A stretch of 64,000 bases of DNA from Alloascoidea hylecoeti. Taxonomy: Eukaryota. Every line of letters starts with the position of its first letter. Position 1 is the first letter of the stretch. Below, in pieces: positions 1 to 64,000 of this stretch. Location: contig BCKZ01000013.1 in assembly GCA_001600815.1 (NCBI GenBank), positions 397,621 through 461,620 of the forward strand, read 5' to 3'. A program made the translations under genes and the position numbers. The notes under the pieces are model-generated. The model was given only the letters and a program-made list of their open reading frames with translations, was not told the DNA's origin and made no database searches.

Positions 1-1
1 T

Positions 2-880
2 TAATGTTAAGCACTGTTGCAGTACTTCATCAACTCTTACTTTAAAATCAGAGTTCATTGAAAAATGGTTGATGTCGCCGACCATTTTAGTTAATATAGG
101 CCTTTTCAATTCTATGGTGATGAGAGGCTCATNCATATGATAAATCACCAAATCTGATAATGTAGTTAATTTTACCTTTCTTCCTTTTAATTGGTTTATT
201 ACTCCGGGTCGTTCTCCACTGACGGTTAAATATGATGAACTCGTTAATGTATTAAAAATCTCGAGGCAGGGAGTAAACAGCTTGAGAAGAAGAAATTGGC
301 GGACGTTTGCTTCTTGCAATTCTCCTTCAGAGAAAAAGTTNNTNTTCAGAATTNACACCAATTGNTNANTTAACCCTATATATATAGGGTCTTTTACTAC
401 CCGTAACATTTCCTTGACCCACGGTTCGTTTTTAAAATCCAGCACTAGTTCTCCATCGAGTTCGAAAATAATCTCCTTCGTATAATCACTTAATTTGTTT
501 CTTTTCGACGTAACCCCACTTGCTGTTGTAGACTTACTGGTAATTGTTTTGAGACTACCAGTACGAGTTTGGCGCTTACTGCTACTTTTGTTGAGACTAC
601 CAGTATTCATTATGGGTTTACTTGATCCTGCAATTTGACTACCAGTTTGAATCAACCCCGTCATTGGAATATTAAATAAAAAATTTACCATTACGTCTGG
701 ACTGCAATTGATCATTATACGTTCTGCGGTAAGCTTCCTCAATTCCTCCAAGTTTTCTTGGATTTTTAAATCTCCAAAATAATTCGCCATATTTATTTGG
801 CATAATTGATCCCCATTTTCTCTGATTTTTTCTTCGACATCTTCTGCAAACCGCTTAAATTTCACTATAATACTCTCCAT
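2..880 (-). CDS. Unknown protein with a PD-(D/E)xK restriction-endonuclease-like motif; 3' end runs off the window
   Basis: ATG at 880 opens a frame with no definite stop (several n bases at 341-369) to the window edge, about 293 codons; it is absent from the ORF track. Translation includes EANVRQF...SGE...SDLVIY...ITIELKRP...VLQQ. Confidence 0.55.
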   Translation of the reverse strand, partial: MESIIVKFKRFAEDVEEKIRENGDQLCQINMANYFGDLKIQENLEELRKLTAERIMINCSPDVMVNFLFNIPMTGLIQTGSQIAGSSKPIMNTGSLNKSSSKRQTRTGSLKTITSKSTTASGVTSKRNKLSDYTKEIIFELDGELVLDFKNEPWVKEMLRVVKDPIYIGLXXQLVXILXXNFFSEGELQEANVRQFLLLKLFTPCLEIFNTLTSSSYLTVSGERPGVINQLKGRKVKLTTLSDLVIYHMXEPLITIELKRPILTKMVGDINHFSMNSDFKVRVDEVLQQCLTL

Positions 881-1605
881 TCTGTGTGGTAAAGAAAAGA
901 AAATGGGACTGATCAGAAGGATGAGGTAGAAGTATGGCGATACATTATAATTACGTTTAAAAAATATTTGATGGGTTTCTGATTCTAACATCTATACATT
1001 CCTTTCTTAAGTCGCGGATTCGCCTAATTAGGCAACTCTTTTTTATTGCGAAAAAGATGTTATAGTAGTAAATCCCGAATTCACCAGCGGCCGTTGACTT
1101 ATTAGCTGGATATGAATAATTGAGAGTGAATTAAGATGCTATATGTAAAACTACAGGGATATCTAGAAAATCATTATAAAGCTGAATTTTTAAATAGACA
1201 ACAATCATTTTACTTAATTTCGATTAATTAATGTGTATATTATGGTCCGAAGCATATATTATAAAACAATTAATTAATTGTTTGTTTCTATAAATTATTT
1301 TCAATCAAACATGATTGATGATACATCAAAATACTTTTATCTTACATTCGTTTGTTATAAATTATAAACAGTAAGCTTAAGCGCTGTGTGATGGAAAGGC
1401 ATGTCCACTCCTTTTCTTTTATATTATTATTTATTCTTTTTCATTTTGATGCCAATGATGATGGCAAAAAAGTGTGTGTACAAATCTGATATAATAATGA
1501 TTGTAAGCCTCCTGAGCTCTGAGATCTTTAGCGCTCTTTTTTTTTATGCATCTTGATACAAACAGATTACTTAGGTTCCTTAATATATGAAAAGTTAAAA
1601 AAAAC

Positions 1606-1701
1606 TTATTTGAAGACACCAATTTGTGTGCTATTCATGCCAAAAGAGTCACCATCCAGAATCAATTGGCTAGAAGATTAAGAAGGGGTGGACGTTCTTA
1701 A
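1606..1701 (+). pseudogene. Histone H3 C-terminal fragment
   Basis: Encodes [18 protein letters not shown], then after a small deletion QLARRLR...RS*, matching the H3 C-terminus. No upstream H3 coding sequence. Confidence 0.9.
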
Positions 1702-2350
1702 ATTTAGCGTGATGGTTTATAATTATTATATGCTACTCGGATTTGTACATTAGTTACGGTTGATTAATATAATTTAGATTCCTTTGTAAAGTTTCTAAAC
1801 ATTAAACTTAAATTGTAGTTTTACACATTAATAAAATCTCTAGAATTTACGGAACAGTATATATTATTTAAGGATGGTTTAAGGTCGTGTAGACTCTGTA
1901 GAGTACTTAACAGAGCTGGTAATGATATTTCCATTTCTATTTGGAATGCTATATCCAAAGAACCTTAACTGTACACATTGTGATCATTCACAACGAATAA
2001 CGTAGTTTCCTTCTACAAAAGCTTTCTTTGAAAGTAAGCGCCCAATTGTTAATAATAGTTCAATAGAAAATCCAGGAATGTAAGAACGAAATGGGTTGAC
2101 TATATATGAGATAAACGTTCGTAATGATTTGTTAGTGGAAGGATCAGATTCAACAGACAATTACGTATAATTTTATTATTTAGGTATAATTTATCTTCGA
2201 GAGGTTTTAGGGGTCTAATAAGAAACTTATAAAAACGTCTGACGAAAAATGCCCGATATTCGTCTGTTACGGAGAAGTTTCTGGGAAAGACTAATTCAGA
2301 ATTGAAGTGCTATATATTAAAGAAGTAGCGCTATAATATAGCGGGTAGAA

Positions 2351-2713
2351 ATACCTTTTATTCGAGCTTTTGAAGGTGACATTCTTCAGCAGGACAATTC
2401 CGCAATCCCTATTTCAAAAAACCAAGAGAAAAATCAGATGGAACAACTATGTTGGTCTGCGAGCCCTCCAGATCTAAAGCACATCGAAAACCGTCTGACA
2501 CAAGCTCAAAAATGAGCGGAGAAAGCTAGCCGGAGTTATCCATTATGAAAGGTGGACTCATGAAGAGCAAGTATCGTCTTTCAGTGGTAATGTCAGAGTT
2601 ATGGTATCAGTTAGATCAATCACTTCCCGACCGCTCACCACATACACATCGCATCCATGCCTATGTGACTAAAACCAGTTGTAGAAACAAAAGGAGGGCA
2701 CATTGACTACTGA
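2351..2713 (+). mobile_element. Degenerate Tc1/mariner (DD34E-type) transposase C-terminal remnant
   Basis: LQQDNSAIP...LCWSASPPDLKHIEN resembles Tc1 FQQDNAPxH...WPxxSPDLNPIEN. The end SMPM*LKPVVETKGGHIDY* resembles SMPxRLxAVIxAKGGxTKY. Stops and indels present; TIRs not identified. Confidence 0.75.
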
Positions 2714-3886
2714 AATTTTCTCCGGTAATGATCATACAGGTTAGGGGACGTTATTTATATATATGTAGTAATATTTCCTTGAATTGGTCCTTTAATCAAG
2801 ATTTTATGTTTATAAAATGTCCAGTGTACAATTATATCATGAGTACGTTTTGGAACATTTAACCTTGTATGTGTGGTGATTCAAAAAAAAAAAGAAAATG
2901 ACAAATATCCACATATAAATTTATACAACGCAAATGTTGTTATTAATGAAACAGAACCTTTTGCATCAGAAAGCTTGCAATAATCAATGTTATTTTTCAG
3001 GAAGAGAGAAGAAAAAGTTACATTTCTGGACTAAGACAGTTCTAGTGCTGTAAAATTGCATTTCGCTGATACAAAAACAAAGATTCTAGATAGTTGAATG
3101 TTTCTTCGAATGTGATTGCTTTTTCGTCTATAAATGTTAATGATGATTTACTTATGAACACTTAGGATTTAATTCACAGTCTTTTATTAAAGGAAAATGA
3201 GTCATGTTTAAATTAAAGAATCAGTTAACAGATTTGTTTGTAATAAATCGAGTTTTCTATCTTTATTGGACGGTATTATTTAATTAAGCAAACTAATGTT
3301 CATTTGAATTCTGAAATATATTTATGGTACTGGTCCCTACTTTATGTTCTTTCTGGTATTTCTTGGGTGAAGGCGCACAATCTTCTACAATGCAACATAT
3401 GGCTATATAATGCTACATTATATCAACTTCCCTAGTATATCTTTTTTTTTTTTTTTCATCTTCGGCTTTTAAGGTTACTAATTATATATTCTTTTCCTAG
3501 TAACAAAAACTCTCTACATTATGAAAATAGTTCATTTTGGACCTCAGGACATTATGAAGGTGAATATTATCATATTGAGTTTTTAGCTTCCTCTTCTAAT
3601 ATATTTTCACCCAAATTTTAAGATGGTATTCGTTTATCCAGGTTAAAAGATTATTGTTTCGGTACAAAGTCAGGTTATTAAATAAAATCTAGAAGGATGA
3701 AGAACTCGTACCTACTGAAAAAGATTTTGCTGTACTTACATGTACAATACTAATAAGGTGTAGATACGTTTATAACTTAACTTATAATTACAATGGTATA
3801 TAAATTTAATTGCTTTTAATTACGGGATTCAAAGTTTAGTTTGGAATTTATAAAATATCGATATATTTAATTTATAAATATTGAGA

Positions 3887-5109
3887 TTAACTCACTATGT
3901 TCGCAACATTTGGTGTTATAACTAGCTTTTCGTTTAATTGACCTAGAAGATATGCTCTTTTTTCTTCTTTTGGATCCATATAAACAACATCTTGTAGAAA
4001 GTCTTTCCCAGAACCTAGGGAAACATCCATTAATACTTCACCTATGACTATTGATACTTTACCAGATCTGTGGACTCTTAATTTACCTATTCTTCCTTGT
4101 ATAGATTTGAATCGACTTAGTTCTTCACCAGATTGTATTTGGTCAGCAGTTTTTTCAACCTTAGGTAGAATTGGAGGGGTTTGTATAAATAATAGTCTTG
4201 ATAAGGCTTCTGCATTTGGGTCTTGTGGTGGCTCTGCTTCTGATCCAGCTTCTGTTTCTATAGGATTTGCTGGGGAAGGTATACGATTTTTAACTAAATC
4301 AGATATCGTTCGATAATCAAGAGCTTCTCTAATTCTTTCTTGTTCTGATTCATCTAAATCAATAAGAACAGGTTCTGGAGCTTTAGATTTTTCTTTAATT
4401 AAAGCTTCTAATCCATTATTTTCCTTTTCTGGATCATCTTTTATTATAATATCATCAGTAGTATCAGCCATGCTTAACTGTTCCTCTAATTTAGCTGCTA
4501 ATTCCTGTGGTGTTTTATCATTTCTTTCTGGTAATAATGGGAAAAATTCAGCTTCTCCAGCGAATTGAGCTTTTTGCATATTAACTCTTGTTGAATTTTG
4601 AACTTCATCTGAATCACTATCATCATCATCAGCTTTTGGTGAACCAGCTTCAGACTTTGTAATTAAATGTTTAATATAATCAGGTGTAGGAGATCCAGTG
4701 AACATTGGCGTAGATGAAGCTGATCCTCTTATTCTATTATCACTTATCATGACTGGAGCTGATAAAGCACCAGTAGCATTTAACACTCTTCCTCCTCTAA
4801 GCCTACCTCCTCTCCCTCTTCCTCTCCCACGGCCTCTTATATCTCTGCCTCGATTGGAAACACTAGGTTCTTGTTTAACAACCTTTATTAATGAACAAAT
4901 TTTGTTAGTTAATGTGTTACCAATTTTAAAAGTGCAATATTTCAAAAATATTAGAAAAAAGAGAAAATGAAACATACTGGAGCATCAGAGCTGTGTTGAC
5001 CTTTTCTTCTAGCAACATGTTTTGGTTTAAATTTTAATTTGGAAGGTCCTGCTGATGGAGTTGCCTGTTTTGATGAGGAAGGGGTTGTCCCTTCTGTACC
5101 TTCAGACAT
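3887..5109 (-). CDS. RPC53: RNA polymerase III subunit C53/RPC4 (2 exons: 5109-4978, 4882-3887)
   Basis: N-terminal LKFKPK motif and C-terminal GRIGKLRVHRSGKVSIVIG...LGQL RPC4 domain. Intron GTATGT...ACTAAC...AAG at 4977-4883 keeps the frame. Confidence 0.88.
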
Positions 5110-5174
5110 ATTAATTACAGATAAAACCAACTAAATGAAATAACTAATTACGAATATATTCAAATCGCTTTTTT

Positions 5175-5231
5175 TGAAAAATTGGCTACATAGAGTAAAT
5201 TACCCGGACTTGTGTGATGAGATGAAAAATT
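5175..5231. promoter_or_regulatory. Divergent ribosome-biogenesis-type promoter: Reb1-like TTACCCGG, PAC core GATGAG, RRPE-like TGAAAAATT x2
   Basis: TTACCCGG 5200-5207, GATGAG 5216-5221, TGAAAAATT at 5175 and 5223, between RPC53 and SAS10. Confidence 0.6.
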
Positions 5232-5301
5232 GTAGGAAAAAAAAAAATTCAAAAAAATTCAATTTTACATATTATTTAACAATTAAACAAAATATCCAAA
5301 A

Positions 5302-6259
5302 ATGGGGAAAAAGACCAGACCCGCAACTTTTGAAGAAATCGGTCTTGATGAAGTGGATGAGTTCAGTCTAGGGAGGGAGAAAATGCTTTTAGAAACGGCG
5401 TCAAAGGGTTCTGTAAAGTATCAAGATGAATATGAAGAAAGTGATGAGGATGTAATGAGTATAGGAGAAGGTGAAAGTGACAATGAGAGTGAGGATGATA
5501 TTGAAGATGAAGATGATGATGAAGAAGTTGCTGAAGAGAAAGTTGACGAAAAACGTGGTTGGGGTACATCAAGAGAAAATTATTATGGTGCTGATGAAGA
5601 TGAAGATGATTTCACAGCTAAAGAAATCGAAGCAGAAGCTTTAAGAATGCAAAAGGAACATCTTGAGGCATTAAATATTGATGATTATATTGATGAAGAA
5701 GTTTTACAAGATTGGTCAGAAAAAGTTAAAGATGGTGATTCAAAATCTTCCCTTTTAGAAAATAATAATTTACATTCAAATGTTAATGAATTAGATGATT
5801 CAACAAGATTAAAACTTTTAAAACTTTCAAATCCTGAATTTATACCATTAACTGAAGAATTTTCAAAATTATTACCAAAACTTGAATTATTAAAATTAAA
5901 AAGTAAAGAAGATGAAATATCAAAAATTAAATTTGTTGCATTAACATCTTATCTTGCTTCAATAAGTTGTTATTTTTCATTATTTTTATTTCAAGAAAAA
6001 CAAAATAATACATCAAATATGAAAAATCATGATGTTATGGCAACAATTCTTAATGCACGAGAAGCTTGGAGTCAGGCTAATGAATTCACTGATACTCAAG
6101 TTGAAGAAACTCTTGATCATGAAGAAACAAGTGAAGCTGAATCAAACAAATCTATGGATGAAGAAATCAGTAGTGAAGAGGAAGAAAGTAATAATGCTAA
6201 AATATCCAATCTAATAAACAAAGATAGTGATAGTGAAAGCGACAATGAAAGTGAGAGCG

Positions 6260-6292
<33 letters not shown>

Positions 6293-7059
6293 TTGAGAAT
6301 GACCTTACAGGAAATAATAAAAGATCAAGGGTTAATGATAGTGAAGATGAGGATGATCTTAAACTTGAGTTACCAGCTAAACCATCTAAAAGATCTAAAT
6401 TGGGTGTTAATCTTGCTTCAGCAGCACACATTAATGATGTTGATAAAGATGAAAAGAAAGCTAGGAAGAAGACACTCAGTTTCTATAGTTCAAAAGTTGT
6501 TAGAAGCGCTCAAAAGTATGAAGCTCCTACAGGTGATATGGATTTTCCTTATCATGATAAGAGATCTAATATTGAGAAACTTAATGAGGCTGCTAGATTA
6601 AGAGGTGCTGCTGGAGCTGATTTAGATGATGTATCTGAGGATGAGAATGAAAATGATTACAAATCTAAGAGCTATACGAAGAAAGTCAATAGCGATGTTG
6701 ATGATGATAATGATTACTATAATTCTGTTAAAACTAAAAGGCTTAACCAAAAGAAGGAAAGAAAAGAAGCTCATAGTGCAGCAGTTACAGCAGCCAAAGA
6801 AGGTAAACTTGCAGAATTACAAGAAAAAGTTGGAGAAGATGGTAAAAGAGCAATTAATTTCCAAATTTCTAAAAATAAAGGTATTACACCTCATAGGAAG
6901 AAGGAGAATAGAAATTCTCGTGTGAAGAAGAGAAATAAATATGAGAAAGCTAAGAAGAAACTTAGTAGTGTTAGATCTGTTTATAAGGCTCCAACAAGCT
7001 CTTATGGTGGTGAAATGACTGGTATTAAGAAGAATGTAACACGCAGTGTTAAGTTTTAG
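5302..7059 (+). CDS. SAS10: SSU processome component Sas10/Utp3
   Basis: WGxxxxxYYGAD motif, acidic tracts, and Sas10 C-terminal domain KRAINFQISKNKGITPHRKKENRNSRVKKRNKY...YGGEMTGIKKNVTRSVKF. Confidence 0.95.
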
Positions 7060-7168
7060 AATCATTATAAATTTATCATCATTTAAAATTCAAATATACT
7101 TAGTTTATAACACATTAATTGACATTAGTTACCCATTTATATTATATAGTATATTCAAATTTTCATTC

Positions 7169-8188
7169 CTAGTTAACCGATAACATTTGCTGCCATTTTT
7201 CTGCCAATTCAGCTATCCCCTCACCTGTTAAACTAGCATCAACAACATCTTTAGGAACTTTATTTTCTGAATGTTCAGTACTTGCAAATCTTGATTTATT
7301 TACTTCATCAACCAATCTAAATTCATATTTTAAATTAGGATTCAATAATTCATCCCATGAGAATAATAAACCATCAGTTTTTTTCATAAATGGATTTATA
7401 TCAATTAAGAATATTTTTGTAAAAGGTCTTGGGATATAAATATCAAATATAAAAGAGGAATCTTTAAAAGTTTCTTTTAAATTATCATTAAAAAATTTGA
7501 ATATTTCTTGCTGAAAAGTTGATTTTAATTCATTTAAATATTCATAAAGATTTAAATCTCTTTGTGTAATACCTATTATCTTTCTATCTTTAACAAAACA
7601 ACGGAATTCAAGAGACGGATTTAAATCAAACCATTTTCTTAAGACCAATTCAAAAGGCATATTTGGCTCATTATTCTCATCATCAGAGGTTGTACCGTTA
7701 AAAGCTTCTGTTAAGTCATGAACGATATACGAAGAAGATTTCAATAATAAGTAGATATCAGCGGCTGAAGTACATTTCGTTGTTTTTGAAGTAGATATCC
7801 ATGCCGCATCAGTTGGAGCAGACCAGTTTAATTTTGGAGCTACTGATCCATAAATGTCAAGCACTCTTTTTATTTCTTCGTGTAATTCCTTAAAATCATT
7901 CGTTGGATCTATTATTTTATTACTTATTTCATCATCTTCATCTTCGCTATCTTCAGAACCTTCGACATCAATCCTTTTTATCTTTTTACAATTATCTTCG
8001 TCATCTTCACTCCAATCGCTCCACTCATCATTGTTAATTGGAGATGATGGTAATATTATACTATCTGATAGTAAATAATTAATGAATGATTTAGGAAGAT
8101 TTGGTATTATTGTTGCTTTTGGAGAAAACTTTTTATATTTAGGATACCATGAAGAAAAAGAACAGTTTTTAATATGAGAAATGGACAT
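7169..8188 (-). CDS. CDC123: Cdc123/D123 ATP-grasp eIF2 assembly factor
   Basis: CSFSSWYP, PKLNWSAPxDAxWI, LLLKSS, LRKW...EFRCFV, LIDINPF motifs. Confidence 0.95.
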   Translation of the reverse strand: MSISHIKNCSFSSWYPKYKKFSPKATIIPNLPKSFINYLLSDSIILPSSPINNDEWSDWSEDDEDNCKKIKRIDVEGSEDSEDEDDEISNKIIDPTNDFKELHEEIKRVLDIYGSVAPKLNWSAPTDAAWISTSKTTKCTSAADIYLLLKSSSYIVHDLTEAFNGTTSDDENNEPNMPFELVLRKWFDLNPSLEFRCFVKDRKIIGITQRDLNLYEYLNELKSTFQQEIFKFFNDNLKETFKDSSFIFDIYIPRPFTKIFLIDINPFMKKTDGLLFSWDELLNPNLKYEFRLVDEVNKSRFASTEHSENKVPKDVVDASLTGEGIAELAEKWQQMLSVN

Positions 8189-8402
8189 TTTGAATATAAT
8201 ATATATTTATAAGATTTCAATATTTATCAATTAATATATTTTGAAAAAAAACAGCATAATTGTGAAAACGGCATGTGCACTCAGAAAAATGAAAAAACAT
8301 TTCTTCCCAGATCAAAAATACACAAAACACAAAAGCAAAAAGAAGACAGAAGAACAAGTCCTTTCAATTTTTTTTTTTTCTTTCACAAATAGATAAAAAA
8401 AA

Positions 8403-10240
8403 ATGGCTGCTGCAGTTAAACCTTCCAATTCTACATTCAGAGACAAAGAAAAGCCTCAGGAGGTCCGAAAAAGCAATATTATTGCTGCAAGAGGTATGAT
8501 TTTGTGTATTTAATAATTTAATATGGTGAAGACACGAAATTAACAATTCTTTTTCCATTGAATAGCTGTTGCTGATGCCATTAGAACTTCACTTGGTCCA
8601 AAGGGAATGGACAAAATGGTAAGCCATAAATATTTTGGAACATTGAAAAATCTCTTATATAAATGAAGATTTGATATAAAAGTTGAACACGTTTTAAGTC
8701 TTAATTCTAACAACATTGAATAGATCAAAACTGGTAAAGGAGAAGTCATTATTTCCAATGATGGTCATACAATTTTGAAGCATATGGCTGTTTTACATCC
8801 TGCTGCAAAGATGGTATGTTTTAATCTTGATTTCAGATCTGAATAGGTGAATGAAATATTAACCTTGAATATTTATGTCTTTAGCTTGTTGATTTATCGG
8901 GTGCTCAAGATGTTGAAGCTGGTGATGGTACAACTTCTGTTGTAATTATTGCTGGTGCCTTATTAGGTGCTGCTGAGAAATTGTTGAAAAAAGATATCCA
9001 TCCTACAATTATTGCTGAATCATTTCAAAGAGCTGCTGCAAGAGCTGCTGAAGTTTTACTTGACATGTCTACAAAAATTTCATTATCTGATAGAGATGCT
9101 TTAATTAGAGCTGCTTCAACTTCATTAAGTTCAAAAATTGTTTCTCAACATTCTTCAATGCTTGCACCATTAGCTGTTGATTCTGTTTTAAAAGTCATTG
9201 ATCAAGTTAGTGCTTCAAATGTTGATTTAAATGATATTCGATTAATTAAAAAAGTTGGTGGTACTATTGATGATACAGAACTTGTTGATGGTTTAGTATT
9301 AACTCAAAATGTTTTAAAAAATGCTGGTGGACCATCACGTATGGAAAAGGCAAGAATTGGTTTAATTCAATTTCAATTATCACCACCAAAACCAGATCTT
9401 GAAAATAATATAGTTGTTAATGATTATCGTCAAATGGATAAAATTTTAAAAGAAGAAAGATCATATCTTTTAAATATTTGTAAAAAAATTAAAAAAGCAA
9501 AATGTAATGTTTTATTAATTCAAAAATCAATTTTAAGAGATGCTATAAATGATTTAGCATTACATTTTTTATCAAAATTAAATATTTTGGTTATTAGAAA
9601 TATTGAAAGAGAAGAAATTGAATTTGTTTGTAAAAGTACTGGTTGTAAACCAATTGCTGATATTGATTCTTTTACTGAGGATAGATTAGGTTCTGCTGAT
9701 CTTGTTGAAGAAGTTGAATCATCTGGAAGTAAAATTGTTAAATTTACTGGAGTTAAAAATATTACAAGACCAACAATTTCAATTGTTTGTAGAGGAGCAA
9801 ATAATTTAATTTTGGATGAAACTGAAAGATCATTACATGATGCTTTATGTGTTATTCGTTGTTTAGTTAAACAAAAAGCTTTAATTGCTGGTGGTGGTGC
9901 ACCAGAAATTGAAATTTCAAGAATATTATTAAAAGAATCAAGAGTATTAACTGGATCTGAATCTTTTTGTTGGAAAGAATTTGCTGAAGCTTTAGAAGTT
10001 ATTCCAACAACATTAGCTGAAAATGCTGGTTTAAATAGTATTGAAGTTGTTACAGATTTAAGAAATAAACATGAAAGTGGTCTTAAATATGCTGGTGTTA
10101 GTGTTAGACGTGGTACAGCTTCAAATATTTATGAAGAGCATGTTTTACAACCTGTTTTGGTTAGTACAAGTGCTATTCAATTAGCTGCTGAATGTGTTAA
10201 GTCTATCCTACGTATTGATGATATTGCTCTAAGTCGATAA
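8403..10240 (+). CDS. CCT4: Chaperonin CCT/TRiC delta subunit (4 exons: 8403-8493, 8566-8618, 8724-8813, 8885-10240)
   Basis: Spliced N-terminus [13 protein letters not shown]...[12 protein letters not shown]...NDGHTIL...[12 protein letters not shown]4-type [12 protein letters not shown]. Three GT-AG introns keep the frame. Confidence 0.95.
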
Positions 10241-10400
10241 ATGCAAATGATTATATTTTTATTTTGATTTATTTTATAGATAATTTATATATTTTTGCCT
10301 AATATATATATATATATATATATAAGTGAAATTGCAAACAAATAAAGAGGAAAAACTCAATCTACGTTAATTAAATGAATACATATATATATATACGTAT

Positions 10401-11550
10401 CTATGATTGTGGTTTATTGATATATTTCACAGCAGTTTTTGAAAAAATATAAGATAATCCACTAAGAATAGTCGTTGTAGCAACAAAATAACTATTTTAT
10501 TCTGTGTTAGTATAATTATAAAAGTAAAATAAAAAAGAATAAAAACTTACCCAAAGTAATTCATTCCAATATCAAGAATCTGAATTGATTCTAATGATAA
10601 TGATTTTATAAGTACAGGATAGATAACAGAACCTCCTAAATATAACATTTGAAACATTGTATTATATTTTGAAATTGTTGTTGGATGAACTTCTGCTGAT
10701 GGTATACTAAAATCAAAATATCGAACCAATGTTTTTGGAGGTGATAATGATTTAAACCTTATAAAAATTGCTGATATACCAAGTGCTATATCTCGACCTA
10801 GAATTACAACAGCAATATATACTGTAATAAATTAATCAATATTAGTATTGCTATTATCATTGAATTCCCGTAAAGATATTTCAATAACTTACAAGGGATC
10901 TGGTTTGCTACAGCCAAGCAAACGGTACAAATCATCATCAAAGATTTATCCGCCATAGGATCAATCACACTTCCAACAACTGTCCCCATATTATATTTTC
11001 TTGCGATATAACCATCAACAAAATCTGTAATACAAGAATATGTAAATAAAGCTAATGCTGGTCCAGTTTGTTGTTGAACAATTAAATAACCAATAAAAGG
11101 TGATGCTACAATTCTAGTCATAGTTAAAAAATTAGGAACTGTATAAATATTTTCATGATCAGGTATTAAATTTTTAATTTTTTTAGGTACAGGGACTTTA
11201 TTTTTCATAATTTCATTTGATTTTTCTAATATTTCACCAGTCTTTTTAGATGATTTTTTTAAAAGTTGTTTTGTTTTTTCTGATGATTTACGTGATATAT
11301 TTGATAATTTTTTAATTGTTTCTGATTCTAAATTCTTTTTTATTTTATCATATTTAATATTAGCTTTTTCATTGAAGTTTGAATTTTGTATGAAAGTTGT
11401 GGAGAAAGATTTATAATTAAATCCATTTTTTATGAAACATTGATTTATTATAATTGAACGAGGTGTTAAATAAATGCAATTACATGTTGAAAGATTTTTA
11501 GACAAAAAAAACAACCTCTTTTTTATTCCAACGTTCGAAGAAAACCCCAT
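10401..11550 (-). CDS. CRD1: Cardiolipin synthase (3 exons: 11550-10893, 10821-10551, 10491-10401)
   Basis: ENIYTVPNFLTMTR, CDP-alcohol phosphotransferase motif DFVDGYIARKY...GSVIDPMADK, ILGRD, PTTISKYNT; basic mitochondrial-presequence-like N-terminus; two GTAAGT...AG introns. Confidence 0.92.
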
Positions 11551-13666
11551 TGATGTTTCCTAATTGATTATGTTCCTGTTCATCGATAAGTACAAAAAAA
11601 AAAACTTTGTGATTGGGTTTGAAACATCCAAGCATCCAAACATTGGTACTGTAACCAGCTGTTATGTTCTTAATTTATATTGTTATATTTTGTCCCTAAT
11701 TCTGATGATGATTCTTTTTATTATGGACACTTAAGACTTTAAACACAAATTTACGATGAAAATAATAGAATTGGTAAACAGATTTATAATTCTAAAAAAT
11801 ATTTGTGTTTTCATGAATAATTACTCTTAGAGAGAAGCTGATTTATATGTGCCCTACTTTTGTAGTTCGAAAACATTTGACGACAGCTCCTCTATACTAT
11901 GACCTCATTCATTTATCTTTTTTTTTTTTTTCTCTTTCTTTCTTTATTATCATTAATCAGACTACTAAATCTCAATATATAAATAATACATGTGCATTCA
12001 ATGAGTTTGATATTTAAAAATTAAGCGCCGATTATCAAAATAACGTTTTTTTATATTTCTATTTTCACATTATAATCAATAAGTTCATTGTAACATTTAT
12101 GTGAATATTACCTTTGCCAGTAATCAATACTATAATAAGTATATCATATAACTATGGAAAAAGCTCATTTGATTTCAGTAATTGATCAAAACATCAGCAA
12201 GTGGGGAAAAAAAAATTATATATATATATATATATATGAAAAATGAAAAGGTAGCTTTCATAATGAGAGCAAAATTATTGATTCAAAATGATTCAAAACA
12301 CCCCAGAAAAATGGTCGAATCATATAGTGTCCACCCATATTAGTTTTCAAAGAGAAAGTTATCTCGCAATATTTATATTTCCACGTTCAGCTTTGAATTC
12401 AGTTAAAACTTATATCAATAAATCATTATCTATCAATGCATTTAATCTCATCTTTTGATTTTTTTGAATTACCTGAGTCTTTAATTGAGAAAACTTTTTT
12501 ATCTAAAAAAATGTGAACAACTTTTATCGATAAAATTTGGTTTAATTTTGGAACAGTTTAAATTAAATTAAATTTTAGAAAGGAACAATTTTACAATGAA
12601 AGTGTATGTATGTATCTACCTACAATCTTCATTCATTATTGAAAGATATCATTTAATGATAGTTTTAGGTAAACTAATATTCATTTTAAATTCTGGAATA
12701 TATTTATATGGTGTCTTGTCATGGATAACTCTTACAAGGAAGCCCATTTAAAGAAACTGGTTTATCCGAAACATAGATCGGGTTGGTAATTATGTATCAA
12801 TAAAAAAGATATATATATATATATATATATTTAATTGACTCGACACAATCAACATATCTATTGGGCATATATGGTCAATATCTTGGCAACTCTTTTTAGA
12901 TCTTGGATCATATACGTAAATGATACATACAAGCTGAAAAAAATGGAAGAAAACAGAGAATAATCATTTTATATACGGGTACTTTTGGAATGATATATAT
13001 ATTTTTTTTCAATTCTTTGAATTGATGTTTAAATTTAATCTAATCGAAGACATTTGAGAACTACAAGGCTTTCATCGATGATATCGCCTGTTGAATATCT
13101 AGACTGTAAATGGACAGGAACATTCAATTACTTAATTACAAATTGTAGTGAAATGCAATAAAACGATAGTTTATTACATATATGTTCCATATTGAGTACA
13201 AGAAACGATTGAATGATGATAATGATATTCTGATTGTAATTGAACAATATTGTGATGGTACAAATTCATGATCATTTAATTTTAGAGAGACAATGCATAT
13301 GTACCAAACACCATCCTGCTCTTTAGTCTATATTTTAGAGTGAATGGAGAGAAGAAGACACGACACAACCGGATCTCTTCAACAATTGAAATACAATTAT
13401 GGTTGATATAATTCCATCAGTAAATTTGTTTCTGAACTTTTCAACGAAGTTATCAAACCGGGAAGTTGAAAAGTATTTTCAAATTGTATTTATTGCCACA
13501 TGAGTTACCCGGATCTCATGAAATTGACGTGATAGTGGGATTTTCCCAAAACTTCCGGGGATTATTAGATAAACAAATTGCATTTCATCTTCATTTCGAT
13601 TTTTACATTCCAGCCAAAAAAAAAAAACACCATCAAAATTAATCATTATATTTATAGAGTGAAAAA

Positions 13667-15310
13667 ATGTCTAAACGTCATCATTTAAAAATTGAAAGTG
13701 AATTAAAGAAAACATTATCAATAAAGGGGAATAATAAATGTGCTGAATGTGGTTCTAGATATCCGAGTAAGTAAATACAATCATATTTTTAGAAATGAAA
13801 TTTCATTATAAAAAATTTATACTAATAAAATATAACTTTTTTTTTTTTTTTTCAGCATGGGCTAGTGTTAATGTATGAAAATATTGATTTTGAATTTGAA
13901 TTTGATTTATTTTATAAATTAGAGATTAATAAAAAAAAAAAATGAGTTTAAATGGAAGATAGTTGGGGATTTTTTTATGTGGAAGATGTGCTTCAATTCA
14001 TCGAAGATTAGGAACACATATTTCAAAAGTGAAAAGTTTAACTTTAGATAACTGGGATATGGAAGAAGTTCAAGTAAGTAAAAAAAAAAAAGTTTACAAT
14101 TATTAAGAATATTTATAAGTTGCTAAGTTGCTAATTAATGAATAATAATGAATATTAGCAAATTCAAAGTATTGGTAATAGACAAGCAAATAATTATTGG
14201 AATCCATTAAATAAAGCATTCCCAGTTGCATTTGATGAAAGTGATAATGGATTAGTAGATAGATATTTAAGAGATAAATATGAAAAACGATCATTTCAAA
14301 CAGGTGATGAACAAGAAATTTATCCACAATCAAGAGTTTTTAAATCTCAGTCAGGATCTCAAGCTAATTCAAGAGGGAACTCTGAATATTCATCATCATT
14401 TGATAGAAATGAAAGAGGGAATTCAGATTATTCAAATTCATCATTTGATAGAAAAGACGATAGTCTAACTAGTAAAAAATCATTTTGGAATAGAAAGAAG
14501 AAAAATAGTTTTAGTGGTTCTAGTGGGGTTAAAGATTTTGATGGAGGTTCTAAACGCAACTCTAATATTCGCCTTACACACAAGGCACCATCGGACGAAG
14601 TTATTAGAAGATACCATAGACAAGTTAAAACGATCGAAGAGCTAGGGTTTTCGGATAAGAATGCAATCTATGAGTCTTTGTCGTTATCACACGGGAACAC
14701 ACAATTGGCGATTCAAATACTGTTGGACGATGGGCAAAGACAGGAAAGTGGGAGAGATGGGTATGCAGCCGAAGATAAGGAGGGAAGTCCACCTCCTCTA
14801 CCAAGAAGGAAGGGCTCTACGGACATTTTGGAACAGGTTGAGTCCCCCATGGAGTGGTGGAACAAAGGAGAAAGCGGGGGCAGGGCGGCAGCAGCAGCAA
14901 CACCGTTTGACGGGCTGATCCAGCAGTTACCGATTCCCGTGAACATGACAGCCGCCACGGGCCAGCCAGCCGCCACGGGCCAGCCAGCCGCCACGGGCCA
15001 GCCAGCCGCCACGGGCCAGCCAGCCGCCACGGGCCAGCCAGGGTTCTACCAGCCAGGGTTCTACCAGCCAGGGTTCTACCAGCAACCCACGGGGTTTGGG
15101 TCCCACCAGCAGGCCACCACCGGGGTCTACCAGCAACCACAGCCGCAGCAGCAGTACCAGCAGCAGTACCAGTACCAGTACCAGTACCAGCAGCCCACTG
15201 GGTCCTACCAGCAACCCACCGGGTCCTACACTGGGTCCTACACCGGGCCCTACACCGGGCCCTACACCGGGTATCCGCAACAACAACAGTACACCCAGTA
15301 CAGGTATTAG
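13667..15310 (+). CDS. ArfGAP zinc-finger + UBA domain protein (Gts1/Ucp3-like), 4 exons: 13667-13766, 13856-13872, 13963-14073, 14159-15310
   Basis: Spliced [47 protein letters not shown]...GNRQANNYWNP...YLRDKYE. UBA-like EELGFSD...ESLSLSHGNTQLAIQIL. C-terminal ATGQP and QPTG repeats. Confidence 0.88.
14950..15290 (+). repeat. GC-rich coding tandem repeats: 18-bp (AATGQP) x5, 15-bp (QPGFY) x3, 12-bp (YTGP/S) units
   Basis: gccgccacgggccagcca repeated five times, cagccagggttctac three times, tacaccgggccc-type units. Confidence 0.9.
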
Positions 15311-15429
15311 TAATATTTAGCGTGTGCTTACATACTCCTACGTAATGTTAAATGTTACCCTCCTTTCTCCTTTCCTATCTTCAGGTGTTCTGAGTAATTC
15401 TCTTATCGGAATAGCATCATTTCTCTAAA

Positions 15430-18048
15430 ATGTCCCAAAACAAAGAAAATCGACAATCCAAAACCAAACAAAATAAAAACAAACCTGATTCCAAAATAGG
15501 CCCATATTTGCTAGGCGTAGAGATCGGCCGGGGCTCTTTTGCTAATGTTTACAAAGGGGTTCACGTTGTAAGTGCTCTATCTTCTTGGTTAACCCCTTAC
15601 TAATAATACTAATACTAACTGACTGTTGAAAGACTACTCGTAACCCCGTCGCTATAAAATCCGTTTTAAGAGCAAAATTAAATAAAAAACTTCTTGAGAA
15701 TTTAGAATCTGAAATCTCTATTCTTAAAACTATGAAACATCCTCATATTGTATCTTTATTGGATTGCTTCCAAACAAATACTTATTTCCATTTAGTTATG
15801 GAATATTGTGCTTTAGGTGATTTATCTTATTTTATTCATAAACGACAGCAAATTCAAACTTCTGTTCCATTACTATCTTCATTATTTGAGAGATATCCTT
15901 CTGAAGGTTATGGACTAAATCAAATTATTGTTTTACATTTTTTAAAACAGTTGGCAAGCGCTTTACAATTTTTAAGAAAATTAAATTTAGTTCATCGTGA
16001 TATAAAACCACAAAATTTATTATTATCTTATCCTTGTAAAAATGAAGATGAATTTATTAATAAAAATTATGTTGCAATTTGGGAATTACCAATTTTAAAA
16101 ATTGCTGATTTTGGTTTTGCTAGATTTTTACCAAATACAAGTTTAGCTGAAACCTTATGTGGATCTCCGTAAGTTCTTTTTTTGATGATGATGATGATAA
16201 TAATGATGATTATTTAATAAAATTAAAAAAAAAAACTAACATTATTATTTATTTAGTCTTTATATGGCTCCAGAAATTCTAAATTATGAAAAATATAATG
16301 CAAAAGCTGATTTATGGTCCGTTGGTGCTGTATTATATGAAATGGCAGTTGGTAGACCACCATTTAAAGCAACAAATCATGTTGAATTATTAAGAAAAAT
16401 TGAAAAAACAAATGATCAAATTATTTTCCCAGATTCTGCATCAAATTTATCACAAGATATAAAAAGATTAATAAGATGTTTATTAAAAAAAAATCCAACT
16501 GAAAGAATGGGTTTTAATGAATTTTTTAATGATCCATTAATTAATTGTAATTTAAATTCTGAAGATAAACCTTTGGATAGATCTGAACTTGATGATAATT
16601 TATTTATTTCTGAATATATTTCAAGATCTATGCATCCAAATAATAACAAGAATAAACCTTCAGATTTAATTACTAAACAAATTTATGAAGAAGAAGAACC
16701 ACAAGAATCTTCTTCTCAATTACAAGGAAATAATACATTAGAATATACTGTTAATACATCAACAATTCAAAACATAACAAATAAAACAAATAATCCTCAA
16801 AAAATTGATCAACAACAACAAAATAATAAACAAAATTCAATAGTTGTTGAAAAAGAATATGTTGTTGTTGAAAAAAGAGCAGTTGAAGTAAATGCATTAG
16901 CAGATGAATTAGAAAATTCCCCACATTTCCCAGATGATTTATTATTTAAAAAAAATTTAAAAAATCGTAGAAGATCATCAACATCAAGATCATCAGGATC
17001 ATCAACAAATAGTGGAAGACCAAATTTAGAAAATAATAGAAGATATAGTATTAATTTATCACCAACAAATGCATTAAGTAAAGCATTAAATATGGCATCA
17101 ATTCGATTATTTGGTTTAAAAGTTGATTCAAAAGGTGATTCAATTAATATTACTCCACCTGATTTTATTCAACGTAAACAATTACAATTAACTTCATCAT
17201 TATCATTAACATCATTAAATAACAATAATATAAATAATGATTATGAAAATATTATTAAAATTGTTGAAAATTTAGCAACAAAAGCAAATTCAATAAATTT
17301 ATTTGCTGATATTAAATTTTCTCAATTAATTCCATTACCACCATCAAATAATTCACAAATATCAAATGAAATTAATATAAATAATGAATCATTAAGTAAT
17401 GAAACAATTAAAGAAATTTCTCAACAAGGTATTGTATTATTTGTTAAAACTTTATCATTATTAGCAAAAGCAATGTCATTAGCATCTGAATGGTGGAAAT
17501 TAAATTCTCAAAAAGGAACTTCTAATAAATTAAATGAAATTATACAATGGATAAGATCAAAATTTAATGAATGTTTAGAAAAAGCTGAATTTATTAGACT
17601 TCGATTAAATGAAGTTACAAAAAATGAAAAACATTTAGAACAACATGAACAACAACAACAACAAAATATTATAATTGCTGAAAAATTAATCTTTGATCGT
17701 GCTTTAGAAATGTCAAGAACTGCTGCAATTAATGAATTAATTGGTGAAGATTTATATGGTTGTGAATTATCTTATGGTACATCAATTTGGATGCTTGAAG
17801 CTTTATTAGAACCTGATGATGATTGTGATAAATTAGATGATGAAGATAGAATAATGGTTGAAAAATTTATTTCAAGTATAAGTACAAGATTAATGATTTT
17901 AAAGAAAAAAATTGTTACTATGGGTGGTTATAATAATTTACAAGGAAATTCAAATGTTAATGGAAATGTTATTGATGATGATGATGATGGACAAGACGGT
18001 AAACATCCAGAGATTCAAGAAGAAGATGAAAATGCAATTATTGGTTAA
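15430..18048 (+). CDS. ATG1: Autophagy Ser/Thr kinase Atg1 (3 exons: 15430-15567, 15633-16168, 16257-18048)
   Basis: [82 protein letters not shown]-terminal [17 protein letters not shown]-like region. Confidence 0.96.
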
Positions 18049-18323
18049 TTCTTTTTTATCATTATTTTTCTTCTTTTACATTTTATATATATATATTTTT
18101 TATCATATTTTTTTAAAAAATTATAATTTGGTTGTTGTAATTTTTGGTTGGCAGGTTTATCTTTTTTACATACTTTCATTTTTTTTTTTTTTCTTCATTT
18201 TTAATAAACATAAAGACATATTTGTTATAAATTATAAAAACCCAACTATTACATATTGCATTCATTTAAATCTTTTTTTTTATAACCATTTATATAATTT
18301 TTATTATTATTATTTATTAGGAG

Positions 18324-18367
<44 letters not shown>

Positions 18368-20700
18368 CTTATTCTTGATTTAACTTTTAAATTTCATTTT
18401 CACTTTTTATATTTATATGGTATAAATCAACCTTGATATTTATCTATGATCTATAATTATGTGTAACATTCTTAATAATTTTTTAAAATTGATACCTAGT
18501 TTATAGATATAGATATAAATTGAAATTATTAATATGACTGCTATTGGTGAAATAAGTACGACTTTTTAAAACATTAATTAATGATAACCGATTTATCGAT
18601 ATCGATAGGTATTTATATTACCAGTAAGTTTTAATTGAATAGATAATTAGGCAAATATGGTATAGTATTATACAATACGATTTATGTTATTGAGGTATGT
18701 ATTTCTTTAGACTCCACACAGGTTATCCTATGCGAATTATCTTCATTTGATATGATTTTCCAACTTTCATTGTGGTGTCCGTATTGAACTTTTAATTTTT
18801 TGATTCGAGATTCTGCTTTACTTTTCTTTAGAATAGCTAGCATTCTACCCCGTTGTATTCTGATTAGAAATTCAGCAGAAATATATAAAGGACAAAACAT
18901 TTTTCAATAACCGATTTATTATTTAACACTTTAAACGAGATCTATAATCAGGAAAGCCAATTGTCATTAAATATAAATAGTATAAGTAGCCACTATTTTC
19001 CTTCAGAAAACGTATATATATATATCTTTTAATACATGTATTACATTTGTTCCTTTCCGCAAATGTTATCAAATTAGATTCTGATACACATTATTTATTA
19101 TATATAATATTCATTTAACTTGTAATTTATGTTATAGAGCTGTATGTTATTGGTTCATCATAGATATTACTTCAATCACTATATTATTTAGATAAATCTG
19201 TTTTTAAAATTTTTTGTAGCTGGCGTGCGTAGCTGCTTAATCCCTTCTTGTCTTCATTATATACCTGTTGTAATAATAATTTAATTTTATTGGTATTTCA
19301 ATTGGAATCATATCCTAAACCATAAAATTGAAGTATAGATCCTGAATTAGTTTTTCAAATAAGATATTTGATTAATATAGAAAAACTGAAATGTATTGCA
19401 AGAAGCAATAATAACAATTAAATCGAGATAACTACTATGTGTTTCAATATGCATGCATATTACAATTAATCTTCCTGTCATTTGTCTTGAACTACCGCTA
19501 TACCTACTTATTAATATATGATTTGTTGAAGACACATATATTGAGCTTCATCCCATCTTTCCCTATTTCCCTTTTGATATGCACTAAAATTTATACTGAA
19601 TTTATATTTATTACAAACCCTTCTGCACTATTTCAATTAAACAATTGGTATTATTATTCCCAAATACACTTTCGATGAATTGACTTCTCTGATCTATGAG
19701 GATCTTTTGATTATCATTCTGCTGAACTGATCTCTGAGAATGAGAAAGAGCAATATCACAATTGGTAATAACATACTATTAATTCAAGAGAGGTCTGATA
19801 ATCCCATGGTCGATGCTGGTAATCCTTTGGTGAAATATTTTAATAGTTCTTATGATGTATTTCAAACCTGTTAACTACATTATTATTTAACAATAACAAT
19901 GTGCATAATAATACACTGTATATGCCTAAAGATTAAACCCATTCGTTATCAGAAGTCATAAACTTAGTATGCCACGAGATTTCAGATGAAAAAGAAAATA
20001 TTTTCAAAAGTAATTTATATACTTTTGTTGTTTTATTTGGTAATAACAATTTAAAGAGAAAATATATATAGTTAATATAAAAAGAAGAGGAAAGTTCACC
20101 AACGGTGAACCAAAAATAAGTATTTACTAAATCAACCATTCACCAAAAATTATGAAATCTCTAAATATTTTGTATACATTAACTACCTATCCTAATAGAA
20201 TCCTCCTGACATTTTTCTACGTGTTTCTTTTCTTTTTAATTCAAATTTGGAGAGTTTATTCTTCTTTTTTCCCCCCTGCTTTTTAATCCCTTTAATTTGC
20301 TTTTTTGCTAGAAATGCTCGCATTCCTTTCTAAAAACTTAATTATCTGGTACTAATTAACATATTTATTTTTATATTTAAAATCATTGAAAAGTAATAAT
20401 TTTTTCATTTAAATTTATATTGAGATCCTTTAAGTTTAATCAGGTAATTGGATATTCATCAATATTAATATTTTATGGTGGCTCATAAATAATCAACAAT
20501 TTTGACATTGCATAGCTAATTCATTCAACAACATGGTTGAGCAGCAGTGCATTAAGTAATCGATTATTTAGTACAAAATATGGCTTAAAAATTAAGTGTA
20601 TGAATTTTTCAAAGAATGTTTAGAAACAAATTAAACAAAAAAAAAAAGAAAAGATAATTAATATATAACAATCTATATTCTATATACAAAATCAAATAAT

Positions 20701-20701
<1 letters not shown>

Positions 20702-20782
<81 letters not shown>

Positions 20783-20822
20783 NNNNNNNNNNNNNNNNNN
20801 AAAAAAAAAAAAAAAAAAAAAA
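20702..20822 (+). repeat. Long poly(A) tract containing an assembly gap
   Basis: Nearly pure A run on both sides of n bases at 20783-20800. Confidence 0.9.
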
Positions 20823-21084
20823 ATAAACACAATTAATTGCAAAAAATAAAAAAAATAAAAATAAAAATAAAAAACTATAAGAATATTAATTAATACGAAA
20901 GAATTAATAAGATAAAAATTAATGATATAATATAATGATATAGTATAATGAATAAATAAATAAACAAACAAATTAAACATTCTAATATAGTTTTTTATTT
21001 TATAAATGAATGACAATTAATATAGTTAATCAATTGCAAATAAACCCACCACGATAATAATTATTACAACAAGGATGAAATGAG

Positions 21085-21115
<31 letters not shown>

Positions 21116-21285
21116 TTAAAAAACAATGGATAAATAGAAATAAAAAATGTAGAATTATATATGGTTTTTTTTTTTTATATATATATATTATCAAGGATAA
21201 TGAGTGATTTTAAATTTCAAGATCAAATTATGATTAATTAATAATAGTATGCAAATAATAAAAGATATAGTATAAAATCAAAACA

Positions 21286-24200
21286 TTATAAATCTTTTGA
21301 TTTTGATGATTGTAAAATACCAACAGTTACAGAATTACTTCTATAACGATTTTTAATATTATTATTAATTGAAGTTTCATCATCATCTTTATATTTATCC
21401 TTTGAATTTGAATTTGAATTTGAATAAATACGTTTTTGATGATTTCTAAAAGCAATTGATCTAAGATTTGATGCTCTATCACCATTTAATGATGAATTTG
21501 ATTTTGAATTTTTAACATTAGGTAATGAAATATTTGATAAAGGATTATTATTATTATTATTAGAATTGTTAGAATTTGAATTCGATGATATATTTGTTGA
21601 ATCAGATAAATTATCATTTATTTTTGATGTAATTGCTGATTGTGAAGCAAAATGTTGTAATGATTCAGGAATTTCTTCAACAACTAAATCATTATTGTCA
21701 ACAACTAAATTAAGTGAAGTAATATCATTTTTTAAAAAACTATCATTATGTGATTTACGTCTTGGAATTTCAGATTCAAATGATTTAAGACGTGTTCTTG
21801 AATTAATAGAATCTAAATGACGTGGTCGAACTACAAGTTCTAATTCACCATTATCATCATCATCATCTTCTTCTTCATCATCTTCATCTTCTTCAGAATT
21901 ACAACTGTCGGAACTACTATTATTGCTGCAAATTGTATCTGAAAGTGATGAATTTTGGGAATATCTTCTTATAAAAGATGAATCATCAAATTGTGCATAA
22001 GATCCAGAAATACTATTTCCTCTAGATCCAGAAAGTTCAATTGGAGTTGAAGAACTTTCATCAGTAGATGAAAATAAAGGGTCTGAAGTACTTTTCAATG
22101 AAATCGGAGTAGGATTTGAAATATTTGTTAGTGAAGGTCCTGGAGTTGAATTTAAACCGTTAGTTGATGAATGACGTGAAGTTGAAGTTGAATTTAAACC
22201 ATTAGTTGATGAATGACGCGAATTTGAATTTGAATTTGAAATATTAGCTGATGAAGGAGTTGGATTTAATTGAAAAGAAGGTACAGAAACTGTACCTGAT
22301 CTTTTACTTCTTGGTGAAGGAGCACAATTACAATTTGTAGAAATTGAAAGTCTACCAGATTTTGAAAATGGTGAAGGTGATCTATTAAAATTTTTAAATG
22401 CAGCACGATGAGATCTACTTCCTAAAGAAGTATCAGTGTTCTTTAATGTTAAACAATCTTTGTTGGTATTGAAATCATAATCATTTGATTGTGAGTGTGG
22501 TCTTGATCTTGAAGGTGATCCATTAAAATTTTTAAATGAAGCACGAAATGATTTATTTATTAAAGAAGGATCAGCATTATTAAGTGTTGAACTATTTTGA
22601 TGGGTATTAATTTCATTTGATTGAGATTGAGATTGTGATTGTGATCTCGATGGTGAAGTGCTGAATACTGAATTACTGAAGTTTTCAAATAAGAGTGGTT
22701 TTTGTGGTTCTGGTACAAGAATATTAGAATTTGAATAATAATTAGATGGAGAATTAGATTCTGATGAAGTAGTTGATGAAGTTGAAGTCGTAAATAATTT
22801 AGAAATAAGATTTTGATTTTTATTACAATTATGATTATGATTATGATTATGATTATGATTATGATTATTATTATTAGAAATTTCTTGTAATCTAGTAATG
22901 AAAGAAGGAGATCTTGAATTTGAAAAAGAATCATGATCATTTCTTGCTGAAAAACAAGCATTTAAACTTGATTTTCTTTTCCCTTGTTTAAAATTATTTA
23001 ATTCAGTTAATGAATTATAAGCAGATTTTAAATTATTTGGACTATGATTACTAATTATTAATGCTTCTGCATTAATATTTGTTGAACTTATTGTACCAGA
23101 TCTTCTTGCTTTTAAATCATAACCATCATTTATATCATCATTATTATTACGATTATCACGAACTTCAAAAATTCTTGATGGAGTTCTTGATCTTAAATTA
23201 AAATCTGGTGATGAAATTGTTATATTTGAATTATATGATGAATTAAATTGAAGATTTGCTGGTGAATCACTTCTTGATCTTGGATTTATTGGGAAAATTA
23301 AATTATTATTATCAAATTGATGATGATTATGGTGATTTTTATCTTTAAAATCATCATCTGTTAATATAAAAGTTTTTGTTTTGAAAGCATGAGAAATTGA
23401 TGATATACTTGAATTTCTAGATGATGAAACATATGGGCATGGACTTTGAGTTCTAGAAACAGAAGTTGAATGATTTATTTGAGAATTTGTACCATTTATG
23501 TCGTAATTAGTAGTATTAAAATGATGTTTATATTTATTTAATTTATTGCTTGTTGTTGCTTTAATCTTTGGTAAGTTAAGAGCTTTTGCAAGTTTATTCC
23601 GTATTCTTGAACCAAAACCAACAACGACTGCTTCATTTAATTCAGTATTTGAAATTTCAATTTTATCTTCTTTATATGAAGGATTAGACATTATATCTAT
23701 ATCTTTTGAAGACATTCCATTAGTCATAAATGGATGTTTTTTAATTTCAGGTATATCAAATCTTTTAGTTGGATCTTTTTCTAATAATTTTGATAATATA
23801 TCCTTACCGTTTTTAATTAATTCGATTGTATCGTGATCTAGATCACGATCTAGATCGTGATCTGTTTCAAAGTTTTCAGGCATCATGGTTGTTGATTTCG
23901 AATTTAAATTTAAATTTGAATTTGAATCTGAATTTGAACCAGGAAAAGATAAACGTTCATTGACGATAACATGAAACAATTCAAATTCAGAATCAGCTGT
24001 GAAAGGTAATTTACCAAATAAAAGACAATATAAAGTAACACCTAAAGCCCATATATCGATTTTATGAGTTATATGTTGTTTCCCAGTTGAATCTGAATAA
24101 CATAATTCAGGTGCAAAAAATGCAGGTGTACCTGCTGTCTTACATAATTCAAGTTCATTGTTATCATCAGCTATTGAAGAAGAAAATGATACACCAAAAT

Positions 24201-24807
24201 CGGATATTTTAACAGTTCCAGATTTTGTTAATAATAAGTTTGCAGGTTTAATATCTCGATGAATAATACCTTGAAAATGTAAATATTCCAAACCAAGAAC
24301 AACATCTTTAAAAGCACTTTGAGCTTGTTGAGGAGTTACAGCAGGAGAACCATCATCTTTTTGCCATTTTATTTCACCATTTTCTACATATTCCAAAATT
24401 AGATATATTTTATTTGAATTTGAATCATCCAAAACCTCTTTTAACTGAACAATATTTGGATGATTACATTTTTTCATAATTGCAATTTCTCTCCGTACTT
24501 TATCTTCTTGAGTTGTAGTTCGATGTCGTAGTCTTCCGAAACGTGGTGAAGAATTTCTGTCGACGATTTTAATAGCAGCTAGTGTGTTTGTGACCAAATC
24601 TTTGGCCAGTTTAACTTTTCCATGTTGGCCACGACCCAATTCGGAGACGATTTCGTAGGTGTTGAGCAGTTTTCTGCCGGAGATGGGGTCGAAGTTCATG
24701 TTGACATGGTGGGTTTCCTTGACTACGGTGGGTGTTGGGGGGGACATTGAGCCACCGGTGGGGGACGTGGTGGGGGACGTGGTGGGGGACGTTGGTTCCA
24801 CGGCCAT
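21286..24807 (-). CDS. SAK1: CaMKK-like Snf1-activating kinase (Sak1/Tos3/Ssp1 family)
   Basis: VKETHHV...LNTYEIVSELGRGQHGKVKLA, REIAIMKKCNHPNIV, HRDIKPANLL, KISDFGVS, KTAGTPAFFAPELC; long Ser/Asn-rich tail. Confidence 0.85.
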   Translation of the reverse strand: MAVEPTSPTTSPTTSPTGGSMSPPTPTVVKETHHVNMNFDPISGRKLLNTYEIVSELGRGQHGKVKLAKDLVTNTLAAIKIVDRNSSPRFGRLRHRTTTQEDKVRREIAIMKKCNHPNIVQLKEVLDDSNSNKIYLILEYVENGEIKWQKDDGSPAVTPQQAQSAFKDVVLGLEYLHFQGIIHRDIKPANLLLTKSGTVKISDFGVSFSSSIADDNNELELCKTAGTPAFFAPELCYSDSTGKQHITHKIDIWALGVTLYCLLFGKLPFTADSEFELFHVIVNERLSFPGSNSDSNSNLNLNSKSTTMMPENFETDHDLDRDLDHDTIELIKNGKDILSKLLEKDPTKRFDIPEIKKHPFMTNGMSSKDIDIMSNPSYKEDKIEISNTELNEAVVVGFGSRIRNKLAKALNLPKIKATTSNKLNKYKHHFNTTNYDINGTNSQINHSTSVSRTQSPCPYVSSSRNSSISSISHAFKTKTFILTDDDFKDKNHHNHHQFDNNNLIFPINPRSRSDSPANLQFNSSYNSNITISSPDFNLRSRTPSRIFEVRDNRNNNDDINDGYDLKARRSGTISSTNINAEALIISNHSPNNLKSAYNSLTELNNFKQGKRKSSLNACFSARNDHDSFSNSRSPSFITRLQEISNNNNHNHNHNHNHNHNCNKNQNLISKLFTTSTSSTTSSESNSPSNYYSNSNILVPEPQKPLLFENFSNSVFSTSPSRSQSQSQSQSNEINTHQNSSTLNNADPSLINKSFRASFKNFNGSPSRSRPHSQSNDYDFNTNKDCLTLKNTDTSLGSRSHRAAFKNFNRSPSPFSKSGRLSISTNCNCAPSPRSKRSGTVSVPSFQLNPTPSSANISNSNSNSRHSSTNGLNSTSTSRHSSTNGLNSTPGPSLTNISNPTPISLKSTSDPLFSSTDESSSTPIELSGSRGNSISGSYAQFDDSSFIRRYSQNSSLSDTICSNNSSSDSCNSEEDEDDEEEDDDDDNGELELVVRPRHLDSINSRTRLKSFESEIPRRKSHNDSFLKNDITSLNLVVDNNDLVVEEIPESLQHFASQSAITSKINDNLSDSTNISSNSNSNNSNNNNNNPLSNISLPNVKNSKSNSSLNGDRASNLRSIAFRNHQKRIYSNSNSNSKDKYKDDDETSINNNIKNRYRSNSVTVGILQSSKSKDL

Positions 24808-24967
24808 TTACCTTCTTCTTATGGAGTGATGAATGGATTCGACAATTATTTAAATTTGGTCGTTTCGGAAACGTTACTGTCGCGCACGTGACACACGCCG
24901 GTTGCCATGGGTACCACGGTGGTTATAATCGATTGCTGCGTCCTCCGTAATTATTATAATTATTATT

Positions 24968-27319
24968 ATGATCTGGTTCCGATGGCACGCTATTGCAACT
25001 ATCATCTTCGTCCAGACCGTCCAGGCCCTAACCTCCGTTTTTTACGCCTTCTCCCACGAGGCCCAGATCGTGTATTTACTACTCACGGATGGACGTCTCG
25101 TGTCAATTCCCTTCGGTGCCGGAATGTCTTTTTCTTCAGCAACACTGAAGCCAGTGAGTCAGCCACTTGGAAATGACATTTCATATGTCACATCATCTGG
25201 AAACTTATTTGCTTTCCATAGAAATCTAGACGACGCAATTGCAACCCAAGTATATAATCCTTCAAACGATTCATGGTCAATGTTACAATTATCTCAACAG
25301 GTTCAATTTTTGAATCAGTCAATATATTTTAGTCCTTTGAATACTGATATGATTCATATTTATGGCGGTAAAGATTTAAATAATGAAGTTTATGATAGAA
25401 ATTTAATTGTTAATATAACAAATGGTGAAATTTCTTTAATTAATGTTGATACTTCAAAACCAACTCCATTTTATGGTGCTTCTCAATGTCCAATTTCTGA
25501 ATCTTCAACTTTAATTATTGGTGGTAAGGCAAAAACCGCTTGGGTATCGATGGGTAGAGTTGCAATTTGGGAATTTGGTGGATGGTCTTTCAAACCAATC
25601 TTAAATCCTCCGGATCCTCTAACAATTACATCAAATACTGATGATAATAATATAGAAAATGATTTTTGGATTGATAGTAGAATTGATTTTTCACTAATGC
25701 CTATTATAACATCTCTTCAAATTGATTCAAATAATCAAATTTTATTAGAATCAAATTCTGCTTTAATAATTGGTGGTACTGTTGGAAATAGAAATTCAAA
25801 ACCAAATATTATAAAATTATTATTTAATAATACAATATCAAATTCAAATAATCATAATTGGCAATGGGATTCATCATCATCATCATTAAATCTAATTTTT
25901 CAATCTGATAATAATAATAATAATAATATATTAGGTGCTGTCTCAATATATGAAACTTTAATTACAATATCAAAACCATCAATTTCAATTTCAAAGTTAT
26001 CAAGATTTTTAAAAAGATCAAATGATTATTCAATATCAATGTATAATGTAAATACATGGGAGAAAGTTACCAAAGTTATAACATCTCAAAATTCAAATAC
26101 CATAATTCATAATCATAATAATTCACATTCATCATTGTCAAAAAGTATTATTATCATAATTTCAACAATATTACCAATATTATTTATTATTATTATTATT
26201 ATTGTTTTAATTTATATTTATTATAAAAAAAAATCAAAAAATCAAAATCTATATACAATTAATCAATTTCAACTTCAACCTCAAATGCCTGATTTATATT
26301 CTTCAAAATCAACATTAACTAATATAAATAATAATTTATATAATTATTTTTCAAATGATAGAAATTCTATAAATTCTTGGAAATTAAAAAGATTAGAATA
26401 TGATAATCAAGCAATTGCTTCTTCTGGTAATAATCATAATGAAAATTCTAAAAAACAATATAATAATAATAATAATAATAATAAAAATAATAATAATAAT
26501 AATTTATCAAGAAGAGTTGTTTCAAGTACTCCATTTTTAAGTATAAATAAATCAATTAATAACGAAATTGAAGTGGAAGTTCCACAAAATTTACAATTAC
26601 ATTCACAAAATATTAATCAAAATGTTAGAATATTTAGTGATTCATTCTACAATACAAATACAAATAATAATAATAACTATGATTTTGATGTAATATCTAC
26701 AGCATCAGATGTACATAAAACAATAAATACAACAACAACAACAAATAATAATGAATTTGAAGAAGAACTTGATTTTAGTAATAGAATAACAATTCAAAGA
26801 TCAAATCAAAGTATTCGTGATCGTGTATCGAAAAAAGCTTCTGCACCTTATAAATCAACAAAAAGAGTTTATTCATTTGTATCACAACAATTAGGTTCAA
26901 ATTCAATAAAATTAAGAAAAAATAGTATGATAATTCCAACATCATCATCAAATTATCAATATAATATGCATATGGATATGCATGATAATAACAATAACAA
27001 TATGCGTAACAATATACGATTATCAAAAGATACAGTTGTTGAAAATATAAATGAAAATGATAATGATTGGTTTCAAGAAGGAATTAATCATCCATTTGAA
27101 CCTTTAAATTCTAGAAAATTAAATGACCCTTTACAACCAATTAACAAAATTAACAACTATCATTCAGATAATGATGATGATGATAATAATATTTTTAAAG
27201 ATAGAGATGTTCAAGTTTTAGTATCAAGTAAAAGAAGATCAAAATTAAGAGTCATGAATCCAGATAATGATATATCAAGAGATAATTCAATGAATTCTTT
27301 AATACATTATAATTTATAA
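24968..27319 (+). CDS. Single-pass membrane protein with signal peptide, Kelch/beta-propeller-like ectodomain and Asn-rich cytoplasmic tail
   Basis: Hydrophobic N-terminus; repeated IYGG/IIGG motifs; strong TM segment IIIIISTILPILFIIIIIIVLIYIYY followed by KKK. Confidence 0.75.
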   Translation: MIWFRWHAIATIIFVQTVQALTSVFYAFSHEAQIVYLLLTDGRLVSIPFGAGMSFSSATLKPVSQPLGNDISYVTSSGNLFAFHRNLDDAIATQVYNPSNDSWSMLQLSQQVQFLNQSIYFSPLNTDMIHIYGGKDLNNEVYDRNLIVNITNGEISLINVDTSKPTPFYGASQCPISESSTLIIGGKAKTAWVSMGRVAIWEFGGWSFKPILNPPDPLTITSNTDDNNIENDFWIDSRIDFSLMPIITSLQIDSNNQILLESNSALIIGGTVGNRNSKPNIIKLLFNNTISNSNNHNWQWDSSSSSLNLIFQSDNNNNNNILGAVSIYETLITISKPSISISKLSRFLKRSNDYSISMYNVNTWEKVTKVITSQNSNTIIHNHNNSHSSLSKSIIIIISTILPILFIIIIIIVLIYIYYKKKSKNQNLYTINQFQLQPQMPDLYSSKSTLTNINNNLYNYFSNDRNSINSWKLKRLEYDNQAIASSGNNHNENSKKQYNNNNNNNKNNNNNNLSRRVVSSTPFLSINKSINNEIEVEVPQNLQLHSQNINQNVRIFSDSFYNTNTNNNNNYDFDVISTASDVHKTINTTTTTNNNEFEEELDFSNRITIQRSNQSIRDRVSKKASAPYKSTKRVYSFVSQQLGSNSIKLRKNSMIIPTSSSNYQYNMHMDMHDNNNNNMRNNIRLSKDTVVENINENDNDWFQEGINHPFEPLNSRKLNDPLQPINKINNYHSDNDDDDNNIFKDRDVQVLVSSKRRSKLRVMNPDNDISRDNSMNSLIHYNL

Positions 27320-28171
27320 CATGTACAACAACAACAAAAAAATAACAACAAAGATGTTTCAATTCAATTGATTCTGATTTGAGTGTTAATAATATTAATC
27401 CTTTTGAACAATTTCAGGAAGTTAATATAGGAAATCCTATTGATAATGATAGGGAAATAAAATTACAAACTGTTACACATAAACCTTATGATTTAGGATA
27501 TAATAATATAATAAGGAATAGACAAATTTCAGGTAATCAAAATAACAAAATTAATCATAATCATATATACTAATGATCACGATAATGATAATCCTCAATT
27601 ACAATATTATATAAGTTTAACACAGATTTGATATATCGATTGTGATATATAATTTAAAATAATACACACAATTCATTATTGTTGATCAATAGACATTTAA
27701 AATAGATCTCGAATTTGTTTTCTTTTTTATTTTTATAAATTGAGGGTCACCCAATTTTCTGTGATACCAGAAAATTTCATTCCTCTAAATAATTTTTTAT
27801 TAGTTTCAGTACATAATTCAATAAAACACATGAATAAAATCATTTCTTAGAGATTACGACAATATAACTTATACCGTTTAATTTAACTGTAAAATTTGCC
27901 AACCTTAAGTTCATTATATAATACGCGCTTAAGTTGGGTTAATATTTACCAAAACCATTTTTTATTCAAAACCCTATGTTAATTTATAATATATTAAGAA
28001 GTTATCTAGCTTTCAGATTTAACTTATACTATATGACAAAATTTTGGTTATAAAAATAGCATAGAAAATAAACAAAATTGTAACAAAAAAACATGATTCT
28101 TTACTATGTAGTATGTATTAATTTTATCTGAAAACTTTTTTTTTTTTATTTCCATATATTTTCTAAATCTA

Positions 28172-29445
28172 TTATAAATTATTTTTTTTAAGTGTAATTG
28201 ATTTAGCAGCTTCTCTAGATTGTTGAATTAAGAAATTATCAGCAATAACTAAAGCAGCCATTGCTTCAACAATTGGAATAGCTCTTGGAACAACATTTGG
28301 ATCATGTCTTCCTTTAGCAGCTAAAATCCCATCTTTACCATCATAAGAAGTAGTATGTTGTTCTTGAGAAATAGTTGCTGGAGGTTTAAAAGCAACTGTA
28401 AAATAAATATTTTCACCATTTGTTATACCACCTTGAATACCACCAGAAAAATTTGTTCTTGTACGAAATTTACCAGTATTTTCTTCAATATAAAATGGAT
28501 CATTATGTTTTGAACCTGGAATACAAGTACCAGCAAAACCAGAACCAATTTCAAAACCTTTTGTTGCTGGAATTGACAACATTGCATGAGCTAAAGCAGC
28601 TTCTAATTTATCAAAAGATGGTTCACCAAGACCAATTGGAACATTTCTTATAACACAGGTAACTTGACCACCAATTGAATCCTTTGAATCTCTATATTTT
28701 TCAACTAATTTAGTCATTTCATCACATTTTGAAATATCAGGACATCTAATTGGTCCAACAGCATCAACTTGTTCTCTTGTAATTGTATTTAATAAATTTT
28801 GAAAATTTGTTGAAGATGGATCTCTATCAATTGAAATTGGACCAACAGCAGATACAAATGCAACAATTTCAACATTATGGGCAACAGATAAGAACTTTTC
28901 AGCAATTGCACCAGCAGCAACTCTACCAATTGTTTCACGAGCAGATGATCTACCACCACCACTTGATGCTTTAATACCATATTTTTGTAAATAAGTCCAA
29001 TCAGCATGAGATGGACGAGGATAAACATCAGTTTCCGAATAATCATGAGGTCTTTGATCTTCATTCTTGACAATCATTCCAATTGGAGTTCCTAAAGTTT
29101 TACCAAATTCAGTACCAGATTGGATCTCAACTTTATCCTTTTCATTTCTCTATTTATAATAATATTAGCATCCATGAGAATAATGATAGTTCAAATTATG
29201 TACTTACTGGCGTTGAAAGTTTGGATTGACCAGGTCTTCTTCGTGTGAGTTGTGGTTGAACATCTGCTTCAGTAAGTTCCAAACCTGGAGGAACACCATC
29301 AACGATACATCCTACTGATTTACAATGAGATTCGCCATAAGTTGTAACGCCTATCAAATCCTTGGTTAGTTTCCATCAATTCGCCTAGCATTTAGTTAAA
29401 AAGAGTAACATATCACATACGGAAAGCAGATCCAAAAGTAGACAT
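28172..29445 (-). CDS. ARO2: Chorismate synthase (3 exons: 29445-29421, 29350-29208, 29149-28172)
   Basis: Spliced [16 protein letters not shown]...[41 protein letters not shown] signatures. Confidence 0.97.
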
Positions 29446-29518
29446 TTTTTCAAGTTAGTTATGTACAGTGAAAAATTTAAAGGACTTCATCACTTTTATC
29501 ACTTGATTTCTATGGAGG

Positions 29519-29525
29519 TGACTCA
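29519..29525. promoter_or_regulatory. Gcn4-type site TGACTCA upstream of ARO2
   Basis: Exact TGACTCA about 75 bp upstream of the ATG of an amino-acid biosynthesis gene; Reb1-like TTACCCGG at 29583. Confidence 0.55.
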
Positions 29526-29650
29526 CTTACCTGCACGGTTATGTAATAGATGACTTATCCAGATGTCACCTGATGCGCCAAGTTACCCGGAATAGTCAAA
29601 TGTATGTGTCTTTTATGATTTGTATGTTTTTACATTATTAATCTTAAAAA

Positions 29651-30508
29651 ATGGACTCAAATACACGGTTAATAGCGATATCGATAATAGTCGGGGCTCT
29701 TGCTCTATTATTGGTATCTGTTTTTACTAAAACTTTGATTCCTGTTGGTATTGGACGGAAAGGAAAAAGAACACCTACTTTTATTATTGCTGGACCTAAT
29801 GGTGCTGGAAAGACAAGTTTATGGGCATATGTAAGTATTTTAAACATCAATACTATAAAAGAAATATCATATTAATAAATACTTTAATAGTTGATTTCTG
29901 GGAAATTTCAAAATACAGTAATGTCACAAGAACCAAATCAAACTATTAATTTTAAATTGCCTTTAGATCATGATACATCAGATGAAGACATTAATGAAAA
30001 ACAATCACAATTTACTTTAGTTGATTATCCAGGACATCCAAAATTAAGACATTTATTATATTCTAGTATTGATGAAAATAAAACTATACCTGGTTTAATA
30101 TATGTTATTGATTCATCAGCAACTGATTCAAAAAATATTACATCAAATGCAAATTTCTTATTAGAAATTTTAAAACGTACTGAAAAAAGACCAGGTGGTG
30201 TTGATATTTTAATTGCTTGTAATAAAAGTGAATCATTTAGTTCAAGACCACCTTTTAAAATTAAAGAATTATTACAAAAGGAAATAAATGAATTAATAAC
30301 AATAAAATCAAAAGGATTAAATGAAGTTAGTTTAAATGATAAAGGTCAAGAAGAAGAAATTGATGATGATGATGAATTTTTAACTGGTAGAGAGTTTCGA
30401 TTTGAAGATTTAGAAGGTAATGTTGATTTTATTGCTGGAAGTTTGATAAAAGGAAAGATTGATAAATGGGATTGTTGGTTAAACGAAAGAGCATTTAATC
30501 CTACATAG
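29651..30508 (+). CDS. SRP102: Signal recognition particle receptor beta subunit (intron 29831-29890)
   Basis: N-terminal TM, P-loop GPNGAGKT, DYPGHPKLR, ILIACNKSE. GTAAGT...TAG intron joins the two ORFs in frame. Confidence 0.92.
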
Positions 30509-30647
30509 ATTAATATCAAATGATTAATATTTATAAATAGTATCAATGAGTAAATTCAGTGAGTAGTTATATTGTATTTATTATTATTGCAATTGTGATT
30601 TAAATTTCGTTATAACATTTCTATGTATCTCATAATATTAATTAAAC

Positions 30648-31272
30648 TTATTGACCAGGTATATTTGTAGGAGCTTTTGGGAAAAAATCAACAGTTTGAA
30701 GTTTTTGTACTTTAACTTTTGATTCATTTGTAACTTTCCGTTGTCTAACCCTAATACTAAATATTTTATCATCTAAAATAAAAATCCTTGGTTTTGATTC
30801 TAAAATTGCTTTATCCTTTTCAATTAATTCTTCTAATTCTTTAATTTTATTTTCAAGTTTTTCAACTGTTTTTAGATATTCTTGTTTTTTATCTTTTTCT
30901 TTTTCAGTGGCTTTTGATGCATATGATAAAAAACTCCATTTCCCAAGTTTTTTATTTTCAACTATTTTATTTTTTAATATTTCAATTTTGATATTATGAT
31001 TGATTTTCCGTTCTTGAGCTGCTGTTACTTTTGAATCCATAATAGGAGTTGCAAATGTGGAGTCATCAAGATGTGATTCACAAATGAAGAACCAATCTTT
31101 CTAGATATAATGGTATATTAATATTTTGAATTACAAAATAAGCTATGAGGTGTGTACATACGGAGTCACCTTCAACGGTGGTCAAACATCTATCTGTAGG
31201 TTTATGACATATGAAGCAGGGTTTTGACGCTTTTAGAGCAACTTGGCGTAGATGGTATTTATTTGTGAACAT
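30648..31272 (-). CDS. VFA1: Vps4-associated protein Vfa1/DUF1742-like (exons 31272-31162, 31100-30648)
   Basis: MFTNKYHLRQVA...CFICHKPT spliced to KDWFFICESHLDDSTFATP, then a Lys/Glu-rich region, F.LDDKIF and a C-terminal FPKAP. Confidence 0.8.
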
Positions 31273-31445
31273 GCTAACAGACTTAATTAAGAAAGGCCAC
31301 AGATAAGAAAGTGGGTAGAGCATTACATAATTTGGGCACGTGATAGGATAGGTCACGTGCACATCCATGTAGGGTAGAATTACCCGGGCGGGATACCCAC
31401 TATTTTAGATCCACGAATAGTCTTTACTTGCTATTTTCATTAAAA

Positions 31446-33044
31446 ATGACGATTCTTTTAAATCGATTTCATAAATCTCTGATTTTCGGAGTGGTTATAT
31501 TTATAGCTATTACTGCTCTTTTGGTTTGTTCAACTAATACTAATAATGATTTCTATAATATTAAATCGGCCAAGTATGCTGCATTAAGGACATTTCAATA
31601 TTCTTTTAATTATAAACCAAAAGAACCAAAACAAAAAGTTATTGGTGAATTTGATTATTATGATTCTGGTGTTCGTACTCAAATGAATAAACTTGAAAGA
31701 GCAGATGGTCATATAAAATTAAAAGCAGCTGCTGAGGGTCTTGCTGATGGTAATGTAACTTCTTTATATTGGCTAATAGGGGATAAAGATAAATGTCTTC
31801 AATTACGAAATTCAATAAATGATATACTTGCTAATAAAACAAATAAATTTGAAATTTACGGTGAAACTCCTAATTTAAGTGCTTTCAACCAATCAATGGA
31901 GATTTTAAATTTAGCAGATAAGGAAAAGAATGAAGATATTGACTGGGAAAATTTTAAAAGATTAATGGATCAACTTGCTAAAAAATTAGAGGAGGAGAAC
32001 CAGGTTTTCCCTTCTAAATTGTCCCTTTACAGAAGCGAAGCTGCAAAACTAATGCAGGGCTGGGTTCCAAAAGAATTATCACGCATTAATTTTGATTGGA
32101 AATCTTTTAAACCTTCAAGTCGTCCTACCCCAAAACAAAAAAGGCTCTTACCACGTCAAATTGCCATTTTAACGACTTTAAATTCTTCAAGTTCAAGAGT
32201 TATAAATGCAACTTATAATGATGATATTGTTATTAAAAATCGTCAAAAATATTGTGATAAGCATGGATATAAATGTGTTTTCACTGATGTTACTAAGGTA
32301 TATAAAAAATATCAACCTTGGTATAAAGGTATTCAAATTACTGATTTTTTCAATGATCATGAAGATATTAAATGGGTATGGTGGCTTGATGCAAATGCTT
32401 TTATCGTCGATCAGAATGTAGATCTTGTTAAATACATTCTTGACCAGGAAGTTTTGGAACAACGACTATCTGACGGAATGCCGCGTTGGTTGCCTAATAA
32501 TGAATATGAAGTTACTGGCCCATTAGCTTGGAATAATTATTATACTTTAACTATGAATAATGTTTCTATTGGATATTATGATGCTAAACAATTAGAAGAT
32601 GGAAATAATAATACGGATATTCAACTCATTGCAACATACGGCCCTCATGGATTAGATACTGGTTCTGTCTTTTTTGCAAATAAACCAACTTCAAGATTCT
32701 TACTTGCAATTTGGGTAAATGATCTTGTTGGATCTCTTTGGCCAGAAGAAAGTAGAGAAGAAGATATATTTACAAATTTTGCAATTCAACATAATATAAT
32801 TAAGAAAAAACTTGCTATTGTACCAAAAAGATCAATTGATTCAATAAGTCCTAAATGCGTAAATCAAATTTCGGATTTTTATCCGCTTTATTATGATAAT
32901 ACTGAAAATTGGAAAAAATTAATGCTTTATGAAAAAGGTGATTTTGTTGTAAGATTTCAAGATTGTCAATTAAGAAATTCAACTGGTAGTATTCGATCTG
33001 AAATGGACGATTTCCTTGTTGAAAATGGAATTATACTTCAATAG
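31446..33044 (+). CDS. Type II Golgi glycosyltransferase, GT34-like (Mnn10/Mnn11/Gma12 family)
   Basis: N-terminal TM, NRQKYCDKHGY, WYK, WVWWLDANA (divergent DxD), GLDTGSVF, YEKGDFVVRF. First ATG at 31446. Confidence 0.8.
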   Translation: MTILLNRFHKSLIFGVVIFIAITALLVCSTNTNNDFYNIKSAKYAALRTFQYSFNYKPKEPKQKVIGEFDYYDSGVRTQMNKLERADGHIKLKAAAEGLADGNVTSLYWLIGDKDKCLQLRNSINDILANKTNKFEIYGETPNLSAFNQSMEILNLADKEKNEDIDWENFKRLMDQLAKKLEEENQVFPSKLSLYRSEAAKLMQGWVPKELSRINFDWKSFKPSSRPTPKQKRLLPRQIAILTTLNSSSSRVINATYNDDIVIKNRQKYCDKHGYKCVFTDVTKVYKKYQPWYKGIQITDFFNDHEDIKWVWWLDANAFIVDQNVDLVKYILDQEVLEQRLSDGMPRWLPNNEYEVTGPLAWNNYYTLTMNNVSIGYYDAKQLEDGNNNTDIQLIATYGPHGLDTGSVFFANKPTSRFLLAIWVNDLVGSLWPEESREEDIFTNFAIQHNIIKKKLAIVPKRSIDSISPKCVNQISDFYPLYYDNTENWKKLMLYEKGDFVVRFQDCQLRNSTGSIRSEMDDFLVENGIILQ

Positions 33045-33772
33045 ATATATAATAAATATACAATATATAAAATGAAATAAATGGTGAAATATTAATATGT
33101 CCCATAAATAATTATTAAATCAAGGCTATTTCCTTTGTTAAACCCCGATATACAGGAGTTTGTGATAAACAAAGAATAAAGCATATTGCAGAAGTTTGTG
33201 AATATTTTACAATGTAACCTCAGCTATATGGAAAAATATTGATATAATTAGTGAATTTGAATTTACCATAAAAACTTCATTTATAAATTTTAAAACTGTA
33301 GGTCTCCCTCCTACTGTAAATATAGGATGTTAATGAGTAATACCAAAAAACACGTAAGAATACAGTATTTCCACTTGATTTCAGCTACGAATTAGATTAA
33401 ATATTCGAACACATGATACACTAAATATTATATGCTTTTGATTACAGATCATTGGTACGGGTGTAAAGAAAGTTATAAGATATTTAATGCACTTATTGAG
33501 CATATATGGCGAATTTATAGTATAAAACACTAGATAAATAAATCTAAAATAATTATTGTGCCATATAAAGTTGATAAGATAATAGTATTTAAAAACACGA
33601 AGAGATGGATATCTGAAATGTCATATAATGACTGTATTTACGCACAACCTCAGTAGATTACATACCTACTTTGCCTACTTCACAGCTACTAATCGTTACG
33701 ATTATCTCAAAGGACAAACATCCGACTCGATAATTAAACCATCATCCTCCACCCGATAATTTATTCTTTTAG

Positions 33773-35950
33773 ATGACCGTTTTAAGTCAGAAGGATAAAG
33801 AAAAGATCAAAAGGGCTGTTCCGAAAACATCCAACAAGATTATCGACGCCACTGTCATAAGACTCTATATTGCCTATCCCGATGCAAATACTTGGACTTT
33901 TACCGGTTTAACAGGAGCTATTGTATTTGTTAATGATATAATCGGCAATACTTATTTCTTAAAACTCGTGGATATAATTGGAAATAGAGGTGTTATATGG
34001 GACCAAGAACTTTATATTGATTTTCAATATAATCAAGATCGTTCCTTTTTCCATTCTTTTGAAATTGAAGAATGTTTAGTTGGATTTTTATTCGAAAGTG
34101 ATGCTGATGCTGCTCATTTTATGAAAAGAATACGACAACGTGAAAAGTATGCGACAAAGGAAACCCTGCAAAATAAGAAAGCAATAGCTTTGAAGAAAAC
34201 TGCCCCACCTCAAGCTGCTCCGGGCCCCCGAGGTGATCCTATGAATCAAAGGAAACGTGTACAACCATTATATTACGATGTTGAACCCCCAGAGGAATGG
34301 AGAGCTTTATATAAAGAGTTGGCAGACTTTGGAATTACTGAGGATATGATTGCAGAGAACCGGGAATTCATCAAGTCATATATTCGTGAACAAGGAGGTC
34401 CTTTGGTAGGATTAGAACCTCCAATCCCACGACGACATCAAACACACAACAATAATGCAAATGAACCTGCTCAAATATCTCATTCAACATCAAGGAAAGA
34501 TAAGGCACCACCACCACCTCCTCCTCCAGGTAATGCGTCTACACCTTCATCTGTGTCGCATGCTCCACCACCTCCCCCAGCACCTCCAGTAACATCGTCG
34601 GCACCACCGGCGCCTCCAGCACCAGAACAAAAACAAGAGAGTTCACCTGTGGTTGAACAGCCAGCTCCTCCAAAGAGGAATGCACCACCAGCTATGCCTT
34701 TTATAGGCCAATTGATAAATCAACAGCAAAACTTACCTACTCCACCTCCAAGAAATGGACCACCATCAATGCCTCAAGTAAATAATCTACAAAATCGGCC
34801 TGTTCCAGCTCCGCCGCAACTCCCTCCAAGACTACCGATGAGAGATGGAGATGTTCCTCAATTTGGTGTGCCTCAATTTGGTACTCCTCAAAATGGACCT
34901 CCATTACCACCACAAAGAAGAGCTGTTCCAACTACTATGGGTGGCCCACCTCCTCCACCTCCTCCAAGAGCATCTGTTCCTTCACCAACAGTATCATCTG
35001 GTTTTGTTCCTCCGCCACCCCCTCCAAGAGCTCAAAATGCAATGCCTCCTGCTTTACCACAAAAGGCATCTCCCCAGCAAATGTTTGCTCCTCCATTACC
35101 ACCGGCTTTACCACCAGTGCAAAACAATACTCATTCATTCCCACAATCCACAAGCTCGTATTCACCTGTTCCTCCTCCATTACCACCAACTGCTCCTCCA
35201 TCTCTTCCACCAGTTACTTCTTCAATTCCAGTATCGGCTCCACCACAGTTGCCTCCGGCACCACCAGCTATTCCTCACACAGCACCCCCAGAATTACCAC
35301 AAATGGCTCCTCCTCAATTACCTCAAATGGCTCCTCCTCAATTACCTCAAATGGCACCTCCTCAATTACCTCAGATGGCTCCTCCTCAATTACCTCAGAT
35401 GGCTCCTCCTCAATTACCTCAAATGGCACCTCCCTCTCTACCTCAAGCAGCACCTCCACAATTACCTCAGATGAAACCTCCTCAGATACCATCAGCTCCT
35501 TTCCCATCCTCTCAAGCACCACCGGCACCTCCTCCACTTCCACCTACTTCATCTGCTCCTCCAGCACCCCCACCTCCACCTGCCTTTTCTGCTCCTCCTC
35601 CAGCACCACCAATGCCAGTGTCGTCTGGTCCTCCAGCACCTCCTCCTCCTCCTCCAACAAGTGGTCCAACCACAGCAGCACCACCCCTTCCAACTCCTGA
35701 TGGTGGTAGAGATGCTCTGTTAGCATCAATTCAAAGTGCGGGAGGTCTAAAAGCTCTTAAAAAAGTTGACAAATCCCAATTGGATCGTCCAACTGTCTTA
35801 TTACAAGAAGCAAAAGGTGAAGCTCCCAAAACTACTAGTGGTGCTCCAGGTCAACCAACAAGTTTAGCAGATGCTTTAAGTGCTGCATTAAATCAAAGAA
35901 AGAATAAAGTATCCAGAAGTGATGATGAAGAATCTGATGATGATTGGTAA
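33773..35950 (+). CDS. LAS17: WASP homolog / Arp2/3 activator
   Basis: WH1 domain (RLYIAYPD...WDQELY..FQYNQDRSFFHSFE), polyproline tracts, WH2 GRDALLASIQ..LKKV, central LADALSAALNQRK, acidic end DDDW. Confidence 0.93.
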   Translation: MTVLSQKDKEKIKRAVPKTSNKIIDATVIRLYIAYPDANTWTFTGLTGAIVFVNDIIGNTYFLKLVDIIGNRGVIWDQELYIDFQYNQDRSFFHSFEIEECLVGFLFESDADAAHFMKRIRQREKYATKETLQNKKAIALKKTAPPQAAPGPRGDPMNQRKRVQPLYYDVEPPEEWRALYKELADFGITEDMIAENREFIKSYIREQGGPLVGLEPPIPRRHQTHNNNANEPAQISHSTSRKDKAPPPPPPPGNASTPSSVSHAPPPPPAPPVTSSAPPAPPAPEQKQESSPVVEQPAPPKRNAPPAMPFIGQLINQQQNLPTPPPRNGPPSMPQVNNLQNRPVPAPPQLPPRLPMRDGDVPQFGVPQFGTPQNGPPLPPQRRAVPTTMGGPPPPPPPRASVPSPTVSSGFVPPPPPPRAQNAMPPALPQKASPQQMFAPPLPPALPPVQNNTHSFPQSTSSYSPVPPPLPPTAPPSLPPVTSSIPVSAPPQLPPAPPAIPHTAPPELPQMAPPQLPQMAPPQLPQMAPPQLPQMAPPQLPQMAPPQLPQMAPPSLPQAAPPQLPQMKPPQIPSAPFPSSQAPPAPPPLPPTSSAPPAPPPPPAFSAPPPAPPMPVSSGPPAPPPPPPTSGPTTAAPPLPTPDGGRDALLASIQSAGGLKALKKVDKSQLDRPTVLLQEAKGEAPKTTSGAPGQPTSLADALSAALNQRKNKVSRSDDEESDDDW
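35281..35487 (+). repeat. 24-bp coding minisatellite (APPQLPQM) in LAS17, about 8 copies
   Basis: gctcctcctcaattacctcaaatg and variants in tandem. Confidence 0.9.
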
Positions 35951-38149
35951 AGAAAAGAAAAAAATTGATTATATTAGACTTTTAAATTTCTTAAAATAAA
36001 ATAACATAATAAAAAACAATATAATTACTTTTAAATTTCAATTAAATTAAATTAAATAAGATATTTTTATTAATAAAAAAACAACACTTACATAATAAAA
36101 TCCTCATTCTTTTTTCTTAATTTTCATTATGCATTTATATATATCCACTTAAGTTTTTAATAATATTGTTTCCAGCTATTGTTTTTTTTCTTCCCTTTTA
36201 TAAAGTTCTAACTATTTCCTGCTTTTTTAAATGGCATAAACTTGTAATTATGTTAAGTATTTAGTATTATAGAATATTGGATTTCTTTCATCCATTGGTA
36301 GCGAAATTTTTGGAAACTATTTAGTCTTTAATCATTCATGATCCCAAGGGCAATACCAAATTGTTCGTTAAAGAATTATCAACTTAAAGCATAGCAAATA
36401 CAGTTTTTCCACTCTGAATTCGCCACATTAGAGAGGTATTTTCGTCACTTCTGTATGTGTGTTTTCTGCATTATGAATTTTAGGGGTTGGGGATTTCATT
36501 TAGTTAATGTTGGATCACAACTTCACATCAAATGGCAATTGTAACAAGATTATAATCAGCTACGTACCGAGTACCCCCACAATGGCTTAAGATGTTCTTA
36601 AAATAGTTTATAATGCTCTGAATATTCTAGATATTCTATAGATCTACTAGTCTATGTAAAATGACATCCTATATTGATATATAGTTAAATACCACCACTT
36701 TCCCAAATTCCATATCAAAGATTTACAGACCAGACCATAAATATTTTTTGACTCAAAGGCCTGACTTACGTAAAGCACATATTTTTCTGCACCCGAACAT
36801 TGGCTATTTATATAACACCATCCCAAACGTCATGAGATCACTCCAGTCTATCTTTAGACCATGGCATGGCATATTATTCTGTTCATTTGGTTCTTCGAAT
36901 TCAGAAAAGACGTTTTACATGGCAAGCATACTCCATATTCTTGCTTTCTTAGAAGGGCTCTTAGTGTTGACACTTGCCATCGTATTCATAACTTATAGGG
37001 GCCTATAATAATGTCAGTATATTTTTCAGAATTCAATATGAAAATTAAGACTATACTATTGAATTAGATACTTTTAATAACAGATAGAAAACACGATTTA
37101 TTATTAATAAATCTATTAACTAATTCTTATTATTTTCGTCGTAAATTCGTATTTAAAGTCTTAAGTGTTCATAATAAAGAAACCATCGCCAAAATTAGTA
37201 CATAAATGGCAGAGACATTTATAAGTTTCTCGTAAGAGACATGGGTAAATAATTTTTTTGACTAGTCATGAAATCCAGATTTTACTATGCAATTCTGATC
37301 AAGTCGATGAAATGAGAATTATATATGAATCACTATATCCAAGAAATTCATAAAAACTCAATATCAACATTAAGAATTAGTTCAAATAATCATATAGGCC
37401 TATATCCCACATTATCAATTTTCATACCATTCTCGGAAATTATAGAACTATTACAGGGTCTGGATTTTGATTCTAATTATTTGATACTTGCTCTAACATT
37501 GACAATTCACTCATTTTGAATGTTCAAACTAGCTTGACAATCAGCTGAAGATAACAGGCAATCACATCAACACATTGGCTCCATGCTTTTTGTAAGGTTG
37601 AAACTTGACAACCGTCTATTGCGTTAGCTGTGCCTTGTTGCCGACACACTATTAAATAGTTAATACTAAATTTAAAATGTCATTATATATAGTTTAATAG
37701 AATCTCTAGAATTCATCGCCGAATCTTATAAGGTTGCAATTCTTCCTCTTCATTATATTTTCCCGTTTCTAATATGATAGTGGTGCCTAAGTTTTAAGTA
37801 TGAGCAGATCTAGATAGATGAAGCGTCCGGGTTTGACTTTTCCATCATGTATCTTCCTACAGTTTTTGTAATTACAATTACACTTATACCTTATAATTGA
37901 GTTGGTATGTATTTTAGAGTAATAACTTTTTGGAAGGTAAAATATGAAAGTGGTTTATGTAGAAATTTCACTCTACATTTTTGAATCTATAGCTATAGCT
38001 ACCGCTTATTGTCACATATAATTTGAATATATTGTCCTATTAATTAAATATGATTTAGTGATGAAAGTGAACTAACCACACAGTAATGCGTTAACTTTAT
38101 CACAAATGCGTTTGTGACTAATAATAAATACAGACTAAATCGGTCGTGT

Positions 38150-39697
38150 CTAGTCACTCTTTTTATTATCATCAGTGTTATAACTCTCAATTGAAAGTTT
38201 CTGTACCTGAGGCTCGAAGTCATTTTCCGGTGCACGCAATCTCTCCCTTATTTCATCACAAAGACTGTCAATTGACTTTTGGTTGGAACTTCTTATAAAA
38301 TTAGCAGCAGCTGAAACTGTCACAGTTAATACAGGAGAATTATTATAGTTCGTGGTCACGGAATCTATAATCGAGCTTACACCTTTAGCGCAAGTCATAA
38401 ATGCCATTCTTTCTATATTGTATTTTGAATCTTGTTTGTATTCTGGTTTCATGTATCCAAGGTTCGAAAAAAACATTGGATTGATACCTTTTGTATAAAC
38501 CCAATTGTTGAGAAATCGATACATATTTGGTACAATTTCCATTACTGAAACAAAAGATTCTTTTATAAGATTTTGTGGAGTAATCAATTTCGGAAATTCT
38601 TTACTGAAAGTTGAAAGTTTCTCCCACATCGAAGTAGGCTTTTCATCATTATAATTTCCTTCCACCGTTGTTGCAAGAAATCCCCAAAGCTTATCAGGAT
38701 CCCTACCATTCAAATATTTTGAATCTTTAGGTATAGATCTTCTGTAATCTGCAGCAATATTCATTCTAATTGTTTTCTTGCCAGAAAAATGGGAAATGCA
38801 ATCCGTAATCAAAACACTCAAGTATATTGTAACTGTTGTGTGATTGGCTTTACAAAGTCTGATCACATTGGATGTTTCCTCTGAAGTCATGTTAATTACT
38901 CCAATCTGATTATTAGGAAATTCAAACCTCTCTGGTATTTCTTCTGGAGTAGTGTCAAAGGGTGGCAAAACTTTCCATTGATGTCTTATATCTCTTGGCC
39001 AAAAAAATCGGGGAAGGTATTGCACAATGAGCACATTAAGTAAATAGAAAAAATGTGGTTTATAGGTCATCATGTCATCTGGACTAGGAGGCAGTACAAT
39101 GTCCTTTTCAGCAGCAAGGTCGGCAGTTCGAACAACATTATTTTGTTCTGTAATTTGTGTCTCCTCATCTGAGTGTTCCAATTCCCTAAGATACTTCAAT
39201 AATAATTCATGAAAAAAATAAGCAGTCTTCCCATCCATTAATACATGGTTCCAAAAGAAGACAACTTCGACTTTATTAACAACTACCACTTTCCATAAAA
39301 CACGATCTCTTTTTCTTGCCATACAACCTAATCCATCTCCTATAATTTGTTGTACAGTTTTTTCGTTCAAAGGGCATTTTGGATCATCTTCCACATAATC
39401 ATCAGTTGTAATAAATTCAACAATTGAATCGAGATCAATTTCATCGATTAGTGCCCAGCTTGATGTGAACCTGGAGCCCTCCACATCATAAAAAACATTT
39501 GCAAGGAGCCATGGTTGATCCCTTATTATCATTTTCAAGGCTTTTATTAATCTCCCTCTATCAACTCCTTGTGTGTATCTTGCGCTTAACCAAACACCGG
39601 AAAAAATGTTCCTATGCGCCATGCAATTATGAAACCATTCAACTCCTGATATGTGTCTAATATGCTTTTTCAATTGAGTTAAAGAAGACATGATCAA
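38150..39697 (-). CDS. Alcohol acetyltransferase-family protein (Atf1/Sli1-like)
   Basis: HxxxDG catalytic motif (NHVLMDG), LWKVVV, CKANHTTVT, ADYRR, FSNLG. Confidence 0.8.
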   Translation of the reverse strand: MIMSSLTQLKKHIRHISGVEWFHNCMAHRNIFSGVWLSARYTQGVDRGRLIKALKMIIRDQPWLLANVFYDVEGSRFTSSWALIDEIDLDSIVEFITTDDYVEDDPKCPLNEKTVQQIIGDGLGCMARKRDRVLWKVVVVNKVEVVFFWNHVLMDGKTAYFFHELLLKYLRELEHSDEETQITEQNNVVRTADLAAEKDIVLPPSPDDMMTYKPHFFYLLNVLIVQYLPRFFWPRDIRHQWKVLPPFDTTPEEIPERFEFPNNQIGVINMTSEETSNVIRLCKANHTTVTIYLSVLITDCISHFSGKKTIRMNIAADYRRSIPKDSKYLNGRDPDKLWGFLATTVEGNYNDEKPTSMWEKLSTFSKEFPKLITPQNLIKESFVSVMEIVPNMYRFLNNWVYTKGINPMFFSNLGYMKPEYKQDSKYNIERMAFMTCAKGVSSIIDSVTTNYNNSPVLTVTVSAAANFIRSSNQKSIDSLCDEIRERLRAPENDFEPQVQKLSIESYNTDDNKKSD

Positions 39698-41225
39698 GAG
39701 AAAAGTGAGTGAGCTATAGTGAATTCAAATAACTAATGGTCGACTATGCTTCTTGGAAATGGAGAGGATTTGGAGATTTTATACCGTTAAGACTTACACT
39801 GTCTTAATTCGAACTCAATAAAACATTCAAATTACTTCCATATTAGTGTTAATAATAATAGCGTACATTAGTTTTAATTAATCTGTATGTATCAGTTATA
39901 TATATATTAGATAAATTAAAGAATTAGAAAGAAACATTATATGTATAGTATCATAAAAGTCAAGAAGCATACCAAGTGTATTTAGAACAGTTTATCAGTT
40001 TGACATTTATGGGTGATGTGTGTCTCAAACTTTAGTATATAAGTTATATAAAACATTCATCATAACATGATCAATTGCAAATTACAATTATGTTGTATAT
40101 TAATATTAAAAGATTCACTATTTTAGTAGAAACCTCTACTTAAATGGGATCACCTAAATAGACACGATACATATACTAATATAAATAACTATATAATATT
40201 TATCTGTATCTCACAAGATTATCTTGATTTATGGACATCACCGGTCTCAATTTCGATTCAATCGATATCGTTTTATAATTAATTATACAAATTTTTAGCT
40301 GTCCTCATCCATATGTTGGAAATGGTCTTATCAGCATGTCATATATAACATATTAAAACAGCAGTATTAATATTCATTGTTAGAATCAGCCAGCTGCTTC
40401 TCTGCACATGTTTAATATATATTCTTATTGTTATTGTTAAAATTAAAGACATACATAACACATATCCTTGTATATCAAATAACTGGTTGTTAACTTGATA
40501 TACATATTAATATTTTAACCACAGCGTTAATTAATTAATAATAACAGTACAATTAATTGAATAATAATCATATATGATATGTATGGAAAATATACAAAAA
40601 CGATAAGGGTCTTAACCGCTTCCAGATATTTCTACAATTGCGACACACGGCTATAAGTTTTCAAATAATTTAAATATGCACATTTAAATTATTAATATTG
40701 TTACCGGTCTTATAATCTTCAAATATTATTATTATTAATTTTCTGTTAAAACCCGAAGGTAATGAAATTTAGTTTCCAAATGGACAGACTTATTGTTGGA
40801 AGATCTGAACAATTAATTAAGCTAGCACTCTTATACACAAAAATCTAAAAATGAGCATGTTTCGAAACACGATTATCCGGTAATATATTGAAATCATCGA
40901 TATCCCAACATGATAATGTGGGTACACAATCCTACAACACATCTTCTTTGGCGGCTCAATTCAATTAAGAGCAAAGGATACAAGAAACATATTAAGTTAC
41001 TTGTAACATCGGGGCCTACCGAAAAAGGAGAAAGGGGTTGAAAAAGAAGCAATGTGAGTGTTTAATCTTGGCCAGGAGCGTTAGGCCTCCTTGGAGTAAC
41101 CATCCTAAACCGGTATAATGCATTCTATTGTTATATGCAAGATTAGTCATAGGGCTTTTCAATATCACGTGCACTTTGCAGCTGAGGCGGGGTAATCACT
41201 TTAGCGAATTAATCTGCAAGTTACT

Positions 41226-41299
41226 GGTTTGATGGTCTAGTTGGTTATGGCATCTGCTTAACACGCAGAACGTCCCCAGTTCGATCCTGGGTTAAATCA
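41226..41299 (+). tRNA. tRNA-Val (anticodon AAC)
   Basis: GGTTTGATGGTCTAGTTGGTTATGGCATCTGCTTAACACGCAGAACGTCCCCAGTTCGATCCTGGGTTAAATCA forms a cloverleaf with A and B boxes; followed by a T-run. Confidence 0.97.
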
Positions 41300-41556
41300 T
41301 TAATTTTTAGATTTTTTTCCTTTTTCATAGATCGGGATTTGGGAATATTCCTTAAAAATATATTCTTAATCCATCGAAGATACAATTTATGATTATTTAA
41401 AAAAAAACGCGTATACGAATATATAATTGGATATATGGTTATGAGACGTATTGCTGAACGTAACTGGATTATAGTTTATATAATCAATAAATATTGCAAG
41501 AATTTTGTAAGAAATATAATTTTAAATCTCCCAAATCAAATTTTTAAATTTTTTTT

Positions 41557-43125
41557 TTAATCCCAACTTTCTAATCTCATTGTTCCTTTCTCATCTAAAT
41601 TATTATGTAATTTGAAGGCATCCTTTAAAGCATGTGGTTCATGTAATGACTTGTTCTTCCTACAATAGAATTTTGCTCTGTCAACATATTCCTCTAAGAT
41701 AGGTTTATAAGCTGGATGAACAATCTTATCGATGATTTCTTTTGATCTTTCATTTGGAGACATTCCTCTTAAATCGGCTAAACCTTGTTCCGTAACTATA
41801 ATATCAATATCATGTTCTGTGTGATCAATATGAGAAACAAATGGGACAATACAAGATAATCCCAATGGGTCTGTCTTTGTTGCTCTAACTGATGGAGTGT
41901 GTAAAATCGACAACTTAGCATTTCTTAAGAAATCTCCTGAGCCACCTAAGCCATTTATCATTCTTGAACCACCTACACAAGTTGAATTTGCATGTGCGTA
42001 AATATCAACTTCAACTGGTGTATTCATTGCAATAACACCTAATCTCCTAATAAGTTCTGGATGATTTGAAATTGATTGAGCACGTAATAAAACTTTTTTA
42101 CTATATTCATCCCATTTCTCATAAAATTTCTTAAACCCACCTTGTGATAATGTAATTGATGTAGTTGTTGCAAAGTCTAATTTTCCTGAATCTAAGAAAT
42201 CAAGAAAAGAGTCTTGTAAAACTTCAGTCCAAACCTGTAAATTTTTGAAATCTGCATGAGCAAGACCTTCAACAACGGCATTTGCAATATTACCAACACC
42301 AGATTGTAAAGGTAATAGATCTTCTGGGAGTCTTCCAAATCGTACCTCATCCTTTAAAAAGTCAATTAAATGAGAAGCAATTGATTTTGAAATATCATCG
42401 GATGGAGCACCGGGAGCAGTACCATTTAGACTAGTAGATTCAACAATAGCCAAAACTTTTGAAGGATCAACTGGAACAGCAGGAGTTCCAATCCGTTCTC
42501 GAACATGTGTAATATCGTAAGGTTTTCTAAATGGCGGCAGTTCGGGCATATTAATATCATGTAATCCTTCATAACTCGGCTCCGCTGTATTTACTTCAAT
42601 AATTAAGTTTTTTGAGTAATCGATGAGTTCAGGTGATCCACCAACAGCTGGTCCTAAAATAATACCTCCATTTTCATCAATTGCCGTGGCTTCAACTATT
42701 GTAAGATCTAACGATTTTGAAGTTCCGTCTGGTTGTTTTGTATAATAACCATATCTAAGATCTTGTGGCCACATTGAGAGATGCTTATCGAAAAATTGAA
42801 TCGATCCACCATTAATACCAGATGCAATCGACTTCCCTGCTTGATATGGAGAACGTCGATTTAACATATTTAATTCAGCCCATTTGATTTCATCTGGACC
42901 TGTTGAAGCACCAGAGAATAAATTAAAACCAAGTTTACCTTGTAAATTGTTTTGTTCAACATGTTTGGCTAAAGCTGCGGGAACAACTTTTGGACAACCT
43001 GTCACTGCAAAACCTGACCAACCCATATCTTGACCATTCTTGAAAAATGGAATTGTTTCCTCTGGCGTCAGCACTTTTTTAAGGTACGGGGCATATCTGA
43101 CTCGTGATTTGAGAAGAGCACTCAT
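41557..43125 (-). CDS. ACH1: Acetyl-CoA hydrolase / succinyl-CoA:acetate CoA-transferase
   Basis: [65 protein letters not shown] motifs. Confidence 0.96.
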
Positions 43126-43930
43126 ATTTTAATTGTAATAGTATTTGTAGTAGTTTGCTTATAAAACGAATAAAATATAACAATAGATTATCAATATACA
43201 CTGTTGGATCTTTATTTTATAATCTTAATAGGATGTTAACGCTAAAATAGAGCAGGAATCTAAAGATTTATGTATCAATTGTTTTAGTAGTAGCTGCCCC
43301 ACCTCCCCTCCCCAGCTGCAGCACCCATTGGAAATTCTTGGCTCTAATATTGGAGGTTCGAAGATATATATTCGCTATCGGGGATTCGGAAGGAATTTCA
43401 GGTATCGCGTTCGTGCCCTATAATATTTTAGAGTGGTTAATGACCTAAATGAACACAATAGTTTAGATTGATTATAATCCGTGATTCTGTGTTTTTTTGC
43501 CTTTCTAACTTCATGGCCGATGTTAGTTTAATTATGTGATGTATCAGGAAGTTTATTTCTTTACACCTCGGATTGACGGACAAAGTAAATTTTGTATTTA
43601 ACGCCGACCACCGAACCGGCTTAGAGAGCACTTACCCATATTTTGCTCCTCACCATATAATTATAATTGCCCTAACAATATTGGTTATAATTATATACCA
43701 TTTAGCAGAATATTAATATTATATACCAGTTGTAATGTTTGATATTTATAAAATATTTAATTTTGAATAATCTTCCTTAAAATATTATTAGATTATATAA
43801 ACAGCTGTGTTGAACATACTTTCTTGTGGAACTAATGCAAATACCATGGGCTCGGTAAATAATGAAATTTGATGAAGAGTTTAACATTAATAGATGTAGA
43901 TTTAAAAATAATTGCAAGGTTAAAAACACG

Positions 43931-44902
43931 TTATGATCTTGTCATTCTGAAATAACGGTTAATCCTCTCATCTGCCGCATCATAATAATCGCTATTCTGT
44001 TTTTTTACTTCATCATAACTTCTTTTAGAACGGGATTCAATTCTAGTGCCGCGTTTTTTCAGATCATCAGAGAGCCAATATAATGCTAGGGTAAGCAATT
44101 TACTACTTCCATTCTTATCATGACCAAACTTACCATTACCACTTTCAATAAATTTATCACTCATTATTAATGCTTCATCTAATGTTAGTATATGAATAAC
44201 TTCACTCATATGCATATGAACAACATTAGTAGGCCAATCTTGCAAACCATCAAAAATATGGGTGGCATAAACAACTGCGCATTTTCTACCCTTTGTTTCT
44301 TGTTCTAAAAAGTTTAATAATCTAGTTCTGACCAGTACATCCAAATCAACGGTAATCTCATCTAATAATAATAAATTCCAAGGTTTCATTAATCCCATGG
44401 CCAATTGTACTCTTCGTCTTTCACCATCGCTAACAGCATGCATTCTCCATTCAATATCAATATCTAAAATATCAATCAATTGCTCCCTTCTTTCAGTATA
44501 ATAATCGCCACCAACACTACTCAGTAATATACTAACAGGAATATCATGCCTAACAATAGAATTGCTTGCCCATTCTGTACCTAAATAAGTTAATCCTTCA
44601 ACAGCACCACGAAAAGGATCTTCACCACCAATTTTAACACCTCCTGCTTTTGCAAGAGTCTTACCAGCTAATAATCTTAATAATGTTGATTTACCAGCAC
44701 CATTGGCACCTATTAAGACTGTTCTTGTATGCCATGGTAATTGTAAATTAATATCTCGTAACCCAATTAATTTATTTGGGAAAACATATGTTAAATTTGT
44801 TGTTGTAATTGCAAAATCAGTTAATGATTTATCAGTTTTTAAATCCGAAGGATTATTATCTTGTAATTGAGATATGGTATCTTCTGTTATTCCCATTCCC
44901 AT
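43931..44902 (-). CDS. CAF16: Soluble ABC ATPase Caf16-like
   Basis: GANGAGKST, YLGTEW, WRMHAVSDGERRRVQL, LLLDEITVDLDVL, YATHIFDGL. Confidence 0.9.
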   Translation of the reverse strand: MGMGITEDTISQLQDNNPSDLKTDKSLTDFAITTTNLTYVFPNKLIGLRDINLQLPWHTRTVLIGANGAGKSTLLRLLAGKTLAKAGGVKIGGEDPFRGAVEGLTYLGTEWASNSIVRHDIPVSILLSSVGGDYYTERREQLIDILDIDIEWRMHAVSDGERRRVQLAMGLMKPWNLLLLDEITVDLDVLVRTRLLNFLEQETKGRKCAVVYATHIFDGLQDWPTNVVHMHMSEVIHILTLDEALIMSDKFIESGNGKFGHDKNGSSKLLTLALYWLSDDLKKRGTRIESRSKRSYDEVKKQNSDYYDAADERINRYFRMTRS

Positions 44903-45191
44903 GTTTAGTGAGCTTCTATATTGTGAATCTTAAAGTTGTTAAGTCAAGTTTTTTTTATTAACACTAGAATAGTATAAGGCAAAGTTGTAAATATCCAAAT
45001 AAAACTCATCATCTCTAACATTATGACTAATCCCGGACATGATCACACATGATGCGATATCACGCTATTCATAAGTAGTGCATATAGCTATAGCTAGGAA
45101 TATATCAATCGTGAAACATATAGTGCTTGTATATGTAGTAAATATCAAACGAATAATCTTTTATAATTTTAAAGAATTTGAATCCATTATA

Positions 45192-45632
45192 CAGTAATTC
45201 CACTTAATTTAGGCCATTTGTTGTACTCATTTCGGCCATGCAGATTTGCCTCATTATTACCGATATGTGCTAAAATACTGTACTAAAGCATATTCATATT
45301 TCACGGATAATTGTTTATAAGGTTTATACTTTTATTATGTAGCTATATAGCGAATTTTAAATATAAAGAGAACGAAATTCCTTTAAGATTCAGTTCCCTA
45401 CCCTTCCTAAAAACTTTCTTTTACTTTTTACAATACCATCTAGAACTATTTATACTCTTTGCACGTAACTGGCTAACTTCACAACCAGATTTAAATAGTA
45501 TGACCTACTAATATAGAATAAAATCGGGTAAAAAAGGCCGCTGGGGAACTTAGTTGTAGGTGTGAGCCAAGAAATAATAAGTATGGCCGAATATTTAGTT
45601 CAAATAGTGGCCGAAAGTAAGTGGAATCACTG
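45192..45632. mobile_element. Non-autonomous Tc1/mariner-pogo-type MITE, 441 bp, TA target duplication
   Basis: TA|CAGTAATTCCACTTAATTTAGGCCA ... TGGCCGAAAGTAAGTGGAATCACTG|TA: imperfect TIRs with a second internal TTCGGCCAT inverted match. Confidence 0.8.
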
Positions 45633-45779
45633 TATCATCATATCATCAAATATTAGACTTTAAGTGTAAGACAGAAACAAAAACAGATCTATATATATAT
45701 ATATATATATAAAAGTAAACTAAAATTCTCCAGTAATATTATTATTCCAAATATTCTTAATTTTAAGCATTAATATTAA

Positions 45780-47704
45780 TTAATTTGCATTATAATTATC
45801 AGTTATAAGTCGAGTTAACTTATTCCAAACCGTTTCAATATTATACATGAAAGATCCCCTATTATCACCAATTAAAGTACTAGTGTTATTATCATTATGA
45901 TTATCATTTGAATTTTTCCAACCATCTCTAGATAGTGTACGTTTATATGCTTTTTTGGTAATTGCTCTTAATTTATTAGATGCAACTAAATGACCTATTT
46001 TATCCCCATTATTAATATTTATATCTTTTGATCTAATTATAATGTCTTTATTGTTACTCAAATCCGATGATGGAGGAGTATCGATATCATTATTTGAATT
46101 TGTATCAATATCATAATCATTTGGTAATGTTAATACTTCACCTTCATGAATAGATCTAGATAAGTTATCATCATAATGATTATCAAATTTTATGTTTTTA
46201 AGGTTATCTTTATAATTTATATTATAGTTGTAATGATGTGTAACGTACTTCATGCATGTGTTGTTATCTTTATCTTCCTTTTTATAGATATCTTTATCTT
46301 TGACTATATCTGTATACTTATCATCATTACACGTGGATATATTAGTTGAATATTTATTATTGTATTTTTGTTCTGCAGCTGTATTAAACAATATCTGAGA
46401 AGGATTTGTTATTATGGAAATATTTGTAACATTTGATTGAGCATTAGATTTTAAATCAATAGGCAATGGTAATGATTGTTTTGGTATTGATATTGAATGA
46501 GTTTGGGTTAAATTATTTATCGATGATGATGGGTTGTATGAATATAACGATTCTAATTGTTTTGTGATCAGTGATATTCCATTTTTAGAACTATTGGTAG
46601 AGTTGAAAATTTCACTATGGATATCAGGCAGGGGAGATTGAATTTGAGTTTGATTTTGAATTTGATTTTGATTTTGATGCTGATGCTGATGCTGATGCTG
46701 ATTATAATAATCCTTTGTGCTTACACTTAACGTATTAATATTGATATTTGATGTATTCGAATAATGTGGGATAGAAGGGTTGGATTGTATAGGATCTTGT
46801 GAAAGAGTTGAGAAATAATCAAAAATATTAATAGGTTGATTATTATTATAATTATTATTCGGATTTCTCAAAGAATTTTCGTATTCATTGATTGGTGTAA
46901 TACATAGAGGTTGAATGTTCATTGAAGTTGAAACTAATAAATTTTCATTCAAATCTAAATCCATACCAATAACTAGATCATAATTATCATGTTCCAATTG
47001 TTTATCATTCTCTGGGGTATCAGCTGCAGGTAGATGATCCCGGCCAAGTCTTGTAGGTGGGAATATATCAACAATTTCTAATTCTGTAGAAATGTTCCTA
47101 AAAAGAGTCTTCGATACAGATATTGGTCTTGAATATTTTATTGACCTCGATGCGGTTGAACTAGAGCTGGGTGGTGTGTTTGAAGATTGTTGTAAAGGAA
47201 TTCCTGGGGAAAATTTCTCCACAATCGTCGGTTGGATCGAATCACCTGTATCATAATCAAGCTCGTTATCATCGATCAGCAAAGAAGATAAAACGGGAGC
47301 AAACTGTGTTATTGTTGAATGTTTCATGGAGTGGGTTATTGAATGGGAATAAACAGCAATAGTATTAATATTGTCGAAAGGTTCGGATATGTTTGGAAGA
47401 TCATAACCTATATCATCTTCGAAAGTCGCATTATTCGTATTGATTGAACCCCGAGTAAGATTCAAAGAACCATAAGAACTGATTTGTCTATCTTCTATAG
47501 GAGATTTGATGTCCTTTCCACGACATACTATCGAACAGTATAAAGTGGGATCGTAGGTATGGAGGTGCTGTGATTCGTCATGTTTATTTAAAGATTTAGG
47601 TGGAGGGGTACTTTTTCGAGTAGTAGATTTGGTTACCAAAGAACGGCCACAAGCCAAACAATATGAATCGAACACAAACAGTTCGGGCATAACTCTCCCC
47701 TTAT
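45780..47704 (-). CDS. Protein with N-terminal Ecl1-like Cys motif and long low-complexity tail
   Basis: FDSYCLACGR...LYCSIVCRGKD matches the CxxC...LYCSxxC pattern of Ecl1 lifespan regulators. Start uncertain (47704 or 47690). Confidence 0.65.
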
Positions 47705-49749
47705 GCATCTCAGATCCCAAACAAAACAAAAAGACAAGAGGTCAAATTTTAGAAATCAAAAATCAGAAATTCAGTCGAACGTTACAGAAAAATTAAAGAA
47801 ATGAAAAATGAAAAATGAAAAATAATACAATTGGCTGATAAGAGTTTAGTCACAAATGGCAGGGTAACCGGCTTATCTGTTTTTGATAAGGTGGCATGCA
47901 TATATATGCAGGGTTGCTTTTATCTCTTTTATCAGTTGTGTGGAACAGTCATCTATGGTGAAATTTGTATTATGTGGAGTGTTTGTAGGTTTCTCGGACA
48001 TGTTTTCTTGAATAAGGGATAATCACAAATCAAAACATACTCTTCGAAAAGTTTCTAAAAATTCGAAGAACAAATAAAAAAAATATAAACAGATGTATTT
48101 TCACAGATCTTCAAGTGGAGAACCAGATCGGTTATATGCATAACGACTCTTTCGTAGCTAACTAGTGAGCTGTTTTGGCCTTAAAATTGTTTTATTTCTT
48201 CAATGCCAGGAGCGATTATATGATTTCTGCTACGCCAGATAAACTCCTTGTCGAAGGCTTTTTCATATTTACAGGTTCCGGTAAATGACTAATCAGGTTG
48301 TGATCTGATATAAGTGAGTAAAGTTCTTATGCTTGTTCACCTCCTCCATAGGTTGGGTCTTCTTTGTCTCATCTCTTTCCGCTGACATCGCACACATTTC
48401 TGATTAACAACAAGATTTTTTTCATAAGTGACTCTAATTCGCCATATGTGTCCCTTTTATTCTCATTCAGAATGTTTTCCTTATCCTGTAGCGTGTTAGG
48501 CAGAACCAACGGCTGTAGTTCAATATCTAAAATCAGTGTAGTTATTTTCACTTAGGCTGATTTCTTTCTCTTTTAGATCTACTTAATTCTCTATTCAAAA
48601 CGTCCTCTCCCCTAAAATCAACTTCTTGTAATTCAAACTATAGGTATATTGTCTGGAAGTTTTGATGTTTTCATATAGGTTTGAGTCACCAGGCCATTTG
48701 TTATGCATAAGCATTTCCTCTAGATCTTATCATCATGTCCCTGGCCCATCAACATCTCGACACTTAGATAGAAGTTACTAGTATCCCTACCTAATAACAA
48801 TTATACCTGTTTAGTTATTTAGGTTTAATGCATATAATTATCGCCCACCCCTTCATTAATTATTTTCTATACGTATACTATAATAACTATATTCTTTATG
48901 TATGTATATGGCTAGAGCGGATTAATTGATGTCGTTAACTATAAGGGTATCTGTATTGCTTTCTGATACCGAGCTTGTTTTCCCGACTAACCTTAAGATT
49001 TACTGGCTTCACTATTAACGTTTAATATATTTTCTTCTTTGTAAGCACTAGCTGTAAGCCTTATAATAATATACGAACAGCTGAAAATAAAATTAATCTC
49101 GGTTATCTATAGCCATATAGATTTACAGAAATATCTAGTGTATAATACTATATTGGTATTTAGTCTTTAGTTCTTTAACTGTATGTTAATTAACTAAAAT
49201 GTTCCAATATATATAATATGGACCTATTTGAAAACCTTAAATATGTGTCATTATATCTTGAGAATATTGAATTAGTACTATTAAATGTCTAGTAGTGAGT
49301 GTAATTGAATTTTAAGTAATTTACCTCTTTCAATTAATATTGTTCGAAACCTGGTATTGTACTTGTTCTGCTAGAATAAAATCATCAATTGAATTTACAT
49401 ATTGCACTTGGATTGAAAAAATTTCTGATGCCACAGTCTAATTCTCAATTGATTAAAATTTAGAAATGCTAATTATGAATATCTAAATCTTTAATAAACC
49501 TCGAATTCTTCACAGCCGCTATTATTATTCTCGAAGTTATCGAGGAATAGAATTACTAACTATATTTATAAATACAATAACTCAAATTTAATATAGTCTC
49601 ACGATAAAAAGAAATTTAAAGAAAGAAAAAATATTTATTGTAATCAAATATGGGCATATGAAATATAATATACATAAGTAACTATATACTATTTAGCTAA
49701 ATTAATTTATTATGGCAGCTTTAATATTTTTAGAATAATAAAAAAAGAA

Positions 49750-50545
49750 CTTGTAATTGAACTTCATACGCCAGTAGAAATAGATTCAACCTCACCAATT
49801 GTACTGTGAACAGGTAAATTATGCTTGTTTGAGTATAGGTTATATCCTCTGAAGCTATAGTTGTTGTTCTATCGCTATTACTCCTAGCAGAGCTCGAAAC
49901 TATTGGAGTATGTGATCCTGAACTGTAGGAATTTTGTAGTTATATTTGACACAGGAGTAAGGGATTTAACTGTTGAACTTGAACTGGCAGATGAACTCAA
50001 ACTTGCTGGTGACCTCATTACATGATGATGACCAGCAAACTTGGGTGATAAATGGATTAAAGTGTAAGTAGCCAAACAAAACCCAGTAATTTCACCTTTC
50101 TTAGTAGTACTATATTTGATCAACAGTAACAGATTCGGCGCAACCCATTACAGGTTCGCGCACTATATTCTTGACCTCAGACATGAAATTAAAATCATCA
50201 GCGTTGCCGTACCTTCAAACTCATTAATTTCATCTGATGGTATAAATTACTGTAGTTTTACCAGAATTTTCGGGTCTGATGGACATAATAACACACCATC
50301 TGTATCTGGAGTAAATGCAATATGATACTTTATATTCTTGTAGCTTAATATCAACACTTTATTCGATATCCAAGGACATGGTTTGCATTATATACCAGCT
50401 CAACTGAACCAGCCGTTACCTCGGTTGAACAAATTTCAATTGTAGGTGGGCAATATGACTTCATGATGGCACAAGACTCTGCATTAACATCTGCTACTTT
50501 CGCAAGTAATATGACCACTGCTATTACAGTATTTTTATAATTCAA
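49750..50545 (-). pseudogene. Pseudogene paralog of the GPI cell-wall gene at 60885-62810, in inverted orientation
   Basis: ATG replaced by TTG; same AVVILLAKVADVNAESC...HVLGY sequence; then a stop-containing insertion, frameshifts and loss of most of the Ser/Thr stalk. Upstream DNA (about 50550-50850) also resembles 60680-60884. Confidence 0.9.
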
Positions 50546-51104
50546 TTTGCATTATAATTAACTAGATTTTGAATCTCTTATTTGATGTTTTGAAAAAGAG
50601 AAGACGAGATGTTTCTAGTCTTTTATAATAAATTCTTTGTTATACCATCGTCATGATCATGATTTCAAAATATATTTATCTGATATATTTTAGCTAGACA
50701 CGTCTTAATTATAAGATATAAAACGCAATATCGATAACAAACGGTGTAGCTGCACACATGCATATGTCGAAATTTCAACTAAACGTTAATCATAATTTAT
50801 ATATTATTAATGGGATCACATTTGAATGAAATGCCACATTCTTATTAGAATGAAAAGAAACAAAAATAAGATACTAATCTTCACATAATAATAATCTTCA
50901 TTTGTTACTGTTATCTGCTTGAATCTGTGTAAAGTTGAAATAATCCGTGTTTGGACATATTTTTTACGATCAAACGTAGTTGTGATCTATCTACAGCGCC
51001 GCCTAGTTTGACGATTTCTGGAATATGCTCTACTATATTATCTTCCTGAGTAATTGAAAGTGTATATTTTATTTTATTAACACATCCATTTAATTATAAA
51101 GTTA

Positions 51105-51507
51105 GGGAAGTCATAGAAGCACCGAAGTTTTTTGGAAACTTGTTACCGGTTTTATTGTTCAGCTGCGCATAAACGACATTATGCCATCTCAAATGTCAAT
51201 CCTCCTTTTTCAATTTTATTTTTTGATGGGTTGACTGAAATTAAGTTTTACACGAAACCACATCTTTGGAGTTGTATCCCCCCTTTTTCTATTAAAGTAT
51301 TCACAGTGTGTGTGTTGTCACATCACCAAGGTAGAATACACCTCCAAGAAGTACGACGCGTAAAACTTATTTTCTTTTTAGTCAACTCCATGCTAAAAAA
51401 TTAAAACGGGAATTGACGTTTGAGATAGCATAGTGCCATCGTTTATGAGCAGCTGAACTCTAAAGGTAACAAGTTTGGAAAAGACTTCGGTGCTTCTTTT
51501 TCTTCCC
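51105..51507. mobile_element. MITE with long (about 100 bp) imperfect TIRs, Mutator-like, 403 bp
   Basis: GGGAAG..AGAAGCACCGAAGT..AAACTTGTTACC..GTTCAGCTGC.CATAAACGA..ATCTCAAA.GTCAAT is mirrored at about 51410-51507. Flanks TAAAGTTA and TAAAGTAC resemble a degenerate target duplication. Confidence 0.75.
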
Positions 51508-52695
51508 TAAAGTACGCTATGTAATGGACTAATGCCACGGCCTTTTTAGATAAACATGATAATTGTTTTCAAGCCACCTCAGGTTCTTAGTTTGTACTAA
51601 TTCTTTTTAAAGGACAAACACAATATACAGTTGTAGTTCAAAATTAAAATGTTTCATCAAAAACAAAATATCGAACTGCTATAAATAATGGCGAATCTGT
51701 ATTTATACATATGAAATACGGCAACGAAATGTTTTTCGAGCAAATGGCGAATACATGAAAGTACAACGAAATGGTGGCATCCCGAAAACCATTTATTAAA
51801 TTTAAAGTGCTGAAAATACGCATACGAAAATCTATTCCTCAGTTGACCTCCTACAATGCCACAGGTGATTATGTTTCCCCTTTTTAATCAAAAGATATAC
51901 AGAATTCATGGTCTAAAGATCTCAGAGGTGATAAAAGGAATAAATGATTCATAGCGTGTTCAAATAGTGGATATAATTTTTACTACGCGTATATATGTGT
52001 GTGTACATAAAAAAAGAGGTTCTCTCCTTTAAAAAAGAAAAAACACTTTGAACTCCACTCATGTTAGATATTAAATTCGTAGATAGTTTTAAGAAACTGA
52101 TGATAGGGTCTCTAATTCTCCCGACACATACGTTGGAGGATATCACAAGCTTTTGATGTTTCTTATTTCTCTCCTTTGAAAAGATATTTACACATTAGAG
52201 GGGTCTAAACTTTTACTTAACAAAGTATCCATCATAACGATTGATTTCTAGAAGACAAGTTTTTTTATATAATGAAATAACACTTGATATTGCCACACAT
52301 AAAAAATACTTGCAGTTAATGGTTAATCAGACAGTGTGTGATGTCAGCGGGAAAGAATGAGGTGACTAGGACTTATGTCATAGAACTAGTGGTCTGGTAT
52401 TGGAGGCACTTTACTCATGTATCAGATCACAACTTGAGCAGTGGTTTACCTACAAATATGAAAAAGACTTCGGCGTGGTAGTTAACCGGCGTAACAGAAA
52501 TCGTTTTAATTCATCCTCGTGATACCGTAGATCTAGTAAAAATATCAAGGGCCGTTTTTTTTAAAGCTTGCAAATTAATATAAACATTACTCTTTTAAAT
52601 ATTTAAATTTTAATAAAAAAAGGGGGTATAGGGGGTTTTGAAACTCAAATAAAGTTACCGTTATGAGGTATAGTACCTTTTTTCAAAATATTCTA

Positions 52696-52920
52696 GTCTT
52701 CTGTGGATTTTGACCTTTTTTAGGACGTAAACGAAAAACGTCCAACTGCTATTAGATATCGGGAATGGTTTTGATCATAGCCAAAAACGAAAATAAAAGA
52801 AATTATTAAATTATATACTAAAATTATGAGAAAAAATAACAATAAATGTTTTATTAATTATACTGGGAATCAATGGTGTTGTCTTTATACTCGGGATTTT
52901 GTGAAATGAGTTTATACGAG
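52696..52920 (+). repeat. Left terminal inverted repeat (paired part, about 225 bp)
   Basis: Reverse complement of 59615-59841. The inner about 150 bp are identical; the outer about 75 bp carry mismatches. Confidence 0.95.
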
Positions 52921-54364
52921 AGGGAGAGGGAAAATTTTCATGTTTAAATTTAATATCTATAATAAATATATGAAAATTTTATATTGAATTATACCAGATT
53001 TAAATATTAATAGAGATACTGTTGTCTTAGGGTTATATAAGAAGAATAGATTAGTAGATTATAGGGTTAAGTACTCGACATTATCTTATAATTATGGTGG
53101 TACTAGTATATACAATAAACGGTTTTATTCTACTTCAGGAGATATTATAAGACCTATAGAGTATAAAGAACCTTTAGGATTTATACCTAAAAATATAATA
53201 AATGTTTACTTCGATTTAGAAGGTAAAAACCTAGATAATTTATATGATAATATAGGAAAAGACTTAAAACCAGGAAATAAGTATGCATTTTTAATAAAGA
53301 TTAAAAGAGGTGAAGGAGGAATAGGAATAGCACATACACATACTACTTTTTCTTATAATAGCCATTTAGATTTTGAAGAAAAATTTAACACATTTTATTT
53401 AGAAGTTAAAGAAATAATAGAAGAATTTATTAAAGAATATAATGATTGTGAAGTATTGTATATACAATTTATGTATATAACGATTAGATCATTTCCTGAT
53501 CTAGAGCTAAAGAATATCAATAAATTAAAATTAAACAAGGGAATGTTAAATATAAGAGAAACTAAAAAAACATTTAATAATTTAACTCTACCGTTAACTA
53601 CAAACTTTTATTATTACGGTGAAAAATTATATAAAACTACAAATAAATTAGGTTATATAGAAACAGTAATGATATGAGGGTCTAACTTTATAGATTTGGT
53701 TAAAGATAAAAGTCATTTGATAAATAAAAAAGTAAATGGATCATATGATGTTGATTTTTATTTGTATAAGAATAAACAAGGTAATAATTATGTTATAGTT
53801 GTTAAAATCTTAGATGATAAAACACATATTAAAGAAGTAATATCTATGAACGGATTATCTCTAACTTTAGCTTATGATGATATAATAATCAAAGATATAG
53901 AATTTAAACGTAAAATAGGGAGTACTAGTTTATATATAAAAAATAATAAAGTGACCATGTATGATGTAGAAGAACATTTACCTATTATTAAACCTAGTAA
54001 AGTTCCATTTAAAACAGCTACTAATACCAATATAGGTACTTTAGATGTAGAATCATATTTTAACGAAGAAAACAATCAATCGTATGTTTACGCTTTAGGA
54101 TTTAAAGTATATAAACAAAACCCTGAGTTATTTTATATCAACGAAAATCAAACTAGTGAAAATTTAATTATAACGTGTATAAACGCTATGTTAAAAAATA
54201 GATATAACGGATTTATATTTTATGTTAGATTAACAATTAGTATAAAAACCAAATCAGGAACAATAAAAATAACACTAGTAGATTCTTATAATTTACTACA
54301 ACATAGTCTAGATTCTTTATGTAAAAACTTTGAAACAGAAGTAGTTAAAGGAATATTCCCATAT

Positions 54365-55112
54365 GATCTACATTATATAATGTTACTCGTTATTTATTAT
54401 CTACCAAGAAGGAAGGTATCGTATTATCTTATAATAAAGATAACATTGAAGATAAAGTAACAGTTTTTGTAGATTCGGACAAATCGGGAGATTCCAGTNG
54501 CAAAAGCACTTCTGGTGTTATTTTAATGGTTAATGGAAACATTATAGGATGGGCATCCCGCAGACAATCTGCTATCACAAAGTCTGCATCAGAATCAGAG
54601 TTACTAGCATTAGACTACGCTTGTGAAATGATTGATAAATTAATGAATTTATTGAAGTTTGTCTATGGTGAAGATATAAAAATTGATTATATGGAAGACA
54701 ATTCTACGGTAATTAAATGGGCAANTAATCCAGTATCTAAAGGAAGAAATTACCACATTGATACAAGAATAAAATATATTCGTAACAGGTTGTTTTTGAA
54801 TCAACACTTTGAATCTATCAAGAAAGTGCCAACTGAAGACAATTATTCAGATATTCTTACGAAACCAGTAAGTGGAAACACATTTAATAAACTGAAAAGT
54901 TACCTTATAAAATAGATATGAATAAGGTAAAGAAGGAGTGTTGGGTATTGAGCTTTGTGGGGTATTAAGCTTTGTTGAATTCTATATTATGCAGATCAAT
55001 ATGCAGTATTTACTATATAGTTAGCCATTTCCACTTGTTTTGACAAGAGAGATATATATACAATAATAAAAACAGATAATAACCAAGTTCCAAAGATGTC
55101 AGATATCAAACA
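54365..55112 (+). mobile_element. 5'-truncated Ty1/copia retrotransposon fragment (RNase H, PPT, 3' LTR) nested in the plasmid DNA polymerase
   Basis: Frame from 54367: TRYLLSTKKEGI...FVDSDKSGD...KSTSG...GWASRRQ...SASESELLA...EDNS...HIDTRIKYIR...VPTEDNYSDILTKP, stop at 54915. Purine tract AAAGAAGGAG 54929-54938. Confidence 0.92.
54939..55112 (+). repeat. Putative 3' LTR (174 bp)
   Basis: Starts TGTTG directly after the polypurine tract and ends ...TCAAACA, a few bases before the polymerase frame resumes (IGDTPS at 55119). Confidence 0.7.
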
Positions 55113-56688
55113 TATAATATAGGAGATACCCCATCTAAACATTATTTTAAAAACATAACCGATAAAGAGTATGAATTAATAAATAAATCAGATTGAGATA
55201 TAAAAAAAGAAACACTATACTATCTAAGTAATGGAGGTTATGGATAAATTTAATAAATATATATTTAAAACGTATGATATACAAATAACAGATTCTTTAA
55301 CAATATCTAGATTATCTTTAAACATTTATTTATCTCATTATTTAGGAGAAAGTAAAATACCTTTAATAAACAAACCTGATATATATAATTTTGTTAAACT
55401 AGGATATTATGGAGGTATTACAGAGGTGTATAAACCTTTCTGTGAAAAAGGAAATTATTATGATGTTAATTCAGAATATCCTTACGTATCTAAAGGAACA
55501 TTACCTGGAAACGAGTGTAAATATATAGAAGATTTTACAGGTTTAGGACTGGATTTAGATAAATTGTTTGGGTTTTTTTACTGTAAAATAAAAACTAACA
55601 ATGGGTATTTAGGTTTATTACCTTTGCATATAAATGGAAGTTTAATACTACCTAATGGTGAATTTTATGGTGTTTGATTTAGTGAAGAACTAAAATTTGC
55701 TAAAGAAAATGGGTACGATATTACGGTTTTAAAAGGATATAACTTCAATAGAATAGATAACGTATTTAACAAATATGTAGATGAGTTATATGAAATACGT
55801 TCTAAGAGTTTTGGAGTTCAAAAAGCTGTGACAAAAATGCTTTTAAATGCTCCTTTCGGTAGATTTGGTATGTCTATCTTTAAACCTATAACAGAATTTG
55901 TTAATAGAGAAAAATTAGATTTTATATTATCTACACATGAAGTAAAATCTTTAGTAGAGATAAATCAAGATAATTTTTTATTAACATATAATCCTGAAAT
56001 ATCCAAAACAGTTTGTGTGAAATCCGGATTGAATTACATTAAAGTTTTGAATATTAATAAAAAAGATATAGAAAATAATAGTAAATTTAAAGATGTATCT
56101 ATCACTACATCCGCAGCTATAACTTCTTATGCTCGTATTTATATGAATAAAGTTAAAGTATGAATACTATCAAATAAAGGATTAATATTTTATATGGACA
56201 CTGACAGTATTGTCACTAATTTAACGTTACCTAATGAATTATTAGGTGATCTAATAGGTCTATTCAAACTTGAATACAAAATAGAAAAAGGTTACTTTAT
56301 ATCTGCTAAAACCTATTGTATTAAAACTGTAGAAGGTGTTGTTATTAAAAAAGCTAAAGGTGTATACAGTAGTAGTCTGAATTTAAAAGACTATGTTGAT
56401 ATGTATTTAAATAAACAAGATGTCTTAGCTGAAAAAAATTATAGTATTATTAATTATAATAAAGGTTCAGTTAATATTGATACTAAAGAAACTATATTAC
56501 ATCATGATGCTTACACTAAAAGAGAAAAAGTATATAATTCTAATGGTAAGTGGATAGATACTAAACCCTTAGTATATAAAGTAGATAGTAATAATAATTT
56601 GTATAAAGTATAAAGGTTTTTTTTTCATGTAAAATGAGATATAAACAAAAAATAAAAAGAAAACAAAACAAACAATCTTTTTTTTTTA

Positions 56689-56734
56689 CACAAATATAAT
56701 ACCCCCAAATATTATGTTTGTGGTTTTTTTTTTT
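56689..56734 (+). terminator. Hairpin plus T-run between the convergent plasmid genes
   Basis: CACAAATATAATA / TATTATGTTTGTG stem (12 of 13 Watson-Crick, one G-U) followed by a run of about 11 T. Confidence 0.4.
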
Positions 56735-56926
56735 AACAGCGTTAAGCTATGGAGGTGGGAAAAAAGGTTTAAGATTTATCCTTTTTTATCTTAAAGAACA
56801 GTAAACTAAAAAGATATGTAGTATTAAATTATATCGTACATAAATCAAGATTTTAGTTACATGCTTTATATATGTTATATACTGTGTGTTTTACAATTCA
56901 CTTATTATTTAAACATATTTAACGAG

Positions 56927-59709
56927 TTAATTAATAATATAAGCACTTTTTTTGACTAAAGAAATATCATAACCTTCAGATAATACTTTAGATATATCAG
57001 GATATCTAATAACTTTACGGTCTGATAGATAAATTTCTAGTTTATCTACATCGAAATCATCACCTATATGATTTTTTATATGATTAATAATATCTTCATT
57101 TAGTTTATGTAAATATCCTTTATCTGTATATAAAGATGTATATGTGATCTTTAAATTATTAATAATAAAAGACATATTATTAGCTGTAACAGCAAAAAAA
57201 TCATGGATAGCATAAATGTTTTTAGAGTCAGATCTATTTTTAAAATAATTATTTATTAACATAAACAATGAAGCAGCATCTAGAGAATGAATCAAATTAG
57301 GCATAAAAGCCCTTTTTTGTTTAGGACCGTCAAATTTATTTTTATTAGGTACTTTAATCCTGAAAGTATTATGACTATAGTTAAGAGGTTTTAATCTAGT
57401 ATCCTTTAATTCCATATAACTTTGTTTAGCTACCAGTCCTGTTGGTAAAGTTCATGGTATGGATATTCCTAATTTAGTACAAATATTTGCAACCTCTTTT
57501 AAGTAGTTAGTTAAATGCTCTAAAGAAGGGAATACACTATATATTATATACATAAGAGCTTTATATAAATGTATAAAATCACGAGATTCTAGTTTAATAT
57601 TATGATCATTTTTATATCTATATCAAATCATATTAACCTTATATTTTTTTAAATTCTCTTCACGCTCTACATATTCTTGAGAGTTCATTAATTCATTAAC
57701 TTCATTTAAAGAAGTGGTTAATTCTAAATCAAATTCAAAAGAATCTTTTAAATACTTAATCCCTTGAATAGAAGATACATTATAAGGTATAGTCATTATA
57801 GCTTGTTTTAAAACACTTCTATGTATACATAAATCTTTAAGTCTAATATAACTTTCTCTATCTTTATTTTTTATATTTTTTTTTTTCAATTGTGTTTCGA
57901 AATAATTACTAATAAACCCTAATACATATGTATAAAAATCGTCTGGAACATCTTTTCATGTTGATTCTTTTAAATTTAATTGTTTGGCTAAAGAAGAGTT
58001 AAGCCCTAACATTGCTAGATGTTGATATCCGTTACATGTAGCATCTAGCTGTATAGGTAAATAAGTTACAAAATAAGTAGAATTACTATTATCTAAACAA
58101 TCTAATCATCTATTATATTCAAAACAAAATGCAATGAATAATAATTTATTTTCAGCTTGGTGTAATAGCACACCATTTTTAAAATTACGTATGTTATCTA
58201 TATTATCATTAACTCAACTCAATCTATCTATAGCTGATTTTTTATCTAATTTATTACCGAAACAATTAGCTCCAAACAATTTTAAGTAATCTATAGAGCT
58301 AGTATCTGTTTTCAATATTTTCTCACCATTACTAAACAATAACAACGCTTTAGCTAGTTCGGATCCTTGATAATTTAAGTAATCTGTAGTACAGTACATT
58401 CTACCTCTATAGTCTAATCTAACCGGTATATAAAATTCAAGTACATTTTCATATACATCTACTATAGCTAAAATGTTTTCTTGTACATGTTTTTTACTTA
58501 AAAAACTCTCTAACTCTAATTTTTGTCTATTGTTATATTTTCATGTTCATGTGTTGTATTTATCATTGTAAGACCATACTCATAATCATATAACCTAATA
58601 AAATCTAATACATCTTTATTTATTTTATATTTTACTGAGGCTATGTTATTAGCTCCATCATATATTACATTCATATTTTTAATTTCAGAGTGGGTTTTCA
58701 ATCTTCAGTTTTGTATAATTAATTCATCACACGTCAATTCATCATTTAACAAATACCCTCCTAATCGTTCTATAATTTTACCATCTTTACTAATCTCTCT
58801 AACATATGGTTTAGGTTTTACCAACATATAGGTAATTTTTTAGGTAAATTTAAGGGTTTTAATTTATAAATTAAAGGGACTATTCTTTTAGTTACTTTAA
58901 TCACATTTAGATTTTGTTTTGAGTATTCTAATGATCTAATTAAATCTATTTCTAATATATCTATTTCTCGCATTCAATCTATTAATAATAAATCCAAATC
59001 ATTAGTATACATTTCTACAATACCTTTATTTTCTTTCCTTCAATCACTCATAGAGTACTTAGAAGAGTACAACTTTTTACTTTTTTCTTTTAAATATAAA
59101 ACATAAAAATAATTTTGTACTGTTTGTTTCCCTAGATCTCCAAAAATATTTATACAATTATTATCTTCTTGTTTAGGATTATTAATTAAAACTAAAAACT
59201 TTCCTAATAAAATGCTAACTATAAAGTCTGTTGATACTTCATTTAATATTATACTCATATAATAATGAGCTTTGTACAGTTTCTTTTATATTTTCTACGT
59301 TGTATATATTATCTATTTTTCTTCTTTTAAAATTATTTATTAAAATAAATAAATCTTCACTGCTTTTTATTAACATTTCTTTTAATTGTTTGTTTAAACT
59401 TGATATAATTTCATATGTTTTTAAACCCTTATCTTCGTCATATTTAGATAAATTAAACAATAACTTCTCTATTTTAATTTGAGTTTCCTTATTAATAGGA
59501 TTGTTATCTATTATGTTTTTAACTTCTATGAACAATATATTTTTATTTAAATCTTTTCTTTTATATGATTGATTATAGAATTCTCGTATACTGTAGTGGT
59601 ATAAAGGAGAAAAGCTCGTATAAACTCATTTCACAAAATCCCGAGTATAAAGACAACACCATTGATTCCCAGTATAATTAATAAAACATTTATTGTTATT
59701 TTTTCTCAT
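56927..59709 (-). pseudogene. rpo: Single-subunit T3/T7-like RNA polymerase of the linear plasmid (TGA=Trp), frameshifted
   Basis: LP/MLVKPKPY, GGYLLN, LDYRGRMY, YQGSELAKALL, motif A QLDATCNGYQH, motif B RSVLKQAIMTIPYN, W(TGA)TLPTGL, PNLIHSLDA, motif C AIHDFF. Frameshifts near 59270, 58828 and 58520; continuous from about 58520 to 56927. Confidence 0.95.
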
Positions 59710-59841
59710 AATTTTAGTATATAATTTAATAATTTCTTTTATTTTCGTTTTTGGCTATGATCAAAAACATTCACGATATCTAATAGCTGGGGGACGTTTT
59801 TCGTTAAGGTCCTAAAAAACGGTCAAAATCCGAAAGAAGAC
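59615..59841 (-). repeat. Right terminal inverted repeat
   Basis: Reverse complement of 52696-52920. Confidence 0.95.
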
Positions 59842-60884
59842 ATATATATTATGTTACTGTTTCCTTTACCACGTTACTGCTACTTCTGTATTTCAGTATT
59901 ATTATAGTGTATTACTATATTTATGTATACTATCAATATATATTCAATGATTTAAGAATCCCTATGCATATACACATGTTTTTAACCTTCCTTAATTGAC
60001 CATTTATCCTATAGTTCAAGTTTAACTATATAATATTTAAGACAAAACGTATATACTACTTTAGTTCAGGATGTATTATAATTTCATATGTCATAGGCAT
60101 TTTCTTGTTAGCTTCTGTCATTCAAGGTAATTATGACCGTGCAACTGATTACTTTTTTCATTTCATTATATTATTGTATATGCATATGTTGGTATAAAAA
60201 TTTCATATGTTAGAATAAGAGATGCTAGTGTTAGTTTCTACGTTTGCTCTTAGTTTTACTGCTCCTATTTAGTTTAAGTTAGTTCATGGTTTCTTTTCTC
60301 GCTATTTCTCTTGCGTGTTCACAGTCTGATAACTTTTCCCAAGATCTCCACGTGATACTTTCCATATCTGTGCATATGCGCGCATTATCAAAGATTACTC
60401 TACTGATCCGAGAACTGTTCAAATATAATTAAATCATTATATATAACAATTATATATAAAATTATATAAAACTATATAAAATTACACAAACGCCCAACAA
60501 CCAAGAAAAACTTAAAAATTTCTACAGACAATAATATTATGGATCACCATCTTCGGATGAGCAAAGATATAAGTTATAGTGAGTAAGCACTGAGCAGATG
60601 GAATAAAAAAAATTATATATTATATGGTATTACATATAGTTATAAATTTAAACTTTGCATTTGTATTTTTCGGCGCTAATTATAGTGTGGCATTTCCATT
60701 AAATGTGATGCCACTAATAATAAATATAATTAACATTTAGCTACACATGTGCACGCTGCAGCTACACCGTTATAATAGAATTTTAAATGATGATATAACA
60801 AAATATTTATAAAAGACTAGAAACCCTCCGTCTTTTATTTTTCAAGCCATCAAATAAGAAAAGCAATATCTAATTAGAATACAT

Positions 60885-62810
60885 ATGAATTTTATTAATA
60901 CTTTAACAGCGGTGGTCATATTACTTGCGAAAGTAGCAGATGTTAATGCAGAGTCTTGTGCCATCATGAAGTCATATTGCCCACCTACAATTGAAATTTG
61001 TTCAACCGAGGTAACGGCTGGTTCAGTTGAGCTGGTATATAATGCAAACCATGTCCTTGGATATCAAATAAAGTATCATGTTGCATTTACTCCAGACTTG
61101 TTTGGTGTGGATGAGGTTCAATCCATCACAACCGAAAATGCTGGTGAAACTACAATAATTTATAGCCTGTCTCTGGGAATTAATGAGTTTGAAGGTACGG
61201 ACAACGCTGATGATTTTAGTTTTGTATCTGAGGTCAAGAATATAGTGCCAGGTCCCGAGCCTGGAATGGTTTGTGCCGAATCTGTTACTGTTAATCAAAT
61301 ATACTGTTATAAGAAAGGTGAAATTACTGGTATTTGTTTGGCTACTTACACTGTAATCCATATATCACCACAAATTTGCTGGTCATCATCATGTAATGCG
61401 ATTACCAGCAGTTCAAGTTTGAGTTCATCTGCTAGTTTAAGTTCCAAAGTCACAGACTCAAGTTCAACCACGCCAATTTCAAGCTCAACAGTTAAATCCT
61501 CTAATTTTGTGTCAAGTTCAACTAAAATTTCCTATAGGTCAGAATCATATGCCACATCAGTTTTAAGCACTAATAGTAGCATCACACCTAATAGATCATC
61601 CAGTACAGCTATAAGCAGTTCAATTTTAACCACACCTTCAGAAAGTAACAGTTATTATCAATCAAGTGGTCTCAGTTCAACAATAGTTTCAAGTAAAGCT
61701 AGCAAGGCTAGTTCTACTGGTATAACAAGTTCAATTACAGGTTCCTATAGTTCATCATATGGTCTGACAGTTTCAAGTTCTGNNNNNNNNNNNNNNNNNN
61801 NNNNNNNNNNNNNNNNNNNNNNNNNNNNNNNNNNNNNNNNNNNNNNNNNNNNNNNNNNNNNNNNNNNNNNNNNNNNNNNNNNTTCAAGTAAAGCTAGCAA
61901 GGCTAGTTCTACTGGTATAACAAGTTCAATTACAGGTTCCTATAGTTCATCATATGGTCTGACAGTTTCAAGTTCTGTTAGTAATATCAGATCCAATAGC
62001 ATTAGATCATCAAATTCTGTATTAAGTGCTACTAGTATAAGTATGAGCAGTTCACTTGCAGCCTCAACTTCGGGAAGTAAAAGCTACGGACAATCAAGTA
62101 CCATCAGTTTGACAGCAGTTCCAAGTACAATTACGAGTTCCTATAGCTCAGGATCATATGTCACAACAGTCTCAAGCCTTGATAGTAGTTTCACATCCAA
62201 TAGCGATATAACAACAATTCCTGTATCAACCATAACTGTTATAAGAAAAATCACCTCATTTATAACTATTACTTCGGAGGGTAGAACCTATATTAAAACA
62301 GGCATAATGTCAATACCTGTTCCAAGTACAATTGGTGAGGTTGAATCTACTTCTACTGGTGTAGGAAGTTCGATTACAACTTATAGTTCAAAATCAGATG
62401 GACCAAGAGTTGCAATCCCTGATAGCAGTATCACATCCGATGGTGATAAATCATCAGATTATGCGACAACCATAACAACTGTTATGTCCATACATAATGC
62501 ACCTTCAGGATCAAGTTTGAGTAATCCAGCTAATGTCGGGCCAATGACAGGTCCAAATGGTGAATCTCCAAGAGGTGGCAGCTACAGTCCAATTGAGTCT
62601 CTTTCAAATCCATCTCCGGATAACCCAAGTATTAATACTGATTCAGCTTCAAATTCTAATGAACCAAGTTCAAGTACCAGTGGATCAAACGGTTTTGGAT
62701 TTCCTCCTAGAATAGTTCCAGTTACATTCGATTCCTCTTCCAGTGGGATTACAGTATCTTTACTTCTGACTATTGGTATTCTTATTTCTCAATACATTAT
62801 TTTTTATTAA
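60885..62810 (+). CDS. GPI-anchored Ser/Thr-rich cell-wall protein / adhesin, with a possibly Flo11-like N-terminal domain
   Basis: Signal peptide, Cys-containing globular N-terminal domain, Ser/Thr stalk spanning a 100-n gap, and a hydrophobic C-terminal GPI-type signal. Confidence 0.8.
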   Translation: MNFINTLTAVVILLAKVADVNAESCAIMKSYCPPTIEICSTEVTAGSVELVYNANHVLGYQIKYHVAFTPDLFGVDEVQSITTENAGETTIIYSLSLGINEFEGTDNADDFSFVSEVKNIVPGPEPGMVCAESVTVNQIYCYKKGEITGICLATYTVIHISPQICWSSSCNAITSSSSLSSSASLSSKVTDSSSTTPISSSTVKSSNFVSSSTKISYRSESYATSVLSTNSSITPNRSSSTAISSSILTTPSESNSYYQSSGLSSTIVSSKASKASSTGITSSITGSYSSSYGLTVSSSXXXXXXXXXXXXXXXXXXXXXXXXXXXXXXXXXXSSKASKASSTGITSSITGSYSSSYGLTVSSSVSNIRSNSIRSSNSVLSATSISMSSSLAASTSGSKSYGQSSTISLTAVPSTITSSYSSGSYVTTVSSLDSSFTSNSDITTIPVSTITVIRKITSFITITSEGRTYIKTGIMSIPVPSTIGEVESTSTGVGSSITTYSSKSDGPRVAIPDSSITSDGDKSSDYATTITTVMSIHNAPSGSSLSNPANVGPMTGPNGESPRGGSYSPIESLSNPSPDNPSINTDSASNSNEPSSSTSGSNGFGFPPRIVPVTFDSSSSGITVSLLLTIGILISQYIIFY

Positions 62811-64000
62811 AACCTAAAACTACTTGGAATTCTGATCATAAAATAATTTAAATTAATTTATTTATTAATCTTTCAATCATTTAAAGATTCTCCTTATATT
62901 ATTATATTACTATTACATTCTAAGTTCTAACTCAAAGAATATTAAAGTTGTTTTAATGATGTATATATTTCATAGGTGAATATTATAAAAAAAATTCCTT
63001 CTTTAAATTTATTTTCATCTTAAGAATACAATAAATTTAAATTATAAATATAGTAATTCTATCCCATATACTTTAAGTGATCATGTGTTGTCCCTTGGGA
63101 ATATGAATGTGTAGAAATTTTGTATGTGTTGTATGTATAAATATCATAGTTTTCCGTATATATACGTATATAAGCTTAAGAAAATACAATGTTCATCTGT
63201 TTTGAATTTGGCACCATGTTGATGATTTAGACTTTAGCAATGCGCTTGACATTAATTAATTATAGTGATCCAAGTGCAATATGTAATTACACTCACCACG
63301 AAACCTTTAATATAATTAATTCAATATTCTCAAGATATAATGATACACTTAAAGATCTGAACGATGTTAAAGTGTTTCAAATTGATCAGTTGGTGTGTCT
63401 TGTCCTGGAATATTACGTTTAGGCCTATATTTAAAGTTGTCAAATGGCTCCATATTTTATTGGAACATTACAGTTGATTAATTTTAAACATAGAGTTAAA
63501 GAACTAAAGACTAAATACTAATACAAGACTATTACAAGTATTACCAAATGGTCGGAATTTTAGAGTTACAATTAGAAAACGTCAGAATTTTAGAGTTACA
63601 ATTAGAAAATGGCTTTGAAGGTTAATTTGAAAAACTTGGTATACCCACTACATACTTTATATGTGTTATAAATTTGTTTTACTATGGTTATCTTTACCAG
63701 ATGTGTCTTTCAATAAATTTCAAGAACAGTACTAAAATAGTAAATATTAGACTTTATAAAGACTAGGTAATTTATAATATTTCCTAACCTTATTTATTGG
63801 ATATATAGTTATATAATTAAATTAGAATAGTTTTTGTTATTACATAGTTTCATATATATGGGGTGATATTTATGAAGATCTTCATTTCCCTTATATATTA
63901 GCGAGTTGCCACATTATTTAGTTTTAGAAAAACACACGTTCTTTATAATATAAACTTATTACCAACTATGCCTCCGAAGCAATTCAAGGACATCGCCACT

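What the first reader, a model, noticed from the sequence alone, without database searches (positions are those of the whole stretch)
52696..59841. Whole linear mitochondrial plasmid (invertron) fossilised in a yeast nuclear chromosome
Seen: about 225-bp TIRs bracket convergent pPolB and T7-like RNAP genes whose fragmented ORFs join when TGA is read as Trp; flanks are nuclear genes. Known: this is the layout of fungal mitochondrial linear plasmids (kalilo, maranhar, pClK1, pAL2-1, Pichia pPK2). It differs from cytoplasmic pGKL killer plasmids, which use the standard code and a non-T7-type RNAP. Inference: a near full-length plasmid (about 6.4 kb after removing the copia insert) moved from mitochondrion to nucleus. 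It records a possibly undescribed plasmid in a yeast lineage, where few such plasmids are described.
Basis: partly seen in the sequence, partly recalled or inferred. Interest (0 to 1): 0.92.

Follow-up and report, generated by a model that had tools for sequence, protein, structure and literature searches.

The report
Mitochondrial linear plasmid fossil in yeast chromosome
A nearly complete mitochondrial-type linear plasmid, with both end repeats and its DNA and RNA polymerase genes, sits broken and inactive between ordinary nuclear genes of a budding yeast, preserving a plasmid lineage that has no named relative closer than about 50%.

Summary
Window 52696-59841 (7146 bp, GC about 0.22-0.26) is bounded by 225-227-bp terminal inverted repeats. 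They enclose a protein-primed family-B DNA polymerase gene (PF03175, + strand) and a T7-like RNA polymerase gene (PF00940, - strand) that converge on each other. Both genes start inside the repeats and share their first 31 codons, as in pPK2 and pAL2-1. Fifteen in-frame TGA codons occur, and 10 lie where most homologues have Trp. CTN aligns with Leu and ATA with Ile, so the code is table 4. Reading TGA as Trp does not make the genes whole. The DNA polymerase has a 38-codon in-frame deletion (Exo II region), a 727-742-bp standard-code insert (probably the 3' end of a copia-type retroelement) and a roughly 14-nt deletion. The RNA polymerase has three frameshifts. Flanks are standard-code nuclear sequence (ACH1-, ATF- and LAS17-like genes on the left, a Ser/Thr-rich wall-protein-like gene on the right). 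The closest polymerase is an unnamed 1078-aa protein at 73%; the closest named one is Podospora pAL2-1 at 52%. The best reading is a fairly recent nuclear capture of a mitochondrial invertron, a plasmid counterpart of a NUMT or NUPAV. Read-level checks of junctions and depth could not be run. It is a new member of a known kind, of moderate interest.

The parts
52696..52920 (+). Left terminal inverted repeat (TIR-L). It holds the ATG (52826) and the first 31 codons of the DNA polymerase gene.
   Evidence: 227 aligned columns at 95.6% to 59841-59615. All 10 differences lie in the outer 71 nt or so (52697-52767); the inner 153 nt or so are identical.
52826..54370 (+). DNA polymerase gene, 5' part (frame +1): N-terminal, presumed terminal-protein region plus the exonuclease domain. 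Open with TGA=Trp. It lacks 38 codons around the Exo II region at about 54226.
   Evidence: aligns to residues 88-567 of P0411 at 55%, with a 38-residue gap opposite P0411 490-527.
54371..55112 (+). Foreign insert. An open standard-code frame (54370-54915, 181 codons) is followed by a purine-rich tract (54926-54938) and a putative LTR that starts TGTTGG at 54939. The right edge is ambiguous: 55097 if polymerase homology VRYQT is real, or 55112 if the LTR ends in CA. It is probably the 5'-truncated 3' end of a Ty1/copia-type retroelement.
   Evidence: polymerase homology stops at 54370 and resumes at 55098 or 55113. GC is 0.314 at 54500-54999 against 0.22-0.26 around it. Searches found no family. 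One search gave weak Atlas leads only (0.75-0.85). The motifs are recalled, not tested.
55098..55226 (+). DNA polymerase gene, short middle piece in frame +2. It ends at a deletion of about 14 nt that removes the Exo III region (homologues have ..KKDLISLL.. there).
55228..56613 (+). DNA polymerase gene, polymerase domain (frame +3). It is open to its stop, and motifs such as YYDVNSEYP, KMLLNAPFGRFG and YMDTDS are present.
   Evidence: PF03175, E 1.1e-60; 73% to P0411 over 460 residues, no gaps
56927..58537 (-). RNA polymerase gene, C-terminal catalytic part (frame -2), open with TGA=Trp.
   Evidence: PF00940, E 2.6e-60; 55-56% to P0002-P0004, 47% to pAL2-1
58540..58827 (-). RNA polymerase gene, third piece (frame -3), bounded by frame changes near 58540 (short deletion) and near 58828 (a 1-nt change in CCTATATGTTGG).
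58828..59267 (-). RNA polymerase gene, second piece (frame -1).
59300..59709 (-). RNA polymerase gene, first piece (frame -3). The ATG at 59709 lies inside TIR-R and there is a frame change near 59270-59300.
59615..59841 (-). Right terminal inverted repeat (TIR-R).
49151..50848 (-). Context, left flank: a decayed, inverted paralogue of the right-flank gene.
   Evidence: 49969-50649 versus 61450-60789, 81.4% over 700 columns, plus further pieces
60885..62810 (+). Context, right flank: a standard-code gene for a protein with a signal-peptide-like start, a Ser/Thr-rich body and a hydrophobic tail. A 100-N scaffold gap (61783-61882) lies inside its repeats.
   Evidence: no Pfam family

Best explanation
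The region is a dead nuclear copy of a mitochondrial linear plasmid (invertron) of the kalilo / pAL2-1 / pPK2 kind.

In its free form the plasmid would have been about 6.5-6.7 kb. It would have carried a terminal protein on its 5' ends, replicated by its own protein-primed family-B DNA polymerase, and been transcribed by its own T7-like RNA polymerase. Both genes read inward from starts inside the terminal repeats and were translated with the mitochondrial code (TGA = Trp).

A whole or nearly whole molecule escaped the mitochondrion. It was then joined into a nuclear chromosome break in the spacer between two divergent paralogues of a wall-protein-like gene, by the end-joining route known for NUMTs and for cytoplasmic-plasmid NUPAVs.

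In the nucleus it cannot be expressed as protein, because TGA stops cytosolic translation. It has since picked up a retroelement fragment, three deletions and two further frame changes. Few substitutions are visible, so the capture looks fairly recent.

Shown: the anatomy, the code, the homology, the lesions and the standard-code flanks. Inferred: the mitochondrial residence of the free form, the end-joining route and the timing.
For: - TIRs of 225-227 bp at 95.6%, far longer than any other inverted pair in the region.
- PF03175 and PF00940 at E about 1e-60 each.
- Of 15 in-frame TGA among 1902 homologue-aligned codons, 10 lie where most aligned homologues have W (for example 55194 6/6, 57454 8/8, 58216 8/8, 59042 7/7). 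TGG occurs only twice. No TAA or TAG occurs in the aligned frames.
- CTN aligns mostly with L (208 of the listed residues) and ATA with I (441). Third codon positions are A or T in 1631 of 1902 codons.
- Both genes begin with the same 31 residues inside the TIRs. The same feature is reported for pPK2, pAL2-1 and the Brassica plasmid (PMC3673629, passages), and it is visible in the pAL2-1 proteins returned here (P0021, P0424).
- Named relatives are mitochondrial plasmid or mitochondrial-genome enzymes: pAL2-1, Arthrobotrys, Moniliophthora, Calocybe, Trametes, Pisolithus.
- A quick ML tree of 30 DNA polymerases puts the window with P0411 (SH-aLRT 100). The pair sits inside a 12-row clade of unnamed sequences (100), next to the Pezizomycotina and Basidiomycota plasmid clades.
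- A free relative is a complete 11.2-kb metagenome contig, L001, with 40-nt perfect TIRs and both genes intact under table 4.
- Nuclear setting: 23 ORFs of at least 150 aa are open in the standard code across the window. These include ACH1-, ATF-, LAS17- and ABC-type genes. The ACH1 product is 63-72% identical to budding-yeast Ach1 proteins.
- No N run lies between 20801 and 61782, so both junctions sit inside one contig.
- Decay: the lesions listed under parts. A replicating plasmid could not carry them.
- The insert is open for 181 codons in the standard code, and its GC (0.31) is closer to the flanks (0.26-0.39) than to the plasmid.
Against: - No read-level proof exists.
- No whole genome is held. 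A free or mtDNA copy, other nuclear copies and the empty site could therefore not be sought.
- The right flank is only 1.9 kb long before a 100-N scaffold gap, and its gene has no Pfam family.
- The 10 TIR differences all lie in the outer 71 nt or so, with none in the inner 153 nt or so. Uniform neutral decay does not predict this (about 1e-5 by my arithmetic), so either the ends were altered at capture or the free plasmid's ends were imperfect.
- The window's polymerases deviate from columns invariant in the other seven homologues no more than the presumably functional homologues do: 6 of 134 and 2 of 84 columns. Decay is thus seen only as indels. This fits a young copy, but it would also fit indel-type assembly errors for the two 1-nt frame changes.
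- The copia identity of the insert, used as a sign of nuclear residence, is not confirmed by any library.
Confidence: 0.85

Rival explanations
1. Assembly chimera: a free mitochondrial plasmid contig was wrongly joined between two nuclear contigs.
For: The assembly is a draft with N runs and single Ns. The right flank runs only 1.9 kb before a scaffold gap. Junction reads and depth could not be checked.
Against: Both junctions lie inside one gap-free stretch, 20801-61782. A chimera would need two independent wrong joins at the two plasmid ends. The copy carries lesions that a replicating plasmid could not tolerate and a standard-code insert with a GC (0.31) closer to the flanks. Its TIRs differ at 10 positions. 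The two flanks hold inverted paralogues of one gene, which ties them to one locus.
Confidence: 0.03
2. Secondary transfer: the plasmid first integrated into mitochondrial DNA, as kalilo and pAL2-1 do, and reached the nucleus as part of a larger NUMT.
For: Integration of such plasmids into mtDNA is the commonly reported fate (PMC11277600, passages; PMC9046093, passages).
Against: Both TIRs are present to the same outer point. No tRNA lies near the element. No Rfam family was found in 44000-64000. No Pfam hit of note came from 14 frames of at least 53 aa (standard code) in 47819-52481. Polymerase homologues hit nothing outside 52600-59900. The adjacent sequence includes a paralogue of a nuclear-type gene.
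Confidence: 0.04
3. Cross-species capture: the DNA came from a plasmid of another fungus and never lived in this yeast's own mitochondria.
For: The closest relatives are unnamed, so their hosts are unknown. The nearest named relatives are filamentous fungi, at 47-56%. The one named yeast enzyme seen, Candida oxycetoniae mitochondrial dpo, is only 35% identical. The stretch also occurs in a wood-decay metagenome where many fungi live together.
Against: Transfer from the cell's own organelle is the simpler route. The AT-rich table-4 usage is compatible with a non-Saccharomycetaceae budding-yeast mitochondrion (the compatibility is recalled knowledge). The window clusters in a clade of its own, not inside the Pezizomycotina or Basidiomycota plasmid clades.
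Confidence: 0.07
4. A nuclear self-synthesising transposon (Polinton/Maverick-like) or a cytoplasmic killer-plasmid (pGKL-type) insertion, rather than a mitochondrial plasmid.
For: All of these carry a protein-primed family-B polymerase and TIRs.
Against: The element holds only the two polymerase genes. It has a T7-like single-subunit RNAP (PF00940) and uses TGA at conserved Trp columns. No further frame of at least 90 aa has a family. That pGKL-type plasmids use the standard code and a different RNAP is recalled knowledge, not tested here.
Confidence: 0.01

Closest known systems
Podospora anserina mitochondrial linear plasmid pAL2-1 (proteins P0021 and P0424 returned here)
   Same: TIRs. Convergent protein-primed PolB and T7-like RNAP genes that start inside the TIRs and share their N-termini, both beginning M-(K/R)-K-N-N. 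It is the best named match for both enzymes (RNAP 47%, 449 bits; DNA polymerase 52%, 497 bits).
   Different: pAL2-1 is an 8.4-kb free plasmid with 1-kb TIRs (table in PMC3673629). The window copy is about 6.4-6.7 kb with 0.23-kb TIRs, is chromosomal and broken, and falls in a different clade.
Pichia kluyveri mitochondrial linear plasmid pPK2 (Blaisonneau et al. 1999; known here only through citing papers)
   Same: A yeast host, about 7 kb, two genes, and homogenised N-termini of the DNA polymerase and RNA polymerase inside the TIRs (PMC3673629, passages).
   Different: No pPK2 sequence was identified by name among the hits, so identity to it is unknown. pPK2 is a free plasmid with 0.5-kb TIRs (same table).
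NUPAVs: nuclear sequences of plasmid and viral origin in budding yeasts (Frank and Wolfe 2009; seen only as cited in PMC5499181)
   Same: Capture of extrachromosomal linear-plasmid DNA by a yeast chromosome, followed by decay.
   Different: As I recall, the plasmid NUPAVs described derive from cytoplasmic pGKL-type elements. The primary paper is not held, so I could not check whether mitochondrial-type plasmids were also reported. This element is of the mitochondrial type and is nearly complete with both TIRs.
NUMTs in yeast chromosomes (Ricchetti et al. 1999; Sacerdot et al. 2008, as cited in PMC5499181)
   Same: DNA of mitochondrial compartment origin inserted at chromosome breaks, unreadable in the nucleus because of the code difference.
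   Different: NUMTs are pieces of the mitochondrial chromosome, in yeasts mostly short (recalled). This is an entire autonomous replicon of 6.4 kb.
Candida oxycetoniae linear mtDNA with plasmid-derived dpo and rpo at its ends (PMC9046093; P0188)
   Same: A budding yeast in which a pPK2-like invertron left a genomic trace.
   Different: There the plasmid fused with the mitochondrial chromosome and supplies its telomeres. Its DNA polymerase is only 35% identical to the window's and lies outside the window's clade.

Membership tests
Fungal mitochondrial linear plasmid (invertron; kalilo / maranhar / pAL2-1 / pPK2 type) | Terminal inverted repeats at both ends | tested here: met
   52696-52920 versus 59841-59615, 227 columns at 95.6%
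Fungal mitochondrial linear plasmid (invertron; kalilo / maranhar / pAL2-1 / pPK2 type) | Protein-primed family-B DNA polymerase (PF03175) with a long N-terminal extension | tested here: met
   PF03175, E 1.1e-60. The N-terminal 515 codons align to P0411 residues 88-567. That the extension is a terminal protein is inferred.
Fungal mitochondrial linear plasmid (invertron; kalilo / maranhar / pAL2-1 / pPK2 type) | Single-subunit T7-like RNA polymerase (PF00940) | tested here: met
   PF00940, E 2.6e-60. PDB matches to mitochondrial and T7 RNAPs.
Fungal mitochondrial linear plasmid (invertron; kalilo / maranhar / pAL2-1 / pPK2 type) | Genes read inward from the TIRs, with homogenised N-termini | tested here: met
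   Both frames start MRKNNNKCFINYTGNQWCCLYTRDFVKWVYT; feature described in PMC3673629
Fungal mitochondrial linear plasmid (invertron; kalilo / maranhar / pAL2-1 / pPK2 type) | Mitochondrial genetic code (TGA = Trp) | tested here: met
   10 of 15 in-frame TGA lie at columns where most homologues have W; CTN = L and ATA = I
Fungal mitochondrial linear plasmid (invertron; kalilo / maranhar / pAL2-1 / pPK2 type) | Free linear molecule in mitochondria with protein-capped 5' ends | not testable with these tools
   Needs cell fractionation and gel or exonuclease assays. No genome or reads were available.
Fungal mitochondrial linear plasmid (invertron; kalilo / maranhar / pAL2-1 / pPK2 type) | Intact polymerase genes (autonomy) | tested here: not met
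   One insert, three deletions and two further frame changes. This copy is a fossil of such a plasmid, not a working one.
Nuclear capture of organellar or plasmid DNA (NUMT / NUPAV type) | Foreign segment contiguous with nuclear genes on both sides | tested here: met
   Gap-free from 20801 to 61782. Standard-code genes lie on the left and a standard-code ORF on the right.
Nuclear capture of organellar or plasmid DNA (NUMT / NUPAV type) | Junctions and single-copy depth confirmed in reads; empty site in relatives | not tested
Cytoplasmic killer plasmids / virus-like elements (pGKL type) | Standard genetic code and no T7-like RNAP (recalled definition) | tested here: not met
   TGA at Trp columns and PF00940 present
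Polinton / Maverick self-synthesising transposons | Integrase and capsid or packaging genes beside the PolB; target-site duplication | tested here: not met
   Only the two polymerase genes lie inside the TIRs. No duplication is visible at the junctions.
Ty1/copia LTR retrotransposon (for the 54371-55112 insert only) | Recognisable Pol (RT/RNase H) homology and an LTR bounded by TG..CA | tested here: inconclusive
   No Pfam hit and no PDB hit. Atlas leads reach only 0.75-0.85, including a Ty1/copia RT cluster at rank 20. The AlphaFold2 model has pLDDT 35. There is no second LTR copy in the window. The DSD..GD..KSTSG and SDILTKP motifs are recalled as copia-like.

The most novel reading that the evidence does not exclude
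This may be the first near-complete mitochondrial invertron, with both TIRs and both genes, recorded in a budding-yeast nuclear chromosome. The cluster of 10 changes confined to the outermost 71 nt or so of the TIRs may be a scar of how protein-capped ends are processed when such a molecule is joined into a chromosome break. The site lies in the spacer of an inverted paralogue pair and may have been break-prone. No description of such an insertion turned up in the held library. The key 2009 NUPAV paper could not be read.
Probability: 0.35. Interest if true: 0.6.

Novelty: new member of a known kind. Interest (0 to 1): 0.45.

Why it matters
Few mitochondrial linear plasmids are known from budding yeasts; pPK2 and the Candida oxycetoniae mtDNA ends were the only ones met in the papers read here. 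This fossil gives an almost full sequence of another lineage and shows that whole plasmids, not only mtDNA fragments or cytoplasmic killer plasmids, can be fixed in a yeast chromosome. It offers a dated natural example of end-joining of a protein-capped linear replicon. It is also a practical warning: PolB and RNAP hits in yeast nuclear assemblies need a code check before they are annotated as genes or as contamination. It does not open a new kind of biology.

Tried and rejected
There is no junction or depth evidence either way.
- The look-up of sequencing runs listed no RNA holder, which says nothing about expression. X1 and X2 (shares 0.95 and 0.94) may be the source sample. X3 (0.87, another study, same organism label) and X4 (0.87, wood-decay metagenome) hold most words of 52000-60500. 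The element is 84% of that stretch, so these shares do not prove the junctions.
- No whole genome is held.
- The search of earlier findings returned nothing.
- Copia insert: Pfam gave none. The PDB gave only a chance-level hit, E 0.065. The Atlas gave weak leads on one piece and nothing on the other. The single-sequence AlphaFold2 model had pLDDT 35 and was not used for a fold search.
- Viral contigs: no relative of the DNA polymerase and no exact match to a 53-nt TIR/ORF-start pattern.
- Rfam: nothing in 44000-64000. tRNA: only tRNA-Val at 41225.
- The yeast mitochondrial code (table 3) was considered and rejected, because CTN aligns with Leu and ATA with Ile.
- A 5-bp TATAA target duplication around the insert was considered and dropped. 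Copia-frame homology (..VTRYL..) runs to the left edge, so the left edge is a truncation, not an LTR end (my reading).
- 'Both TIRs end at the same nucleotide, so the ends are complete' was considered and rejected. Homology must stop where the shorter end stops, so completeness of the ends is unknown.
- Frank and Wolfe 2009 could not be read.
- The listing of cluster members gave no names for the closest relatives.
- The careful tree did not finish, so the tree cited is the quick one.

Full report
**Observation**

The repeat finder reports one outstanding inverted pair, 52716-52920 against 59615-59819 (205 nt, 97%). The next longest pair in 51000-61500 is 46 nt at 87%. blastn of the region against the window extends the pair to 52696-52920 and 59841-59615, 227 columns at 95.6%.

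Between the repeats GC is 0.20-0.27. The exception is 0.314 at 54500-54999. The flanks are 0.26-0.39.

With the standard code the interior has no frame longer than 254 aa. With table 4 it has frames of 544, 460 and 490 aa plus three shorter ones.

Pfam places 55231-56613 (+) in DNA_pol_B_2 (PF03175, E 1.1e-60) and 56927-58399 (-) in RNA_pol (PF00940, E 2.6e-60). The two genes converge, with stops at 56613 and 56927. Each starts at an ATG inside a repeat (52826 and 59709). Their first 31 residues are therefore identical.

**Genetic code**

I aligned 16 homologues to the region by tblastn under table 4 and examined every aligned codon (1902 codons).

- Fifteen in-frame TGA codons were found.
- At 10 of them most aligned homologues have Trp (for example 55194 6/6, 55675 8/9, 57454 8/8, 58216 8/8, 59042 7/7).
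- At five they do not (53675 0/8, 56161 4/9, 57958 2/8, 58543 0/1, 59628 0/1).
- TGG occurs twice.
- No TAA or TAG lies in any aligned frame.
- CTN codons align mainly with Leu and ATA with Ile, so the code is of the table-4 type, not the Saccharomyces mitochondrial table 3.
- 1631 of 1902 third positions are A or T.

The element was therefore shaped by translation in a TGA=Trp compartment.

**Relatives**

RNA polymerase. The best hits for the RNAP piece are an Arthrobotrys musiformis protein (56%) and unnamed proteins on 6-10-kb contigs (55-56%). Podospora pAL2-1 RNAP is 47% (449 bits). Solved structures reach only 82 bits (yeast mitochondrial RNAP) and 52 bits (T7).

DNA polymerase. The best hit for the polymerase domain is P0411, an unnamed 1078-aa protein on a 6701-bp NCBI contig, at 73% over 460 residues without gaps. 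Unnamed proteins at 59-64% come next. The best named hit is pAL2-1 at 52% (497 bits). phi29 polymerase gives 30 bits. A 160-aa fragment (P0185) is 81% identical over the last 139 residues. The Candida oxycetoniae mitochondrial dpo is 35%.

Tree. A quick ML tree of 30 polymerases was used because the careful search did not finish. Support is SH-aLRT only, and several outgroup branches are long.

- The window joins P0411 (support 100).
- That pair sits inside a clade of 12 rows, none of them named (100).
- The clade stands beside a Pezizomycotina group (pAL2-1, Golovinomyces, Dactylella) and a Basidiomycota group (Moniliophthora, Calocybe, Trametes, Pisolithus).
- C. oxycetoniae falls outside all three.

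Free relative. One member of the clade is available as DNA. L001 is an 11,222-bp metagenome contig with 40-nt perfect terminal inverted repeats. Both polymerase genes are intact under table 4 (3 and 8 TGA), here on the same strand.

**Damage**

Reading TGA as Trp does not restore the genes. Against P0411 and other homologues the lesions are as follows.

DNA polymerase:

- It runs in frame +1 from 52826 to 54370, with a 38-residue gap opposite P0411 490-527. This is the stretch ..HYLGGYDAVFLL.., which I take to be Exo II.
- Homology then stops. It resumes in frame +2 at 55098 (P0411) or 55113 (other homologues).
- It changes to frame +3 at about 55228, where roughly five residues, including the Exo III aspartate region, are missing (a deletion of about 14 nt).
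- It is then open to its stop.

RNA polymerase:

- It is covered from about residue 30-40 to the end of its homologues, in four frames: -3, -1, -3, -2.
- The changes lie near 59270-59300, at about 58828 (a 1-nt change within CCTATATGTTGG) and at about 58540 (a short deletion).

Catalytic motifs that I recognise survive: YMDTDS and KMLLNAPFGRFG in the DNA polymerase, and LPIQLDATCNGYQH and IHDFFAV in the RNAP.

**The insert**

The 727-742-bp insert has a frame open for 181 codons in the standard code (54370-54915). A purine-rich tract follows (54926-54938), then a sequence starting TGTTGG (54939).

Its motifs are ..VTRYL.., ..DSD..GD..KSTSG.. and ..SDILTKP... I recall these as the RNase H/C-terminal end of Ty1/copia Pol, and the layout is that of a polypurine tract plus 3' LTR. 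I could not confirm this:

- Pfam and the PDB gave nothing.
- The Atlas gave only sub-threshold leads, one of them a Ty1/copia RT cluster.
- The other piece gave none.
- The structure model was unusable.
- No second LTR copy lies in the window.

The insert is truncated at its 5' side. Whether five polymerase codons were lost with it depends on where the LTR ends (55097 or 55112). Whatever its family, it is standard-code DNA with a GC (0.31) closer to the flanks (0.26-0.39) than to the plasmid, inside a TGA=Trp gene.

**Setting**

The window has 23 standard-code ORFs of at least 150 aa. To the left lie WH1/WH2 (LAS17-like), alcohol acetyltransferase, acetyl-CoA hydrolase and ABC ATPase genes. 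The acetyl-CoA hydrolase is 63-72% identical to budding-yeast Ach1 proteins. Sugiyamaella lignohabitans and Geotrichum reessii are the best named ones at 68%. The host is therefore a budding yeast, and I do not place it more finely.

The only N runs near the element are 20783-20800 and 61783-61882, so both junctions lie in one contig.

The right flank carries a gene for a protein with a signal-peptide-like start, a long Ser/Thr-rich body and a hydrophobic tail. A decayed inverted copy of that gene lies in the left flank (49151-50848 against 60676-63523, with a core of 700 columns at 81%). The plasmid thus sits in the roughly 2.7 kb of unique spacer between two divergent paralogues. This also accounts for part of the ORF-poor 5 kb to its left.

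**Age**

All 10 TIR differences (8 mismatches, 2 single-base indels) lie in the outer 71 nt or so. The inner 153 nt or so are identical. No nonsense substitution lies in 1902 aligned codons.

At columns invariant in the other seven homologues, the window differs at 6 of 134 (RNAP) and 2 of 84 (DNA polymerase). This is within the range of the presumably working homologues, 0-23%. Substitutional decay is therefore slight and the capture is probably recent.

The clustering of changes at the extreme ends is not what uniform decay predicts (about 1e-5 by my arithmetic). It remains unexplained. Alteration during end processing at capture, or imperfect ends in the free plasmid, are the two ideas I have.

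**Mechanism and rivals**

The best explanation (0.85) is capture of a whole or nearly whole mitochondrial invertron at a chromosome break, followed by silent decay. The route is inferred by analogy with NUMTs and NUPAVs (PMC5499181, passages).

- An assembly chimera (0.03) would need two wrong joins and does not explain the lesions or the insert.
- Transfer by way of an mtDNA-integrated copy (0.04) lacks any flanking mitochondrial sequence.
- A donor plasmid from another fungus (0.07) cannot be excluded, because the closest relatives are unnamed.
- Polinton-like or pGKL-like origins (0.01) fail on gene content and code.

**What was not possible**

- No genome is held.
- The look-up of sequencing runs shows that two further studies hold 87% of the sampled words of 52000-60500. 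The element alone is 84% of that stretch, so this does not prove shared junctions.

**Literature**

Six full-text searches found no report of a mitochondrial-type linear plasmid in a yeast nuclear chromosome. From the papers I read passages only:

- PMC3673629 (plasmid table and N-terminal homogenisation);
- PMC9046093 (C. oxycetoniae);
- PMC5499181 (NUMT and NUPAV);
- PMC11277600 (integration into mtDNA);
- PMC4866847 (not relevant);
- PMC11848437 (reference list).

Frank and Wolfe 2009 and Blaisonneau et al. 1999 were not available. What I say of them is recalled or second-hand.

**Verdict**

This is a new member of a known kind: a plasmid-derived counterpart of a NUMT, and a new lineage of a known plasmid family. 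Interest is 0.45.

Noticed in passing
window 49151-50848 (-) and 60676-63523 (+): The element lies between two inverted, divergent paralogues of a Ser/Thr-rich, signal-peptide-bearing wall-protein-like gene. The right copy is open and the left copy is broken into short frames. The core is 700 columns at 81.4% identity.
   Followed up: partly
window 61688-61977: The 100-N scaffold gap (61783-61882) sits inside the Ser/Thr repeats. The 95 nt before it are identical to the 95 nt after it, so the gap may hide or duplicate a repeat unit. The '641-aa ORF' at 60885-62810 is read through the gap.
   Followed up: partly
window 52697-52767 and 59770-59841: All 10 differences between the two TIRs are confined to the outermost 71 nt or so, and the inner 153 nt or so are identical. 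Uniform decay does not explain this.
   Followed up: partly
window 51102-51176 and 51439-51510: An imperfect inverted repeat of about 75 nt (two adjoining pairs, 46 nt at 87% and 26 nt at 88%) with a spacer of about 262 nt, in the unique spacer left of the plasmid. Its nature is unknown.
   Followed up: no
L001 1-11222: A complete-looking 11.2-kb metagenome linear plasmid. It has 40-nt perfect TIRs, a PolB (1165 aa) and an RNAP with a very long N-terminal extension (1472 aa) on the same strand, both using TGA=Trp, and about 2.7 kb beyond the RNAP with only short ORFs.
   Followed up: partly
P0001 (Arthrobotrys musiformis, 1623 aa): This named RNAP aligns to the window's catalytic part twice (residues 436-928 at 57% and 1146-1622 at 31%). 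It therefore seems to hold two RNAP modules in one predicted protein.
   Followed up: no
window 54499 and 54725: The only two single-base Ns in the region both fall inside the insert. This may reflect read heterogeneity from other copies of the same repeat in the genome.
   Followed up: no
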